A stretch of DNA of 64,000 nt from Macrostomum lignano (Eukaryota), in contig NIVC01000438.1 of the NCBI GenBank assembly GCA_002269645.1, positions 624,272-688,271 of the forward strand. Reading direction: 5' to 3'. Positions within the stretch are counted from its first letter, which is position 1. Each line of letters begins with the position of its first letter. The notes beneath the pieces were generated by a model. The model had not been told where the DNA came from, made no database searches, and saw nothing but the letters and a program-made list of their open reading frames with translations. A program made the translations under genes and the position numbers. Below are positions 1 through 64,000 of this stretch, piece after piece.

Positions 1-45
1 TGTCTGCCTTAAGAGTCTGTCTGTCTGTCTGCCTGTCTGCCTTAG

Positions 46-94
<49 letters not shown>

Positions 95-248
95 GCCTTA
101 GTGTCTGTCTGTCTGCCTTAGTGTCTGTCTGTCTGTCTGCCTGTCTGCCTTAAGAGTCTGTCTGTCTGTCTGCCTTAGTGTCTGTCTGTCTGTCTGTCTG
201 TCTGTCTGCCTTAGTGTCTGTCTGTCTGTCTGCCTGTCTGCCTTAAGA

Positions 249-296
<48 letters not shown>

Positions 297-390
297 GCCT
301 TAGTGTCTGTCTGTCTGCCTGTCTGCCTTAAGATTCTGTCTGTCGGTCTGCCTGTCTGCCTTAGTGTCTGTCTGTCTGCCTGTCTGTGTC
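1..390. repeat. (TCTG)n/(CAGA)n microsatellite with interspersed CCTTAGTG/CCTTAAGAGT motifs
   Basis: Direct reading; probably lies in an intron of the ankyrin gene. Confidence 0.95.
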
Positions 391-465
391 GTGCACCTGT
401 ACCTGAAATCCGACAGTGCCTACAGAGAAAGCAATTAAGTCAATATTCAGCAGCCATCTCCTCAC

Positions 466-822
466 CTGCGGATTTCCCCGTCTAGCAGCGCAGTGCATCG
501 GGGTTTCCCCATTGTCGCTGGCTGCTCCAGAGTCGGCACCTTTAGCCAGCAGACAGTCCACAATGTCAGCCTGGCCGCGAAGGCAGGCCCGATGCAGCGG
601 TGTCAGGCCGTTCCAGCCTCTCTCGTTGACAGCATCAGATGGTCGGCTGCTCAGCAACTGAGCAATCTGCATGGCTGACCAGCTGGCAACGGCATCTCCG
701 ATAGAAATCTCGGCTAGATTGGCCGCAGCCGCCTGCTGCGATGAAGGGAGATTAGAGAACTGGCCGGGCGCTGTTGTTATTGAACCTCCGTGTGGCAGAA
801 TCGAACCTTGATAGTTGAACAT
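466..822 (-). CDS. Ankyrin-repeat protein, first coding exon (gene probably continues leftward)
   Basis: Two ankyrin motifs (NGLTPLHRACLRGQADIVDCLLAKGAD; NGETPMHCAARRGNPQ). ATG at 822. CAG|GTGAG donor at 465. The ORF tail beyond this runs into microsatellite. Confidence 0.8.
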
Positions 823-969
823 GACTTTTCTTAATGTTTGGCTTGTGTCACTTAAAAATGAAGACTTTATTGATTGATTGCCGATAAAACTGAGGTCGTG
901 TAACAGCGAGACATGAAAAATAAAAACATCAATTTAGGCGTGCATTTGTTTTTGGGTCACTCTAGCCTA

Positions 970-1680
970 ACATATGATCTTGTCACTCTGACTTACAATT
1001 TGATCTTGTCACTCTAGCCTATTATATGATCTTATCACTTTAGCTTACCATATGATCTTGTCACTCTAGCTTACCCTATGATCTTGTCACTCTAGCTTAC
1101 CCTATGATCTTGTCACTCTAGCTGACCCTATGATCTTGTCACTCTAGCTTACCCTATGATCTTGTCACTCTAGCTGACCCTATGATCTTGTCACTCTAGC
1201 TTACCCTATGATCTTGTAACTCTAGCTTACCCTATGATCTTGTCACTCTAGCTTACCCTATGATCTTGTAACTCTAGCTTACCCTATGATCTTGTAACTC
1301 TAGCTTACCCTATGATCTTGTCACTCTAGCTTACCCTATGATCTTGTCACTCTAGCTTACCTTATGATCTTGTCACTCTAGCTTACCCTATGATCTTATC
1401 ACTCTAGCCCACCCTATGATCTTGTCACTCTAGCTTTCCCTATGATCTTGTCACTCTAGCTTACCATATGATCTTGTCACTCTAGCTTACCCTCTGATCT
1501 TGTCACTCTAGCTTACCCTCTGATCCTGTCACTCTAGCTTACCCTATGATCTTGTCACTCTAGCCTTACCTATGATCTTGTCACTCTAGCCCACTCTATG
1601 ATCTTGTCACTCTAGCTTACCCTATGATCTTGTCACTCTAGATTACCCTATGATCTTTTTTACTCTTGCTTACCATATAA
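970..1680. repeat. 26-bp tandem minisatellite (TATGATCTTGTCACTCTAGCTTACCC)n, about 27 copies
   Basis: Period 26 (e.g. TTACCC at 1071 and 1097); head-to-tail with no spacers. Confidence 0.95.
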
Positions 1681-2392
1681 CCAAAAAATCTTCATCTCGA
1701 TCTACACTACACACTAAAATCATCTCAGTTAAAACTGCTCTTAAGGCTTTACAACCAAACTAACGAAATACTATTTTTTTCTAAAAAATGTGAAAAAACG
1801 AAAACAATGATTACAGTTTACAAGCCTACTACTGCATCATTAGCAGACTAATTGATTTTAATTAGGGCAAACAGGATCTAAAACAACACTTAATCAAATT
1901 GACGTTTGAACAATTTTTTCTATGAAAGCATTAAACTTTGATAACTAATTTTCGAGAAGACGTACTACTTACTAGTAGACGCAAAATAATTAGGGATTTT
2001 TACTGAAATAAACTTATAATTGTCGTGAAAATTGTAAAGATAATAATCATACACCTTGCACCTCCTAATAATATATATAATCTACCGATACTACTGATTT
2101 GAGTTAACATAAAGTAATACAAAAAGAATATATTCACTTTATTATCTTACGCAAAAAAAACATTTTTCGTGCAGATTAGTATGACGCAAATAAGACTTTA
2201 TGAACGCAGAATGGTTTAAACTAAAATATATGAGCGTAACTATTTATAGAAATTTGTAATTATTTAATATAATTAATTTGTAATGGTATATTATAGATTA
2301 CAAAAAGGTAATCACGAGGAACACAATGAGGCCACAATGAATAATGACAGGCACTGATATTTTTTTGGAATCCACAGATGCCGGATATTTGA

Positions 2393-4158
2393 GTCACTGT
2401 ACACTGCCGTCCACACTCCAAGTGGGTGTAATGAGGTCACACTGCACACTACCTTCTACATTCTCTGTGGGTGTAGTGAGGTCACGCTGCACACTACCTT
2501 CTACATTCTCTGTGGGTGTAATGAGGTCACACTGCACACTACCTTCTACATTCTCTGTGGGTGTAATGAGGTCACACTGCACACTACCTTCTACATTCTC
2601 TGTGGGTGTAATGAGGTCACACTGCACACTACCTTCTACATTCTCTGTGGGTGTAGTGAGATCACGCTGCACACTACCTTCTACATTCTCTGTGGGTGTA
2701 ATGAGGTCACACTGCACACTACCTTCTACATTCTCTGTGGGTGTAATGAGGTCACACTGCACACTACCTTCTACATTCTCTGTGGGTGTAATGAGGTCAC
2801 GCTGCACACTACCTTCTACATTCTCTGTGGGTGTAGTGAGGTCACACTGCACACTACCTTCTACATTCTCTGTGGGTGTAATGAGGTCACGCTGCACACT
2901 ACCTTCTACATTCTCTGTGGGTGTAATGAGGTCACACTGCACACTACCTTCTACATTCTCTGTGGGTGTAGTGAGGTCACACTGCACACTACCTTCTACA
3001 TTCTCTGTGGGTGTAGTGAGGTCACACTGCACACTACCTTCTACATTCTCTGTGGGTGTAGTGAGGTCACACTGCACACTACCTTCTACATTCTCTGTGG
3101 GTGTAATGAGGTCACACTGCACACTACCTTCTACATTCTCTGTGGGTGTAATGAGGTCACACTGCACACTACCTTCTACATTCTCTGTGGGTGTAATGAG
3201 GTCACGCTGCACACTACCTTCTACATTCTCTGTGGGTGTAGTGAGGTCACACTGCACACTACCTTCTACATTCTCTGTGGGTGTAATGAGGTCACGCTGC
3301 ACACTACCTTCTACATTCTCTGTGGGTGTAATGAGGTCACACTGCACACTACCTTCTACATTCTCTGTGGGTGTAATGAGGTCACACTGCACACTACCTT
3401 CTACATTCTCTGTGGGTGTAATGAGGTCACACTGCATACTACCTTCTACATTCTCTGTGGGTGTAATGAGGTCACACTGCACACTTCCTTCTACATTTTC
3501 TGTGGGTGTAATGAGGTCACACTGCACACTACCTTCTACATTCTCTGTGGGTGTAATGAGGTCACACTGCACACTTCCTTCTACATTTTCTGTGGGTGTA
3601 ATGAGGTCACACTGCACACTACCTTCTACATTCTCTGTGGGTGTAGTGAGGTCACACTGCACACTACCTTCTACATTCTCTGTGGGTGTAGTGAGGTCAC
3701 ACTGCACACTACCTTCTACATTCTCTGTGGGTGTAATGAGGTCACACTGCACACTACCTTCTACATTCTCTGTGGGTGTAGTGAGGTCACACTGCACACT
3801 ACCTTCTACATTCTCTGTGGGTGTAGTGAGGTCACACTGCACACTACCTTCTACATTCTCTGTGGGTGTAGTGAGGTCACACTGCACACTACCTTCTACA
3901 TTCTCTGTGGGTGTAGTGAGGTCACACTGCACACTACCTTCTACATTCTCTGTGGGTGTAGTGAGGTCACACTGCACACTACCTTCTACATTCTCTGTGG
4001 GTGTAATGAGGTCACACTGCACACTACCTTCTACATTCTCTGTGGGTGTAATGAGGTCACACTGCACACTACCTTCTACATTCTCTGTGGGTGTAGTGAG
4101 GTCACACTGCACACTACCTTCTACATTCTCTGTGGGTGTAGTGAGGTCACACTGCACA
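2393..4158. repeat. 45-bp tandem satellite (GTAATGAGGTCACACTGCACACTACCTTCTACATTCTCTGTGGGT)n, about 39 copies
   Basis: 15-aa periodic translations on both strands; units differ at only a few positions. Confidence 0.97.
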
Positions 4159-4613
4159 CGAATCCAAAACAATTCTTTCAAAAAAATTTGAGTATTAATT
4201 TATTAACGCAAAAATGGAACGCAAAACGAAGTGTATTTAATCATGGAAAAATTTCGACAAAAAGAACGCCTAATACGATATAGAAATTAATGTAAGCGAA
4301 TTAGGCATCTAATAACGACAGATTTCAACAAATAATATTTTATTATGCGAAAAACAACAGTATACACGGACACAAATACTCAAGAAAAAAACACTTACAA
4401 GCAATCAATAAAATCAATCAATGGCGTTGGAAATCTCGAACTTGAATCTCGTTTTCTAATCACTCTACTAACTCTCCAGTAAATAAGTAGCAATATAAGT
4501 GTTTTCTACCATAATCATATATAATTAAATATATAAAAAATCACCTTGACCAAGATAGAAAATAATCGAAAAAAATGGCTTCAACAACCAAACGTGATAG
4601 AGTCTGAGGATGG

Positions 4614-7600
4614 TCATTCAAGCTTTGACTTGGCCAGCAACTTCTTAGCCTCGGAGGTGCAATCAGTGGCCAGCTGATCGTCTGTAGACTTGGCCTCCAT
4701 ACCGCAAACTCTCTCGCCCAGCTTCTTAACTAGCAGGTACAGAGAGACATCTCCGCTGCGGCAGTGCAGAGTGGCTGCGCTGCCCTCCTCCAGATGGACC
4801 ACGTGAGCTAAGCAGGACCAACGCTTCAGGCAATCGTCAAAGCTTAATCCGTCCAATTTAGCAGAGGACTGAGCCAATTTCTGTTGCTGACCAGCCAATA
4901 CCGACTGCAGCTCGTCAATAGACATTGCCGCAGGAACTAAGCGACACAATCGAGGCACTCGGACTTTCATATTCTCTGTAGAGCTAGCGGCGCCAGACCA
5001 GCTGATAGCTAAGCTAGCTCTGAGCTTATTATCCGGTCGGCCAATTAAACTGGCATCGACTCCTGTCGCTATAGCAACGATACAAGCGGCGTTAGCAACA
5101 TCAAAGTCTAGTTTAGACAATCCTTTAGAAGAACGATAGCCTTCAAGGTCAACTGTGGCCGATTTCACAGCGGTCCCGTCAGCTAGAGGCAAAATACGGA
5201 ATGTCAGATCCACCTCACCAGCTTGGGCACTTTTCTGCCAGGCAATGTCAATCCTTGCAGTCAGGGACTCGCCAACTGGCAGCCACAGTCTGGGAGGCTG
5301 GACAGCCGCATCATCATCTAGACCAAGCAGCAATAAATCTTCGCTAGCCTCTGCTGCTTTAGCCTTCTTCTTCTTGCCAGCTTTCTTCTCGCCGCCCTTC
5401 TTCTTCTTCTCTTTCTTCGGCTTCTCCTGCAAGCCGGCATCGTCATCGCCTGCCGCTGCCGATTTCTTCTTTTTCTTAGTAGCCACTTTTCGTTTCGTTG
5501 TGGCGGCGGCCACTTCGGCGGCTGAATTGCCAAACTCAGTCGACGACACGGCACCGCCGCGGCCTCCCATAGCAACCAGATCGTCAATTTTGATATTAGC
5601 CAATTGACGATGCGGGTCATCGGGCGCGAGCCGGGACCCCGGCCCAGCCTCCGCTTCATTGTCGGAGTCTGGAGCGGCATTCTCCGGCATGTCGTAAGCG
5701 GTCGACACCACGTGCGAGCCCGCCAGGTTGTCGTCTTCCTCGTCGTCCTCGTCATCTTCGTCTCGGTTAGTCTCTGGCTTACTACTGCTAGTAGCAGCTG
5801 CTGCTTTCTCTTTCATTAACTGGCGCTTAGTTTTCTTCTTTTTCTTCTTTTTACCATCCTCGACAGCGGAAGCGGCAGCTTTCTCGGCTAGTTTCATTGC
5901 TTTCTGCTTGCTCTGCTCCTGCTTGTGCTGCATCAGGTACTTGTCGGAGGAGGACAGGCCTTCGATACGGAGGGTTGGCATGCCGCTGTCCATGCTGGCT
6001 ACCCTGGGCAGCTGGCTATCTTCATCGTCTAGACCTTCGCCGGGCTTCTCGTACTGGCTCTGCACCCGGCCGAAATGATTGGACTCGTCGCTAGCGAGGC
6101 GTTTAGCGCTGGAGCTCGATTTGAGATAGTTCGGATTGCTCTCCTGTTCGCGAAGCCGAGTCTCCCGCATGGCGGCCAGTTCCGCTTCGCTTGGCTGCAG
6201 GCACGGGAATTAGTAGTATAATTTAAATCAGATAGAAACAATGTTTTTTTGAAAATGCGTTGTTGTGGGGGTCAATTGAGACCATAGAGTGCGTGGGTGG
6301 AGGCTAAAGAGTGTGTGGGTGGAGAGGCCATAGAGTGCGTGGGTGGAGGCTAAAGAGTGTGTGGGTGGAGAGGCCATAGAGTGCGTGGGTGGAGGCTAAA
6401 GAGTGTGTGGGTGGAGAGGCCATAGAGTGCGTGGGTGGAGAGGCCATAGAGTGCGTGGGTGGAGGCCATAGAGTGCGTGGGTGGAGGCCATAGAGTGCGT
6501 GGGTGGAGAGGCCATAGAGTGCGTGGGTGGAAAGACCATAGTGTGTGGGTGGAAAGACCATAGAGTGCGTGGGTGAAAAGACCATAGAGTGTGTGGTGGA
6601 AAGACCCAATTATCAGCTTGGTTGTATTTTTGGGTCTATGATATTTCGGGTCTAATTGAAAGCCAATCTAAATTACCTGATGGTATTCCTTCTGCTCAAA
6701 TCCGCCGCCGCTGGCTCCGCCCCAAGCTACAGTGGGATCGGAACTCGAATAATTCGTAGCGCCCGAAGCTGAAGCCCCAACAGTGGCGGAGACGGCAGCC
6801 TCGGGTTCCTTCTTTCGTCCAGACGACTTTCCCGACTTCCGTTTGACTGGCTCATCGAATTCAGACTTAGGCGGCGCGGGCGGCTCGTTAATCCAGGCGT
6901 CTAAATCCAGTCCCTCTGGCAGGGGCACCTTGCGCTGGGCCTTCGGCGCAACAGGATTCAATTCGCCAGCGAATAGGCCCGATAGCTCCTTGGCCACCCT
7001 GTCGATGACAGCGTCTCCGTCAGCTTCAGCGGTCGATCCGGCGCCGTCTTCAGTGGCGACATCGCCGACATCGAAAATTGCGGCCGTCTTCGAGGCGGCA
7101 GCCTGACGCAATGCTTTAGCGGTGCATTTCAACAGCTGGTGCGCGCACACAGCTCGCTCTTGCACCTCTAAATCCTCAGAGTGCACGAACTGCTCCAATC
7201 GGGTTAACAGCTCTGTTGTCAAGGCGACACGTTCCTCAGCGTCTGATTCGGCTAGCAATAGGTTGGCATACAGTTTCACCTGGTTGTGAACGAATACGGC
7301 CTGGACTTCGCCTGGCAACTGCAATACGTAGGGCAGCGACATCGCCTCCAGGGTGGCCCGACGGGCGTCCTCGGATTCTTCGTCACCGGCTAGGCAGACG
7401 GCGAATTCGCCGCAGATCCAGGCGGCGGCGTACAGCACCTCAACCAGGCCGGCGCTGCCGCCCCCGCCCCCGCTTGTCGCTCCGCCGCCAGAGCCGCTGC
7501 CGCCGCCACCGGCGCCTCCTCCGGCGCTACCGCCGGCGCCGCCGCCCAGCAACAAGGTGTGATTATGCAATAGTAGAGACATTTGACGGGCGGCGAATCG

Positions 7601-9448
7601 GCGAACTTGTTGAACTCGGATGGCAACGTCTAGCAGCTGGTTGGCGATGGCGCGGCCCTGGGCCGGCTTCATGCCTTTGTGGGCGGCCAGCTCCACCAGT
7701 ACGCTGACGTACCATTCGAAATTTGTGATGAAGCGGTAGTCATTCTGGGAGCAGATACCGATGATCTTGCTGAGCAGCTCGTCTCTAGAAATTACAATTT
7801 GGGTTTAGATTTGTACTTGGAAAGGTAGCCTAGCAACTGACAGTTTGAGAAGCTGATGGCCCAACAACTGACATTCTGGGAGGCTGGCCTAGAAACTGAG
7901 GATCTGGGAGGCTGGCCCAACAAATGGGGATCTGGGAGGCTGGCCCAGCAACTGAGGATCTGGGATGCTGGCCGAGCAACTGAGGATCTGGGAGGCTAGC
8001 CCAGCAACTGATGATCTGGGAGGCTGGCGCAGCAAATGAGGATCTGGGAGGCTGGCCCAGCAACTGAGGATCTGGGAGGCTGGCCCAGCAACTGAGGATC
8101 TGAGATGCTGGCCCAGCAACTGAGGATCTGGGAGGCTGGCGCAGCAAATGAGGATCTGGGAGGCTGGCCCAGCAACTGAGGATCTGGGAGGCTGGCCCAG
8201 AGGAGGTAGGAGAGTCACTTTGAAAAGACCTCAATGACAAAAAATAAACAAACAAGTGAGTTTATCTCACCGATAATGTGCTCCTTCAGCTTTTTCCATG
8301 TGCACAATGAGCTTCTTGACAATCTCCATGAGGTTCTTCTTAGACACCATACCGTAGAGAAGGCTCAATGCCCGGAGCCTAATGGACTCATCCTTGTCAT
8401 CTAGGCACTGCATGATGAGCTCTTTGTGAGCTTGCACAGACTTTGGATGAGTTTTCAGTATCTTCGTCATAGCCAGCAGGCCTAGATACTTTAAATTCTG
8501 ATCGCTATCCTCAATAAGGATTTGCAATTTTTGAACGCACAATTGCACGCTAGTAGCGTGATTCTGGAGCCCGGAGCTGATGGAGATGAGCACGGCAATG
8601 ACAGTGTTAATACACTCGTACAACAGCGACATAGCCGATGTACTATGAATCAAATTAGTCAACGGTTCGATCAATTTCTTGCCAAGCCGCGGTTCCAGCG
8701 GAATTAGCGCGCCAAACAGTTTAATAATCTTAATCAGCACCCAATTATTAGTCGACGTTGTCATCAGTTTAAAGAACAGAGGCGCCAGGCTAAGATAGTT
8801 CTGCGGATTCTTGCGAGCCAACTCGCAGATCACATTAACGGCGGCACTCTGCACGCCTGGGTCTGGGTCTTCCAGTTTCTCTTTTAGTCGACCAAATGCC
8901 GGCTTAAGCGAGTCTGGAAATCTCAAGAACACCTTGTACATGAGCAGGACGGCTTTCTTTCTAAGATAAGGCTTAGTTGACGTCATCAATACCATGATGT
9001 CGTTGGCTAAATCGTGAGCAAGATCGCCAGTCATGAAGCAGGACAAGCTGGACAAGGCTACCCCAGCATCGTAGGTGTTAGTAGAGTTGAGATCCTTGCG
9101 CACCAAGTTAGTAGTCAGCATAATTACGTCGGTGCCATCGTGGAAGCTCTGCGAAGCGGCTAAATAGCCAATCCGTTTGAATGTAAACTTTGGCGAGCTC
9201 ATCACTTCCACTATGTTAAAGCCGGCCCAAGAGATGTCATAGCCAAGCATCTGCAGGTACACAAGCTTGTTAATAGCATTGGCTTTCACCACTAAAGATT
9301 CTTGCTTCAGCTCCTGTTTGATCTCTTCGATGCATTCAGAAATGTATTTGCCCTCAGTGTCTTTATGATTGCGAATACCGCGAACCAGATCTTGAAGGTT
9401 CTTGTCCAGGACATGGTCTAGGACACCTTTCACCCTTACTAGAGCCAT
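4614..9448 (-). CDS. AP3D1: AP-3 complex subunit delta-1 (delta-adaptin), 3 exons: 9448-8271, 7784-6677, 6194-4614 (3867 nt, 1288 aa)
   Basis: N-terminus LQDLVRGIRNHKDTEGKYISECIEEIKQELKQ and the adaptin-N trunk are typical of AP3D1. GT-AG introns 8270-7785 and 6676-6195 join in frame to give AHYR|DELLSKIIGICSQNDYRFITNFEWY and Q|PSEAELAAMRETRLREQESNPNYLK. Lys/acid-rich hinge follows. Confidence 0.96.
6283..6607. repeat. 22/24-bp G-rich minisatellite (GAGTGCGTGGGTGGAGAGGCCATA) filling AP3D1 intron 2
   Basis: Direct reading; 24- and 22-bp variants alternate at the left end. Confidence 0.93.
7853..8200. repeat. 28-bp minisatellite (CTGGGAGGCTGGCCCAGCAACTGAGGAT) filling AP3D1 intron 1
   Basis: Direct reading; about 12 imperfect copies. 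Confidence 0.93.
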
Positions 9449-9950
9449 TCTATTTGACTGTTTAGCGTTAATATATCGTTCCGATGCAGTAACTATACGT
9501 GTTAATTAACTTGTTTGAAACTATCCTCAGCAGACAAAAATTCACATGCAGAAAATTATGCAAGTAATTATTATTGAAACTTGATTGCTAAGGTCAACTC
9601 ATAGACTTAAAAGATATTAAATAACTAGACTTTCATATTTTCAGGTACAAATGTTAGAAAGTCAATGACACAATTCACTTGATAACATGGAACATTCCTG
9701 GGATACAAGTATTGGGACTGTGTGGGCCACCAAAGCACTATGTCAATCTTTGATTTCTATTGCAGTTCAATTGTGAATTTGCACTTGCTCTATAAAGATC
9801 AATTAAAAAATCTATAACTTGTCCAATTTTGTAAAAAAGTAAAATTTGCTATTTTTAAAATATTAATGACATGCCTTTAATCTACTAAAATTTATGCCAG
9901 CTAGCAATTGCCCAGATATAGCTGTTAAGATCAATCATTGTAAATAAACC

Positions 9951-12296
9951 CCCTATTGGAATAAGTTGACAAAACGCGGACGATCGTCCATTGCATTTTT
10001 GGATTCTCCTGGTGTCACATCGCCCGACAGTGGTGTCAAGTGATGTGTCGCATCGCGCGACACTGTGGAAACCTGGTGTTGTCATGCGTCGTGTTGCGCG
10101 ACACGACACAACGAGATGCAAAGTGTGGCAAAAAAAAAAGTGTGGCAACTTGGCGGCTGGTGTTGTCATGTGTCGCATTGCGGCCTGGATCTGCAGCCAA
10201 AACCTTGCAAACTGTGTTTTATTGTAATATGTTCACGGTTGTTTCTCGGTATTTAAATGTTTCAAACATGTTCGATAAAAACTAATTCTTGAATTGTTCT
10301 TTTTTATTTTGACAGTAAAATAACTAATACTTCAAATATAATTTTTAGAAAGGTTACTTGTTAGTTACAATGCATGCGCTGTTTTCTAACTGTTGTACCT
10401 TTGTTGTTTTACTGTTTATTGTTTTTGAATTTCATTTCTTTTTCCGCGAAATTGAAAGGAATACTTTTGTCCCTCGCTCCATGGTCTTGGTATTGGGAGT
10501 GAACGGCAGAACAAGAATTGTCAATTGCAATGTGGCTGCTGTGGCGTCCCCCCCCCCTGGTCATTCAGTCAACAGACATAGGTGTTGCGTCGCGCGTCGC
10601 TGCCCCCCAGTCAACAAAATTTGGTGTCGCATTGCACTTTTGAGGGCACAATTTTGGCACCCGTGTTGCGCGTCCGCAGGTTTTTGAAACTTATTCCAAT
10701 AGGGGTCCAAGGTTGTGACTGCAATGCTGCTGTGGACAGCAAACACTAAAACCCATGGATCAAAGAAGCCGCTTCCTAAAAGCTGTAGCCCAGTGCATTT
10801 CTAGTGAGTACAACCCACATCCCAATAAACTCACACCAAAAATCCACAAATTATCACTTTCATATCTCTTAATTAAATTTCATACGCTGAATTTTTGTAG
10901 ACATCATTCACAGCAACAAGAGACTAAAGTGTCAGTTGCCTAAAAACTTATCTAAGCGAAATAGGCCATTCTCTTTTATTGGCGAGATTCTTAAAAGGAT
11001 GACAAAGAAAGCGCAATCAACCAGTAGAGCAGAGTAGGCAAAAATAAGGCTCCTTTTTGTTTTCCTATAAAACTGAATAAGCTCAATAAAAGTGCAAAAA
11101 CTTTAGAAAAAATATTGATTGCTCTATCACTTTGCCACCAACTGAAAATGGAAGAGCCCTAAGTAAAACTAGGCAATGTTATTAATGTATAGATAGTCAT
11201 TAAGTTGCGTTGAATGCTTTGATTGAGGACTCGCTAGATTCAAAGAACCGGAGAAGTTCTGGGCTGCATTGCCATGTGAGGAATTTCTATGCCTACTGCA
11301 TAGAAACGCCGACAGTGAGCGGATCATCAAATGGATTGCTAACAATGTCACAAAGCAGCAAAATGAGCTAGTGGATTATATACTAGACTATTTTGTCCAT
11401 CAAGTCCTAGCTAAAGGCCTTCAAAAAAGAGCCATCCAATTTTTGCATGGACTGCTTGCTGTTGGTCATCAGCTTTGATACCCATGCAATTGCCGAAGCA
11501 TGTGCTAAGGCAAAGGAGTGTGAAGAAATAATGAACCACCTTCAGAAAAAGCTAACCATGCAGCGTCAGAAGGCCAATGAGTGGAAAAAAAGACAAAAAG
11601 CAAGAGGACAAAGCTGCTGAACAAAAGGTTATCAACAAAATGAGAAAACATCTCTGGCATAAGAGATACTCCAAAAGGCAGATCAATGAGATCAACAAAC
11701 GAGAAGTGAATTACTCGACGATAATACCAGTAAAAACTTAATGTCTATATTAAATTGAGTTAAGACATAATTTCATTTGAGTTAAGACATTACTTGAGAT
11801 ATGATTTGAGACTGAATGATTTGAAATTGGCGTAGTGAAGTGGGAAGTCTGGAATTTGGAAATACATAAAATCGTGTCAGTGTCACAGGGTTGTTGTCTG
11901 AGTTAATAATAAAATATCACTGGCTTCAAAAAAAGTTTTTAAAAGGTTTTTGTGACTAGAAATGTAAATTTTTTGTTTTCTGTTTGTTAATTATTTTACA
12001 TGAAGAAATTTTTTGTTCAAAAAAGCCTAATGTTGCTGCTCAAAAAAATTTGTCCTGCTCAATTATTTTCAAAATGCTCTGTGGTCACACTGCTCTTAAC
12101 TACCACTGTTTACCTATTTGCCCCTCAATATACTAAAACTGACATGTTGTCTATATGTATGTGGGTATGTGAGTATGTAACAAAATTATTCCTAGGCTTT
12201 TTTTATATAAAGTGTATCATGCTTGACACACATAGTAGGCAAAGTGTATAATGCTTATTACCCATTAGCAGACTTTGAGGACTTATTCCAATAGGG
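9951..12296. mobile_element. Putative non-autonomous DNA transposon with 16-bp TIR CCCTATTGGAATAAGT and an internal extra terminus at 10689-10704
   Basis: CCCTATTGGAATAAGT at 9951-9966; exact reverse complement at 10689-10704 and 12281-12296. A stop-interrupted coding-like stretch lies at about 11270-11750. Confidence 0.55.
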
Positions 12297-12785
12297 TAAA
12301 TAATTGTTATTATTTACCACTTACTACTAAAAACACAAGGTGTTCAATATCTAGCCAAATTCCCTATATAAGTAAATTTATATATAATATAGAAATAATA
12401 TATAATAATAAATGCTATTTTCCCGTAGCTAAACTTGTATAATTAGAAATTTAATTTATAATAGATAAACATAAGATTGCAATATTAAAGGTACTATTTA
12501 CTAGATAAAGAAGTTGATTAATCTAAGTTGTCAATTACTTGAAGATAAAGTTGACAGTTTATACAGTAATAACTAAGTCTTTTGTCTTTGCACTAAAAGA
12601 CTGTCTTTAATGTTGCAGGACAAAAGTCAAAGCATAGTGAGAATATGCAAATTGCAGGAATAGAATACAAATATGAATAAGAATTAAGGCCTAAAAATTC
12701 TTTTTTTTTCTTTTTAAAATATAACTAAATCAAACTTCTAAAAGTGTTAAAAAAAATAGGATAATTTTAAGTATTTATTAGGTTA

Positions 12786-13575
12786 TGTTGTGAATTCGTA
12801 ACTTAATGTATTAATACAAATATTTGCCCTTACTGTAGTCTCTCTCTCTCTCTCTCTCTCTCCCTCTGCCAACCCTTCCCACCCCTTCCATGCTTGCAAC
12901 TTGTTGTGAGCTATTTTCTTAGAGTACTTTATTTATTTTTGGTGCCACTGCACTAGACCCAATCAATTGACAAACTATTATTGTAGTTGTTTATTTGTCC
13001 AGCCTATGTCTGCAACTTTCTCATCCCTGATTATTATTATCCCTCCCCCTCCGTGCTCTCTCATTGGCTGTCGCTGTTTTCTGTAATTCTGGTTTTCTAC
13101 CCCCCAGTCGCGTTTTGTGTGGCTGCAGCCAATCCCCGCTCGCTCTCTCTACGCACCCCGCCTTTTCTCTTACCCTGCAGCTTTTGCCCCACCCCATGTT
13201 GTGCTGGCAGATATTTATTGGCGTGCGCTCCTGTCTTCTCCCTCCCATGCGACTGCTTCTCTTTTGACTCCTTCGCCGCAAATAGTATATGACAATAAAC
13301 CAAAAACAAGCGTGCCAACAATTGTGTTCAACCTAGACGCCTAGCGCGCCAAGTATCTGCGCCACAGTAAGTATTGTTCTGTTCCTGTCATTTCGGGGTC
13401 AAGTGCCTCTAGGACTTTGTCACTGGGGCCTGTGCATTCGCTGCGACCCTGGTTGCTGGCCTACTGCCTGCGCGTTTGTGCGACAGTGGGTTGGCAAGCA
13501 GCAGGACTGGGGCTGCGTTTTCCTGCTCGTACAGAGCGCAAGACGTAGCTGGCTGGTCCATCTCGGGACACAACA
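12786..13575 (+). repeat. 5' LTR (790 bp)
   Basis: Direct repeat of 20418-21207 (about 17 substitutions by eye); TG...CA; AATAAA near 13294. Confidence 0.97.
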
Positions 13576-13576
13576 T

Positions 13577-13594
13577 TGGTGCCGTGACCAGGAT
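13577..13594 (+). promoter_or_regulatory. Primer-binding site complementary to the 3' end of tRNA-His
   Basis: TGGTGCCGTGACCAGGAT, 1 nt after the LTR. The recalled metazoan tRNA-His(GUG) 3' complement is TGGTGCCGTGACTCGGAT (16/18 match). Confidence 0.8.
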
Positions 13595-13751
13595 AGTATT
13601 GTGCTTGAGGGTGTTTATGAGCTCGTGTTAGAATAGTTTAGATTAGTGCGGCTAGGGATCTGTTTGGAAGAGGGATTGCTTCCGATTTGTTAGTGTCGTT
13701 TTTACGTCATTGTGTTTCTGTTGTTGTTGAGCATACGATTGCGCTGTCGTG

Positions 13752-14858
13752 ATGGGAGACGAAGGTGTGAATAGACTGGTGGAGTTAATGTCGGCGTCAG
13801 TTTGTCGGGCGTTGCAGCAGGACATCAACGTGGCACAGAATGTACAGCGGCCAGCGAAGCCCCCGAAGTACTGCATTGGAGATAATTTCAGGCTATGGTT
13901 GCAGAGGTTCAATGCCTATTGTGAAGCATCGCAGATAGTGGAAGACAATCGCCGGCCTCATCTCTTCAGCTTCTTGGATCTAAATACGGCTTTCGCGGCA
14001 GTGGAGAATATTCAGCTGGAGGAGGGTGCCACGTATGATGATTTCACCGATGCACTCCTAGAAAGGTTCCAGCAGCAACGCACGGCCGAGGATTTCAAGC
14101 TGGAGCTGGAGTCGCGAGTCCAAAAAGAGGGCGAGACGTATGAGACTTATGCAGATGTGCTGTTAGAGTTAGCAAGGAACGGGTACCCAGATGAAGACAT
14201 GCCAGTCGGAATCATCAACAGCTTTGCCAGAGACCACTTCAAGAAGGGCATCCGAGCACCGGAACATGTCAAAGAGTACGTTATGCTGCAGCAACCCGCC
14301 ACCCTTACGGATGTGATTCGTTGCGTGCAACGAAAGGAGGCCGCCGGTCGAGCCACCAAGCCGACAGGTTCAGAACAAGCTTACCGGAAAATTGCTTCGA
14401 CCATTGGTGTGGTGAATACCGGAGGCACCAGTTCAGACGGATTAGAAGAACTTCAACAGCGGATTCAAGACCTGGAAGGGCAGTTGAAGCGGCTGAATCA
14501 GGCACCGCCTCCTCAACAGTCTGCTGCACCCTTGTCTTCTGGGTCTGCGCGTTCGCGCGGCCCGGGGCCTGGGTTACAAGGTGGCAGAGGGGCCTGCGTG
14601 TATGGCGCGACCCCTAGTCAGCTGGCAGGGCAGCAGCAGAGGCAGGCCGGTGCTTGCTTTCAGTGTGGAAACATTGGCCACCTAGCGCGCGAGTGCCCAA
14701 GTCGCTCCGGAATGATGCAGCAACCGCAGTCAAACCCAGCGGCGAGGACTGGTGGTCCAAGGCGTTGCTACGCGTGCAACCAGCCGGGTCATCTGGCCAA
14801 GAATTGTTGGTCGGGAAACTTCAACAGAGGTCCTGGGAAGGGGAGCCAGGGCCTCTAA
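13752..14858 (+). CDS. gag: Gag (capsid-like region plus two CCHC zinc knuckles)
   Basis: Intact ORF, ATG at 13752; CFQCGNIGHLAREC and CYACNQPGHLAKNC. Confidence 0.93.
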   Translation: MGDEGVNRLVELMSASVCRALQQDINVAQNVQRPAKPPKYCIGDNFRLWLQRFNAYCEASQIVEDNRRPHLFSFLDLNTAFAAVENIQLEEGATYDDFTDALLERFQQQRTAEDFKLELESRVQKEGETYETYADVLLELARNGYPDEDMPVGIINSFARDHFKKGIRAPEHVKEYVMLQQPATLTDVIRCVQRKEAAGRATKPTGSEQAYRKIASTIGVVNTGGTSSDGLEELQQRIQDLEGQLKRLNQAPPPQQSAAPLSSGSARSRGPGPGLQGGRGACVYGATPSQLAGQQQRQAGACFQCGNIGHLARECPSRSGMMQQPQSNPAARTGGPRRCYACNQPGHLAKNCWSGNFNRGPGKGSQGL

Positions 14859-14879
14859 TCCAGTCAGCCAAACCTCCCC
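14813..14879 (+). promoter_or_regulatory. -1 programmed ribosomal frameshift signal (G GGA AAC plus predicted H-type pseudoknot)
   Basis: Heptamer 14813-14819 in the gag frame. 6-nt spacer. Stem 14826-14836/14846-14856. Loop GGGGAG (14840-14845) is complementary to CTCCCC (14874-14879). pol is in the -1 frame. Confidence 0.8.
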
Positions 14880-17800
14880 CGTCCAGTCAGCAGCCGGTTG
14901 ACACACCAAGTCTGATGATGCATCCTACCAGTGTGTATGTGTCCTGTCAAATCGGTGGTCAGGTGGTCTCTGCATGTGTCGACTCGGGCGCTGCTGTGAC
15001 GATCATAAATGAAGCTTTGCTTCAGAGAGTGAGAAAGACTTGGACAAAATCGCCACCGAGTATTCAGCCTCATAAATCAACAATCCATGCTGCCAACAGC
15101 AGCCCAATCAACATCAGTGCGATCTGCTAACTTCCCTTAATGATAGGCGAGAGCGAATTGAGTATGACAGCTCTAGTATCCTCGTCGGTTTCCTACGAGC
15201 TGTTAATGGGAGCCGACTTTCTGCTTAAGCACAACTGCCGCATCAATTTTCAAGATGGTGTACTTCACCTAGCAGATGCCAGCGTTCCGCTACGTTTTCA
15301 CCAACGGCCTGCAACTGTGTGTCACATTCTAGCGTCGGAGCGAATTGTGGTTCCGCCTGGAGCAGAGAAGATAGCATCTGGTCGATTCTTAATGAAGGGT
15401 GGAAGAGGACGATACACGAGAAGCCCAGGAGTAATTGAGGAAAGTCAAGACCGGAAGCGCGCAGGTTCCGCGGTGTTAGCGAGGTCCTTAGTGATGCCCA
15501 CGGAAGACGCTCGAGTCCCCGTACGGCTGGCAAACTTCTCGGAGGTTCCTGTCACCATCCGCAAGGGTGAGACAGTTGCGTGGTACCATCCGCTCGATCC
15601 GCTGCAGCCCATCGCGCTAGCAACGTTGAGTGAAGCCAAGGATGCAGCTCCGACACTGGAAAAGCCTTGCCAAGAAGAGAGTGAGGTGGCCGAGGAGCTC
15701 CTAGCAGGTCTGAAGAATTGGGGAAGTTGTGGTTTGTCGGCAGAGCAAGAGGCGAAGTTCAGAGCGCTAATCCAGTGCAACAGAGACGTATTTGCAACCG
15801 AACTTGCCGAGGCCACGGTAACGAATGTCAGTGAGCACCGAATTGACACGGGGACGGCAAGACCTATCAAACAGGCTCCACGACGACTGCCGCCACATCT
15901 TAGAGCAGAAGTTGACGAGCAACTTGATGAGCTTCTGGCGCAAGGAAAAATCGAAGAGGCAATGTCCCCATGGAGCTCGCCAGTGGTCTGTGTGCAAAAG
16001 AAAGACAATTTGCTTCGAATGTGCGTGGACTATCGTCGGGTCAACAATGTGACCGTTAAGGACGCCATTCCACTACCTTGCATCGATGAAGCCCTAGAAG
16101 CGCTACATGGAACAGCCGTGTACAGTTCCCTAGATCTGCAATCTGGCTACCATCAAGTTCCGGTAGCTGCAGAAGACCGAGACAAGACTGCATTTGCTGT
16201 GCCGCACCGCGGACAATTCCAATGGCTAGTGATGCCATTTGGTGTCACCAACGGCCCAGCAATGTTCAGCCGCATCATGCAAACTGTGCTGCACCCATTG
16301 GCCTAGAAGATATGCCTCGTGTATCTGGACGACATTTTGGTTTTTTCTAACACCGTAGAAGATCATCTGGCCAGGTTGAGTGAAATTTTTCAGCGGCTGA
16401 GAAGTGCAAATCTAAAGCTGAATCCGAAGAAGTGCGAGCTGCTTAGTTCCGAAGTGAGCTTTCTGGGTCATCGAGTCTCGGCGGACGGCATCGGAACTGA
16501 CCCAGAGAAGGTCCGAGCAATTTGCGAGTGGCCGACACCATGCACTGTCAAGGATGTGCAAGCGTTTCTCAGCACTGTTGGCTACTACAGGCGTTTTATT
16601 CAAGATTTTTCGCACACAGCTGAACCATTGATGGAACTGACAAGATCTACATCACCGTTCCAGTGGGGATCGGCCCAAGAAGAAGCCTTCCAGCGGCTGA
16701 AAGAGGCGCTGACCGGAGAACAGGTCATGGCGTACCCGAACTTTGCTCCAGATGCACCGCCGTTCATCTTGGATACAGATGGCAGTTTGTCAGTGGGAAT
16801 CGGAGGCGTCCTATCTCAGCTGCAACCGGACGGGTCGGAGAAAGTCATTGCGTACGGATCACGCACCCTGTCATCTGCAGAGCGGAATTACTGCATGACC
16901 CGCGTTGAGCTCCTCGCTGTAGTCACCTTTATTCGCCAATTCAAGTACTTTCTGCTCGGGAAGCACTTCATTCTTCGAACCGACCATAGCAGTCTGCGCT
17001 GGCTGCATTCATTCAAGAATGTTGAAGGTCAAGCTGCGAGATGGCTGGAGCAGCTAGCCTGCTTTGACTACACGATCATACATCGAGCAGGCCGGGACCA
17101 TGGGAATGCCGACGGGTTATCACGTAGGCCGAGAAGCCACTTTGGAGCAACCACGTGCCTGTCCTGCAAGGAGCAGCCTGAGGTCAGTGCAGTAACATTC
17201 GAGTCGGGACTCCAACAACGCGTCCATGAAGCGCAGCTCAAACATCCTGAACTACGTCTGCTAAGACAGGCAGTGCAGACAGGGCGACTAGAGTCGCTTG
17301 GAACTGGGCACCCAGGACCAGGAACACCCTACTGGAAGGCGCTGATGGCCAGAAAAGATGAACTGTGCATGGTCAATGACCTGCTGTGCATCAGGACAGA
17401 GAAGAATTTCAAAGTTGTTCTGACGGCAGAAACGACGAATTTGGTCATCTTAGAATTACACAGTGGAGCCAGTGGAGCGCACAGCAGATTTTTCAAGACG
17501 AAGAAAAAAGTGACCTCGCGATTTTGGTTTCCGGGCCTTGGCAGACTGGTAGAAGAGTTCATTCGATGCTGTGTAACCTGCAGAAAATCAAAGACGAAGC
17601 AGCGAGGCCGAGCACCCCTCGAGCCGATTCAAACTGGTGCTCCATTTGAACGTGTCATGGTTGACATTGTCGGACCGCTTCCACAAACAAGGAAAGGAAA
17701 CATGTACATCCTGACAATTCAAGATGCTTTCACCAAATGGCTGGATGCGTACCTGCTTCGAAACCAGAAGGCTGCAAGCTGTGCAAAGGTGTTTGTCGAA

Positions 17801-18733
17801 TGCTGGATCAGTCAACACGGATGTCCGCAGTTCCTGCACTCGGATCAAGGCCAAAATTTCGAGTCAAGATTAACTACGGAACTGCGCTCGTTGCTAGGCA
17901 TCAAGAAGACAAGAACAACACCGTACCACCCAATGGGGAACGGTCAAGTGGAAAGCTTTAATCGTACGCTTGGCACCAGCTTGAGAAGCCTGATGGTCAA
18001 AAATGGAGCAGCGCAGTCAAGTTGGGAAGAATTTATACCGGCGGTGCTAATGGCGTATCGGTCCAGTGTACATCGAGGAACCGGCTACACACCGCACTAC
18101 CTGGTGTACGGTGAGGAGATGCGACTGCCTGTTGACCTGATGAACAAGCCGCCTCAAGTGCAGCCGAGTGAAACAACGGAATATGTTGCTGAACTACATC
18201 GCAAGATGCAAGCAGCTGGCGACACCGTGCGGACCAACCTGTCAATGTATCAGAGACAGCAAAAGGATCAGTACGACACGGGAGCTCGTGGTTCGGGATT
18301 CAACGAAGGAGATCTGGTCTACGTGTATCAGCCTTGTCTGGAGACCGGCGAAGCAAAGAAGTTCCATGTGTACTGGACTGGACCGGTGAAAGTGTTCAAG
18401 CGAGAAAGTGCAACTCGATACAGGGTAGGGCACCCGACGAACAACCGGAAGAGGAAAACCGTGCACTTTAACAACTTGCACCTTTACCGTCGCGCTGAAC
18501 AGAGTGAGCAAGATGGGCAACGTGTACCGGTCCCTGAGCAACGGGAATCCGATGAGCACAACGAGGAGGATGATGATGAAGATGGCGAGAGTGAGTGGGT
18601 GCAGCTGCCTCAACCCGAAGCAGTAGATTTCGGAGTCCCTGGCAGTCCGGGTAGGCCACCCACGCCAGAGCGTCGTTACCCGGTTAGAAACCAGGTCCCT
18701 ATGCAGTTTTTTGGTAATCCCGTGCATCACTGA
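14813..18733 (+). pseudogene. pol: Pol (aspartic protease, RT, RNase H, integrase) with two in-frame stops (TAA 15128-15130, TAG 16304-16306)
   Basis: ORFs 14654-15130, 15140-16306 and 16319-18733 share one frame. PR: VDSGA and LLMGADFL. RT: CVDYRRVN, LDLQSGYHQV, MPFGV, YLDD. RH: ILDTDGS, ELLAVV, TDH, ADGLSR. IN: HHCC, VDIVGP, HSDQG, NGQVE. Confidence 0.95.
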
Positions 18734-18834
18734 CCAGTCATGGAGCGAACGCACAGGATGAAGGAGGCAGAAAAGTGCATGAATTTAAATAGTCGTCTAC
18801 CTTCTAGCAAGTCAATTGCCATTTCATTTTTAGT

Positions 18835-19686
18835 ATGTACTACAAAGTCCTGGGTGTCGCATCTGATGCGACCATGCAGCAGGTTAAGAAGGCTTACTAC
18901 TAGCGCATACGTCATGCACATCCAGACAAGGTAGGGCCAGGCGCTCGGCGGCAGGCACAAGAAATAAATGAAGCGTATCGAGTATTGAGTGATCCGTTTC
19001 TGCGAATCGTGTACGAACAGTTTGGTCCCGAGGGTGCGCAGGCGCCGAAAATGTTTCTGTCACGACTGAGACTGCTAGCTGGGATGGCAATACCGACTAA
19101 GTACTTTGAGCAGGTGGAAATATCGTCAGAATCTGAGGATGACACCGAGGATGAGCAGGAAAGTCGACTGCAGTTGATCGGGAAGCCGAGTGTGGGAAGC
19201 GAAGATGAGCCAGTGAATACAGCGGTCCGCAACAAATTGAAGCGCGCTTGTTTACGTGGGAACGCGTCGGAAATTGCGAGGTTGATGGCGGAAATCCGGC
19301 AGTTATATTCGGCGCGTCAGGCAGTAGCTGAGGTCAAGAGAGCGTTACTGAATGGGTTAAAGGATCTAGCGACGAAAAAGATCGGCCCCTCGAAGATTGT
19401 CATGAGCGTCAACGAGTACAAATCGACATCAAGAGCAGTGTGGGAAGCTGCTCAGTCGCTAGAGTTCCGCTGTGTAGGAGTGTTAGTAGCGTCAGTGCGT
19501 TGCTTTAGGCCCTTCCTGGTCAATAAGGTTTTTAGGCGGGCACCAATGGCACCCGGGACGGGGGAACCCAACCGTTCCAGCCCTGCTGCGGACGCGGATG
19601 TCCTGGTGCTGGATGCCGAGGAAGAGGACCTGGATGACCTGGGCGAGGAAGCGACGAGCGGCGGCATGAACTCGTTGAAACTGTGA
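18835..19686 (+). pseudogene. Extra ORF3 of the LTR element: DnaJ/Hsp40 J-domain protein (283 codons, one internal TAG at 18901-18903)
   Basis: Same frame as track ORF 18985-19686. Reads MYYKVLGVASDATMQQVKKAYY*RIRHAHPDKVGPGARRQAQEINEAYRVLSDPFLRIVYEQFGPEG, with HPD at 18919-18927, then an acidic linker, a helical/basic region and an acidic tail. Confidence 0.88.
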
Positions 19687-20404
19687 ACATTGAATGACGG
19701 ATCGTGGCAACAGAATGTTAAGGACCCAGGCCCGGGTTCAGCCTTAGCAACTGCCGTGGAGGCGATGCAAGTGTTTCATCGAAAAGTCTTGTCGCGAGTG
19801 ACCTACAATGTACCTGCCCTACACCTGACCTACAGCGCGCCGGCCCCACACCTGACCTACCACACACCAGCCCTACATTTGACTGCCTAAGCTGAGTGCA
19901 CCTGAGTTTTGAAAGTCAGTTTAGACTACTGTAAAATTTTCGAAGATTGCTTATTCCTTGCGCTGTTGTTGATTCTCAGGAGTTTCAATTTCAATTTTGT
20001 TGCTGGTTTTGAGATCGTGCTGCAAGCCTGGCTGCGTCTGAGATGCCTTAATTGCTGGCGTGATGCTAATTCTTAATAATTGTTTTTTGCATAACCAAGT
20101 TAATACAACATTAATTGTCATCTTTTTGCCCTGTTGGCCAATTTTCTGTTCAATGCTCAATGTTCATGTTCCGTATTCCATGACAACGTTGAATTTTCCA
20201 TGTTATGTTCTCCCTTTCATCCTTTCATGTTTTTGCATCATCCATCACTCTTCATGCCATTGCCAGCCGGCTCGCTCTCAATCACTGGTGAAGGGAATTT
20301 TTTTGCTCATCTTGCTCATCGCATGCAAAGGCCCCGCTGATACTTGTACAAGCCGAATTGTCTCAAATACTGTACCATACAAACATTTTTTGTGTGACTT
20401 CGTC

Positions 20405-20417
20405 AAGAAGGGGAGAA
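20405..20417 (+). promoter_or_regulatory. Polypurine tract AAGAAGGGGAGAA
   Basis: Pure-purine run directly abutting the 3' LTR. Confidence 0.92.
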
Positions 20418-21207
20418 TGTTGTGAATTCGTAACTCAATGTATTAATACAAATATTTGCCCTTACTGTAGTCTCTCTCTCTCTCCCTCTCTCTCCCTCTG
20501 CCAACCCTTCCCACCCCTTCCATGCTTGCAACTTGTTGTGAGCTATTTTCTTAGAGTACTTTATTTATTTTTGGTGCCACTGCACTAGACCCAATCAATT
20601 GACAAACTATTATTGTAGTTGTTTATTTGTCCAGCCTATGTCTGCAACTTTCTCATCCCTGATTATTATTATCCCTCCCCCTCCGTGCTCTCTCATTGGC
20701 TATCGCTGTTTTCTGTAATTCTGGTTTTCTACCCCCCAGTCGCGCTTTGTGTGGCTGCATCCAATCCCCACTCGCTCTCTCTACGCACCCCGCCTTTTCT
20801 CTTACCCTGCAGCTTTTGCCCCACCCCATGTTGTGCTGGCAGATATTTATTGGCGTGCGCTCCTGTCCTCTCCCCCCCATGCGACCGCTTCTCCTCTGAC
20901 TCCTTCGCCGCAAATAGTATATGACAATAAACCAAAAACAAGTGTGCCAACAATTGTGTTCAACCTAGACGCCCAGCGCGCCAAGTATCCGCGCCACAGT
21001 AAGTATTGTTCTGTTCCTGTCATTTCGGGGTCAAGTGCCTCTAGGACTTTGTCACCGGGGCCTGTGCGTTCGCTGCGACCCTGGTTGCTGGCCTACTGCC
21101 TGCGCGTTTATGCGACAGTGGGTTGGCAAGCAGCAGGACTGGGGCTGCGTTTTCCTGCTCGTACAGAGCGCAAGACGTAGCTGGCTGGTCCATCTCGGGA
21201 CACAACA
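20418..21207 (+). repeat. 3' LTR (790 bp)
   Basis: Direct repeat of 12786-13575. Confidence 0.97.
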
Positions 21208-24109
21208 GTTAACTAGACTATATACTTTGAATGCAAATTATTTAAGAAATATAAAAAACTAAATTTGACACTATCATGGCAACTAGGGATTGCCAATTCC
21301 CCAGACATTAAAAGACTAAAACTGCAAATGTGGTAAGAAATGGTACTTTTGCTACATTTTTTTGCATTTTTACATATCATATATTCATACTTTTATCTGT
21401 GTGTATTGAAGAACATCTAGTATACTAAAATATTAGTTCATTTTGTCTAAAATATACTTTTTTATTGCTGATTTATGTTATATCACTTTACATGTGATTG
21501 TGATTTGGTTGTCTGTGGTTTGTGAGCATAGGCATAAAACTGATTGAATATTCAAAAAGATAATATACAAAGTTCAAATAAACAATACAAAAATTTTTCC
21601 ACTTCCTAAATTTCCTTTCTTTTTAGCATTTGCTCATTAAAATATAATGTATTTTATAAAAGAAACATATAAACATATAAATAGGTTTGAACTTTGGATT
21701 CATACATGTGCAACCTCCAAAATTTGGTCGGCCATGCAACTTAGTTTTAACAAAATGCAACATAGTTTCTGGCCAAAAATGCGACTTACATATAAGAAAA
21801 CGCATTAAGCAAAATTAAGGCAACTTTGGGTAAACGGCAGGAGTAACTATGACTGTCTTATTTAGTCAAAATGCCTCATCAGCTAATTAGTACTACTACT
21901 TGGGTATTTTTGGGTGGGCATTTTTGCTACTTCCTTGGTTGGCTGCCAAATCGGTCAGCCAGATTGGCCGACTATTGTGCATGTATGTTTGGATTAATTG
22001 AATGAATGAATTCAACTAGATTGGATAAATTGAAAATCAGATTCCATAATAATAAAAAGTACATTAAAAATTCAAATAAAATAATTGCAATTGCAATACT
22101 TTTATACTTTTTAATTGTAGACTTAGTCAATAATCTTCTAAATATACTAAATCTCTAATAACTTATCTATAAATAAAGGAAAACAAATGAGCAATAATTT
22201 AAGTGCTCAAAAACAGATCTACTATAATTCTTTTATTTATATATTTAGTTTGAATCACCGGACTAAACCCTAGACCTTCATTTGGGGTCTCTGGGGGGCT
22301 ATAATATGCTTATAGTGATATGCTTATAATATGCTTACTTGCATTTTGCATCTAATGAAATATTCAAATATAGTAAACAGGAACAACTCAAGTTACTCAA
22401 CTAAGTTTATCAGAATCAATGTTTCTAAATTTTTGTTCTACAAACCTATTTTTTTAAGTTAGGCCGATTGATTCTTTTAAAGCAATATAATTTATAAAGT
22501 TTTCAATTTTAATAATTCCTCAAAACAAGAGATGCAATGTGTTGCCTTATCTTTAATTCCTTTTTTTCAATTATGAGTCACAAGCCTACAACCCCTAGCC
22601 TAGGACTCTTGACTCTTAAAATACAAACTTTTGTTTGGTTTTTTTTAATTATAATAATAACTAAACTAAAGTCTAAACAAAATCAATAATGTAGTTTAAA
22701 AATATTAGTCTTAGACTAGATTAAAACTATTCTAATTTAAAAAAATGGAATATAGCCTAGACTCTAGAGTTATATATAAAAATTAAAAATTAAAATTAGC
22801 ATAGGCCTATATAATCTGCGACTGTGACTAGGGCCACACTTTAGAGTTTAATATTTATTTAGTATACTAGCTATAGGCCCTACTTTTGCTTAGGCTTGGA
22901 AGAAGTGTAGGCCTAGTTAATTTTATTTAGGTCTGTAAAAAATGGACTTAATTTTATACAACTTATTAATAAGAAAATTAAACTTGGTTGCAACTGCAAC
23001 TTGCAATGCCCATTAGCATAAATGGTAATATGTCTAAATAATTTATTTACTTCTTAGTTAGGGCCTAACATTAATACTTGTCCTCATTCATAACGTCATA
23101 CCTCCATAATTAATAATTTGAATTTGAGCAGGCTAGGACATAGTTTTATAGTAGGACAATATACATTATATACAAATCATCAAAATCAACAAATCATTAA
23201 ATCATAAAATCATCCTGAACGAATAATAAATATAAACATGTACACGAAAAGACAGATAACAGGAGCAAATATCAAAGAACGCTGCTTTAATTAGAAATAG
23301 GCATAGGCATGTTCAGTTTATTGGCCATATTAACTTTTTATAATAGTTAAGTGAGCTGCAAGCACCAAGACATTGTACGTGGTTCGACATTAAAAGTACA
23401 TGTCCAACACAAATAGCAGCAAAATGCTCAAATGTTGTTAGCATAGAAATACACAAGATTTTATATCCAAATCAAAACATTTATATCTTTAATTAGTCAG
23501 TTAATAAAATATTTGTTTATTTTAAAATGCGGCGACACAACTTTGTTTTAACTCTTTAGAAAGTTCATGCTAGAACACCGAAATGATCGAGCTCTGCGCA
23601 TGGACGACAGAAAAGAATGGAGTGCTAATCTGACAAAGTTATTTTTGTCTCGCTCGATCTTAACTTTTAACATCCTTTTCTCCCGTTCTTTCCCATTGGC
23701 TCGTGACTGCCATAGACAAAGTATTTTTCGTCTCGTTTTCGTTTATTCGTTCCCCTCTGAAAGGTTCTGTCCCAGCATATTACGAGCTCGCATCAAAATA
23801 TGCTTTCAGCCAATAGGAAGGAACGGGGGAAAGGGATGTAATAGCGAAAATCGAACGAGATAAAAATAACTGGCTCAGAATAGCACTCTCATTCTGTTCT
23901 TTCCTCCATGGCTCTGCGTGCTGGACGAGATCGAGGCTGCTATTTTCTGCAGAGGCGCTGACGAGCACGTGACGAGGCTGACAGCAGTTTGTCTACTTCG
24001 GTTGTCTAGTACGTGGCTGCAGCCATTTCGACGTTAGATGACGTCGCCGTCGTGGACTATGCCTAGACTGCCTATATAATTCCGTTGTGAGAGGGCTGAG
24101 CTGCAATCC

Positions 24110-24530
24110 GAGGCCTGCAGACCGCAAGAGGGCGACGTTGTTTCAGGCGGTGATTGAGATCGTCATGTTGTACAACACGGCCGAGTCGACTTACGCTGAC
24201 ACGGATTTGCTCAAACAGCGGGTCGATGTGGCGCACGCTGGCCTGCTGCGCGCGCCGACTTCAAGATCGAGCGATCAGTAAACGAAGCGGCACTCATCGC
24301 GCACCGGCCTGTTCCATCCCAGCCCAGTTGCGCCGTTGGCGACTCTAGCTGGCAGGCCATGCCATACATCCGAGCCGAGTCGTAGGTATTGCCCACAGCC
24401 GGTGCAGCTGAGATACTTCTGCTGACGCTGCAAGCACCTTAATTATTACCGGCCCGGGATGGGGGGCAGGCGGCGCCCTATAGACACTGCCGGCGGTGCT
24501 GCCTACGTTCGCGCCCAGGCCCCAAAAACG
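24110..24530 (+). mobile_element. Decayed 3' fragment of an RTE-like non-LTR retrotransposon
   Basis: TLFQAVIEIVMLYNTAES...RVDVAHAGLLR resembles the post-RT region of RTE LINEs; similar to 41011-41295(-) and 37255-37440(+). Confidence 0.65.
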
Positions 24531-26436
24531 CGCTCTCTTGTGCGACATCATGTCCCTCGCTTAACTGGCTGGCAAATTTGTCGTTAGGTCAATTCTTTGA
24601 ATCAATTTTCTTAGGTCAATAATATTTATGCTGCCAATTCATAATCCATAGTTAATGGATTATGAATTCATAATGCATAGTTAATGATTCGCCGTTCGAA
24701 AATTTCCCAAGGAGGGTTACTGTTATACATTGTAGCTTATAATAAGCTTTTCAAGATAAGCAGCCTGCAGAAAGCACAAGAACATTGGCAGCGCCATACA
24801 TATTACAGTATTTCGTTTTCAAAACTGCATAGGGCTACGTGCGTTTGCTCCAAAGCTCTATAAACTACCGTCTACAGAGACACAAACCTTATATTTTGAC
24901 ATCGCAAGAATAAGAGCTTTAATAAAAGTTTAATATACATGTAAATCCTCGCACTATCAATTTGATTTTTATAAAGCACATATACATATGTATTTTTTAT
25001 GGTGGGAGAGTTTAAATTCTTTAGAATTTTCTTTAAAAACTAGCTTTTCAGTCCCATGTACTGTAGCTACTCGTCATCTTCGTCCGATAATTGTGTTTCC
25101 ATGACTGCGACTTAATACATGTACGTACTGTACATGTATAACGCGTCGTCAGCCGTCAACGTAAATGTAAAAATAAAGATCTATGCCAGCGCCGTCCATG
25201 GACGTTGGTACGTTGGGTAGGTCGGTGGGACGTAGGAATTATGTTTAATGGGGGGTTGTACATGCAAATGACAAAGTGAAATATGCATGTACACAAACCA
25301 CTACACTATAGCAAAGGCAGAGCAAGCATCTCTTCGTACTAGTTCGTCGAACATGTACTTCTTCATTGCTCCACTTGGGGATAATTGAAAAAAATATCTG
25401 AGAGAAGTAATGTGCTGTAATTAAGCTGAAGAGGTGTTTATTAATATCTTTTAGCCAGAGATGCATTGATTAAAAGTACGTGTGCCAAAATTTCATCCGA
25501 ATTTAGACGACTCCAGTCACTTTAATATTTCAAGCTCCCAGGCATCGTGCAGTAATTTATTCATGATCGATGATCGCTACAGTTGCATAGCTAGGGAAAA
25601 CACCATTTACGACTAGATGTGAATGCAGTCGAATTTTCCTCATCGATTAAAATTGTCAGATGTGTGCTTACAGTTGACTAAACTATGCGGACGGTTCCAT
25701 ACTCTGACGACGTAAGAGACGGAACTCTTTTGATTCTGACTTAAATAAAGTCAATACATGTACATGTAACGGGTACAGCGCAGTCCCAGATTTCAATAGG
25801 CATTTTTTGGCACTAATGAGTTTATTAGGAGCTTTTTTGCAAAACAATCTAAAAGATCTATCATAGTTTTTTGCTCAAATGAAAAAATGCAGTGCCATAT
25901 TTCAGGCGCATTGAATTCATCATTTTCTTAGAAGTGTTTTATGGCTTACTGTACAATGGTCGAGCTACTTCAAAGCACGGTCTGGCCCCCTGTGCAACTG
26001 ATTGTAGAATTATGCTTGATTCGCCTGCGGAAACAGCTACAGAGGTTCAATATTAATAATATGCAGCTAAGAATTTCGACCCTATAAGCTTGATGCATGT
26101 GACAGATTGGCATAGATCATTTGCATACGCGTCAGTCACACAAGTTCATGTATAAAATGGGCTCCATAAACCAGTAAAACTGCCCAATTTCACAGTTTTA
26201 TATTTTTCAGCCCACAGAAACCCTGTCAGAAAAATCTTGTAAGACACGGAATCTCAAAAAATGAACAGAATTCAAGAGCACGCAATGAAAGAGGTAAGAC
26301 TACGGATAATTAAATAGTTCTTCACGTTTACACACGACCGACTACTGTACTGCCAATAAGTAACCAAAGATATCAAACGTAAAAGATTTCAGCAACCGAA
26401 GAGATTCCAACAGACACAAATTTGGAACAAGTATCC

Positions 26437-29400
26437 ATGGAGCTTGAAAGCACGACAGTAAAAACTGAACCAAAAAATCTGCTTTACTCAATCCTGGATG
26501 TGCCTCCAATCAGCCAGTGCATTCTGCTCGGTTTGCAGCACTTCATCACGATGATGTCCGGCACTGCAATTCTACCAACTCTACTGTTCAAGGCTCTGTG
26601 CATCACGGAGCTCAGTGACCAGTCGGCAGTGATTTCGTCCACATTTTTCGTGATGGGCTTGGCAACCCTGCTGCAGACGGTGCTGGGCACCCGACTGCCC
26701 ATCATCCAGGGCGCATCGGCCGCGTTCTTCGTTCCTACATTTGCGATTCTGGCTTCCGATAGTTTATCGTCGTGTCCAGTAATCTCGTTGGACAGTGGGA
26801 ATGCAACCCATGAAATAATTTCGGCCACAAACAACACTCCAGTCTGGATGGAGCGAATATCCACTGTAGGAGGTACTCTTGCAATCGCATCTGTATTCCA
26901 AGTACTATTGGGTGCCACAGGTCTTACCGCAGTGATGATGCACTACATTGGACCCTTGGTGGTTGCGCCCACCATCTGCCTGATCGGACTGTCGTTAGTT
27001 CCGATTGCATCGGCTAGCGCTGGTGGAAACTGGCTCATCGCTCTGCTGTAAGCATATGTATTAAAAAGCACACGAAGACCCCACCAGTCATACCAATTAA
27101 TACTAAAAAATGGACTAAAATTGCTTTAAGATCGCATCCATCATAAACCACAAACTTTTCGCAGCGTTTGTCTTCTAATTGTGATATTTAGCTACGTGCT
27201 CGATGCGATCAACGTACCGGTGCCAACTGTTTGGCAGTGTCGATTGCACTTTGTCCGACTTCCTTTGTTTAAGTCGTTTCCGGTAAGATTAGATAGATCT
27301 ACTTCCTATGTCGTACGATACGATTAGTAAATTCTTTCAAGAACTATACTCAAGAATATTTTTGCTCGGTCGGTTCCATCGTTTCATTTATGTGACGTTT
27401 CATACATCTAGTAGATAACAAAGTTTTCTTATCATTGTGCAGAACATGCGGATGTCTTTAAAGATTTTCTGACCGACGAGGATAGCGAATGTGACACAGC
27501 ATAAGTGGAGGGCGGTCGAACTTCGCGAAGGCAGACCGAGACCGGTTACTGGCCTGTTTTCCTTCCTCAGTACGAGCTAAGTCATAGCCACAGGTCGTCC
27601 TCTCCCACCACTCTCTTATTGTGCGCAGAAATTTCTTCTATGCTTTTATCTTTTTATATTATAATTTTCGATATTTATTCATCTACTTTTCTCAGTAGTC
27701 TAAGTTGAAACTTTCGCAGATACAATTACATTAACATTTAATCGAAAAGGCGAGACTGACCATTTAGCGTTGAAGCTGTTTTCACATACATACACAAGTT
27801 TTTGCAATTTTAGAAGACAATTTAGATAAGAAAAAAAATTGCTATCAGCAAGGCTTCAAAGCGTTCCTTACAAACTAACTAAGTACACACGCATTACCGT
27901 TACTCCTTTGTAGGTACTTCTTTCCGTGGGCATCACCTGGGCACTTTGCGGCATCCTAACCGCCTCGGAAGCCTTGCCTGATAACCCGAAAGCTTGGGGC
28001 TACGCTGTCCGTACCGACACGCGTTCAAGGGCGTTCGCCCAAGCCGATTGGTTCCGTCTGCCATATCCGGGCCAGTTTGGGACGCCTCGAGTACTTTTTG
28101 TCGGCGTACTGGGCATGATGGCCGGCTCACTTGCATCTATTGTTGAAAGCATGGGCGACTATGTGGCTGCTGCCAAACTGTCTGGAGCGCCGAGGCCTCC
28201 GGCTCATGCGGTCAACAGGGGTAAGATGAAGTCGAAGTGAAACCCCGACGCATTCAAGATATTCTCTGTCTTTCTCGAAGGCATTAATATTTTATAACAA
28301 ACTAGAAAGTTTCCGTTTGTACTCCATGGTTTTCATTTTGCCAACAGATTGTGCTAAAGTAGTCAATGCAAGTGAAGGATGCAGTGTTTTGCTTCTCCGT
28401 CAAACCAGAAGATCTGGTAGACCGACAATCAACGAGATATAGCAGTGAAGTTCTTGGCATCAGTACCCCTAAAGGACCCAAAAATAGATAGATACAAAAA
28501 TTTTGATGATAAAATCAAATTCCTCCAAAAAATCAATTAATCAATGAACTTGAGTGTGCATCTTTGTTATTTGAACATCACTGTGACATATCGACCTAAA
28601 TTGGTAATTACCTTTCTTGTGTAAATGACAAGTAAAATTTTTGCTATATTTTTTTACTATTTTTATGCTTTAATGATTCATTATCATACATAGTACGGTA
28701 CATAGACCTATAGAATGCACTCAACTTAATCCCCTCCCTACCCAAAATACAGGTGTGATCATAGAAGGTGTGGCTTGCATTCTAGCCGGCATATTCTGCT
28801 TGGCCACCGGCAGCACCTCCTACAGCGAGAACATCGGCGCCATCGGCATCACTCGCGTCGGTAGTCGTCGGGTAATTCAATACACAGCTGTAATCATGCT
28901 CATTCTTGGCATCTGTCCCAAAGCTGGGGCGGTGTTTGTCTCTCTACCTGAGCCAGTCATTGGCGGCTTGTTCCTTGCAATGTTCGGCATGGTGGCGGGT
29001 GTTGGCTTGTCCAGTCTGCAGTACGCCGATATGAGCAATCAGCGAAATGTGTTTATAGTTGGAAATGCATTGGCTTTTGGACTGGGCGTGCCACATTGGC
29101 TGAAAATGTCGGCACCTGATGGTGAAGGCCTGTCGCATGCAGAATCTCTACTAGCTGATGTAAACAGTGGAGGTAATTGTAGCTGACATGTATAGACACT
29201 TACTAACCTAGGTTGGTACTGTAAACTGACTGCTCCGAATTGACTTGACCGATTACGTGTCAATCACTCCTTCCAAACTTTGTAACACTCATGTCACTGC
29301 AATCGTTGATTAAACAAGAGGCATCAAAAAAACTTTTTCAGGTTTTCTTTTCAGATTTACGGAACAATTTTTATTCAATCACAAAGAAAGTTGAAATTGT

Positions 29401-30143
29401 GGAACGTTGTGGTCCTTGTTATTAAAGTCACAGTTTTACTTTTTAGGTTAATAATAACCACCACCACCACTAGTAGAGAAGTGAAAACTTTCGAGACACC
29501 ACCAGACACAATCGCAAAAGTTTTTATACGAAACATTATTTGAATCATCCTAAAACTTTCAGCTGGTCGTATCGCACTCGAGACGTTGCTGACATTGCTG
29601 AAAAATGAAATTTTCGTAGCAGGTATTGTCGCTTTCGGACTAGACAATGGCTTAAAAGGTGACTGAATGTGTCATTATCGGACAATTTTATCGATTAAAA
29701 CCGAAATAAAAGAACGCAACACTTGATATAGTCATCGAAATGAGCTGGAGGCCGGTAATGAACGAACAAATTCGGTCGAAAAAAATGCGCTAGAAAATCC
29801 GATTTCTGGAGAGTATAATAAATGCACTAACGATGTACGATAATATCCGTTCCATACGGACTTCTGGCTCATTTAAACAAGCTAACCGTCCTTTTACTTC
29901 ATTGTTTTCTGTTCCTAACATTGCCTTTCTTCCCTGACAGGATCGGTGGTAAACCCAAGCCTGCCTCGATCGAATGACGTCTCGACTGGCGTGGACACAA
30001 AACAAAGTGACGAGCAGTACACGGCGGAGAGCCTCGAGTTCTACGACATCCCTTTCGGTCGAAGACTATTCGCGGGCCGACTGCCGCTTGTGCCGCCGTT
30101 TCTGCCTAAATATTCGGGCAGACAGACAGCTGGAGCTAGCTAG
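26437..30143 (+). CDS. SLC23/NAT-family nucleobase transporter, copy A; exons 26437-27047, 27165-27282, 27914-28220, 28753-29172, 29563-29658, 29941-30143 (584 aa)
   Basis: [49 protein letters not shown] motif [15 protein letters not shown]. All introns are GT-AG and phases join (1755 nt). A further 5' exon is not excluded. Confidence 0.92.
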
Positions 30144-30814
30144 TTTGCGCAGTTGCTTGCGAAATCTCATCTACGTTTAAACGGGTTGTTTTCTGTCACT
30201 AATTCAATATTTAGTCTATACTAATGTTTTCTGATCAAATTGAAACGTTTACTTTCCTATAATTTTGCGGTGTTCTAAGAACGTCCTAATGTTTAAATGA
30301 ACAGGTAGCTAATTATTTTAATAAGTTATCTAGTACTGTACATATTTAACAGCAAGTAATCTAATTAAATAAATGTTTAATTTGTTAACAAACACGGCAT
30401 TTTAGATCACCAGAAAAAGAATTTGTGAAAGAAATGTATTAAAAAATAAATTATCTATGTTGCACTAACAATACACTATATATTTTAATCGCCTGCAGCT
30501 CGCAACTACATGACAGTTGTGAAAACCAATAGTTAAAAATACAAGATATGCATGCAGTCTCCCCAATATTCTTACTGCGCCTGTAAAAACGAAACTGCGA
30601 AGAAATTGCGAATTTTCCAATTGCGGCACATTTTCACGCTCGAAATTGCATTGCTGTTTTTATATATAATCGCCTGCAATGAAACTGCACAAAATTATAT
30701 TTAATTTTAAAAAAATTTTCCGCTCTAAGATAAAGCCAAATAAATACCTTGAAATTCGGGTGAGTACCTAAATGCACACCTGATATAGAAAGATGGATTT
30801 TTTATTTATACTGA

Positions 30815-31345
<531 letters not shown>

Positions 31346-33601
31346 ATAGCTTTATGCAGCTTTGTTTTCAATATGTTGTGCGCAAAGTTCGGAAATAGCA
31401 CAAAATTATTTAATGGCTTTTCAAGGTGGTTAAATGCTCAAACCCATATCGTGAGAGATTTGAGTCACAATCGGCAGATTTAAGCCCTTGGATTGAAAAG
31501 ACGTTGCTCGTGCAAATTCAACTTTTAGAAGCAATGTAACGTTTGTTATAGTATAAACACTACCCTGTTAGATCGAGCCACAAGCAAGATAGGTTGTTGG
31601 CATTATACTGATAAAAGTTTGCTCAAGAACTCACTCCATACTTTACTAGTTAGTTAGTAGGATTGATTCACAATGCTTTTATCTTCAAGCATGAACATTC
31701 AACATGACAGCTAAGCAAGAGATATTGAACCCGTTAAGTTGGCTCTGCGGCACAGGCAAGATAACAGAATTTGTTAAAAATGGGTTGTAAAATCGCAAAA
31801 CAACGAAGTTTAGAAGTACTATTGCTAATAGGAAGCACAGTAGGCAGTCAGCATGAGCTGTGGAAAAACTTTGAGCAACTAATGGAGTGTATAAATGTAG
31901 AATATTGGAGAGTGTCAAATGGGGAGACCACAGTTGCTGGCCAAAATACATGAACCCTATGTAAAAATTTCATCGCGTGATATTTTGCTCCACCTTATTA
32001 ATTATCCACCACATATTGTCTTCGTATTTTCGTAATAATGGTAGATTGTTTAGTATGTCGATGGCTCAAAAATTGCTAAAATTTTGCAAGCTTAATGCAA
32101 GATTAATGTGTGTCTGGGCAAAAGTATACATACAATGACATCTGTGCTGCCTAAATTGTTAGTTATTATATTGTAAAGCACTTGTTCAGCATGTTGTTCA
32201 GTATTTAACTGGTCTGCATTGCTCCAAAACAATCTACCATTGAGGCAGAGAAGGAGAGGGAAGAGGGGCAGCCAACTGAACCCGAGCAAATTGAATTTTT
32301 GCGATAAAATATAAGCACGGTACAGTCGGTTCGGAGAACACTTCGGAAACTATATATATATTGCTTGAAGGAAAAAAGTTGCTTTCAACTGTATTTTTAG
32401 TTCTTTCAAGCAGTTGTTTTACCACGGAGTACAAACAAAGACATGAGTTCAGATAAGGCACCGAATGGAATCGAACTGGAAGAGGAAATCCAGCGCGACC
32501 ATCTAATTCAAGTAGGTCTTTGACTGATCAGTCAGTTGTGATCGACATTTTAATCTTACAGCGGTATGGCTACAACACTTAAGTGCGTATAATTTTATGA
32601 CGCAAATAGTGCAATCACTATAAGTAGCCTTCTCAAACGTTATAGCGCACCTCTTTGACCCATATAATATAGCAAAACATATGTAGATGCGCAGTATCAC
32701 CCGAATAACACTCCTCTTTTCGATCGCTGTCCACAAAATTTATTATCGCGATATTGTTTAGAAACGATAAGGCGGTTAAACAAAACAACAATTATACAGG
32801 CAAAGAATAACAAACGAATGAACAGAAAAATACTATGGGAGAAGATCGGACAGTAACAGGTTTCGTAAAAGATCACCAGCAGCTACGACAGTTATAAACC
32901 TTCAATTGTACATTACAATTGAGCAAAGTGAGCAATGCTAAAATTGAAGTTCACTGTTGCTCATTCCCTTTCTGATCACCCGACCCTCACTCATGGCCGA
33001 ACAGCCTTCTAATTAGTGTAGTGTAGAGGTGTTCTTGTACTGTCGCACTCCCGAAGTGCTACGGTGAGTATTTTTTTTCATTATGAGCGGTTAATCATCG
33101 TCTGCAATTGGTGTACACTGCGGTATTTATCAATTGATAACCATAGAGTAAACTTTAATTAGCTCGTAGCGGGCAAGTACTGGTAGCAGCAAAAGCATTC
33201 ACGTCTTTTACAAGCTGTAGAAAGAATTGATTAGCGTAAACTGACCGAATTTTTTTTGCCTCAATTGAGTGACGATATGATCTCACTCATCGCTCATTGA
33301 TTTTCATGATGGCGTGTATCATGTACCGCGGGGCAATGTCTTCATGACTGTGAATGTCCCCCCCCCCGTATTGGACAAAAACATCACTCATCAGAAAAGC
33401 CTTCGCCATTTAGAGCCTTTGGCTTTTTTTACTTTTTTACCATCTGGAAAGTGCAATAGACTAAAAGTCATTCTACAAAAAAATAACGCACTCTACAAAC
33501 GGCAAACGTTTACTTAATGACCAGACCTGATGCTTTTTATTCATCATAGAGTGCGTTAGCCAAATGTACCCAACCAAAAACAATCCCATTTGCAGAATGT
33601 C

Positions 33602-34343
33602 ATGACTGAGGACGCCAATGAAAAAACTGAAGTAGCAGATGATTCGCCCAAACCAGCCAAAAAGAATCTGCTTTACTCAATCCTGGATGTGCCTCCAATC
33701 AGCCAGTGCATTCTGCTCGGTTTGCAGCACTTCATCACGATGATGTCTGGCACTGCAATTCTACCAACTCTACTGTTCAAAGCTCTGTGCATCACGGAGC
33801 TCAGTGATCAGTCCGCTGTGATTTCGTCCACATTTTTCGTGATGGGCTTGGCAACCCTGCTGCAGACGGTGCTGGGCACCCGACTGCCCATCATCCAGGG
33901 TGCATCGGCCGCCTTCATGATCCCAACTTTTGCGATCCTTGCTTCAGACAGGCTGCCCGCTTGTCCCGCTGATCACGTGGGCAATGACAGTTCGATTGAC
34001 GGCGGCGCGATTAACTCAACTACTAGTAGTAGTCCGGTGTGGATGGAAAGAATTTCATTCGTCGGCGGCACTCTGGCCGTATCTTCGCTGTTTCAGGTTA
34101 TTATGGGCTCGACTGGCTTCACGGCTATCATGGTTCGTCGTATTGGACCTCTGGTGATTGCACCAACAATCTGCTTGATTGGATTGTCGCTTGTGCCAGT
34201 TGCGGCTTCAAGTGCCAGTAGCAACTGGTATGTTGCCATGCTGTAAGTTACTCGCAGTCAAAAGATTTATTTGAGTAATTGCTGGAAAATTTTTGTAAGA
34301 CCGACAGACAGACAGACAGACACACACACAGACAGACAGACAC

Positions 34344-34402
<59 letters not shown>

Positions 34403-34467
34403 CACACACAGACAGACAGACACACAGACAGACAGACAGACACACAGACACACAGACAGACAGACAC

Positions 34468-34545
<78 letters not shown>

Positions 34546-37500
34546 TAGCGTTTCATTGGGTTAACAGTGTACTTCCAAAATGAGGACAACCGGTTTTCAG
34601 AAGATACTTTTTATCAATATTTTCAGAGTCTGCATCCTAGTGATTCTATTTAGCTACGTGCTCGATGGGGTATTGGTCCCACTGCCAATTTTGAGTCAGA
34701 GACGAATAAGATGCAGCGGCTTCGCTTTGTTCAAATCATTTCCGGTGAGAAAATGTTTTTTAACTTTCAAATGGGGTCACTTGTACAAAAAATACAGTCA
34801 GTAAAAGTACTGTATATATTAAAACTAAGGATAATATTAGTTTGTATTCAATTTCAGCGAATGGAATCGTTTAAGACAGGCTGGTAACGCGTTGAACAAC
34901 ACTGTGTTGAAAAGTTGAAGTTGAATCTGTATTTCCAATAAAACAAACAAATACATGAGACAGGCAACAATAGAATTTTCTGAGCTGGTTCAGCTACCGG
35001 AAATCTCCTATCCAGCATTTCCCCTCCAGCTTCAGACTCGAATCACCGGTGGGGAAACGCTGGAGGGGAAATGCCAGAGGGACCCCTATGGACACATTGA
35101 TGTCTGGTAACAATTAGCGCTAAGGTAATTACATGTATGCCCATTCCACCGACTTCTCAGCACTTACAAGCGCATGAATGCTTTACACAGGCACGCACTC
35201 ATACACAAGCTCACGCAGAGTGTACAGCCGTCCTGACTCTCTAATCGTCAGACATGTACACTCTCTGTGTCTTGGGGATCGGTCCACATGGCCGTGTATC
35301 GCACAACAACCACCGACCAGTTTTCATGCACAAGCCCGTCATAAACTTTACCTCCCAGGAAGAACTAGCTTGAAAAAACCTCTAATTTTATGGATAGGTG
35401 CTGCTATCGGTCGGCATTGCCTGGGCATTGTGCGCCATCCTGACAGTCGCTGGTGCGTTTCCCAGCGACCCGGGAGCGTGGAGCTACGCTGCTCGGACGG
35501 ACATTGGATCGCGGGCCTTTACCGAGGCGGCTTGGTTCCGCCTGCCCTATCCTGGCCAGTTCGGCGAGCCACGAATTCTCGCCGTCGGCATTCTCGGCAT
35601 GACGGCCGGCGTCATCGTGTCCGTGGTGGAGAGCATCGGCGACTACGTGGCTGCGGCCCGGCTCTCAGGGGCGCCTCGACCACCTGCGCACGCCATCAAT
35701 CGAGGTAATCAATGCAGCTGCATGGCTTCTTATGCACTGCGATAGGGGAGGTCCTGTTGTCTAATTTGTCATACCCCACAGAACACGCAAGCCTGAGGAT
35801 AAGTACATAGGCGGTTAAACATTTAGAACAAATGTATTTTCTTCAAAGATTTCTTGCATAATGCACCGCATCCAATGGGTTTTCAAGCAAAATTAGACCC
35901 TCAAAATTTACTATAATATTTTTAACTACCGCGGTACCTGAGTTTTAGGTGTGCAATGATCCTTGCTTTTAAAAGAGGTTTGTGGTAGTCGTGTCTTAGT
36001 AGTGACTCCAAAGTAGCAGTTTTCTTATCGCTATCTACCTTTGCTACCTCTGCCCCGACAAGTGCGATGTAAATACATTCATCCACATTTATAACTGTAA
36101 TAACTTCTCACTTGGGCATGGCCATAGACTATAAAAACGGTCTCTGGCACACGTGCATACCTAGATAAGTTTCTGTAGTCTATGGCTGGGTCCAAATGTT
36201 TTATTTATTGAGGCCGCGAACAGCTGAGGACACGTTTATGGGCCGAATCGAAACAGTTACATATAAATCAAATGAACACTAGCAGTAGAAAGTTTGATAA
36301 TTTTCCTATATTTTTTTAGTTCATCAGCCCAAAGTTGTAAATACTCACAAGTAGCATTAACTTCACTTTTATTTTGTTCCTTCTTGAATCAAGAATATTT
36401 GTAATAAAAATGTTGCATGCAGGTTGAAATGCAGACAATTTTTACCAATACCATTTTTCATATAGTTGTTGACCTTGTGTTTAGAAAGCTATCGATTTTT
36501 AAGCCAGGCCTGGCTTAAGGTTAGAGCATTGCTAGTCACAAAACAAAAATAACTCTAACCATTTTACTAGGCGTCTACAGTCTATAATTATTATTATTCT
36601 CAATACTATATATTGCAAACTTGAATCAGACTTACAGAAGACTTATCACCACAATCTGACCACATCAAAGGCGTCATCATGGAGGGCGTAGCCTGCATCC
36701 TATCTGGCCTGTTCGGCGTGCCCACCGGCAGCACCTCCTACAGCGAGAACATTGGCGCCATAGGAATCACCAGAGTAGGCAGCCGTCGGGTCATCATGTT
36801 CTCTGCCGTTATTATGCTATTCTTTGGCATTAGCCCTAAATCTGGAGCAGTCTTTGTGTCCCTGCCGCAGCCGGTAGTCGGCGGTCTGTTCCTGGCCATG
36901 TTCGGCATGGTAGCGGGGGTCGGCCTGTCAAGCCTACAGTACGCCAACATGAATAACCAGCGCAATGTGTTCGTGGTTGGCTACTCAATCATTCTCGGCC
37001 TGGCGCTGCCTCACTGGCTGCGAAGCCCGTCGAGAAGTGGCGGCATGACCAATGATCAGGCCATGCTGGTTGGCAAGGAGGGCGGTAAGCACTACGAATG
37101 TTCAGCCCCCGTAACTAGGTTCCCGTTATTCGGTTGTCAAAAGAAATTTTGGAATTTGGGCTAAAATTTTGAGCTAACACAGAATGTCTGCACTGTCTGA
37201 CGTAACTCATCTAAGAGCCTGATGAGCTCCGGGATTTTGGTGTCTATTCTAGCTGGTCTGGCTCCGTCCAAGCAACCTGTTGCGCCGTCGGGGACTCTAG
37301 GCTGCTTCATTTGCACTGAGTCATACTGCCAGCATTCGGTGCAGGAAATGCTGCTGCAGACTCTGCAGGGGCCTCACCGGCAAGGACAGGCACTCACTTG
37401 ACATTTCATCGACTGCCTGCTGTCTGACGCCGACATTCAGGATTTGAGTTTTGTTGCAGGATCTTCAAGTTACCTGCCACCATAAGGTTGCTCTTTGCGC

Positions 37501-38612
37501 CAGCTTCCAGTTGTTCCATCTTTTAAATAAAGATATGCTACATGTTGAATGTCAATTTAGCTTTATCATTACAAAATAACAGCTGTATACCAATGGTAGG
37601 GTGATGGTTTCATGTCCGAAAGTTGTCTTACTTTACAGGGTCCAAATAACAGCGGCAAATTTCACTCTTCCAAATTCAAATCGGAGTCCATGAAACCGGG
37701 AATACTATCAGCAGAATCATACAGGTAATCTATTGCTTAAACAGAACTATTAATTTCGCCTCGCTTCAATCGAATTTTCAGCCTCGCTCATCGTCTTGGA
37801 GACGCTGCTGACTTTGCTAAAGAACGAAATTTTCGTGACCGGCTTTGCCGCCTTTCTGCTGGACAATCTCCTCAGGGGTGAGTCGCACGGCTAGGGATAT
37901 TCTAGCGTTTGCATCGCGTGATTTTACTTTCAATGAGCTTTTATGAAGCCGTAGAGCTTTTTTGGAATTAATGTAAGTTATGCCTAGCAGCTTGAAGATA
38001 GGAATACATGCCTGGCCCATGGTCAAATTAATCTGGAGGATCAGCTGATCCAGAATCAAGGACAAAGATGGATTTTTTTAATTTTCATTGATCTGAGGCT
38101 TGGTAAAGGATTGCTGAGGCATCAACTCATCAACTCAATTACCACAATAATACTTTTACGGGAATTAGCGTAGGTCTAAGTAAGTTAACGAGATCTACAT
38201 TTCGGAGTCATTTTATGTCACGCATATAATAAAATATTGAAAAGAATGTAGTAAAGGTCATTGTATAATCTTAGTAAAAGAAAATCTAAGATAGAGTGGC
38301 ATGCCTATACCAGATCAAGGATGTGACTATAGGCTAGTCCGTCAATAAAGGCCAATACAACAGTTTCAATTAAAATTAAAATTTTTAATTAACATCGCAG
38401 GTAGTCCATCGGATCGCGGTCTGGTGGAAGAGGACGGAGCTGACAACTCGGACACGGGTCAACGCAACGATTTGGATTATTACGATATACCGTTTGGTGT
38501 CAAGTTGCTTGGCAACTGGCCGAGACTGCATGTGCTGCCGTTTTTGCCAGATTACAGACTCATCAAAAACGATGTTAAACAAAATACTCATCCGAAAAGT
38601 GACCAAGTTTAA
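33602..38612 (+). CDS. SLC23/NAT-family nucleobase transporter, copy B; exons 33602-34242, 34627-34744, 35398-35704, 36671-37084, 37782-37877, 38401-38612 (595 aa)
   Basis: Same motifs and intron positions/phases as copy A; exons 2, 3 and 5 have identical lengths (118, 307, 96 nt); 1788 nt in frame. Confidence 0.92.
34303..34545. repeat. (GACA)n microsatellite in intron 1 of transporter B
   Basis: Direct reading. Confidence 0.97.
37255..37440 (+). mobile_element. Short decayed RTE-like LINE 3' fragment in intron 4 of transporter B
   Basis: GAGTCATACTGCC...CGGTGCAGGAAATGCTGCTG and TTCATCGACTGCCTGCTGTCTGACGCC match the reverse complement of parts of 40590-41100. Confidence 0.55.
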
Positions 38613-38685
38613 AGCCTTAAGTCTAAAGTTGCTACGGGCAAATAATTAAGTAACAATGCTAGCAGATTTTTGGAAATTATTTGTA

Positions 38686-39145
38686 GTATTGCTTTTGTCA
38701 GCCTAACTGAGAGTGGAGCCACCCAAAGTGAGAATCCTGCCTACGCTGACTGCGAAGGGCCTGGCTGCGTGCAGCCTTAGTCTATGGGCCATAGACTATA
38801 AGGGACAAGCAAAGTGATAAAAAGCCATCCAATGTGAGAATCGATTGGTCTATGCGTCGTATTCTTTTATTTTTATACCTTCTGAGCTTCTGAGCCATAT
38901 GACTAGCCAATCCTAGCTTATCCTTTATAGTCTATGGCTCATAGACTAGGCTGGACGCAGCTAGGCCCTTCGCATTCAGCGTAGGCAGGATTCTCACATT
39001 GGATGGCTTTTTGTCACTTTGCTTGTCCTTTGTAGTCTATGGCCCATGGACTAAGGCTGCACGCGGCTAGGCCCTTCGCAGTCAGCGTGGGCAGGATTCT
39101 CACTTTGGATGGCTTTGTTCTCAGATAGGCTGACAAAACCAATAC
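38686..39145. mobile_element. Foldback/MITE-like element with about 157-bp inverted arms
   Basis: 38686-38842 is the near-exact reverse complement of 38989-39145; no clear TSD. Confidence 0.8.
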
Positions 39146-40534
39146 TTTAGCCAATAGCTCGTAAAACTTTTAATGCAATAATTAATATTTAATTTTCACC
39201 ATTTTGTTTAAATTTATAATTTGGTTAAAAAATTGCCATTGCTATATTCAATATTTTGTTTTACTCAATGGACTTAAACAGATGTAAGCGCGCTCAAAAT
39301 TCCAGCTCAATGCCTAAATGAATGACATAATTCATTGCGCTCGTATGAGAATTTTCACGGCAAAGTTACCACACAAATAATCGTCGACCCGTAGGAAAGC
39401 AGATGATTTGATTAAATCGATGTAATTGGTCAGGAAACAGGAATAAATTCAAGAAAATTGGTTGCAGCAGCAAAGTTGTTGGAATTGCAACACGAAGGCG
39501 GAGTAGTGGGTTAAAAGGCATATGCAAAAAAGGCTAGACATAACCCCTCTTCGTTGTTATAAGGTATGTATTGATATAATAGATTAATGTATTAATCGTA
39601 CATTTAAGATCAACAAAGATGTATATCACCTGACTGACTAGCTCCCCTTAGACTTGTAGTCTCGAGAATATTCTGCACTCACTCGAGGGACGATGCTAAA
39701 TCATCAAAATAGCCATAAAATATCCACTCCATAAATCACCTTAGCTCAAGTTGTATCAGATTCACGCCTGACACGCACATTTTAAATGAGAGACAAGCAG
39801 ATAAAATTCGCGCTTAATGTCATGCGCACTTTGTCATGCGTCCCAAAACTTCTGAGCAAGCGATGCAAAATGATTAAGCTGCATGATCAACGAAGTGAAG
39901 TATGAGTTGTTGCAAAACATGGAATACCAGCACTTCTAAAGCAACGCTCAATTGGATTCATAAGAGTTCCGGTTTTTTTAATTTGAGTCCCCGCAATAAA
40001 AATTTAAATTATAGCTCGCCTCATTGCGAGTCAAAAGAAAATTCTTACCTCAGGCAAAACTTGTACTTAACTTAATTGAAACACTCGCATACTTAATTCG
40101 CATGCTTTTAAAATATATATACCATTTAACAATTCTATTAGACTAAAAGTGGATTCTATTTAGTCACTCAGGACAAGTCGAGACAATGAAATGCTGAAAT
40201 ATGCAGCATTCCACGAGCTACTATGTATCAGATTAAACATGCCTTTTGAGGGAATTATTTGTATAAATCACGAAAGCCTGAGGCCCGAGGGATTTATGAA
40301 AATAACTCCCGAAAAAGGCATGTGTAATCTCGTATAAACCATAGACATAAAGACTTTACGGGATATTATTGAATATTACCAAATAAAATCCCGGAGAACG
40401 CAAATATTGTCACGGAAAGTCTTTATTTCTATGGATTATATCAGAGTTTCCTTCCCGCCGACTATAGTCTATGGCCAAGCACAAGCACTGACTAAATCAA
40501 ACTCACTTTTCGGGGGCCCAACCACAAATAACTA

Positions 40535-41295
40535 TATAACAACAACAACAATAACAACAGCAACAACAACAGAATACGCATTTAGCGTCACATGGCGCGC
40601 TTCAAGGCCAGGTCGCGAATGAACGCCACGCCGCCGGCCGAATCCGGGTCGCCGGCGTCAGCCAGCAGGCAGTCGACGAAACGCCGAGTGCGCGCCTGCC
40701 CCCGCCGGTTTTTTATTAGAGGCAGGGGGGTTGTGTGCACCCTGGCGCACTTTAAGCGACATTGGCACACAACCGGCGAGAGGCATTACTGCCCATTCCG
40801 ACGACTCCCATGAGCAGGCATACAAGCGCGCGGATACGTACGCAGGCACACACTCACACAGGAGTGTAAAGCGGCCCTAACTTTATTTTATCGTTAGGCA
40901 TGTACACTTCACTGTGCCTTGGGGGGTTGGCTCTCAAGGCCGTTACTTGCACGAGCAGAGCCAAGCCGAGATTCCAATTCAGTACCAAATTAATGTGACT
41001 GCACTTGGAATTAATGAGCCTGGGTCGCTGGCATTAGCAGCAGCACCTCCTGCACCGGCTCTGGGCAGTACGACTCAGCGCCGATGAGGTGGCCTGCCAG
41101 CTGGAGTCGCCGACGGTGCAACAGGCAACAGCGACCGGCGCGGCGATACAAAGCCGCGTTGGTCGCTCGCTCGTAGCCGGTCTTGAAGCCGAGCAGCAGG
41201 CCAGCGTGCGCCGCGTCAACTTGTTGCTCGAGCGACTCCGTCAGCGTCCAGGTCTCGGCGTTGTACAGCAGGACGGTCTCGATCACCGCCTTTAA
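40535..41295 (-). mobile_element. 5'-truncated RTE-like LINE 3' end with (TTG)n tail, interrupted by an unrelated insert (about 40722-41010)
   Basis: IETVLLYNAETWTLTESLEQQVDAAHAGLL...RRRLQLAGHL, then GQARTRRFVDCLLADAG...LKRAM*, followed by an (AAC)n tract on the + strand at about 40535-40570. Confidence 0.7.
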
Positions 41296-41748
41296 AGTAT
41301 TTGTGGCTCAGCTAGCGATGTACTAAATAAAATTCATTTTTGTCCAATACAAATGTCAAAAGGTATAATAATAAAAGAAGTGAGCTTCTGTGAAATACAA
41401 ATAATTTTGATACACGATAAACTAAAAATCTCTTCTGTTTATTAACCTAAAACTTCACAGCCGCGCCACATTGACGAAAAAAGATGTCGTGAGTTTCTTA
41501 GGAGAAAACGGATATTATTGACATGTTTAAATTGTATCGATTCTGTACAAAACAAATGTATTTGTATTGTTTCCGTTTTAGTTTGTTAAAGTTAAAAGGA
41601 GTTAAGAATATTGGATACAATTGAACAAGCAACGATCAAGTCGCTACAGTGGAAAAGCTGTCAGGTAAACATCGCAAGCCTTTTTGAGTTTGTATTGCCA
41701 TATTAAAGCAGAGACAGATTTCCTTTATCGCTTTGATTGCGAATTGCG

Positions 41749-41951
41749 GATGGCTGAGATGCCAGTGATCAAGGTGGATGGCTGAGATGCCAGTGATCAA
41801 GGTGGAATGCTGAGATGCCAGTGATCAAGTCATGCTGAGATGCCAGTGATCAAGTCATGCTGAGATGCCAGTGATCAAGTCATGCTGAGATGCCAGTGAT
41901 CAAAGTGGAATGCTGAGATGCCAGTGATCAAGGTGGAATGCTGAGATGCCA
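41749..41951. repeat. 25-29-bp minisatellite (GCTGAGATGCCAGTGATCAAG...) about 8 copies
   Basis: Direct reading. Confidence 0.9.
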
Positions 41952-42859
41952 AGGCTCTTGTCGGGAGCGGATATCTCCGACAGTAAATTTGATATCCAAA
42001 ATAGATATTGCCTTTACAGTTTGGTACGAGCTACTAAAAAATGAGTTGTCAATGTACATATTTATATGCTATCGATTTTAGCAAAAACGGCTCAAATTCT
42101 CACTAAAAAATATTCACAATTATTAGCAGTCGATCATGCTTTTAGAGGCTCACTGTAGGAAAGCTAAAAGGGCATAGATGTTCTTAAGCTAAAACTGTCT
42201 GTCTAATAACATGCATCTCAGCGCATGTGATTTGAATTCTGACCTCCTCAGATATCTGGGCTTATAGAAGCAGTAAATGCTAAAAGAGGCCATGATCGAG
42301 ACTCTTGATGTCTGGATGTTGTGCCGGAAATTTCTGCTCTTGTCTGTGTTTCTCCCTCCCTTTCTCTTCCCTCAAGGGACTCGAAAACGAATAAAAGAGA
42401 GACGATATGCACCGTCTTGCATGCACGATTCTATCTCACTGGAACATTTGAATAGTTGACTAAACATTGCCCCCGAAAGGTTCACTCCCTATCTAAACTT
42501 GCTTTATCTTCGTTGTAGAGGCTGAATGTTGTGCAGGGATCTTACGAGTAGATTGTCTCATAGCATAAAAATGCATAAAATTGCATAAAAAGTTTATGAA
42601 CCGTGCTGTATCCCGGGTGCTCTCTACTCTTGCGCCGTCGTCGGTTTCTGGCGCAGATTTTTGGCGCTCCCAGCTAGGACCATTCGCCTCCAGTTGATGT
42701 TGGGTAGCTTGCGGTATGACAAAGTGGTCAAGATCCCATGTGCTGAACTAGCGGCCCCAGGGTGTTTGAGGTGCGGCCACCACCAGTACACCCGGGAGCA
42801 CTGCTAATGAGACGAGACTCCCCGTTCTGCAGGTAAAAATCCGGGGCGACTCTTATCCT

Positions 42860-43045
42860 AACCATGACATCAGTTTTTACTCTGACAGCAAAGCCACTAC
42901 GAGCTATTAAGGCTATCAAGCTATCAACCAAGTTATTCACAGACTGTTTCACTAGCGACCTTCAATAGGATCAACGTGATCTGGACGCCAGGCCATAGCG
43001 ACATCTTTGGCAACGAGTTGGTGAATCAATAGCAACTGCAATCGG
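42860..43045 (+). mobile_element. Decayed retroelement RNase H remnant
   Basis: ISFYSDSKA and [20 protein letters not shown] resemble the RNase H motifs xSDSxA and WxPGHxxIxGNExAD; contains stops. Confidence 0.6.
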
Positions 43046-43134
43046 ATCCGGGAACCTGCGCGTATTTTTTCGGGAACTCCGGCTGGATGAAGATCGCAGA
43101 CGCCACTCTCATGAGCTCTTCTGCTGCTGAAGAA

Positions 43135-43336
43135 GGGTGGGCTGGAGAGGGATGGGCTGGAGAGGGATGGGCTGGAGAGGGGTGGGCTGGAGAGGGATGG
43201 GCTGGAGAGGGATGGGCTGGAGAGGGATGGGCTAGAGAGGGATGGGCTAGAGAGGGATGGGCTAGAGAGGGATGGGCTAGAGAGGGATGGGCTAGAGAGG
43301 GATGGGCTGGAGAGGGATGGGCTGGAGAGGAATGGG
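43135..43336. repeat. 15-bp purine-rich minisatellite (GGGCTRGAGAGGGAT)n, about 13 copies
   Basis: Direct reading. Confidence 0.95.
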
Positions 43337-46016
43337 CACAGCCTTAAGGTAAAAGACTGGCGTGTTTTTAGCCTGGAGCTGCGATTGGGGCCTCGCGGCA
43401 TGATCGCGGCGTCCCGCCCCATGCAGTAGTGAGTAAGTCTATACAATCATGTCCACCAATACGAGTATAAGAAGCAACCTTCCACTACTAGAGGTCTTGA
43501 ATGCAGTAAACACAGTCCCAGCTCTTTATCCACACAGCAGTCTGGTAATTCATTTCAAGATACGACTCTTCCTTTACTGTCGTTCACCTGTCAGCTTAGT
43601 CGATGATCCAAACCCATAATCCGTAGAAACAAAACAGAAGGAAAAATTGATCTAAAAAAGCCATTTCCCAGCCTCATTGATGATGCACTAATCAGAAGCC
43701 TCGCTAATTGAAAATCTGACAATGCGTGAGCTTTCAGTAATCAAAAATAATTTTCCCTGATGGTATACTTTCAGTTCAGTTAGCGATTAATTATTCTTTT
43801 AAAACCCTCTTCCGCATGCGATTACAGAATTGATTGATTGCTTTTTTGGGCTCCGTCTGCAGACTTCATTATTCGGCTATTCGTCAAGGCTAGATTAGCA
43901 ATCCATTTTACGAGTATTACATTATGCTTTACTACCTAGATTAGCAATCGATTCCAGTAACCATCGGATGCGTAGCTGCGTTTAAAACTTCTTCGAAGTT
44001 TATCATTTTGTAGTTCTCTTATTTATTTATTTAAAAAGTCCAAAACTAATCGCTGGACTTTATACTTGGTGAATTAATTTGACGTCTAATTTACCTTCGT
44101 AGCGTACATGTCAGCCGCGTCTTTTTGCAGAATTTATAGACATAAAATCTATTCAATCACAGTTGATTTGCCCGCCGTAATTTACAGCATCAGGGGGTTT
44201 TATCAGCCTTCAACGGATTAAGCATAATACTAACATTAATAGACTCTGGCTTGCGTCCATAGTGGGCCCCAGACCCCCGTGTGGATGTGGAACGATTAAC
44301 AGATTCTGCAGACAATAATCAATCATCCATCTGCGACTATCCAAGTCCGCCTCCCCTCGGGATTAAATATCTAAAACCCTGCGGGAGAGAACGTGAGAGA
44401 GAATGAGAAGTCGCTCCCGGTGTCTCTCCTCACTCTGGCAGTCGCTCGTGGGGAGGGATTTTCTTAGCCCCGAATTCGGAGGCTTGCGCCCGTCTCGCTG
44501 CACTTTTTTTCAGCAAGTAGATCCGGGAAGAAAAAAAATTCCAGGCTTGGTTGGTTGAGCCCATAGCAAACTTGCCGGAAGTGCCGCTGTCAGGTCGGAG
44601 AAATCGGCCAAACTGGGGGAGAGCAGCTTGGCTCGCGGAGCGATGGTGGTAACTGCTGCTTGAAATACTCACAGTAATTGAATTTGGCGAGCAAAAAATG
44701 CAGAGATGAAGCGTGCCTCAGAAAGTATTTTTATTTAGTAATAGACCCTCCCATGCTTTTTGTCGAGAACAAGTCGAAACTAAATGTTTGATATATTCGT
44801 TTCAACACTCCTATTGAATGGCTCTTAATAGCAGCTTATGAGGCTCACAATGAGTAAGTAGCAAAATGAATTTCAGTAGACACCGGTCCTATTTACATCG
44901 CTGTTTGCTCAGAATTCTAATAAAATAAACTCGAAAAATTCATTGGAACACACGCGGAGAGGCCGCCCTCGCCCCCGTAGCATACGAGCACTGCTGACTT
45001 ATTTGAACGATTACCAAGCAATTTTCTACAGCGAACTCTCTCCCAGGGGAACTTTGGGACGAAATTCGGCGGTTTTGGCGACATTGGCAAAAAGCCTTCG
45101 TTTTTTTCAAGTAAAATGAGACTGACATTTCCTGGCCTGGAAGGGCTAAAAAGAGTGATCGACTGAAGCAGTAGAACATTTGCTTTATCAGTTATTTCTG
45201 GTCGCGCGTTGATATTTCACTTTGGCAGCAGTGAAAGCAAAAGGCAAAAAGGCAAGTATTGTGTAATTCATTATGAAAGGGTAATTGCACAGGTTTTTGG
45301 TCATGCACATTTTATATTTGGTATTGTGTCGGTGCTTTGGCTAAATATCGAGGAATGATGTGTCCATTTATAAAGAAAGTGCACGAGGCCTGGGAAAACT
45401 TTCTATAAAACGCTTTAAAGTATCCACATGAATGAGCTTTTCTCACTTGGACCCGGCCATGGACGGTCCATAGACGTAAACAAAGAAATAGACGAAAATG
45501 GACAACCAAGCATATGATTCAAATTTTTACTGCATAGAAGTACGAGTACATGTTTTTAAGCATACTTTCTAATCTATAGATTTCCGCTTCCTTCTTCAGA
45601 TTAATGTCTATGGCCGAATTTTCAACTTGGTTGCCTTTATCCGTCTATGTCTATGGGCAAGACCAAATCTAGTGCTGCCAAATGGTAGTTCTCAACTTTG
45701 TTGGCTTAACTATCAACTTGGCTGACAAAAGCGATAGTGCATCAGTCTTCTTGCAGTTTTAGGCAAAATGAAAATCACATGCTTGCAACTTATTTTGATA
45801 CTCTACAGGCATGTTTAAAATATTGCAATAAAACAGAGCTGCGATTAATAAAAGCGTTAATTTGATAAGCAGTGATAATATACAAGTAGTCACTGTCCAA
45901 TTCTAAGAATTTTAACAGCATGAAAATAGTCCAGCCACAACTATATGACAATGTTTTCAAGTCTTATTCGTTTCCTACGAAGGTCCAAGAAAAAAATATG
46001 ATCAGTGCGTATATAC

Positions 46017-46053
<37 letters not shown>

Positions 46054-46616
46054 CACATTGTGTTTCTCACTAGCCATAAAATGAATCAAGTTCACCCTAC
46101 TTGATTACCAGTACTGTACGCCAGACAACATACAGAAACAAAGTGAGCATTTGAAATCTAAGATTTAGTACTGCTATTATTACACCGATCGAACACCGCA
46201 AGTCTCATGAAAATCGGTTAAGCCATTCTTGAGAAAATCGATTGCGCACAAGCAAGATTTTCATTTTTAGTATATAGGATTTTGTTAAAACAAATGTGCA
46301 AATTCGAAATTTTCAATTCCGTTGCATGTTCTGCATTTCGCGATATTTCTGAAGCCTGTTTGATTCGCATTACACATTCAAAAATATATTAGAAGGGCGC
46401 AGAGTGTACATTTCGCTGAGAACCGTTTTCTTCGCGGCAAAATGTATCGGCGAGATCGGCGAAAATCGGCGAAAGCATCGGACTTCCAATCTACGAGACT
46501 CCAGCAATTTTTGCAGGGTTTGCAAGTGTTTCTGCTTCAGCTGTCTGTGGCATCTACATCGCGCCTAAAATGCGTGTTAAAAGCTCTAGCAAAACATGCG
46601 CTCACATCTACGTTAG

Positions 46617-47993
46617 TCAAACCTGCGCTTCAGTTTCTTTATCGCTATCAACTTCATCCACTCTGTTCTCCAGCTTTGATTGACTGGCCCGCTGTTCGTC
46701 AGCCTCCTCGTTGTCACGCTGGCTGTGATAGCTGCTCAGCAGGGGGATCTCGTTACCAGCCACGGATATGCGCGATCGTGACGATGGCCGTCTCTTGATG
46801 CCCAGGCCGCCATTGATGAGCACGTCAATTTGCAGCTGCTCAGACTGCTGCTGTTGCTCCTGCTGCTGTTCGTCATCACGAACTGGCGTCCGTCCATTTC
46901 GATGGCTGGGATGTTCATTCGCCTCTTTCAGTCGCTGTCTGATTGTTGCCGCTATTTGCTGATTCTGCTGCTGAATCCGAGTCGTATTGTTGCCTGCCCG
47001 TTGTCTGCAGCGACAGAACAGCGACAGGTAGAAGTTACACACCGGATCGCACGAACGAATGTACAGAAACGGATTGACGACGCTGTTGCACAGCAGGAGC
47101 CACCAGCACAGCTGGAAAATGTGAAATAGCGGCTGCGTTGGCGAGAACAGAGCCTTGTCAACCAGCGTACGGATGACTACCATCAGCATGCACGGCAACC
47201 ACATGGTCGTGTAGATCGAGTCGAAGACAATCAGCCACCGGCCCGCTCGTCGGCTCGCCTTGCCAGCCAAACGAAGCATTCGGTCTTGGCCAGCAAACTG
47301 GGCGATGCCTCCCTGCAGAGTGTAAAACAGCTGCTTTCGTTGGCGCATTCTGGTGTACACTAGGCAGCTGCTGATGACCGTGGCAGAGAACGGCAGAAAG
47401 AACTGGATTAGCACCCCGCACAGCTGCAAGGCCAGGCTCTCTTCATACTGCACCGAGCATCCGTGATCTTCACAGCTTTCCGTGGAATTTCCGCCAACTT
47501 CGGGCCAGAGAAGAATTAGCGGCGTGTGAAAGTTGGCCAGCACAAAGCAGCAGGCTAAAATACCCGATATTTTACGGCGGGTCTGCATCTTCTGGTAGCG
47601 CAGGGGTTCCATCACTAGCACGGAGCGATCGTAGCTCAGAATGGCTACGCAGTACGATGACATGCTGCACAGGATGTAGTCTGCTATTAGGTAGGGCTTG
47701 CACAAGGCTCGAGACACTGGCCATTTGAAGTTGTTTAGCGTAAAAACTCCGTACAGGGGCACGTCCACCAGACATACTAACATGTCAATCGCAGCCATAA
47801 TGGTAATGATAAAGAAGTAAGGATTGGTAGCTCGGCCAAATTTGACTAGGCCGAAAATCACAGCCGTATTACCAAGAAGTCCGAGCGACACCATGAGAGT
47901 CATGGCTACACCCGAGATGGTCACGACAACTCTCGATGACAATATTGGCGAGCCTTCATCGATGCAGCTCAAATTTGCGTCAACGCTTTGCAT
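46617..47993 (-). CDS. Intronless class A GPCR, aminergic-like (histamine H3/H4- or muscarinic-like), 458 aa
   Basis: Seven hydrophobic segments: GN in TM1, AAxD in TM2, C3.25 and D3.32, SYDRS (DRY variant), FFLP, MWLP, WLLLCNSVVNPFLY (NPxxY). Confidence 0.92.
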   Translation of the reverse strand: MQSVDANLSCIDEGSPILSSRVVVTISGVAMTLMVSLGLLGNTAVIFGLVKFGRATNPYFFIITIMAAIDMLVCLVDVPLYGVFTLNNFKWPVSRALCKPYLIADYILCSMSSYCVAILSYDRSVLVMEPLRYQKMQTRRKISGILACCFVLANFHTPLILLWPEVGGNSTESCEDHGCSVQYEESLALQLCGVLIQFFLPFSATVISSCLVYTRMRQRKQLFYTLQGGIAQFAGQDRMLRLAGKASRRAGRWLIVFDSIYTTMWLPCMLMVVIRTLVDKALFSPTQPLFHIFQLCWWLLLCNSVVNPFLYIRSCDPVCNFYLSLFCRCRQRAGNNTTRIQQQNQQIAATIRQRLKEANEHPSHRNGRTPVRDDEQQQEQQQQSEQLQIDVLINGGLGIKRRPSSRSRISVAGNEIPLLSSYHSQRDNEEADEQRASQSKLENRVDEVDSDKETEAQV

Positions 47994-50900
47994 CTCGCTT
48001 TGATTTTACGACTTGACTGCTTTATGGGTGTTCAAAGTGATTAGGAAAAATTAACTCGCATGTGCATATATGATATGCTCTGACAGATATAGTCGGTTTT
48101 ACAGTGCGGGAGGAAGCAGTGGGAGGAGTCTGTTAGAAACCAATTGGCTGACTTTGACGACCAATAAGGAGACGGATGGAATTCAGTCTATATAGGCTTT
48201 TCTTTGGGTTGGCAGGGCTGGCAATAGTTGATTAAAGGCTGAAAATAACTTACAGTGGTAACGTATGACTGAAATTATGAATCATTTCGGCATGAGCTAT
48301 GAAATGAGATAGTGAGGTACATTGGCTGTAGTAGTTTAGGGCCACGACTAGACTAATCAAAGAACCGCCAATCACGACTCACGAAATCTTGCCCTGGAGA
48401 TTTCATGTGGCAAGTAAAGAAAGGAGAAGCCTTAGATCTCAATAGTTAGGAAGTTAGATGAGAGTTTTTATAGTCAGTTTATTTGAGGTAGAAGTATGGA
48501 TAAAAATGTTAGCATGCTCAAGCTGCTTACACAATCCCATGCCTATTTGGGAAAAATATCGCGAAGGGCGAGATGAATAATACTGCTGGGATCCGCCCAG
48601 GCCCGCCCAACCAGGCACCGATTGGAGCCCTCAGAGCTTCATCCGGCCCCTAAAAAAAGATTCAACGTGCTCAGTCTCTTTCTCTCTCCTCTTCCTGAGA
48701 ACTTCATCGCTAACGCGATTTCCGGACGTCTTCCGGGCCCGCCATCGGCTGAAGTGTCGCCTGCTGGTACAGATAAAGTAGCGAAGAATCGGAGAGACGC
48801 TGAGTCTTCCTCTCCATAGAAGACTTCAACTGGAGCAGCAATTGCTTCCGGGACTGGGTACTGCTCCGCTAAGCTGGATTCTAATTGTCAAGAGTCCCAG
48901 CGATTCTCAGAGATTCTCTCTGCCGTTAGTCCTACTTCCTTGGCAAAGGCGACACGCTTTGCTGGTTTACTGTTTCGCAGCAGGCAGAATTTTCTATGCC
49001 CAGAAAATTTTCAGCGCGCATGGACGAGCGAGCATTGTGTCGGTCTAAATCTGCTCAGCAGCTGAGCAGCAGGAACCAAACAGTGTTCCGGCACGCGAGT
49101 ACATCGGCATTGGCAAGGCTGGATGCCGTTGTGTTTCTAAATTAAGCTGAAAAAATCGTTTAAATTCGTGTGCAGACCTGGTCCTTCGTTAGGAGCTTTA
49201 GAAGTGTTCTACAATTAATATCTCACTACGATTCATGTGTGGTAATAAATAGCAATATGCTCCTAAAACTAACTTGACAGAACAAAAAGATCCCAAAAAC
49301 TATGGGATATGCATGCAACCTTGCTTTTAGCACCATCATCTTATATTAGCATCCCCATGCTTTTCAATTTCGAACACAAAATCAACCGTCTTTCGCACGC
49401 GTCGACACCCACCAGAGTTGTGTCCTAGCCGTCGGGAGCCATCAAATACGTCTCTTGAGCGTCCAAAGCCACCAGAGCCGCTTCACCTGCATCTGGGGTC
49501 ACTTGAACCGGTATCGGTTTGTCGTTATTCCGACTGTATTTTGTCTCATTTACTATTTTTTCCAGGTAGATCGTTACAGCCAGTGTGAGAATTCTTTAAG
49601 AAAGTGTTTTGGCCCAACTTTCTACAAATGCACTACGAGGAAAGACTGCTGCACAAGGAATCGGAGTTCCACCACGCTTTCAACAATGTCGCCCTGAATA
49701 TGTCTAAGATGCGAATATAAGCGGTGATTTTTATGGTCTCGCAAGCAAATATGATTCCATGGCATAGCGCTGAATTCATGGCCATAGACAAAAGAGATCG
49801 ACAAGTTTCGTTTAGACAATTTTTTGAAATAATCCGCGCTAAACAAATATAATTGTTCGATAAGTCCATGGTTCGAAGCTGCACCCCGCCGCACGACTAA
49901 GAGTCCTTAGCCGACTTCACGGCCAAAGCTATGCATTTAGGAGCAGTTTATCTTTTTAAGAGGTTCTGAACTAACGAGAATATATTTATGTGAAAACACG
50001 AATGGTTAGCAACAAAAATTTTTTTTTCAATTTATGCGATTTTGACCCCTCAGTTGGCCATTTAAAACATCATGCGCCTCTGAGTGGTGAATTCCGAATG
50101 TTTTTATCTGTCGACCTACTGTCTGCAGCATATACATGTATCCCATGCAAAACAATAATGTTACCCTATTTTTTATTAATCCATCAGTAGCAGCAAATTT
50201 GTTGTTTTGGTGCGCTAGAGTACGGATCCAAATGGGACGACAGAAAGGAAAAAGCATGTCTCGTCTTCAAAGCGGCCCGATAGACAAAGCTTGTCCAAAG
50301 CTTGTAGCTGTGAAAGTTTTTTAAAGGGTAAAGTGCAGCCACCCGATTGCATAGCCGAAGCATACGTTTGTTACATCCACAGCCTCGAGATGCATGCCCT
50401 ATTGTTTGATTGCCATGCAAAAATCGCTTGTTTCATCTTTCGGAAGTGTTACTTTGCTTTCCTAAGCATGCGACGCTCCTCCACAGTGCAGTGCAGAGGA
50501 TTAGCCTAACTTAAACTATTGCATGTGCCTATAGCCAATGTATTTAGTACTAGACTAGCTCAGTTTGAGAAGCTATAAAAATCACTGATACGTGTCAATT
50601 TGTGCACTAAACGTTTTTGACAATATTTTGCATGGTAGAAGTGCTGCGATCTTTAAGATGAATTGAATTGGGCATTGTTACCTAGTTGTACAAGCTCCTA
50701 GATGTACCTGATTGACCGTTCTTCATTGATTTCTAACATTTCCAGTTATTCTTCATCACTAAAAATAGATTGTCGCGCACGAATTTGAGTTTAGCGAACA
50801 ACTGTCGGGACTGCAGCGCTTTTCCTCTGTATTCATGACTAGTAAAGACTTTTATTGTCGAGTGCAGACTTAAAATAAAAAGTTAGTGTACTTTGACATA

Positions 50901-51626
50901 TTGAGTTACATTTACAATGATCTGCGCTTGAGAGAGTAGTGTAGAGAAGATGCATACTGCTTTCTAAACGGTGGGCGCTTAGTCAGTCCTGAGTTCATAA
51001 AATGGTCGTTAAAATGCTTAGTGCTGTCTGTTGGATGTCATGAGAACAAAAATCTGTACCCATCTCTGCAGTGTTTGGGGGATCCTAGCTCAGGTGCATT
51101 CTCATTTCACCTGTATAACAATCGAGACTTTGTCTCTGTCTAGAGACAATACAAAAGGTTTTAAAAGCTTGCTAGTTGCATGCATACTAACTGCTAACTT
51201 CCCTAATTATTCTTTATGACAGCGGAGTTCCCATGCGCACTTTGACGACCTTCGTTCTTGTTTAAGCTATTATCCATTCATCGAAAAGGAAAGTATTTTA
51301 TTGTTGCTATGCAAAAAGCAGAATTCTATAAATAAATAGCATCTAAAATTTGAATGGGCGAAGGAACGCAGAGAGAATTCTAGACAAAACACGACTTCGT
51401 TATGGCTTTCGTCATGAATATAAAATTATTTGTTTTCAGTTGCTATATATATATAATTATTGTAAAATTGTCAATAAATAACAACCAACTATAAGTAAAA
51501 ATGAAGTTCACCCCATAAACTAAGATGCAGCTAAAAGTTAGGTAGTTAGTTCTTGAATCAGTTCAAACCCTTGGTTAGTAGAATAGCTTCCTCGGCGTAC
51601 CCTCTGCATGCTGATCTACAATAAAA

Positions 51627-54518
51627 ATGTTGCTATTAAAATTGGTCCGCGTAGACATTCGAGAAGTCTTTGATCAGGGATTTCGTTTGGTCATAATTTT
51701 AACATTGTTTGTGAATTTCGTCTTGTTGCTGGCAATGCACATCTTCATGGTTCGGCCGCTGTACATGCTGTGCGGCCACGAGAACTTCAGTATTATCTCC
51801 AGATGGATGTTCATCAAGAACAGACCGAGCAACGTGTCCAACGCTTACTGGGAAATCAAGGCGTCCTGCTACATTTCTAATGTAAGTGCATGATTTCACC
51901 GAGTTTGCGGCAGTATATTAAGTTTGAAGTTTAGTTTAACCTCAACCAGAAAAACACCTTAGCTTCCTTTATTTCTTAACTAACCGATATGCTAAGAGTC
52001 GTAACTATTGGGTACGAGAGTATATGCTTTGAAGTTTCTTAGATTGTTTAATAAGCGTATTTTACTTATAATCCTACTTTTAGTAGAGCATCGAATAAAA
52101 GTTTAGCATACTTGTACTAGGTATTTTGGTTGTATTCGTATATTTGAATTTATAATTTTCTCAGCTTTTATGAATGGTATTTTGTGGCGGTCCAGCCTGT
52201 ATACCAGGTATAGGTCTTTAACATATCTACTGCAACTCCCCTGCAATACTAAACAGTAACTCAGACTGAAGGATGACGTACTCGATTTTCTTAGAAATGA
52301 GCTGGAGACCGATTAGGAAAGCGCATCTTTCGTATCGCTGAGTATTTTTACGACCGATTTCGTCCATTGCGTAACTCGATTTGGTGTTCTCTAGAGAGCA
52401 TATTAAACTCACTAGTGATACGACAAATATACTGTATGCGTTTTTGCAAAGGTCTCCAGCTCATTTCATCGGTAAATTGATACCGAATTTGAAATCTGAG
52501 CCGCTAAAAAACCGTAGAAGGGGCCAAAGTAGTTTGGTGGTAGCTTGTGACTCTTGTGCCACGACCAGTGGTTCAGTTCCGTTATTTATTTGGTTCTTTT
52601 CACGAAAATTGTCCTGAGGCCGAAGGCTGTCGAGTCAGCGGAATGGACAAAATTTCCTGAACGCTAGTTTCGGTGCCGCCGGAAGCGTTTCGCTGGGTTG
52701 CCAGCAGCTCTAGTGATAATTAATCTACTATTAAACCCCGCAGCAATAGATTTGGACTATTTAAATTTTGGATTTTTAATGAATAAACTCACCAATAAGT
52801 TTAATTTCGCTGTAAGATTCTATTTCTTATTAAAATAAGAAAGCTTGAAGCGCAAGCATCGAGTGTCAAAGGTTATTGAACTACGGATAGTCACGCCCAA
52901 CCAACTTGCAGGTCATGGACATCACTATCAGTGTATTTGTCCTGATGTTCACAATCTGTGCGGTAGTTGAAGCTTTCCTAACAATCGGCACACAGCGTCA
53001 GTTGCGTCGTCTGGATCAAAACGCCGCCGATGTTGCCGCTCTGCTAGACGATGGTGGAGATCGTCGGAGAGCCGACGCCGATGAGGAGGAGAACGGCCGG
53101 GAGGTCAGGAAGACCAGCACCCCTGATCCCGGCGCCATCGTCACCAGCTCTGGCGGGGCGCCAACCGGACACGCCATTGTGCGGCAGCGGATTCTCCGAA
53201 AGTATTCCTTCCGTGTGTGTGCGTGTGTATTAACCTACGGCTCGGGTCCCAGCCCGCCGAGGAAGGTCGACTCCAGGAAGGTGGACGTCTCAATTGGGTT
53301 GTTCCAAAGGTCACTAGGGCAGAGCGGCGTCGGATAGACAGGGCAGTCGAAAAGATGGACCACCGTTTGGGGCTCCAGACCGCAATCAGGACAGACCGCG
53401 GCGACGCCTGGTTTGATTCTCGACTGAAAATCCTGGAGAAGCGGGCAGAAACCGGAGCGGAGCTGCGCCAGTATGCACCGCATGCGGCGGGGGAGGCAAG
53501 TTTCGGAGCGATGGATCGCTGGCCGTTGTGTTTGAATAACACGGTTCTGTGGCAGGCTGTCCAGCATGGCCTGTACTGCCTGCGTATGCTGGGCCCGCCT
53601 GGCGCGATCCCAGGCAGCAGCGTCAAGGACGTCCGGGGCCGGAACCGGCGTCCAATCAGCATTAAAGTGTTCAGCCGTGAAGATGGAGGCTTTCATGAGT
53701 CTGCGCGGCGGCGGAAGGCCAGAAAGGTGGTGACAAGGGAGTTCAGGGCGTCTAGCGCGAAGCTTGAACTGGAGCGAAAGAAGTCGGTTGTGCTGGCGGA
53801 CGGTAAGCAACTGGACTTCACTATGAAGATCCGCTTCAGAGGTAAGGGCAGTGCAGCCGGTGATGCCGCGAATCGCTGCATTCTGGACCGATTGCAGCCG
53901 CGTCCAGGACGAGTTGGAGATGATAGGGCCCCAGACCGGAGCAGCATAGTCGAGCAGGCTTCTGCCTAACGCTTTGAAGGTGGTCAGCAAAAGTTCCTTG
54001 CAGCAGCCCCAGGAGGAGCCGGCGAGACAGCGTAGCAGGCAGTTCCTTTTCCGGGTTTTTTCCGCAAGAGTGGTAACGCTTCCAATGCAAACCGCTTTCG
54101 TCCGGCTTGCCGGCAAGTGGGAGCGACCATGTTGTGCCCTTGGGTGCACTTGGCAAATGGTTTGCAACTCCCTACACCAGGGTATTCCTTCCGTAGACTC
54201 TTCTTCCGAATGTCAATCTCTGTTGTGACAGCTTTCTTTGCATCCGCCAACTTCCTCAGCATTCTGGTGGTTGCTTTGATGTTTAGCATCGTAGAGTCCA
54301 CGCTAAATCAGCCGCTTCGTCAAGCCTACAAGCCGACTTTATTCACTCTGAAGTGGCAGATCATTATGTACTTTTTCCTCTCATTCTTTTTCTGTGGATT
54401 TCTCTGGTCAATGCAGGGCATCTACAGAGGTCAGGTGGATGGCATCTTGGAGCGTGCTCAGCGGATGGAGCAATTCCGGAAGATGAACCCAGACGAAGCA
54501 AAATATCTCATCTCTTAG
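51627..54518 (+). CDS. Uncharacterised 4-TM membrane protein; exon 1 51627-51881, exon 2 52912-54518 interrupted by a LINE (293 aa without the insert)
   Basis: AAT|GTAAGT donor and TTGCAG|GTC acceptor, both phase 0. Removing 53215-54194 joins RKYSFR to RLFFRMS in frame. Four hydrophobic helices. May be a disrupted allele or rescued by splicing. Confidence 0.75.
53215..54181 (-). mobile_element. 5'-truncated non-LTR retrotransposon (ORF2 C-terminus with CCHC finger), 13-bp TSD GTATTCCTTCCGT
   Basis: RSLLDYAAPVW...LQSVQNAAIRGITG; LAQLRSGFCPLL; CPDCGLEPQTVVHLFDC. Short (CA)-rich tail after the stop. TSD at 53202-53214 and 54182-54194. Confidence 0.93.
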
Positions 54519-55039
54519 CTGCATGCGAGATATGTAAAAGCCTTCGCAAACCATATAATATTAGTAGTTACAAGTTATTTTTACAGCACTTTATGTTGAA
54601 ATTACCTATAGTCATTATTTATCCACTGCTTCGAATAAGAATTAAATACAAGCGTGAATTTTAAAATGCCTACGGAGTACTTTTTTACCCTTAATCACTT
54701 CTGGTTTTAACTTTTTTAAATTGCCTACTAATATGCTTTTAAATTTGTTCAGAAAAATGTCAATGAATTTTCAATGACAGTAACAAAGGTCGTTCAGGAT
54801 CAAAAACATGACAGCAAAAGGATTTTCTGAGACAGTTCCCATGCGAACCTACTAGAAAAACTCCATTTTAAAAACTTATGAAACAGCTAAATCTGATTGG
54901 GGCGGCAATATTCCTCATTGGGATGTTTGCTGTAACCAATGAACTATCAGGCATTGCAATTCTTAAACCCTTAACAGTTTTGCGACAATAGATGAGCTCT
55001 GCTTTCCAGTCCTTTCAGAACAGTTCGGAGCGCACAAAA

Positions 55040-57065
55040 ATGCTCGTACCATCGGTCATAGTTCTCGTTTTTCTGAAGCTACCCGTTTCTCTGACAGCCA
55101 GCAGTTCCGCTTTTTATCAACTACTGGAGCAGTCACCGCGTCCTGCCTGTCAAGGCCGCACCGCACCAATCGAAGAGGTGGCTTCGGTAGAAATAGCCGA
55201 ACTGAATAACTCTCGAGCCTGTGCTTTGGCTTGCACCCTGGCTTTTGAAAACAATGACTCATGCTTTGCTTTCTACTTGTCCCAGTTCAATTCCTGCCGT
55301 CTGGTTGAATTTAACGTCCTGGTCAAGACGTGGCTTAACGCATCTCTCTGTCCCGAGTCAGTCTACACTATGCCTATGCCTGGTGAGTGCATGTACCAAA
55401 TATCTATCGCATACTTAATGGCACAGAGTTGAGCACGTTTTTATCAGTTTCTAATAGTTCAAACGTGCATCACCGTTGGCAGCTCAGCTGATCAAATTTG
55501 TTTAAATTCGAGCTGAACCAACCCAGAGCAGACTTGAGCTACTAGCGGTAATGTAAGCCGGCCTCAGTTGTCACAACCAAGAACTTGTCGGCACATTCGG
55601 CACGAACTCAAAACGACGACATAAAAATTGTGTTTACCGAGCATGTGACAGCATATAGACCTAGTAACACTTCAAAACTATTGACAGTTTAGTAGGCATG
55701 ACGATTGAGTGCCTAATTTCCCTCCAGCAATTACTACGCATATTGAGATGTTAGCAGATTTTCCTGATAAAATCTACAATTTTTAATCTTCTATGCTTCC
55801 AAACATACTTTTACGTTTGATACCTTAAAGATTATTATTTTACCTTACCCTTAGATCGTACACCCTGTCTACTGTATATGTGTCCTATCGTTCTACGAGC
55901 CATAACCTTTTGTGGGGAAACAATCTATCACGGCTAAAAATTGCATTATTTGCAGTCGAAAAATGCAATATTTGCTGAAGAATTTGTTTGACCAGGAAAC
56001 TTGAGCTACCAGTTTGAATGAAAATCGGAACATTCTTTAGGAAATTCAATTTCAGCATTGTTGTCAACAGTCTGCTCCTGTGAAGCAAGCCGATAAAGTA
56101 TTTTTTCATCTTTCATATTCATCGCTCAAATATTGACCAATCGATATCGAAAATATCTTTTCAGCAACGCGCATCTGAGAAAGCTATTCGTTTAAATACT
56201 CGTATTTTATATTAGGCTCAACTTGCAATATAAGGAACAAATACAGTAAGATTTTCAAGGGCTCTTACTCACATATGAGTATGTTTGGCGGCGGCCATCA
56301 TACACACCAGATGGAGGCACGGAGGTATTTGCTAGTGTGTACTCATACTTTGTCCATTTCTCGTGTTCCTTTTGTCGGTAGCCGGGACGCCCCTTGTGCG
56401 TCTGGTTGTAATAGAAAATAAGGCGATGGCGTACAGTGTGGCTGTTCAGCTCTCTTTTGTCGCAATAGAGGACAGATCCGACAACAAGCTTTTAAACTTT
56501 TGGCTAATGGCCCAAAAACGTGGCTCTGGTGATGATCAAGTACTCGTAATCATTAACCCACGGAGCTACTAGTGATAATGCGAACCGGCCTTAAGGTTTG
56601 ACCTTGCACAATCGAAAGCGTTACGCGCGCAATTCCAACGCTTATTCTAACCCATCAATTTCAGTTGAGACACGCATCAACCTGACCAACTGCCGGCAAA
56701 GCTCAGATCTCTGGGGCGGCGTCTGCTCCCGCCTCTTCGACGGCAATACTGATCAGAACTTTCGAAACGGTTACTGCAGCCACACGAGCGAGTCATCCAA
56801 CCAGTGGTGGCAGACGGACATTGGTCCGGGCTATTACGTCACCAAGGTTCAGATTTTCAATCGCCAGGACTGTTGCTCAGAACGACTCAATCAGCTTACG
56901 ATCAGTGTGGATAGCCTCCAGTGCGTCGAATTTATCACCTCCGTTCCATTCTTTATTCGCAACTTCACCTGCGGTCGCTATGGCAACGTTGTGAAAATTC
57001 AAACTCCACTAAGCAAAGGTCTGGTAATGTGCGAGCTGTACATCTTTGGAATTAGGGTTGCCTGA
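55040..57065 (+). CDS. Secreted PAN/apple + F-type (fucolectin/FTP) lectin; exons 55040-55382 and 56665-57065 (247 aa; upstream in-frame ATG at 54992)
   Basis: Hydrophobic signal peptide. PAN-like CALAC...CFAFY...CRL. FTP motifs LFDGN, CSHT, WW, and an exact HX26RXDX4R fucose-binding signature. Phase-1 GT-AG intron. Confidence 0.87.
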
Positions 57066-60038
57066 ACTAGCATGGAACGGATGGATAATAAATGGTACAA
57101 AAATATGAGCGTAACAGATTGAATTTTGGGCTCTTTGAGTCTACGTAATCTGCAAAGCCGTGATTGTCTATTTAAAAACAGATCAACGTTGATGAAAAAT
57201 CGTCAAATATTTCTGCACCATATCCTACAAATTTATATTACCTTCGAAAAGAGCTTTATATGAGTAGCACTTATTTAGTATGCAGATCTTTCTAGGCATC
57301 AGTTTAAAATGCTACTATTCTTTATATTTCTGCCGCTCGTGTTGTCACACTGCGATCGAGACAATGCAGTCTTGTTTAAGCAGGCGATTAGCCTACTTTT
57401 TTTATCAATATTATCAGATCAGATAAAAGAGTAACTTTCAATATTTCCTTACCTGTTATATCACTGAAATTATCTATAACTTTGACATATTTGTTTTAAT
57501 CAACCTTTTAGCTGACACACTGAATGCTGCATAAAATTTGTTTCGTCTCTACCCTCGTAGTTTAGTCAACTACTTAGCAGTAATACTTTTATTACCCGGT
57601 AAAACTGTAGTAATAAGCAGTGTGACCCAGAGATTTCCAAGATAAATACTCGTATATTCAAAAATACAAGGTTGAATCAAATTCTATCTAGAACATTCTG
57701 GCTGTTCCAAGGCAAAATATAGTTACTAATAGTTTGTAAGCTTGGACTCAATATTTTATGAGTCAATATCAGTTCCATAGCAATCTCGAGAACTACCGCT
57801 TTTACGTCTTATTAATTTAGCACCGTTATAATGCTTCAATTGGATTTTAGAATGCCAATAGTAAAAAACTGCTTTGCCCATTAACGCAAGAGATAATATT
57901 CATCTATCAATACTATGAATAATTGAAGCAGATAGCTTAGATAAATATAGATATACTCAGTATTGCTGGGAGAGTTTTAAAATAAACTAAGATTACCTGT
58001 TGCAGAAAGCGCGACCAACCGAACCAAACCGAATCTACAAGGATATCAGCACGGAAAAGTTTTTCTCGTTAAATCAGATTTCGTTTACTTTTAAGAAAAG
58101 TATGAATAAATTTACTGACAAAAATATTTAATTAAAAATCTAAGACAGAGAAAAGTTTGTTTTATTTAAAACTTTGATTTCAATATAATTAATAGCTTCC
58201 ATGGATTTGGATAAAAATGGCTACAAATTCTATTTTAGCTACTGCTTTTTCTCCTAATGTATACTCAGCAACATACAAAAGTTGCCACTCTAGCGAGAGA
58301 GCTGAGGGGTAGCTTTAATTCGTCCAGCCTTCGCACAGCGCTACCCCACTTCATTCCCCAACTCAAGTCTGCCTCGGCGTAGCTATAAGTTGTGCTGCTC
58401 GCAAAGATTGAGAGACTTTGCATGCACTCTCAAAAGTGGCGACCACAGATGGGATTTTCTGTGATGGCGACTTTTCGATGTATCTGAGTAATATTGATTG
58501 TATTCCTTTCAGTAAGAAAACTTTCTGGAAGTTCTCGCAAAGTAAATTACCTAGGAAAGTAAGGATTACTTAGGTAATTACATGGGCTTTTTTCAACTGG
58601 TTGAGCTGTTTTATTACCCAATTAACGTGTTGTAACGATGTTGATATTTAGTTGTTCGTAAATATTGTAATATGGTATTATTAATGTCTCCTTAGTATTG
58701 TATTAATTTATCTACTATTCATTAGCGAATTTTAAAGTTATTCAATACGTACGCTTAAAATTTGTTTTACGGTATCTTTCATGGAAATATTGTTTAAATT
58801 ATTTAAATATTTATTATTAAAAAGTAATATCTAAATTTTTTTATTTATTATTTATTATTTATTATTTATTATTATTTATTATTTATTGAAATAATTATTT
58901 AAAAGACTGTTAAATCGCGATTTTGCGCTAATCGGTCTCTTGTCTCGTGCTTTTCGGTTGGTCCGCCGCGTTGTGCCCGTTTGCAGTTGTTTAACATCAA
59001 AAAATTAACGGCGATAAAACTAAAAGTGTATCCTATCTCTTCAAATATATAGGATAAGACAAGTCAACTCGATTCGGCCGTAAGATTGTCTGATAATTTA
59101 TTATTGTGCATAGCCGTCAGTACCGAACTCAGAAGGGTCTCGTCACAGTGTCAAGCGTAATTCAGTTGGATCCTTCGTCCATTTATCTGCCGTGATACCC
59201 CCCCCCCGGTCCTTCACGATTTATGTGTTTCGTGCAGAGATAATGACGTCATGCTTTTTGTGTGAAACTAGATGACCCAAAGTTTTGAGCCAAGACTCGG
59301 ATGAGTCTTCATACTAATTAGTGCCAGATTAAACAAATGCATTGCTCTGCCAAGTAGAAAGCAGTGTGAAATCCTTCCTGCCGTGCAATCCACTGTTTGC
59401 TTTCTCTTATTTGCAAAAATGAAAGCAGAATCTGAACAAAGCAACGCCAGGCGTTGCACTCGCAATTCTGCAGCTGCTGTTGGTGGTGCTTCTGCAGGCA
59501 GCTCAACCGGTGAACTTGATCCCACCAGTCCCCGATGGCCAGCAGAGCGGAACTACTGAAACGGGCTGCAGCATCGAACAATTCGAGCCTCAGAGCGCCA
59601 TCTGGATGAACCAGTCAGCTGATCCAATTAGCCTATGGAAATCTGGGAACCGAACAAAACAACTTTGAGCCCTTCTTCTGACAAATCTTTGCTCCCCAAG
59701 AAAAATTTGGCCACCAACACAACAAAGAAGCAGCCTACTGAAAGCAATCGGATGCACCCCATCGTATATGCACGCCACTATAGTTCTGCAGGTTTTAGAG
59801 CTGGCCACCAAGGCATTCATTGAGCTGAGCAAATTCAACCAAGCCAAAGGCGGACACTGCTGACCAAAATCAGCTTTTTTCTTCAATGATTAAATTTTGT
59901 TGACGAATGATCGATTTTTTTAGATGACGACTGCGTTGCAGGTAAAATTGGCCACTGAGAAAGTTCACTAGCCTTCCTTGTGAGTCGTTTTGGTAATCAA
60001 TAATTTTTCTTCAGGGCGCCAAAATATAGCGCTTACGG

Positions 60039-60430
60039 CGCTAAAATGAGTTCCTGCGGCGCTAAATGAGTGTCTGAGGCGCTAAAATGAGTGCCTGCGG
60101 CGCTAAAATGAGTGCCTGCGGCGCTAAAATGAGTGCCTGCGGCGCTAAAAGAGTGCCTGCGGCGCTAAAATGAGTGCCTGCAGCGCTAAAATGAGTGCCT
60201 GCGGCGCTAAAATGAGTGCCTGCTGCGCTAAAATGAGTGCCTGCTGCGCTAAATGAGTGCCTGCGGCGCTAAAATGAGTGCCTGCTGCGCTAAAATGAGT
60301 GCCTGCTGCGCTAAAATTAGTGCCTGCGGAGCTAAAATGAGTGCCTGCGGCGCTAAAATGAGTGCCTGTGGCGCTAAAATGAGTGCCTGCGGCGCCAAAA
60401 TGAGTGCCTGCGGCGCCAAAATGAGTGCCA
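60039..60430. repeat. 21-bp minisatellite (GCTAAAATGAGTGCCTGCGGC)n, about 19 copies
   Basis: Direct reading. Confidence 0.95.
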
Positions 60431-60449
60431 AAATTAAGAAAACAAATTC

Positions 60450-61200
60450 TAAATTCTATTATTTCCTTTATATCGAACTGCCAATATGCTGCCGATCTCA
60501 TAACAGCATTGTATTTTATGTGGACTTTTCATGGTCTACTAACTTTTAGCTATACCCAAATCTCTATTCCTGGCTTTCCGTTGTCTTTTATTCAAGATTC
60601 AAATCTTAGATCCAATGTAGTTAATGCTCTTCACCTGTTCTAAACCTACACAGTTAACCTTCACATTCACCAACTGATTCTCCGTGAGCTCCTCTTGCCA
60701 ATCATCATGAAATTTACTCTTCTCAGTGCCAATTTCCATTCCGTATCTCTCGGTGGTTTTCTAAAAGCTTCTGTAAACATTTTTTCAGGCATATTTCTCC
60801 AGGACTTCAGAATCGTTATCAGCAAACCGGATATCATTTATCCGCCTCGCCGCGCATCTCGCGTCTCTACAATGGCCTTCAAGTGTTCCATGAATTTTCA
60901 AGAAACTATGTAAATAGGACAGGCTACAGCGTGCATCCTCTTCGTACATCGACAGTAGTCCAGAACCAGTGAGAACTTTAGATTTCGCTGCTTCGTACAA
61001 GCTCTTTATCAGAGCAGTTATCCCTTTCCCAAAATCAAACTTGCTCATTTTCCACGGTGCCTCATGGCAGACTCTACCAAATGCTTTCCTCATTTGCTTT
61101 CCTCTACCAAGTGATTTTCTCATCACCTTGAGTTCTGCCTTGATGCTATCTTCTCCCGGTGCCTTTTTCTGCTTCAGTTATTTGATGGTAGCTTCAACGT
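60450..61200 (-). mobile_element. Decayed, internally deleted RTE-like reverse transcriptase fragment
   Basis: VEATIK*LKQKKAPGEDSIKAELK, KAFGRVCHEA, LIKSLYE, RINDIRFADN, YGMEIGTEKSKFM; multiple frameshifts. Confidence 0.75.
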
Positions 61201-61379
61201 AGGAAAATACTCCTATAATAGGATCGATAAATAGGAAAATACACAGTCGCCTAAAATTGCTTGCAAAAACAATTCACAAAAAACTAACTTTTTTTAATAA
61301 TCAACAACATAAAATTGTCGCCACCTTTGAGAGTTCGCAGTAAATCCGGCTCAGTATCAGTAGCTCAGTAACGGCGGAC

Positions 61380-62010
61380 GACCCAACCACACGAAAGTCG
61401 ATCATTTGGCCGAAACGCGACTGACCCGAATACGTGTCCGGTTCGTGCGATGGAGATTACCTGGCAAAAATACCAGATGACGTCGGTTGTCTGTGGCCTA
61501 AACCGCAGAACGAGGGTTTCCATGGAAGGTTTCTGGTATCACAAGAGCCTTGTACTCGCAAACACTGCTTAATGAGTTCATGAAGAAATTGTGTGAGCTG
61601 GCGGACTGAGCAATCGTGCGCCACCAATCATTGCATACGCGCCTCCGTTGTAACCAACTTGATGGAGGATGGCGTCAGCGTTTCCGAGATTCAACCGTGA
61701 CCGGTCACAAACGAGCGGAGAGCGTTGAACATTACAACAAGAGATTGAAGTTCTCCAAAAAAGTCAACCTATCCGAGCAATCAGTGGGCGACTCTCTGCA
61801 CTGCGGAACAAACCCTGGCATCGGCTGTCAGAGCGCCAGCAACGCGGGAGCAAGTTCGACTGCTGGATGCATCGTACTGTCACAAAATACGACTGCGTTG
61901 GGCATGCTGGGTCAATTGTAGCTAACCAAGGCGTATCGATTGGTGCCAACCAGGCGAGCGTTTTTGAGAACTGCAAATTTGAGATTGCACATTCAATTAC
62001 ACCACGCTAA
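61380..62010 (+). mobile_element. Decayed Crypton-type tyrosine recombinase remnant
   Basis: Frameshifted CPVRAM...YLAKIP...LWPKP...FWY...FMKKLCELAG...TNHCIRASVVTNLMEDGV...VTGHKRAESVEHYNK, i.e. HxxR...H...Y catalytic residues, with a C-terminal VFENCKFEI. Confidence 0.75.
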
Positions 62011-62546
62011 CTGACAGATGTAACTATTGAGGTAACTATTGATGAACTCTCACCACATATCATTTTGAGCTTCCAAGCGTTATTTACTGAATTATTTCGT
62101 TTACTTCGTGTTTCATTCCTGTTGTATTTGGTCTTGTGTTTGTTGGCAGTGAAATATACAGTGGCTATAAGTGATGAATTGAATATAATTAAAATATGCT
62201 TCAACCATAGACAGTGACGGCAGACAAATGTAGAGCGTTTCAATCGCGTTTCAACCCAGGCAGCCTACCCATAACCGTTTATCTGCACCAATGCAAATAA
62301 ATGAAATTTACACTGAGACCATGGACGTTCGCCCGGGCAAGTGGAGGATACATAAAAAGTGAACACGCACCAAAATCTCGAGGTTCTCGAGGAAACCAAA
62401 AACGATGTACCAATAAACGACAGAAAATATAAGAGTGGACAAGAGATTTTAAGCGCAAGATCAATAAATTTTTGGTTTTTTACTGTCCGAAAATGTTCCG
62501 TTAAAAAGAGTCCGTTTATTTGGCAGGATTAATCGGCATTTTAAAT

Positions 62547-63504
62547 TCAGTGGCCAAAAAACTCAATTTCGCATATATTCACTGCTTGCGACTGGGTGCT
62601 GTAGACCCGGAACCTGCTTCCAATAGCGTTGCAGGTAAAATTGGCCACAGAGTAGGAAACGTCGACGCGGTGGCACTCGACACCGTCCATTCTCAGCGAG
62701 AGCTTGTTCATTCGGCTAGTGCAACAGTCATTCCTATTGTAGATGGTGACGTACGAGACAAACACGGCGTTTGAAATTGAGCTTCAAACCATTGATCAGC
62801 AGTATTTACAGTGTGGCTGCATGATTGTCCAGAAAATTTTGGATTTGTGTCACCGTCTATAGCTCGCTCGCAAACGCCGTTTAAGTAATTGCTGCTTTGA
62901 GTACATCCTACGGCATTAAGCTTCACGATATCTAAAATGATAGAGAATAGTTTGCACGCGCGTTGCAGAATAAAATTATACGTAAATAGCTATTTATTTT
63001 ATTATGACCGATGCAGATATAATTTAATACAATTAAATTACGTAGATATAATTATAGATTCAAGCATCGGCTCGGCCTTGAAAAAAAGACAAGTGCATCC
63101 AAAGTAATCTTTTTCTCGTCTTATTTGGCCTTTCCAAGTCTATTTGGGGTAAACTTCTATAAAAGAAAATCCCCTAGCTCACCGGGCATCGGTAGGACGT
63201 AAATCGACTCCGGACAGTGCGCAGTGTCAAGCCAGCTCTTTATGAAAGCGTCATATCTAACTAGTCGGCACCAGTTCGATTTCGTCATGTAGAAGCCGAA
63301 GCACCACCTCGCCGTAGCCACAGTGCAGGCCAAGGCGCAGGCCGCTGCGTTGTTCAGCCCGACCGGGTTCGACGCCACTTCAGGCGCAGGACTCGAGCTC
63401 GAACAGTCAGGAACAGGCGACTTTTGGAGAAGCTCGTAGCCACTAGAGCTCGTGGTGAACAGAGCGACCTGAGCGATCAGCAGAAACAGCAGCAGCGCTG
63501 GCAT
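62547..63504 (-). pseudogene. PAN/apple + F-type lectin paralogue with a 1-nt frameshift; exons 63504-63183 and 62931-62547
   Basis: Same architecture and intron position (MPG|) as 55040-57065. The frame changes at ACG CC|GTG TTT near 62766; restoring 1 nt gives HX26RXDX4R. Pseudogene or assembly indel. Confidence 0.8.
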
Positions 63505-64000
63505 TTTGGGAGCCGGTTGTATGAAGCATCCAGGAAAACTTAGCTACTTACTTTATATCAACGTGAATGTAGCATCATGTGATTGAAAAAATAGCTATTT
63601 GATAAAACTAGCTATTGTTTTGAGTTCTTTTTTGAGAAGATTTTAACCGGCATGTGGCTGGATTATTTTACACAATGAACAAAAACATAATATGTTTTTT
63701 TCCCGGACTTGTATTGTTTAAAGCTACCGGAACAGCACGTAGGTGAAATTCGCTCGCCAGTGGCTCAGTTTTATAAGGATTTATTGTGTCTTAGAAGTGC
63801 TTTTGGAGTCAACAGAAAACAATTGCGTAAAAAATTTTTTTTGAATTTGCTGCTTACTGACAATATTCTGTGGTGTCATGGAAATGACAGTTTTTTAAAT
63901 CGCAGAAATTCTTTTAAATGCGTAGAAAAAGTTGCCTATTGTTTTACTGGTACCTTTTACATCCAGTAGCACTTCCGGGTGTATGGAAGTGACAGGAAGT

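Follow-up and report, generated by a model that had tools for sequence, protein, structure and literature searches.

A J-domain protein gene located between pol and the 3' LTR in a clade of animal Ty3/mdg4 retrotransposons

Several groups of LTR retrotransposons are known to carry genes in addition to gag and pol. In bdelloid rotifers, the ORF3s of the Juno, Vesta and TelKA elements encode env-like proteins, a GDSL esterase and a DEDDy exonuclease, and splicing is the usual route to expression of the ORF3 of an LTR retrotransposon (PMC5408684). Plant LTR retrotransposons harbor additional ORFs referred to as aORFs (PMC7264820), orchid Ty3/gypsy elements include an m6A-demethylase domain (PMC9289625), and in the Cer1 element the extra gene is CERV (PMC10309623). 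Neither the rotifer paper (PMC5408684) nor the plant review (PMC7264820) mentions DnaJ, J-domains or Hsp. The catalogue of LTR retrotransposons of the flatworm Macrostomum lignano comprises 137 families and contains no mention of DnaJ, J-domain or chaperone; it describes heat-shock elements in the LTRs of other M. lignano families, which use the heat-shock response for transcription (PMC12801592). A sequence-only reading of the locus described here did not count a J-domain ORF among the standard cargo of such elements. In our search of published papers, we found no catalogued precedent and no description of a retrotransposon with a J-domain gene.

We examined a stretch of 64,000 nucleotides from M. 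lignano (hereafter, the window), in which a complete LTR retrotransposon of the Ty3/mdg4 group (gypsy, Metaviridae-type) occupies positions 12786-21207. Host genes are also encoded in the window, specifically AP-3 delta, a rhodopsin-type GPCR and two stretches of the xanthine/uracil-permease family. The parts of the element are as follows.

12782-12785, + strand: target-site duplication, left copy, GTTA; the identical four bases occur at the right flank
12786-13575, + strand: 5' LTR, 790 bp, TG...CA, delimited by blastn against the 3' LTR
13577-13594, + strand: primer-binding site, starting with TGG one base 3' of the 5' LTR, read directly
13752-14858, + strand: gag, open, 369 codons, with two CCHC knuckles and zero internal stops
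14654-18733, + strand: pol, with PR-RT-RNaseH-IN in a single frame (order from Pfam) and 2 in-frame stops
18835-19686, + strand: ORF3, the J-domain protein gene, 284 codons including the terminal stop, with 1 in-frame stop
19687-20404, + strand: non-coding spacer from ORF3 to the polypurine tract, with a 27-nt unit repeated 2.9 times at 19799-19877
20405-20417, + strand: polypurine tract AAGAAGGGGAGAA, 13 nt, adjoining the 3' LTR
20418-21207, + strand: 3' LTR, 790 bp, delimited by blastn against the 5' LTR
21208-21211, + strand: target-site duplication, right copy, GTTA, matching the left copy

The sequence-only reading had called this a Ty3/gypsy element, and every part that the assignment calls on was found: the LTRs, the target duplication, the primer-binding site, the polypurine tract and the order PR-RT-RH-IN. 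The two LTRs are in direct orientation and are 97.85% identical by blastn, with 17 mismatches and 0 gaps. The gag product has two stretches that match zf-CCHC of Pfam (E=5.6e-12), and pol lies in the -1 frame relative to gag and overlaps the end of it. Along pol, the Pfam domains gag-asp_proteas, RVT_1, RT_RNaseH, Integrase_H2C2, rve and Integrase_p58_C follow one another in this order. Integrase is thus encoded after reverse transcriptase, which is the order of Ty3/mdg4 and not of Ty1/copia, and the proteins nearest to the window pol are annotated as Ty3 or 412-type pol. Scans for tRNAs and Rfam families revealed no tRNA gene and no Rfam match in the window. Chromoviruses are defined by a chromodomain at the C-terminus of integrase; using Pfam, we detected no chromodomain in either the pol or the ORF3 of the window element.

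The window copy is dead, as there are three in-frame stops (two in pol and one in ORF3), although gag is open. Alignment of pol by tblastn with the intact proteins P0007, P0009 and P0010 runs in a single frame and reveals the two in-frame stops and no frameshift. The LTR divergence is 2.15%, and the insertion is aged and inactive. Thus, any function of ORF3 is to be attributed to the family rather than to the window copy. The proteins closest to the window pol are M. lignano gene models. One of them, P0039 (PAA81942.1), is 96-97% identical and derives from a sibling copy (L001) in assembly GCA_002269645.1, a copy that lacks its 3' end and has a single large internal deletion covering the beginning of ORF3 and the portion of pol that encodes integrase. 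A further gene model, P0126 (UniRef A0A1I8G7E4, annotated as “J domain-containing protein”), is rearranged and comes from another sibling. Sibling copies had been proposed as the means to learn whether the ORF3 stop is a family trait; both P0039 and P0126 are free of stops across the stretch of the J-domain that they retain, so the interruption is particular to the window copy. No contig is on record for P0126 or for a partial product of the window ORF3.

ORF3 is located wholly inside the element, approximately 100 nt 3' of the pol stop and approximately 720 nt 5' of the polypurine tract. Its proposed placement between pol and the polypurine tract, within both LTRs, is therefore correct, with the end of pol at 18733, the polypurine tract at 20405-20417 and the first base of the 3' LTR at 20418. 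The J-domain had been recognized by reading through one stop codon, and a search with the Pfam DnaJ profile had been suggested as a check. The 284-codon read-through product, with the stop entered as X, matches DnaJ (PF00226) strongly, at 59.6 bits (E=3.3e-16), compared to a gathering cut-off of 27.8. The match extends over residues 2-60 and profile positions 2-62 of 63, and includes the HPD(K) loop. Given this score, and the homologous ORF3s in six other elements described below, a chance match is excluded. The window ORF3 is organized as follows.

18838-19014, + strand: J-domain with HPD loop, residues 2-60, from the Pfam DnaJ match
19045-19215, + strand: acidic linker, residues 71-127, pI 4.3
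19216-19560, + strand: basic helical C-terminal domain (C-domain), residues 128-242, pI 11.0, with no recognized relative
19561-19683, + strand: tail that closes in an acidic run, lineage-specific

This layout reproduces the acidic linker, the basic helical region and the acidic tail that had been described from the letters of the DNA. The C-domain of the window copy is rich in positive charge (22 K/R vs. 7 D/E). We identified no membrane span in the window ORF3, for which the highest hydropathy over 19 residues is 1.45, as expected from the earlier statement that the protein lacks a signal peptide and transmembrane segments. A structural model of the longest uninterrupted part of the window ORF3, from which the first helices are missing, is poor, with a pLDDT of 44.

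To establish the distribution of ORF3, the DNA flanking the best pol relatives was examined for a homologous ORF directly 3' of pol. Seven elements have such an ORF directly after pol, namely the window element and the six listed here, with pol identities given relative to the window.

L002, Logan run SRR31628394: pol 69% identical; ORF3 open up to the contig end
L003, M. lignano: pol about 50% identical; ORF3 open
L018, M. lignano: pol about 50% identical; ORF3 open, with a chromodomain
L019, M. lignano: pol about 50% identical; ORF3 open, HPD lost
L004, JGI sample 3300040801: pol 51% identical; ORF3 open
L005, JGI sample 3300040801: pol 48% identical; ORF3 open up to the contig end

In a neighbor-joining tree of pol (703 columns, 25 sequences, 200 bootstraps), the seven ORF3-bearing elements form one side of a single bipartition that was recovered in 200/200 bootstraps. 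Their sister group consists of L006, L007 and P0014. We found no ORF3 homologue in L006 or L007, and in L006 the 3' LTR starts about 50 nt past the pol stop, too close for an ORF3 to fit. The simplest history would be that the ancestor of the clade acquired ORF3 once and that its descendants have long retained it. The possibility that the seven loci are recombinants sharing one recently exchanged 3' segment was excluded based on the low identity of the ORF3s (26-37%). We observed ORF3 within an LTR pair at two loci, the window and L018. The LTRs of L018 (834 bp) are 99.76% identical, indicative of a recent insertion; its ORF3 is open, and its pol has one apparent frame change. A one-off capture had been named as the outcome that would undermine the sequence-only reading, and it can be set aside, as ORF3 is open in diverged members of the family, including the young L018. 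Judged by these comparisons, a clade of animal Ty3/mdg4 elements carries ORF3 as a genuine accessory gene. The LTRs of the window element and of L018 contain no heat-shock element when one mismatch is allowed, which places the window element outside the link to heat-shock elements made for other M. lignano families.

All of the ORF3 proteins share an N-terminal J-domain, an acidic linker and a very basic helical C-domain. Across the family the linker varies from 48 to 210 residues, with a pI of 4.1-4.8, and the C-domain has a pI of 9.0-11.9 and is present in 6/6 full-length ORF3s. The ORF3s of five of the six relatives exceed the Pfam DnaJ cut-off, with scores of 58-69 bits. No sequence of the ORF3 alignment (A1) departs from H, P, D and K, at an overall identity of just 26-37%. 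The ORF3 of L018 retains the HPD and has a chromodomain inserted between the linker and the C-domain (35.5 bits, cut-off 25.1). The ORF3 of L019 has lost the HPD, falls below the DnaJ cut-off with 18.4 bits and has a long C-terminal extension. We did not identify a signal peptide in any ORF3 of the seven elements, and the maximum hydropathy over 19 residues is below 1.6 in all of them, with the exception of the extended tail of L003 (2.16).

For the family profile and for one intact relative, structural comparisons support the identification of the J-domain. When a profile of the family was searched against the PDB, the J-domain alone was matched, with DNAJB2, B6, B8 and B1 as the best matches and E-values down to 1.7e-24. 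PF00226 is the sole Hsp40 domain in the ORF3s, in which we found neither a G/F-rich region nor the zinc-finger (PF00684) or C-terminal (PF01556) domain of DnaJ. Thus, by architecture, these are class C J-proteins, as they lack the modules of class A and B Hsp40s, even though the J-domain scores best against DNAJB proteins. For the intact relative P0127, AlphaFold2 produced a model with a pLDDT of 70-85 in the J-domain and about 60 in the helical C-domain. Using Foldseek, the J-domain of this model superposes on solved J-domains at 1.2-1.8 A, and it matches the J-domain of DnaJ bound to DnaK (5nro_B) with a TMt of 0.88.

The C-domain has zero matches in Pfam or PHROG, it retrieved only de novo designed helical proteins from the PDB, and it has no similarity to the gag or pol of the element itself. 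An exhaustive phmmer search of 1.84 billion representative proteins with the part that follows the J-domain recovered sibling copies only (two products) and no cellular protein. Word-index protein searches, using either ORF3 or the ORF3 alignment, returned generic DnaJ proteins and P0127 only. Even the near-identical P0039 and P0126 escaped these searches, whose negative outcome is therefore no evidence of rarity. Scans of viral and JGI metagenome contigs with the ORF3 alignment yielded 10 loci, which were classified as generic DnaJ genes because they match in the J-domain alone, without a match to pol or to the part after the J-domain.

The ORF3 start codon is preceded by a possible signal for splicing.

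18819-18834, + strand: pyrimidine tract and AG, candidate 3' splice acceptor, adjoining the ORF3 ATG

In the window, 12/15 positions of this tract are pyrimidines and the AG ends 1 nt upstream of the ATG. An AG located 0-2 nt upstream of the ORF3 ATG occurs in 6/7 elements, vs. 25% of 596 control ATGs, which are the other ATGs from the same elements. The more stringent combination, in which the AG is preceded by at least 9/15 pyrimidines, is found in 4/7 elements vs. 4.7% of the controls. This acceptor-like motif suggests that ORF3 may be translated as the first ORF of a spliced subgenomic mRNA. Donor-like sites in the leaders are weak candidates only, and the sole donor-like site in the leader of the window element is located only just within the gag frame, so that its use would retain a short ORF ahead of ORF3. 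Trans-splicing of a spliced leader is an alternative to cis splicing for production of the ORF3 mRNA.

We also evaluated the selection acting on ORF3. Between the window element and L002, pS is 0.75 and thus saturated, and pN is 0.33 for ORF3, 0.25 for its J part and 0.18 for pol; ORF3 is thus constrained, although less strongly than pol. The deeper comparisons among lineages are saturated and carry no information, with a pN of 0.52-0.59 in the C-domain. The window and its sibling L001 are separated by 9 non-synonymous and 6 synonymous changes, corresponding to an omega of about 0.47, a value that with 15 changes has no power. ORF3 frames of about 260-500 codons are open in six separate lineages and have kept the J signature. 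Open frames together with an intact J signature constitute a stronger argument for constraint than the substitution rates.

HPD J-domains dock on Hsc70 and trigger ATP hydrolysis, and the part of the protein outside the J-domain sets where this occurs. The sequence-only reading had proposed a co-chaperone that helps Gag and Pol to fold or particles to assemble, or that interferes with host silencing, and a function of this kind is plausible. From the HPD motif only, we infer that ORF3 probably has an Hsp70-activating role. The reading that we favor, and to which we give somewhat better than an even chance, is that the J-protein recruits Hsp70 to the nucleoprotein of the element itself, to help with its assembly, its uncoating or a step in the nucleus. 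The ORF3 mRNA would be produced by splicing, either in cis or in trans from a spliced leader, onto the acceptor-like site at the ATG. The J-domain would then dock on host cytosolic or nuclear Hsc70 and trigger its ATPase, as do other HPD J-domains. The basic C-domain would supply the client, most likely the nucleoprotein of the element, which could be the particle, the pre-integration complex or Gag together with the genomic RNA, and the Hsp70 brought there would aid one of these steps. As the C-domain has no recognizable relative and its model is of low confidence, this client is a guess from charge alone; with a C-domain pI of about 10-12, the element's own ribonucleoprotein or pre-integration complex is the most likely choice. 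The chromodomain of L018 points to a step in the nucleus or on chromatin. A bolder version, which we advance tentatively and would not back at even odds, is that the clade-wide J-protein, acquired once, captures host Hsp70 and acts on chromatin in the nucleus, where it either directs integration or relaxes the silencing of loci occupied by the element itself.

Polyomavirus T antigens harness host Hsc70 by means of their own N-terminal HPD J-domain, followed by regions that include the LXCXE motif, the origin-binding domain and the helicase. By analogy with the action of these proteins on host complexes, ORF3 could be a host-directed effector, a J-protein that brings Hsp70 to a host complex, such as heterochromatin or assemblies of the piRNA pathway, in order to remodel or dismantle it, which would amount to counter-silencing or to targeting of the integration site. 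The chromodomain in the ORF3 of L018 (35.5 bits vs. 25.1) implies reading of nuclear histone marks, the C-domain is unlike the element's own gag and pol, and the quick divergence of the C-domain among lineages (pN 0.52-0.59) is expected under conflict with the host. However, the chromodomain occurs in only 1/7 elements and might just as well anchor the pre-integration complex of the element itself, and the charge of the basic C-domain fits nucleic-acid binding equally. The fast divergence of the C-domain would be as compatible with a self-directed client as with a host-directed arms race. We consider action on a host complex the main rival explanation, plausible but unlikely.

A role independent of Hsp70 seems quite improbable to us. 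Under this explanation the J-fold would serve as a structural or binding module and the basic C-domain would be the essential part, acting in RNA export, packaging or nuclear import, much as other small accessory proteins of retroelements do. The C-domain is indeed present in all six full-length ORF3s, and the ORF3 of L019 is long and open and has a recognizable J-like fold from which the HPD is absent. L019 is represented by one copy, and either Hsp70 activation is dispensable in some elements or this lineage is decaying. In contrast, the aligned members of the other six elements all retain H, P, D and K, and invariance of these residues amid 26-37% identity is the signature of selection for Hsp70 activation.

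Two further explanations are effectively excluded. ORF3 is very unlikely to be a mere passenger, either a fragment of a host J-protein captured once or a host gene that happens to lie between two LTRs, without any role. The window ORF3 is interrupted and the comparison with its sibling (omega about 0.47, 15 changes) is compatible with neutral drift, but ORF3 occurs at the identical position in seven elements of one clade whose pol proteins are about 50% identical, its frame is open over 260-500 codons in six lineages with the J signature preserved, it is inside an LTR pair with a target duplication in the window and inside a 99.76%-identical pair in L018, and the exhaustive search gave no cellular protein containing the part after the J-domain. 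An env-like gene for cell-to-cell transfer, as in errantiviruses, is hardly credible: the location between pol and the 3' LTR and the acceptor-like site ahead of the ATG would fit, but there is no signal peptide, hydropathy remains below 1.6 apart from the extended tail of L003 (2.16), Pfam returned no match to a glycoprotein family and the N-terminus is a J-domain of cytosolic type.

Retroviruses, pararetroviruses and many RNA viruses rely on Hsp70 and Hsp40 of the host, and borrow host co-chaperones. From the papers searched, ORF3 looks like the first Hsp70 co-chaperone that is encoded by a retroelement. An element with a J-protein of its own would demonstrate that access to chaperones can be so limiting that a retroelement bears the cost of a gene devoted to it, and ORF3 would represent a new functional class among the few accessory genes of LTR retrotransposons. 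It would also provide a natural system for tracing the client of a transposon-encoded J-protein in M. lignano, a transgenic flatworm that regenerates and whose LTR retrotransposons respond to heat. If the protein captures host Hsp70 and acts on chromatin, transposons would have a further, new way to manipulate the proteostasis of their host. The gene models UniRef A0A1I8G7E4 (“J domain-containing protein”) and PAA81942.1 are explained as transposon-derived.

Like the extra ORFs of the rotifer, plant, orchid and Cer1 elements, ORF3 is a lineage-specific gene located between pol and the 3' LTR, acquired once and inherited within a clade, and it is probably expressed from a spliced message. Unlike ORF3, none of those genes encodes a J-domain protein or any co-chaperone. 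ORF3 resembles the large and small T antigens of polyomaviruses in that each is a multi-part protein with a self-encoded N-terminal HPD J-domain, but the homology is limited to the generic J-fold, and otherwise they are alike in function only. Cellular DnaJ A/B/C proteins make up the best 60 matches of the family profile in the PDB, with no T-antigen chain among them, and the Pfam search of the window gave no match to a T-antigen family. Furthermore, nothing in the T antigens corresponds to the acidic linker and the basic C-domain, and they are encoded by a DNA virus rather than a retroelement. The best structural matches in BFVD are DnaJ proteins of giant viruses, the baculovirus BJDP and DnaJ-like proteins of phages, all of which cover the J-domain only, and the best 50 include no retro-transcribing virus. 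The architecture is shared with cellular class C (type III) J-proteins, in which an HPD J-domain is combined with an unrelated domain and specificity presumably comes from the non-J part; ORF3 differs from these in being encoded by a retrotransposon and in having a non-J part without a cellular relative at the sensitivity of phmmer. Finally, whereas chromoviruses carry their chromodomain at the C-terminus of integrase, L018 has it in ORF3, fused behind the J-domain.

Several features of the window lie outside the coding part of the Ty3/gypsy-type retrotransposon, or between its ORF3, which encodes the J-domain protein, and its polypurine tract (PPT):

2344-4191, both strands: overlapping long ORFs of 615 and 595 aa
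4614-9448, minus strand: exons of the gene for the AP-3 complex delta subunit (Adaptin_N, 379 bits; AP3D1 domain)
19687-20404: non-coding spacer of ~720 nt between ORF3 and the PPT
19799-19877: tandem repeat inside this spacer, 27-nt unit in 2.9 copies
26422-27051 and 33590-34246, plus strand: two xanthine/uracil-permease-family stretches (Pfam Xan_ur_permease)
46617-47993, minus strand: intronless ORF of 458 aa for a rhodopsin-family GPCR (7tm_1, 110.9 bits)

The AP-3 delta-subunit exons are located ~3.3 kb upstream of the retrotransposon, and the insertion is intergenic. The two permease stretches are similar, each covers profile positions 2-147, and they are ~7 kb apart, which suggests a tandem gene duplication. 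For the overlapping long ORFs, Pfam returned only a low-complexity-type match in which no individual stretch was significant, and this region is probably repetitive sequence rather than a gene.

The spacer between ORF3 and the PPT is a possible cis-acting region. No Rfam match to it was found. A comparable spacer, of ~570 nt, occurs in L018, a related M. lignano element with a homologous ORF3.

Features of this element and of three other relatives are as follows:

L018:9953-10933 (M. lignano NIVC01000975.1): ORF3 with J-domain and chromodomain (Pfam Chromo)
L019:10943-12505 (M. lignano NIVC01000514.1): ORF3 with J-like domain (Pfam DnaJ, sub-threshold)
L003:7195-7454, with flanks 496-1723 and 10012-11430: tandem-repeat arrays within and around this M. 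lignano element, units of 20-30 nt
L004:309-845: ORF of 178 aa upstream of gag in the relative from the JGI sample

In L003, ORF3 continues beyond the usual family end into a hydrophobic stretch and then the array of 20-nt repeats: either its stop has been lost or the extension is specific to this lineage. The 178-aa ORF of the JGI relative has no Pfam match, and may belong to gag as its N-terminal portion or be an additional ORF.

The J-like domain of L019 lacks the HPD loop and scores below the DnaJ cut-off (18.4 bits). Its ORF3 has a long C-terminal extension, part of which shows a faint similarity to TatD DNases that stays below the threshold (14.7 bits).

For J-domain queries, the absence of a match in the word-index protein search should be read with caution: this search missed two M. 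lignano products of sibling copies of the window element (PAA81942.1 and UniRef A0A1I8G7E4), despite their 95-96% identity to the query over 60-260 residues. Both were recovered by exhaustive protein search.

L018 is a young element, with an LTR pair of 99.76% identity. The chromodomain in its ORF3 scores 35.5 bits against a Pfam cut-off of 25.1. Whereas chromoviruses carry a chromodomain in the integrase, that of L018 is instead found in the accessory protein ORF3.

Follow-up and report, generated by a model that had tools for sequence, protein, structure and literature searches.

A recent LINE insertion splits exon 2 of one of three homeologous copies of Mlig026281 in Macrostomum lignano and probably knocks that copy out

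In one of three homeologous copies of the Macrostomum lignano gene Mlig026281, exon 2 is split by an antisense, 5'-truncated non-LTR retrotransposon (LINE) fragment of 967 bp. Most probably, a neopolyploid genome rich in TEs has here recently lost one of its redundant homeologs to an ordinary LINE knock-out, with the splicing outcome and the loss of function predicted from sequence. Briefly, target-primed reverse transcription would recently have placed a dead-on-arrival, 5'-truncated element antisense into exon 2 and would thereby have broken the reading frame in this copy alone. Most transcripts are predicted to retain about two thirds of the insert, on its 5' side, and with it a premature stop, while a 339-394-nt piece between donors 53803/53842 and acceptors 54180/54196 may be removed. 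The insertion-bearing copy would then most likely be a null allele, at an early step of homeolog loss, and would be buffered by two intact loci encoding the identical protein.

The window, the whole 64-kb stretch of DNA analysed, is the end of contig NIVC01000438.1, and all positions below refer to it (slashes mark splice boundaries). The product of Mlig026281 is a small membrane protein of 293 aa with four hydrophobic segments. The coding part of exon 1 (51627-51881, plus strand; 85 codons in the ORF list, MLLLK...CYISN) corresponds to residues 1-85 of P0001 and encodes hydrophobic segment 1. Intron 1 (51882-52911, 1030 nt, plus strand; donor AAT/GTAAGT, acceptor TTGCAG/GTC), whose junction is set by the annotated protein ...ISN/VMDIT, is the sole genuine intron of the gene. 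The part of exon 2 upstream of the insertion, including the left copy of the target-site duplication (TSD), lies at 52912-53214 on the plus strand and translates into P0001 with no differences. The downstream part (54195-54518, plus strand) encodes hydrophobic segments 3 and 4 and ends with the stop TAG at 54516-54518. The insertion falls at aa 183-186, about 8 residues ahead of segment 3 and between segments 2 and 3, where the initial annotation had placed it relative to TM2 and TM3. Mlig026281 is a Macrostomum-restricted gene. Pfam returned no matches for the host protein in its 207-aa and 293-aa forms, even at E<=10, and the UniRef label "Ion_trans domain-containing" was not reproduced. Among 1.84 billion representatives, the search for distant homologs gave one M. 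lignano paralog (P0008) and P0009, a repeat protein that was rejected as a false positive. No mention of the gene was found in the literature and supplements.

The insert occupies 53215-54181 on the minus strand and is flanked by two copies of the 13-bp sequence GTATTCCTTCCGT, at 53202-53214 and 54182-54194. The two copies match at 13 of 13 positions and cannot be extended (A/G before, G/A after), and the unspliced host/insert junctions read CCTTCCGTGTGTGTGCGTG and CTACACCAGGGTATTCC. The minus strand of the insert carries an uninterrupted ORF of 314 codons (54179-53238) ending in TAG at 53237-53235. After this stop the LINE 3' end extends for 20 nt with the tail ACACACGCACACAC at 53228-53215, and the LINE sense strand terminates ...TAG GTTAATACACACGCACACAC, adjoining the TSD. 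RVT_1-containing proteins, all of them unnamed metagenome proteins, match the ORF at 39-40% identity (E 1e-44 to 5e-56) over their part just C-terminal of the RT domain, including the terminal CxxC...H...C motif. A C-terminal CCHC motif is common to several of the named LINE clades (CR1, Jockey, I, L2 and others). In the alignment with P0002, the ORF covers residues 145-419, directly beyond the RVT_1 match of that protein at 12-134; the LINE 5' end begins within the ORF, past the RT domain. Pfam gave no match to the insert ORF even at E<=10, the RT catalytic domain being missing from the truncated copy, and the PDB sequence search returned a single spurious match (E = 0.02). A repeat search over 53100-54300 detected no LTRs or TIRs; apart from the TSD, all repeats in it were short and attributable to chance. 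The insert thus combines an RT-ORF lineage, a TSD with an empty site, and a tail with 5' truncation. Collectively, it is a real retrotransposition product, far beyond chance, and the initial annotation was correct in describing an antisense truncated LINE with a perfect 13-bp TSD. The insertion is young, as shown by the unbroken ORF of 314 codons and the identical TSD copies. No second copy was detected at the DNA or protein level in about 108 kb, comprising the window and about 22 kb at each of the two homeologous loci.

The paralogues in which the initial annotation proposed to look for the empty site do contain it. At NIVC01000862.1 (L003) and NIVC01002355.1 (L001) the exact sequence ...AAGTATTCCTTCCGTAGACTC... 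is present and the target occurs once, and on either side of the insertion collinearity with the homeologs extends beyond 7 kb. The homeologs diverge by 2.0-2.2% in intron 1 and by 0.4-0.8% in the CDS, where the three copies differ at only 4-5 synonymous sites. Non-synonymous changes are absent from the CDS of the insertion-bearing copy, an observation that a very recent insertion and continued function would explain equally well. This copy also carries private variants, namely A at 54215 (ATGTCAATCTC; G in the homeologs, ATGTCGATCTC) and, upstream of the insertion, A at 52992 and T at 53034. Two other accounts of the site were rejected. The GT run is not a pre-existing target microsatellite, as the GT/AC run is missing from the empty sites; precise excision from both empty loci would require two exact deletions or gene conversion, and LINEs do not excise. 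In DV1, three paralogous subgenomes make up the genome; they diverge by about 2.2% in SNPs, 93% of read pairs multi-map, and most of the divergence between subgenomes comes from large insertions (PMC10733133). As the two other loci encode the identical 293-aa protein, the insertion-bearing copy need not work.

All three loci carry gene calls for the identical 293-aa product (PAA58599.1, PAA75780.1 and PAA83013.1), and one of these calls spans exactly 51627-54518 of the window. At this locus the intact product can be obtained only by skipping 980 nt between non-canonical ends: the skip can be placed in 14 equivalent ways, and GT-AG, GC-AG or AT-AC ends occur in none of them. The annotation pipeline placed de novo transcripts by BLAT (minId 0.8, globalNearBest 0.01) and RNA-seq reads by STAR with 1000 multi-mappings allowed (PMC5730564). 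Because the gap is non-canonical and the pipeline multi-maps, we infer that the intact model at the insertion locus is an annotation artefact, produced by transcripts or reads of the intact copies that were cross-mapped across the gap. The deposited model is less likely to be proof of splicing, since no canonical intron yields its product and near-best BLAT hits survive in the pipeline at every paralogous locus. This is a concrete annotation error, in which GenBank assigns an intact protein to a locus with a LINE-split exon, and such cross-mapped models will make intact homeologs and "non-canonical introns" seem more numerous in M. lignano than they are.

The splice signals at and in the insert were scored with a generic metazoan PWM, not one trained on M. 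lignano. The donor at 53213 (TCC/GTGTGT, 53213-53218, plus strand), which begins with the final two bases of the TSD and continues into the LINE tail, scores 1.5 bits on this matrix, a value matched or exceeded by 24% of the GT dinucleotides in the window; it is at background level, in line with its earlier description as non-optimal. The three verified donors in the Mlig026281 gene family are GTAAGT, GTGAGT and GTGAGC. The acceptor ending at 54180 (CAACTCCCTACACCAG/G, 54165-54180, plus strand) is provided by the truncated LINE 5' end and reaches 6.4 bits, among the top 4.4% of window AG sites. A stronger acceptor, made mostly of the right TSD, lies 16 nt downstream (GGTATTCCTTCCGTAG/A, 54181-54196, plus strand; 8.9 bits, top 0.8%), and its use (CCTTCCGTAG/A) is out of frame with donor 53213. 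Furthermore, the insert contains two near-consensus internal donors on the plus strand at 53800-53847, ACG/GTAAGC (G at 53803, 9.0 bits) and GAG/GTAAGG (G at 53842, 10.4 bits), which are nearer to the acceptors. Their use would leave about 600 nt of the insert, including the first in-frame stop, the TAG at 53335-53337 (plus strand). This stop, which ends the reading frame whenever the insert is retained, is reached 41 codons into the insert, and the truncated product has hydrophobic segments 1-2 only; an exact-protein look-up of this read-through ORF gave no record. The predicted junctions are ...CTTCAGAG/GGTATTCC or /ACTCTTC for donor 53842 and ...GGCGGACG/GGTATTCC or /ACTCTTC for donor 53803. 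The ends of the insert offer 16 GT x AG pairs, of which six keep the frame, where about one third is expected by chance, and the existence of an in-frame GT...AG pair is itself not beyond chance. These signals argue for a knock-out, with the reservations that the splicing is predicted and not observed, that weak GT-repeat donors are sometimes used, and that one canonical GT...AG pair is indeed present in frame.

Partial rescue of the insertion-bearing copy by another cryptic in-frame splice is unlikely, though it fares better than the other alternatives. Joining 53217 to 54196 (TTCCGTGT/ACTCTTCTTCC) would remove exactly 980 nt and leave a single R->V change, joining 53202 to 54196 (CTCCGAAA/ACTCTTCTTCC) would delete YSFRR, and the pairs 53223 to 54196 and 53219 or 53225 to 54180 would add 2 to 8 aa. 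Every one of these pairs is GT-AG, in frame and stop-free, and for three of them the acceptor is 54196, the strongest in the vicinity. However, all their donors are weak (0.0-1.7 bits) and face the same competition from the internal donors 53803 and 53842.

The initial annotation had gone further and proposed that the 968 nt from 53213 to 54180 could be spliced out as a newborn LINE-derived GT-AG intron, leaving a possibly functional gene whose protein has a YSFR duplication before segment 3. The arithmetic of this proposal is correct: the GT and the AG are both present, and their joining (TTCC/GGTATTCC, i.e. TTCCTTCC/GGTATTCCTTCCGTAGACTCTTCTTCCGAATGTCAATC or, at greater length, TTCCTTCC/GGTATTCCTTCCGTAGAC) keeps the frame and adds 12 nt encoding YSFR; five other nearby pairs are in frame as well. 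The decent acceptor, the similar size of intron 1, and the otherwise intact CDS also speak for it, and non-LTR-derived introners exist, at about 5% of classified families (PMC12130899). Nevertheless, the background-level donor competes with far stronger donors within the insert and the acceptor with the stronger one at 54196, and in-frame pairs are no more frequent than chance predicts. Inspection of 54130-54180 revealed no clear branch-point motif, as had been remarked before. Homolog P0008 keeps a constant length at the insertion site, and the 5.8-billion-cluster collection, where the P0001 cluster has a single member, holds no protein with the YSFR duplication. The two intact copies do away with any selective need. 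Splicing-out is thus disfavoured as the main outcome, because of the weak donor, the strong internal donors, the stronger acceptor at 54196, the chance-rate frame and the redundant copies. Of the earlier proposal, the LINE, the TSD and the split exon stand, and the functional newborn intron is a formal possibility that the sequence argues against. The birth of an intron from this LINE, in which the spliceosome would pair a weak GT of the TSD or the (GT)n tail with an AG from the right TSD or the truncated 5' end, with a functional protein carrying YSFR or, via 53217/54196, the R->V change, is given very little probability. If true, an animal retrotransposon would have been intronised in one datable event, and two homeologs of the same genome would still show the intron-less ancestral state.

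Still less probable is that the acceptors at 54180 and 54196 serve spliced-leader trans-splicing and yield a 5'-truncated mRNA for the C-terminal half, starting from a Met at about 54210 and containing segments 3-4. Spliced leaders are added to 38.8% of M. lignano genes (PMC5730564), and the 54196 acceptor ranks in the top 0.8% with an ATG 14 nt downstream; against this purely inferential reading, cis donors are present upstream, and the intact copies contain the same TSD sequence without an annotated trans-splice site. Finally, although a TE-rich genome with three near-identical subgenomes is hard to assemble, the least credible reading is that the insertion is not fixed in the germline, the reference having captured a somatic or rare event or having been misassembled, as the perfect TSD, the tail at the 3' junction and the 5' truncation are the signature of retrotransposition and not of a mis-join, and the flanks are collinear with the homeologs.

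Exonic LINE null alleles arise through target-primed reverse transcription, for example as disease-causing L1 insertions in human exons. The knock-out proposed here resembles them in the 5' truncation, the TSD of variable length (13 bp here), the 3' tail, and the hit in a CDS that disrupts the frame. In contrast, the tail of the M. lignano insert is a short AC-rich repeat and not poly(A), and the gene belongs to a neopolyploid flatworm that has two further, intact copies of it, so that the phenotypic cost is probably nil. TE insertions spliced via cryptic sites are exemplified by the maize Ds/dSpm alleles and the 412 insertion in Drosophila vermilion. They share the concept of the newborn intron, namely imprecise removal through element-end or TSD sites that slightly alters the protein, but they rest on cDNA and residual gene function, whereas the M. 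lignano insert shows sequence potential. Introners are transposon-derived spliceosomal introns, by definition families of many similar copies, demonstrably annotated or spliced, with good carried or co-opted splice signals (PMC9860276; PMC12130899; review PMC11282704). Like them, the M. lignano element lies in a coding exon with a TSD, draws its GT and AG partly from the TSD and the element ends, and has in-frame potential. Unlike them, it is a single copy, with no family member in the window, L001 or L003 (about 108 kb searched), has a background-level donor and stronger internal competitors, and is known from its sequence. As in the homeolog fractionation of M. lignano (PMC10733133), one of three subgenome copies bears a private disruptive TE insertion; the Mlig026281 insertion looks like a typical instance of that process and shows no substantive difference from it.

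In conclusion, if copy-specific RNA showed in-frame removal of the insert, this locus would be a rare datable animal intron gain with built-in empty-site controls. As a probable knock-out, the insertion illustrates in a routine way the erosion of redundant gene copies by TEs that follows genome duplication.

A non-LTR retrotransposon, truncated at its 5' end and antisense to the gene, has genuinely inserted into exon 2 of the host gene (Mlig026281), leaving a 967-bp insert flanked by a 13-bp target-site duplication (TSD). Copies of GTATTCCTTCCGT were identified at both 53202-53214 and 54182-54194, with no extension possible on either side, and between them, on the minus strand of the 967-bp stretch (53215-54181), runs a frame of 314 codons with no interruption, closing with TAG at 53237-53235. 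Only 20 nt follow this stop, ending in ACACACGCACACAC at the left TSD copy. Metagenome-derived proteins with an N-terminal Pfam RVT_1 domain match the ORF at 39-40% identity (E down to 5.5e-56). In one of these homologs, P0002, the ORF matches residues 145-419, directly beyond the reverse transcriptase (RT) match (12-134), and the alignment takes in the C-terminal LAQLRSG...CPxC...HLFxCP motif. A Pfam search of the insert ORF found no RT domain, so this truncated copy cannot move autonomously, and a repeat search of the insert found no LTRs or terminal inverted repeats. Decisive for insertion are the empty sites at two homeologous loci, L001 (NIVC01002355.1) and L003 (NIVC01000862.1), where the left- and right-flank BLAST segments overlap by exactly 13 bp and the sequence reads ...CGAAAGTATTCCTTCCGTAGACTC..., with one target copy and no GT run. 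The initial annotation had described an antisense LINE with a perfect 13-bp TSD in exon 2; the RVT_1-protein homology and the empty sites, which it had suggested seeking in paralogues, bear this out, and all its coordinates are correct. A young age of the insertion is suggested by the perfect TSD together with the intact ORF. The gene strand is also open for 250 codons at 53217-53969, antisense to the LINE ORF; this frame most likely does not represent a gene but reflects the GC-rich, codon-biased sequence of the opposite strand.

When the product reconstructed for the empty site was searched against protein sequences, one cluster came back, the 293-aa BOX15_Mlig026281 (P0001), at 100% identity over the full query. 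Exact-sequence look-up placed P0001 at three loci of GCA_002269645.1 (Mlig_3_7), and window 41627-64000 matches one of them, L002 (NIVC01000438.1:665898-688271), at 100% identity, which makes the window the final 64 kb of this contig of the free-living flatworm M. lignano. The gene consists here of the exon 1 CDS (51627-51881), intron 1 (51882-52911, AAT/GTAAGT ... TTGCAG/GTC) and exon 2 (52912-54518, insert included). No Pfam domain was found in the host protein, which has four hydrophobic segments at about residues 19-42, 88-111, 194-219 and 240-259. The insertion point corresponds to residues 183-186, about 8 residues ahead of segment 3, and lies between segments 2 and 3 as originally proposed. 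The family is restricted to M. lignano in the collections searched, because P0008 was the sole relative recovered when 1.84 billion representatives were scanned in full with HMMER; it is a 280-aa M. lignano paralog on the same contig as L001, 33-37% identical across the full length and aligned without gaps at the insertion site. The P0008 gene (L004, NIVC01002355.1:119575-127805) has a second, phase-0 intron at about 4336-5078 (TAC/GTGAGC ... TTCCAG/CTG, after ...RSFIY), composed almost wholly of tandem repeat units of roughly 58 nt containing GTGAGC/GTGAGT. This intron is missing from the window gene, in each of its three copies, at the homologous ...QIIMY/FFLSFF (about window 54369), and represents a presence/absence difference inside the family, which could reflect either gain or loss.

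The three homeologous CDS encode an identical protein. The window-copy CDS differs from the other two at 4 and 5 positions, all synonymous (0.4-0.8%), whereas intron 1 diverges by 2.0-2.2% among the homeologs, so purifying selection has acted on the host gene since the copies split. Three copies at about 2% divergence are as published for the M. lignano genome: the DV1 inbred line has three paralogous subgenomes with an SNP rate of 2.2% (1.1% in CDS), and 93% of its read pairs multi-map (PMC10733133). L001 intron 1 contains roughly 600 bp of additional sequence (about 10500-11100, equivalent to window 52126) that is missing from the window and L003, another copy-specific indel. Tandem-repeat arrays at about 60015-60429 (period about 21 nt) and about 41753-41951, visible as staggered BLAST self-hits, are conserved in L001 and L003. 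The window also contains, on the minus strand, a multi-exon AP-3 complex delta subunit gene (4614-9448; Adaptin_N and AP3D1 domains) and a single-exon rhodopsin-family GPCR ORF (46617-47993; 458 aa, 7tm_1 E = 1e-31). On the plus strand, the coding region of a Ty3/gypsy-like LTR retrotransposon (13749-19686; zf-CCHC gag, RVT_1, RNase H, integrase) is possibly a young copy, given its long open frames.

Should the insert be retained, the frame enters it for 41 codons and stops at 53335, and the read-through product would have hydrophobic segments 1 and 2 only. The initial annotation had proposed that 53213-54180 could be removed as a newborn intron, and the arithmetic is sound: the frame is kept and YSFR is added. 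Every GT and AG in the window was scored against a position weight matrix for metazoans in general; its frequencies and the resulting values are approximate. The donor at 53213 (TCC/GTGTGT), already described as non-optimal, scores 1.5 bits, a value matched or exceeded by 24% of window GTs; the intron 1 donor at 51882 (AAT/GTAAGT) reaches 8.9 bits (0.3%), and the three verified introns of the host family begin with GTAAGT, GTGAGT and GTGAGC. Two donors of the antisense LINE, 53803 (ACG/GTAAGC, 9.0 bits, 0.3%) and 53842 (GAG/GTAAGG, 10.4 bits, 0.1%), lie 339-394 nt from acceptors 54180/54196, and their use would keep about 600 nt of the insert, stop codon included. The proposed acceptor at 54180 (CACCAG/G) scores 6.4 bits, a level reached by 4.4% of window AGs, and the acceptor at 54196 (CCTTCCGTAG/A), formed mostly by the right TSD, scores 8.9 bits (0.8%) and is out of frame with donor 53213. 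The left insert end offers eight GTs, because the element tail is (GT)n on the gene strand, and the right end two AGs. Six of the 16 pairs are in frame, among them 53217 to 54196 (exactly 980 nt, a single R-to-V change) and 53202 to 54196 (YSFRR lost); one third is expected by chance, and an in-frame GT...AG pair is therefore evidence of nothing. Judged by these signals, in-frame removal is not favoured.

Exonic LINE insertions making null alleles are classical, and single insertions are removed via cryptic splice sites in maize Ds/dSpm and the Drosophila vermilion 412 allele. There is ample documentation of introns derived from TEs (introners; PMC12130899, PMC9860276, PMC11282704), about 82% of them being TIR DNA transposons, with non-LTR retrotransposons making up about 5% of classified families (PMC12130899). 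The newborn-intron idea is legitimate, with precedent; however, introners are defined by demonstrated splicing out of mRNA, by competent splice signals and by recurrence across a family, and on these points the insert falls short or stays a candidate.

The deposited gene call at the window locus spans exactly 51627-54518 and gives the same 293-aa protein as the two empty loci, which needs a skip of exactly 980 nt. This gap can be placed in 14 equivalent ways within the repeat, none of them with GT-AG, GC-AG or AT-AC ends. For Mlig_3_7, a de novo transcriptome was mapped by BLAT (minId 0.8, minCover 0.95) with every hit that came within 1% of the top one kept, RNA-seq was mapped by STAR with 1000 multi-mappings allowed, and the results were merged (PMC5730564). 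An empty-copy transcript, with about 4 exonic differences from the window locus, would therefore be retained at this position, the LINE becoming an alignment gap, and we infer that the intact model is a cross-mapping artefact, not splicing evidence. Template switching by reverse transcriptase between both TSD copies could in principle yield the 980-nt gap, but is unneeded to account for the model. The P0001 90% cluster holds a single member sequence, found only on the three genome contigs; neither the +YSFR nor the truncated variant is in the protein collection searched, exact-sequence look-up returned no record of the read-through ORF, and the identifier Mlig026281 appears in no paper or supplement among the literature searched.

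Rescue of the window copy by in-frame splicing is very improbable; if true, it would make the locus a noteworthy instance of a retrotransposon becoming an intron in an animal. Most likely, one of three redundant homeologs in this TE-rich neopolyploid genome has been inactivated by the LINE insertion, which a cross-mapped gene model conceals in GenBank. Such a model with a non-canonical gap is probably a systematic result of multi-mapping in Mlig_3_7, which may affect other homeologs.
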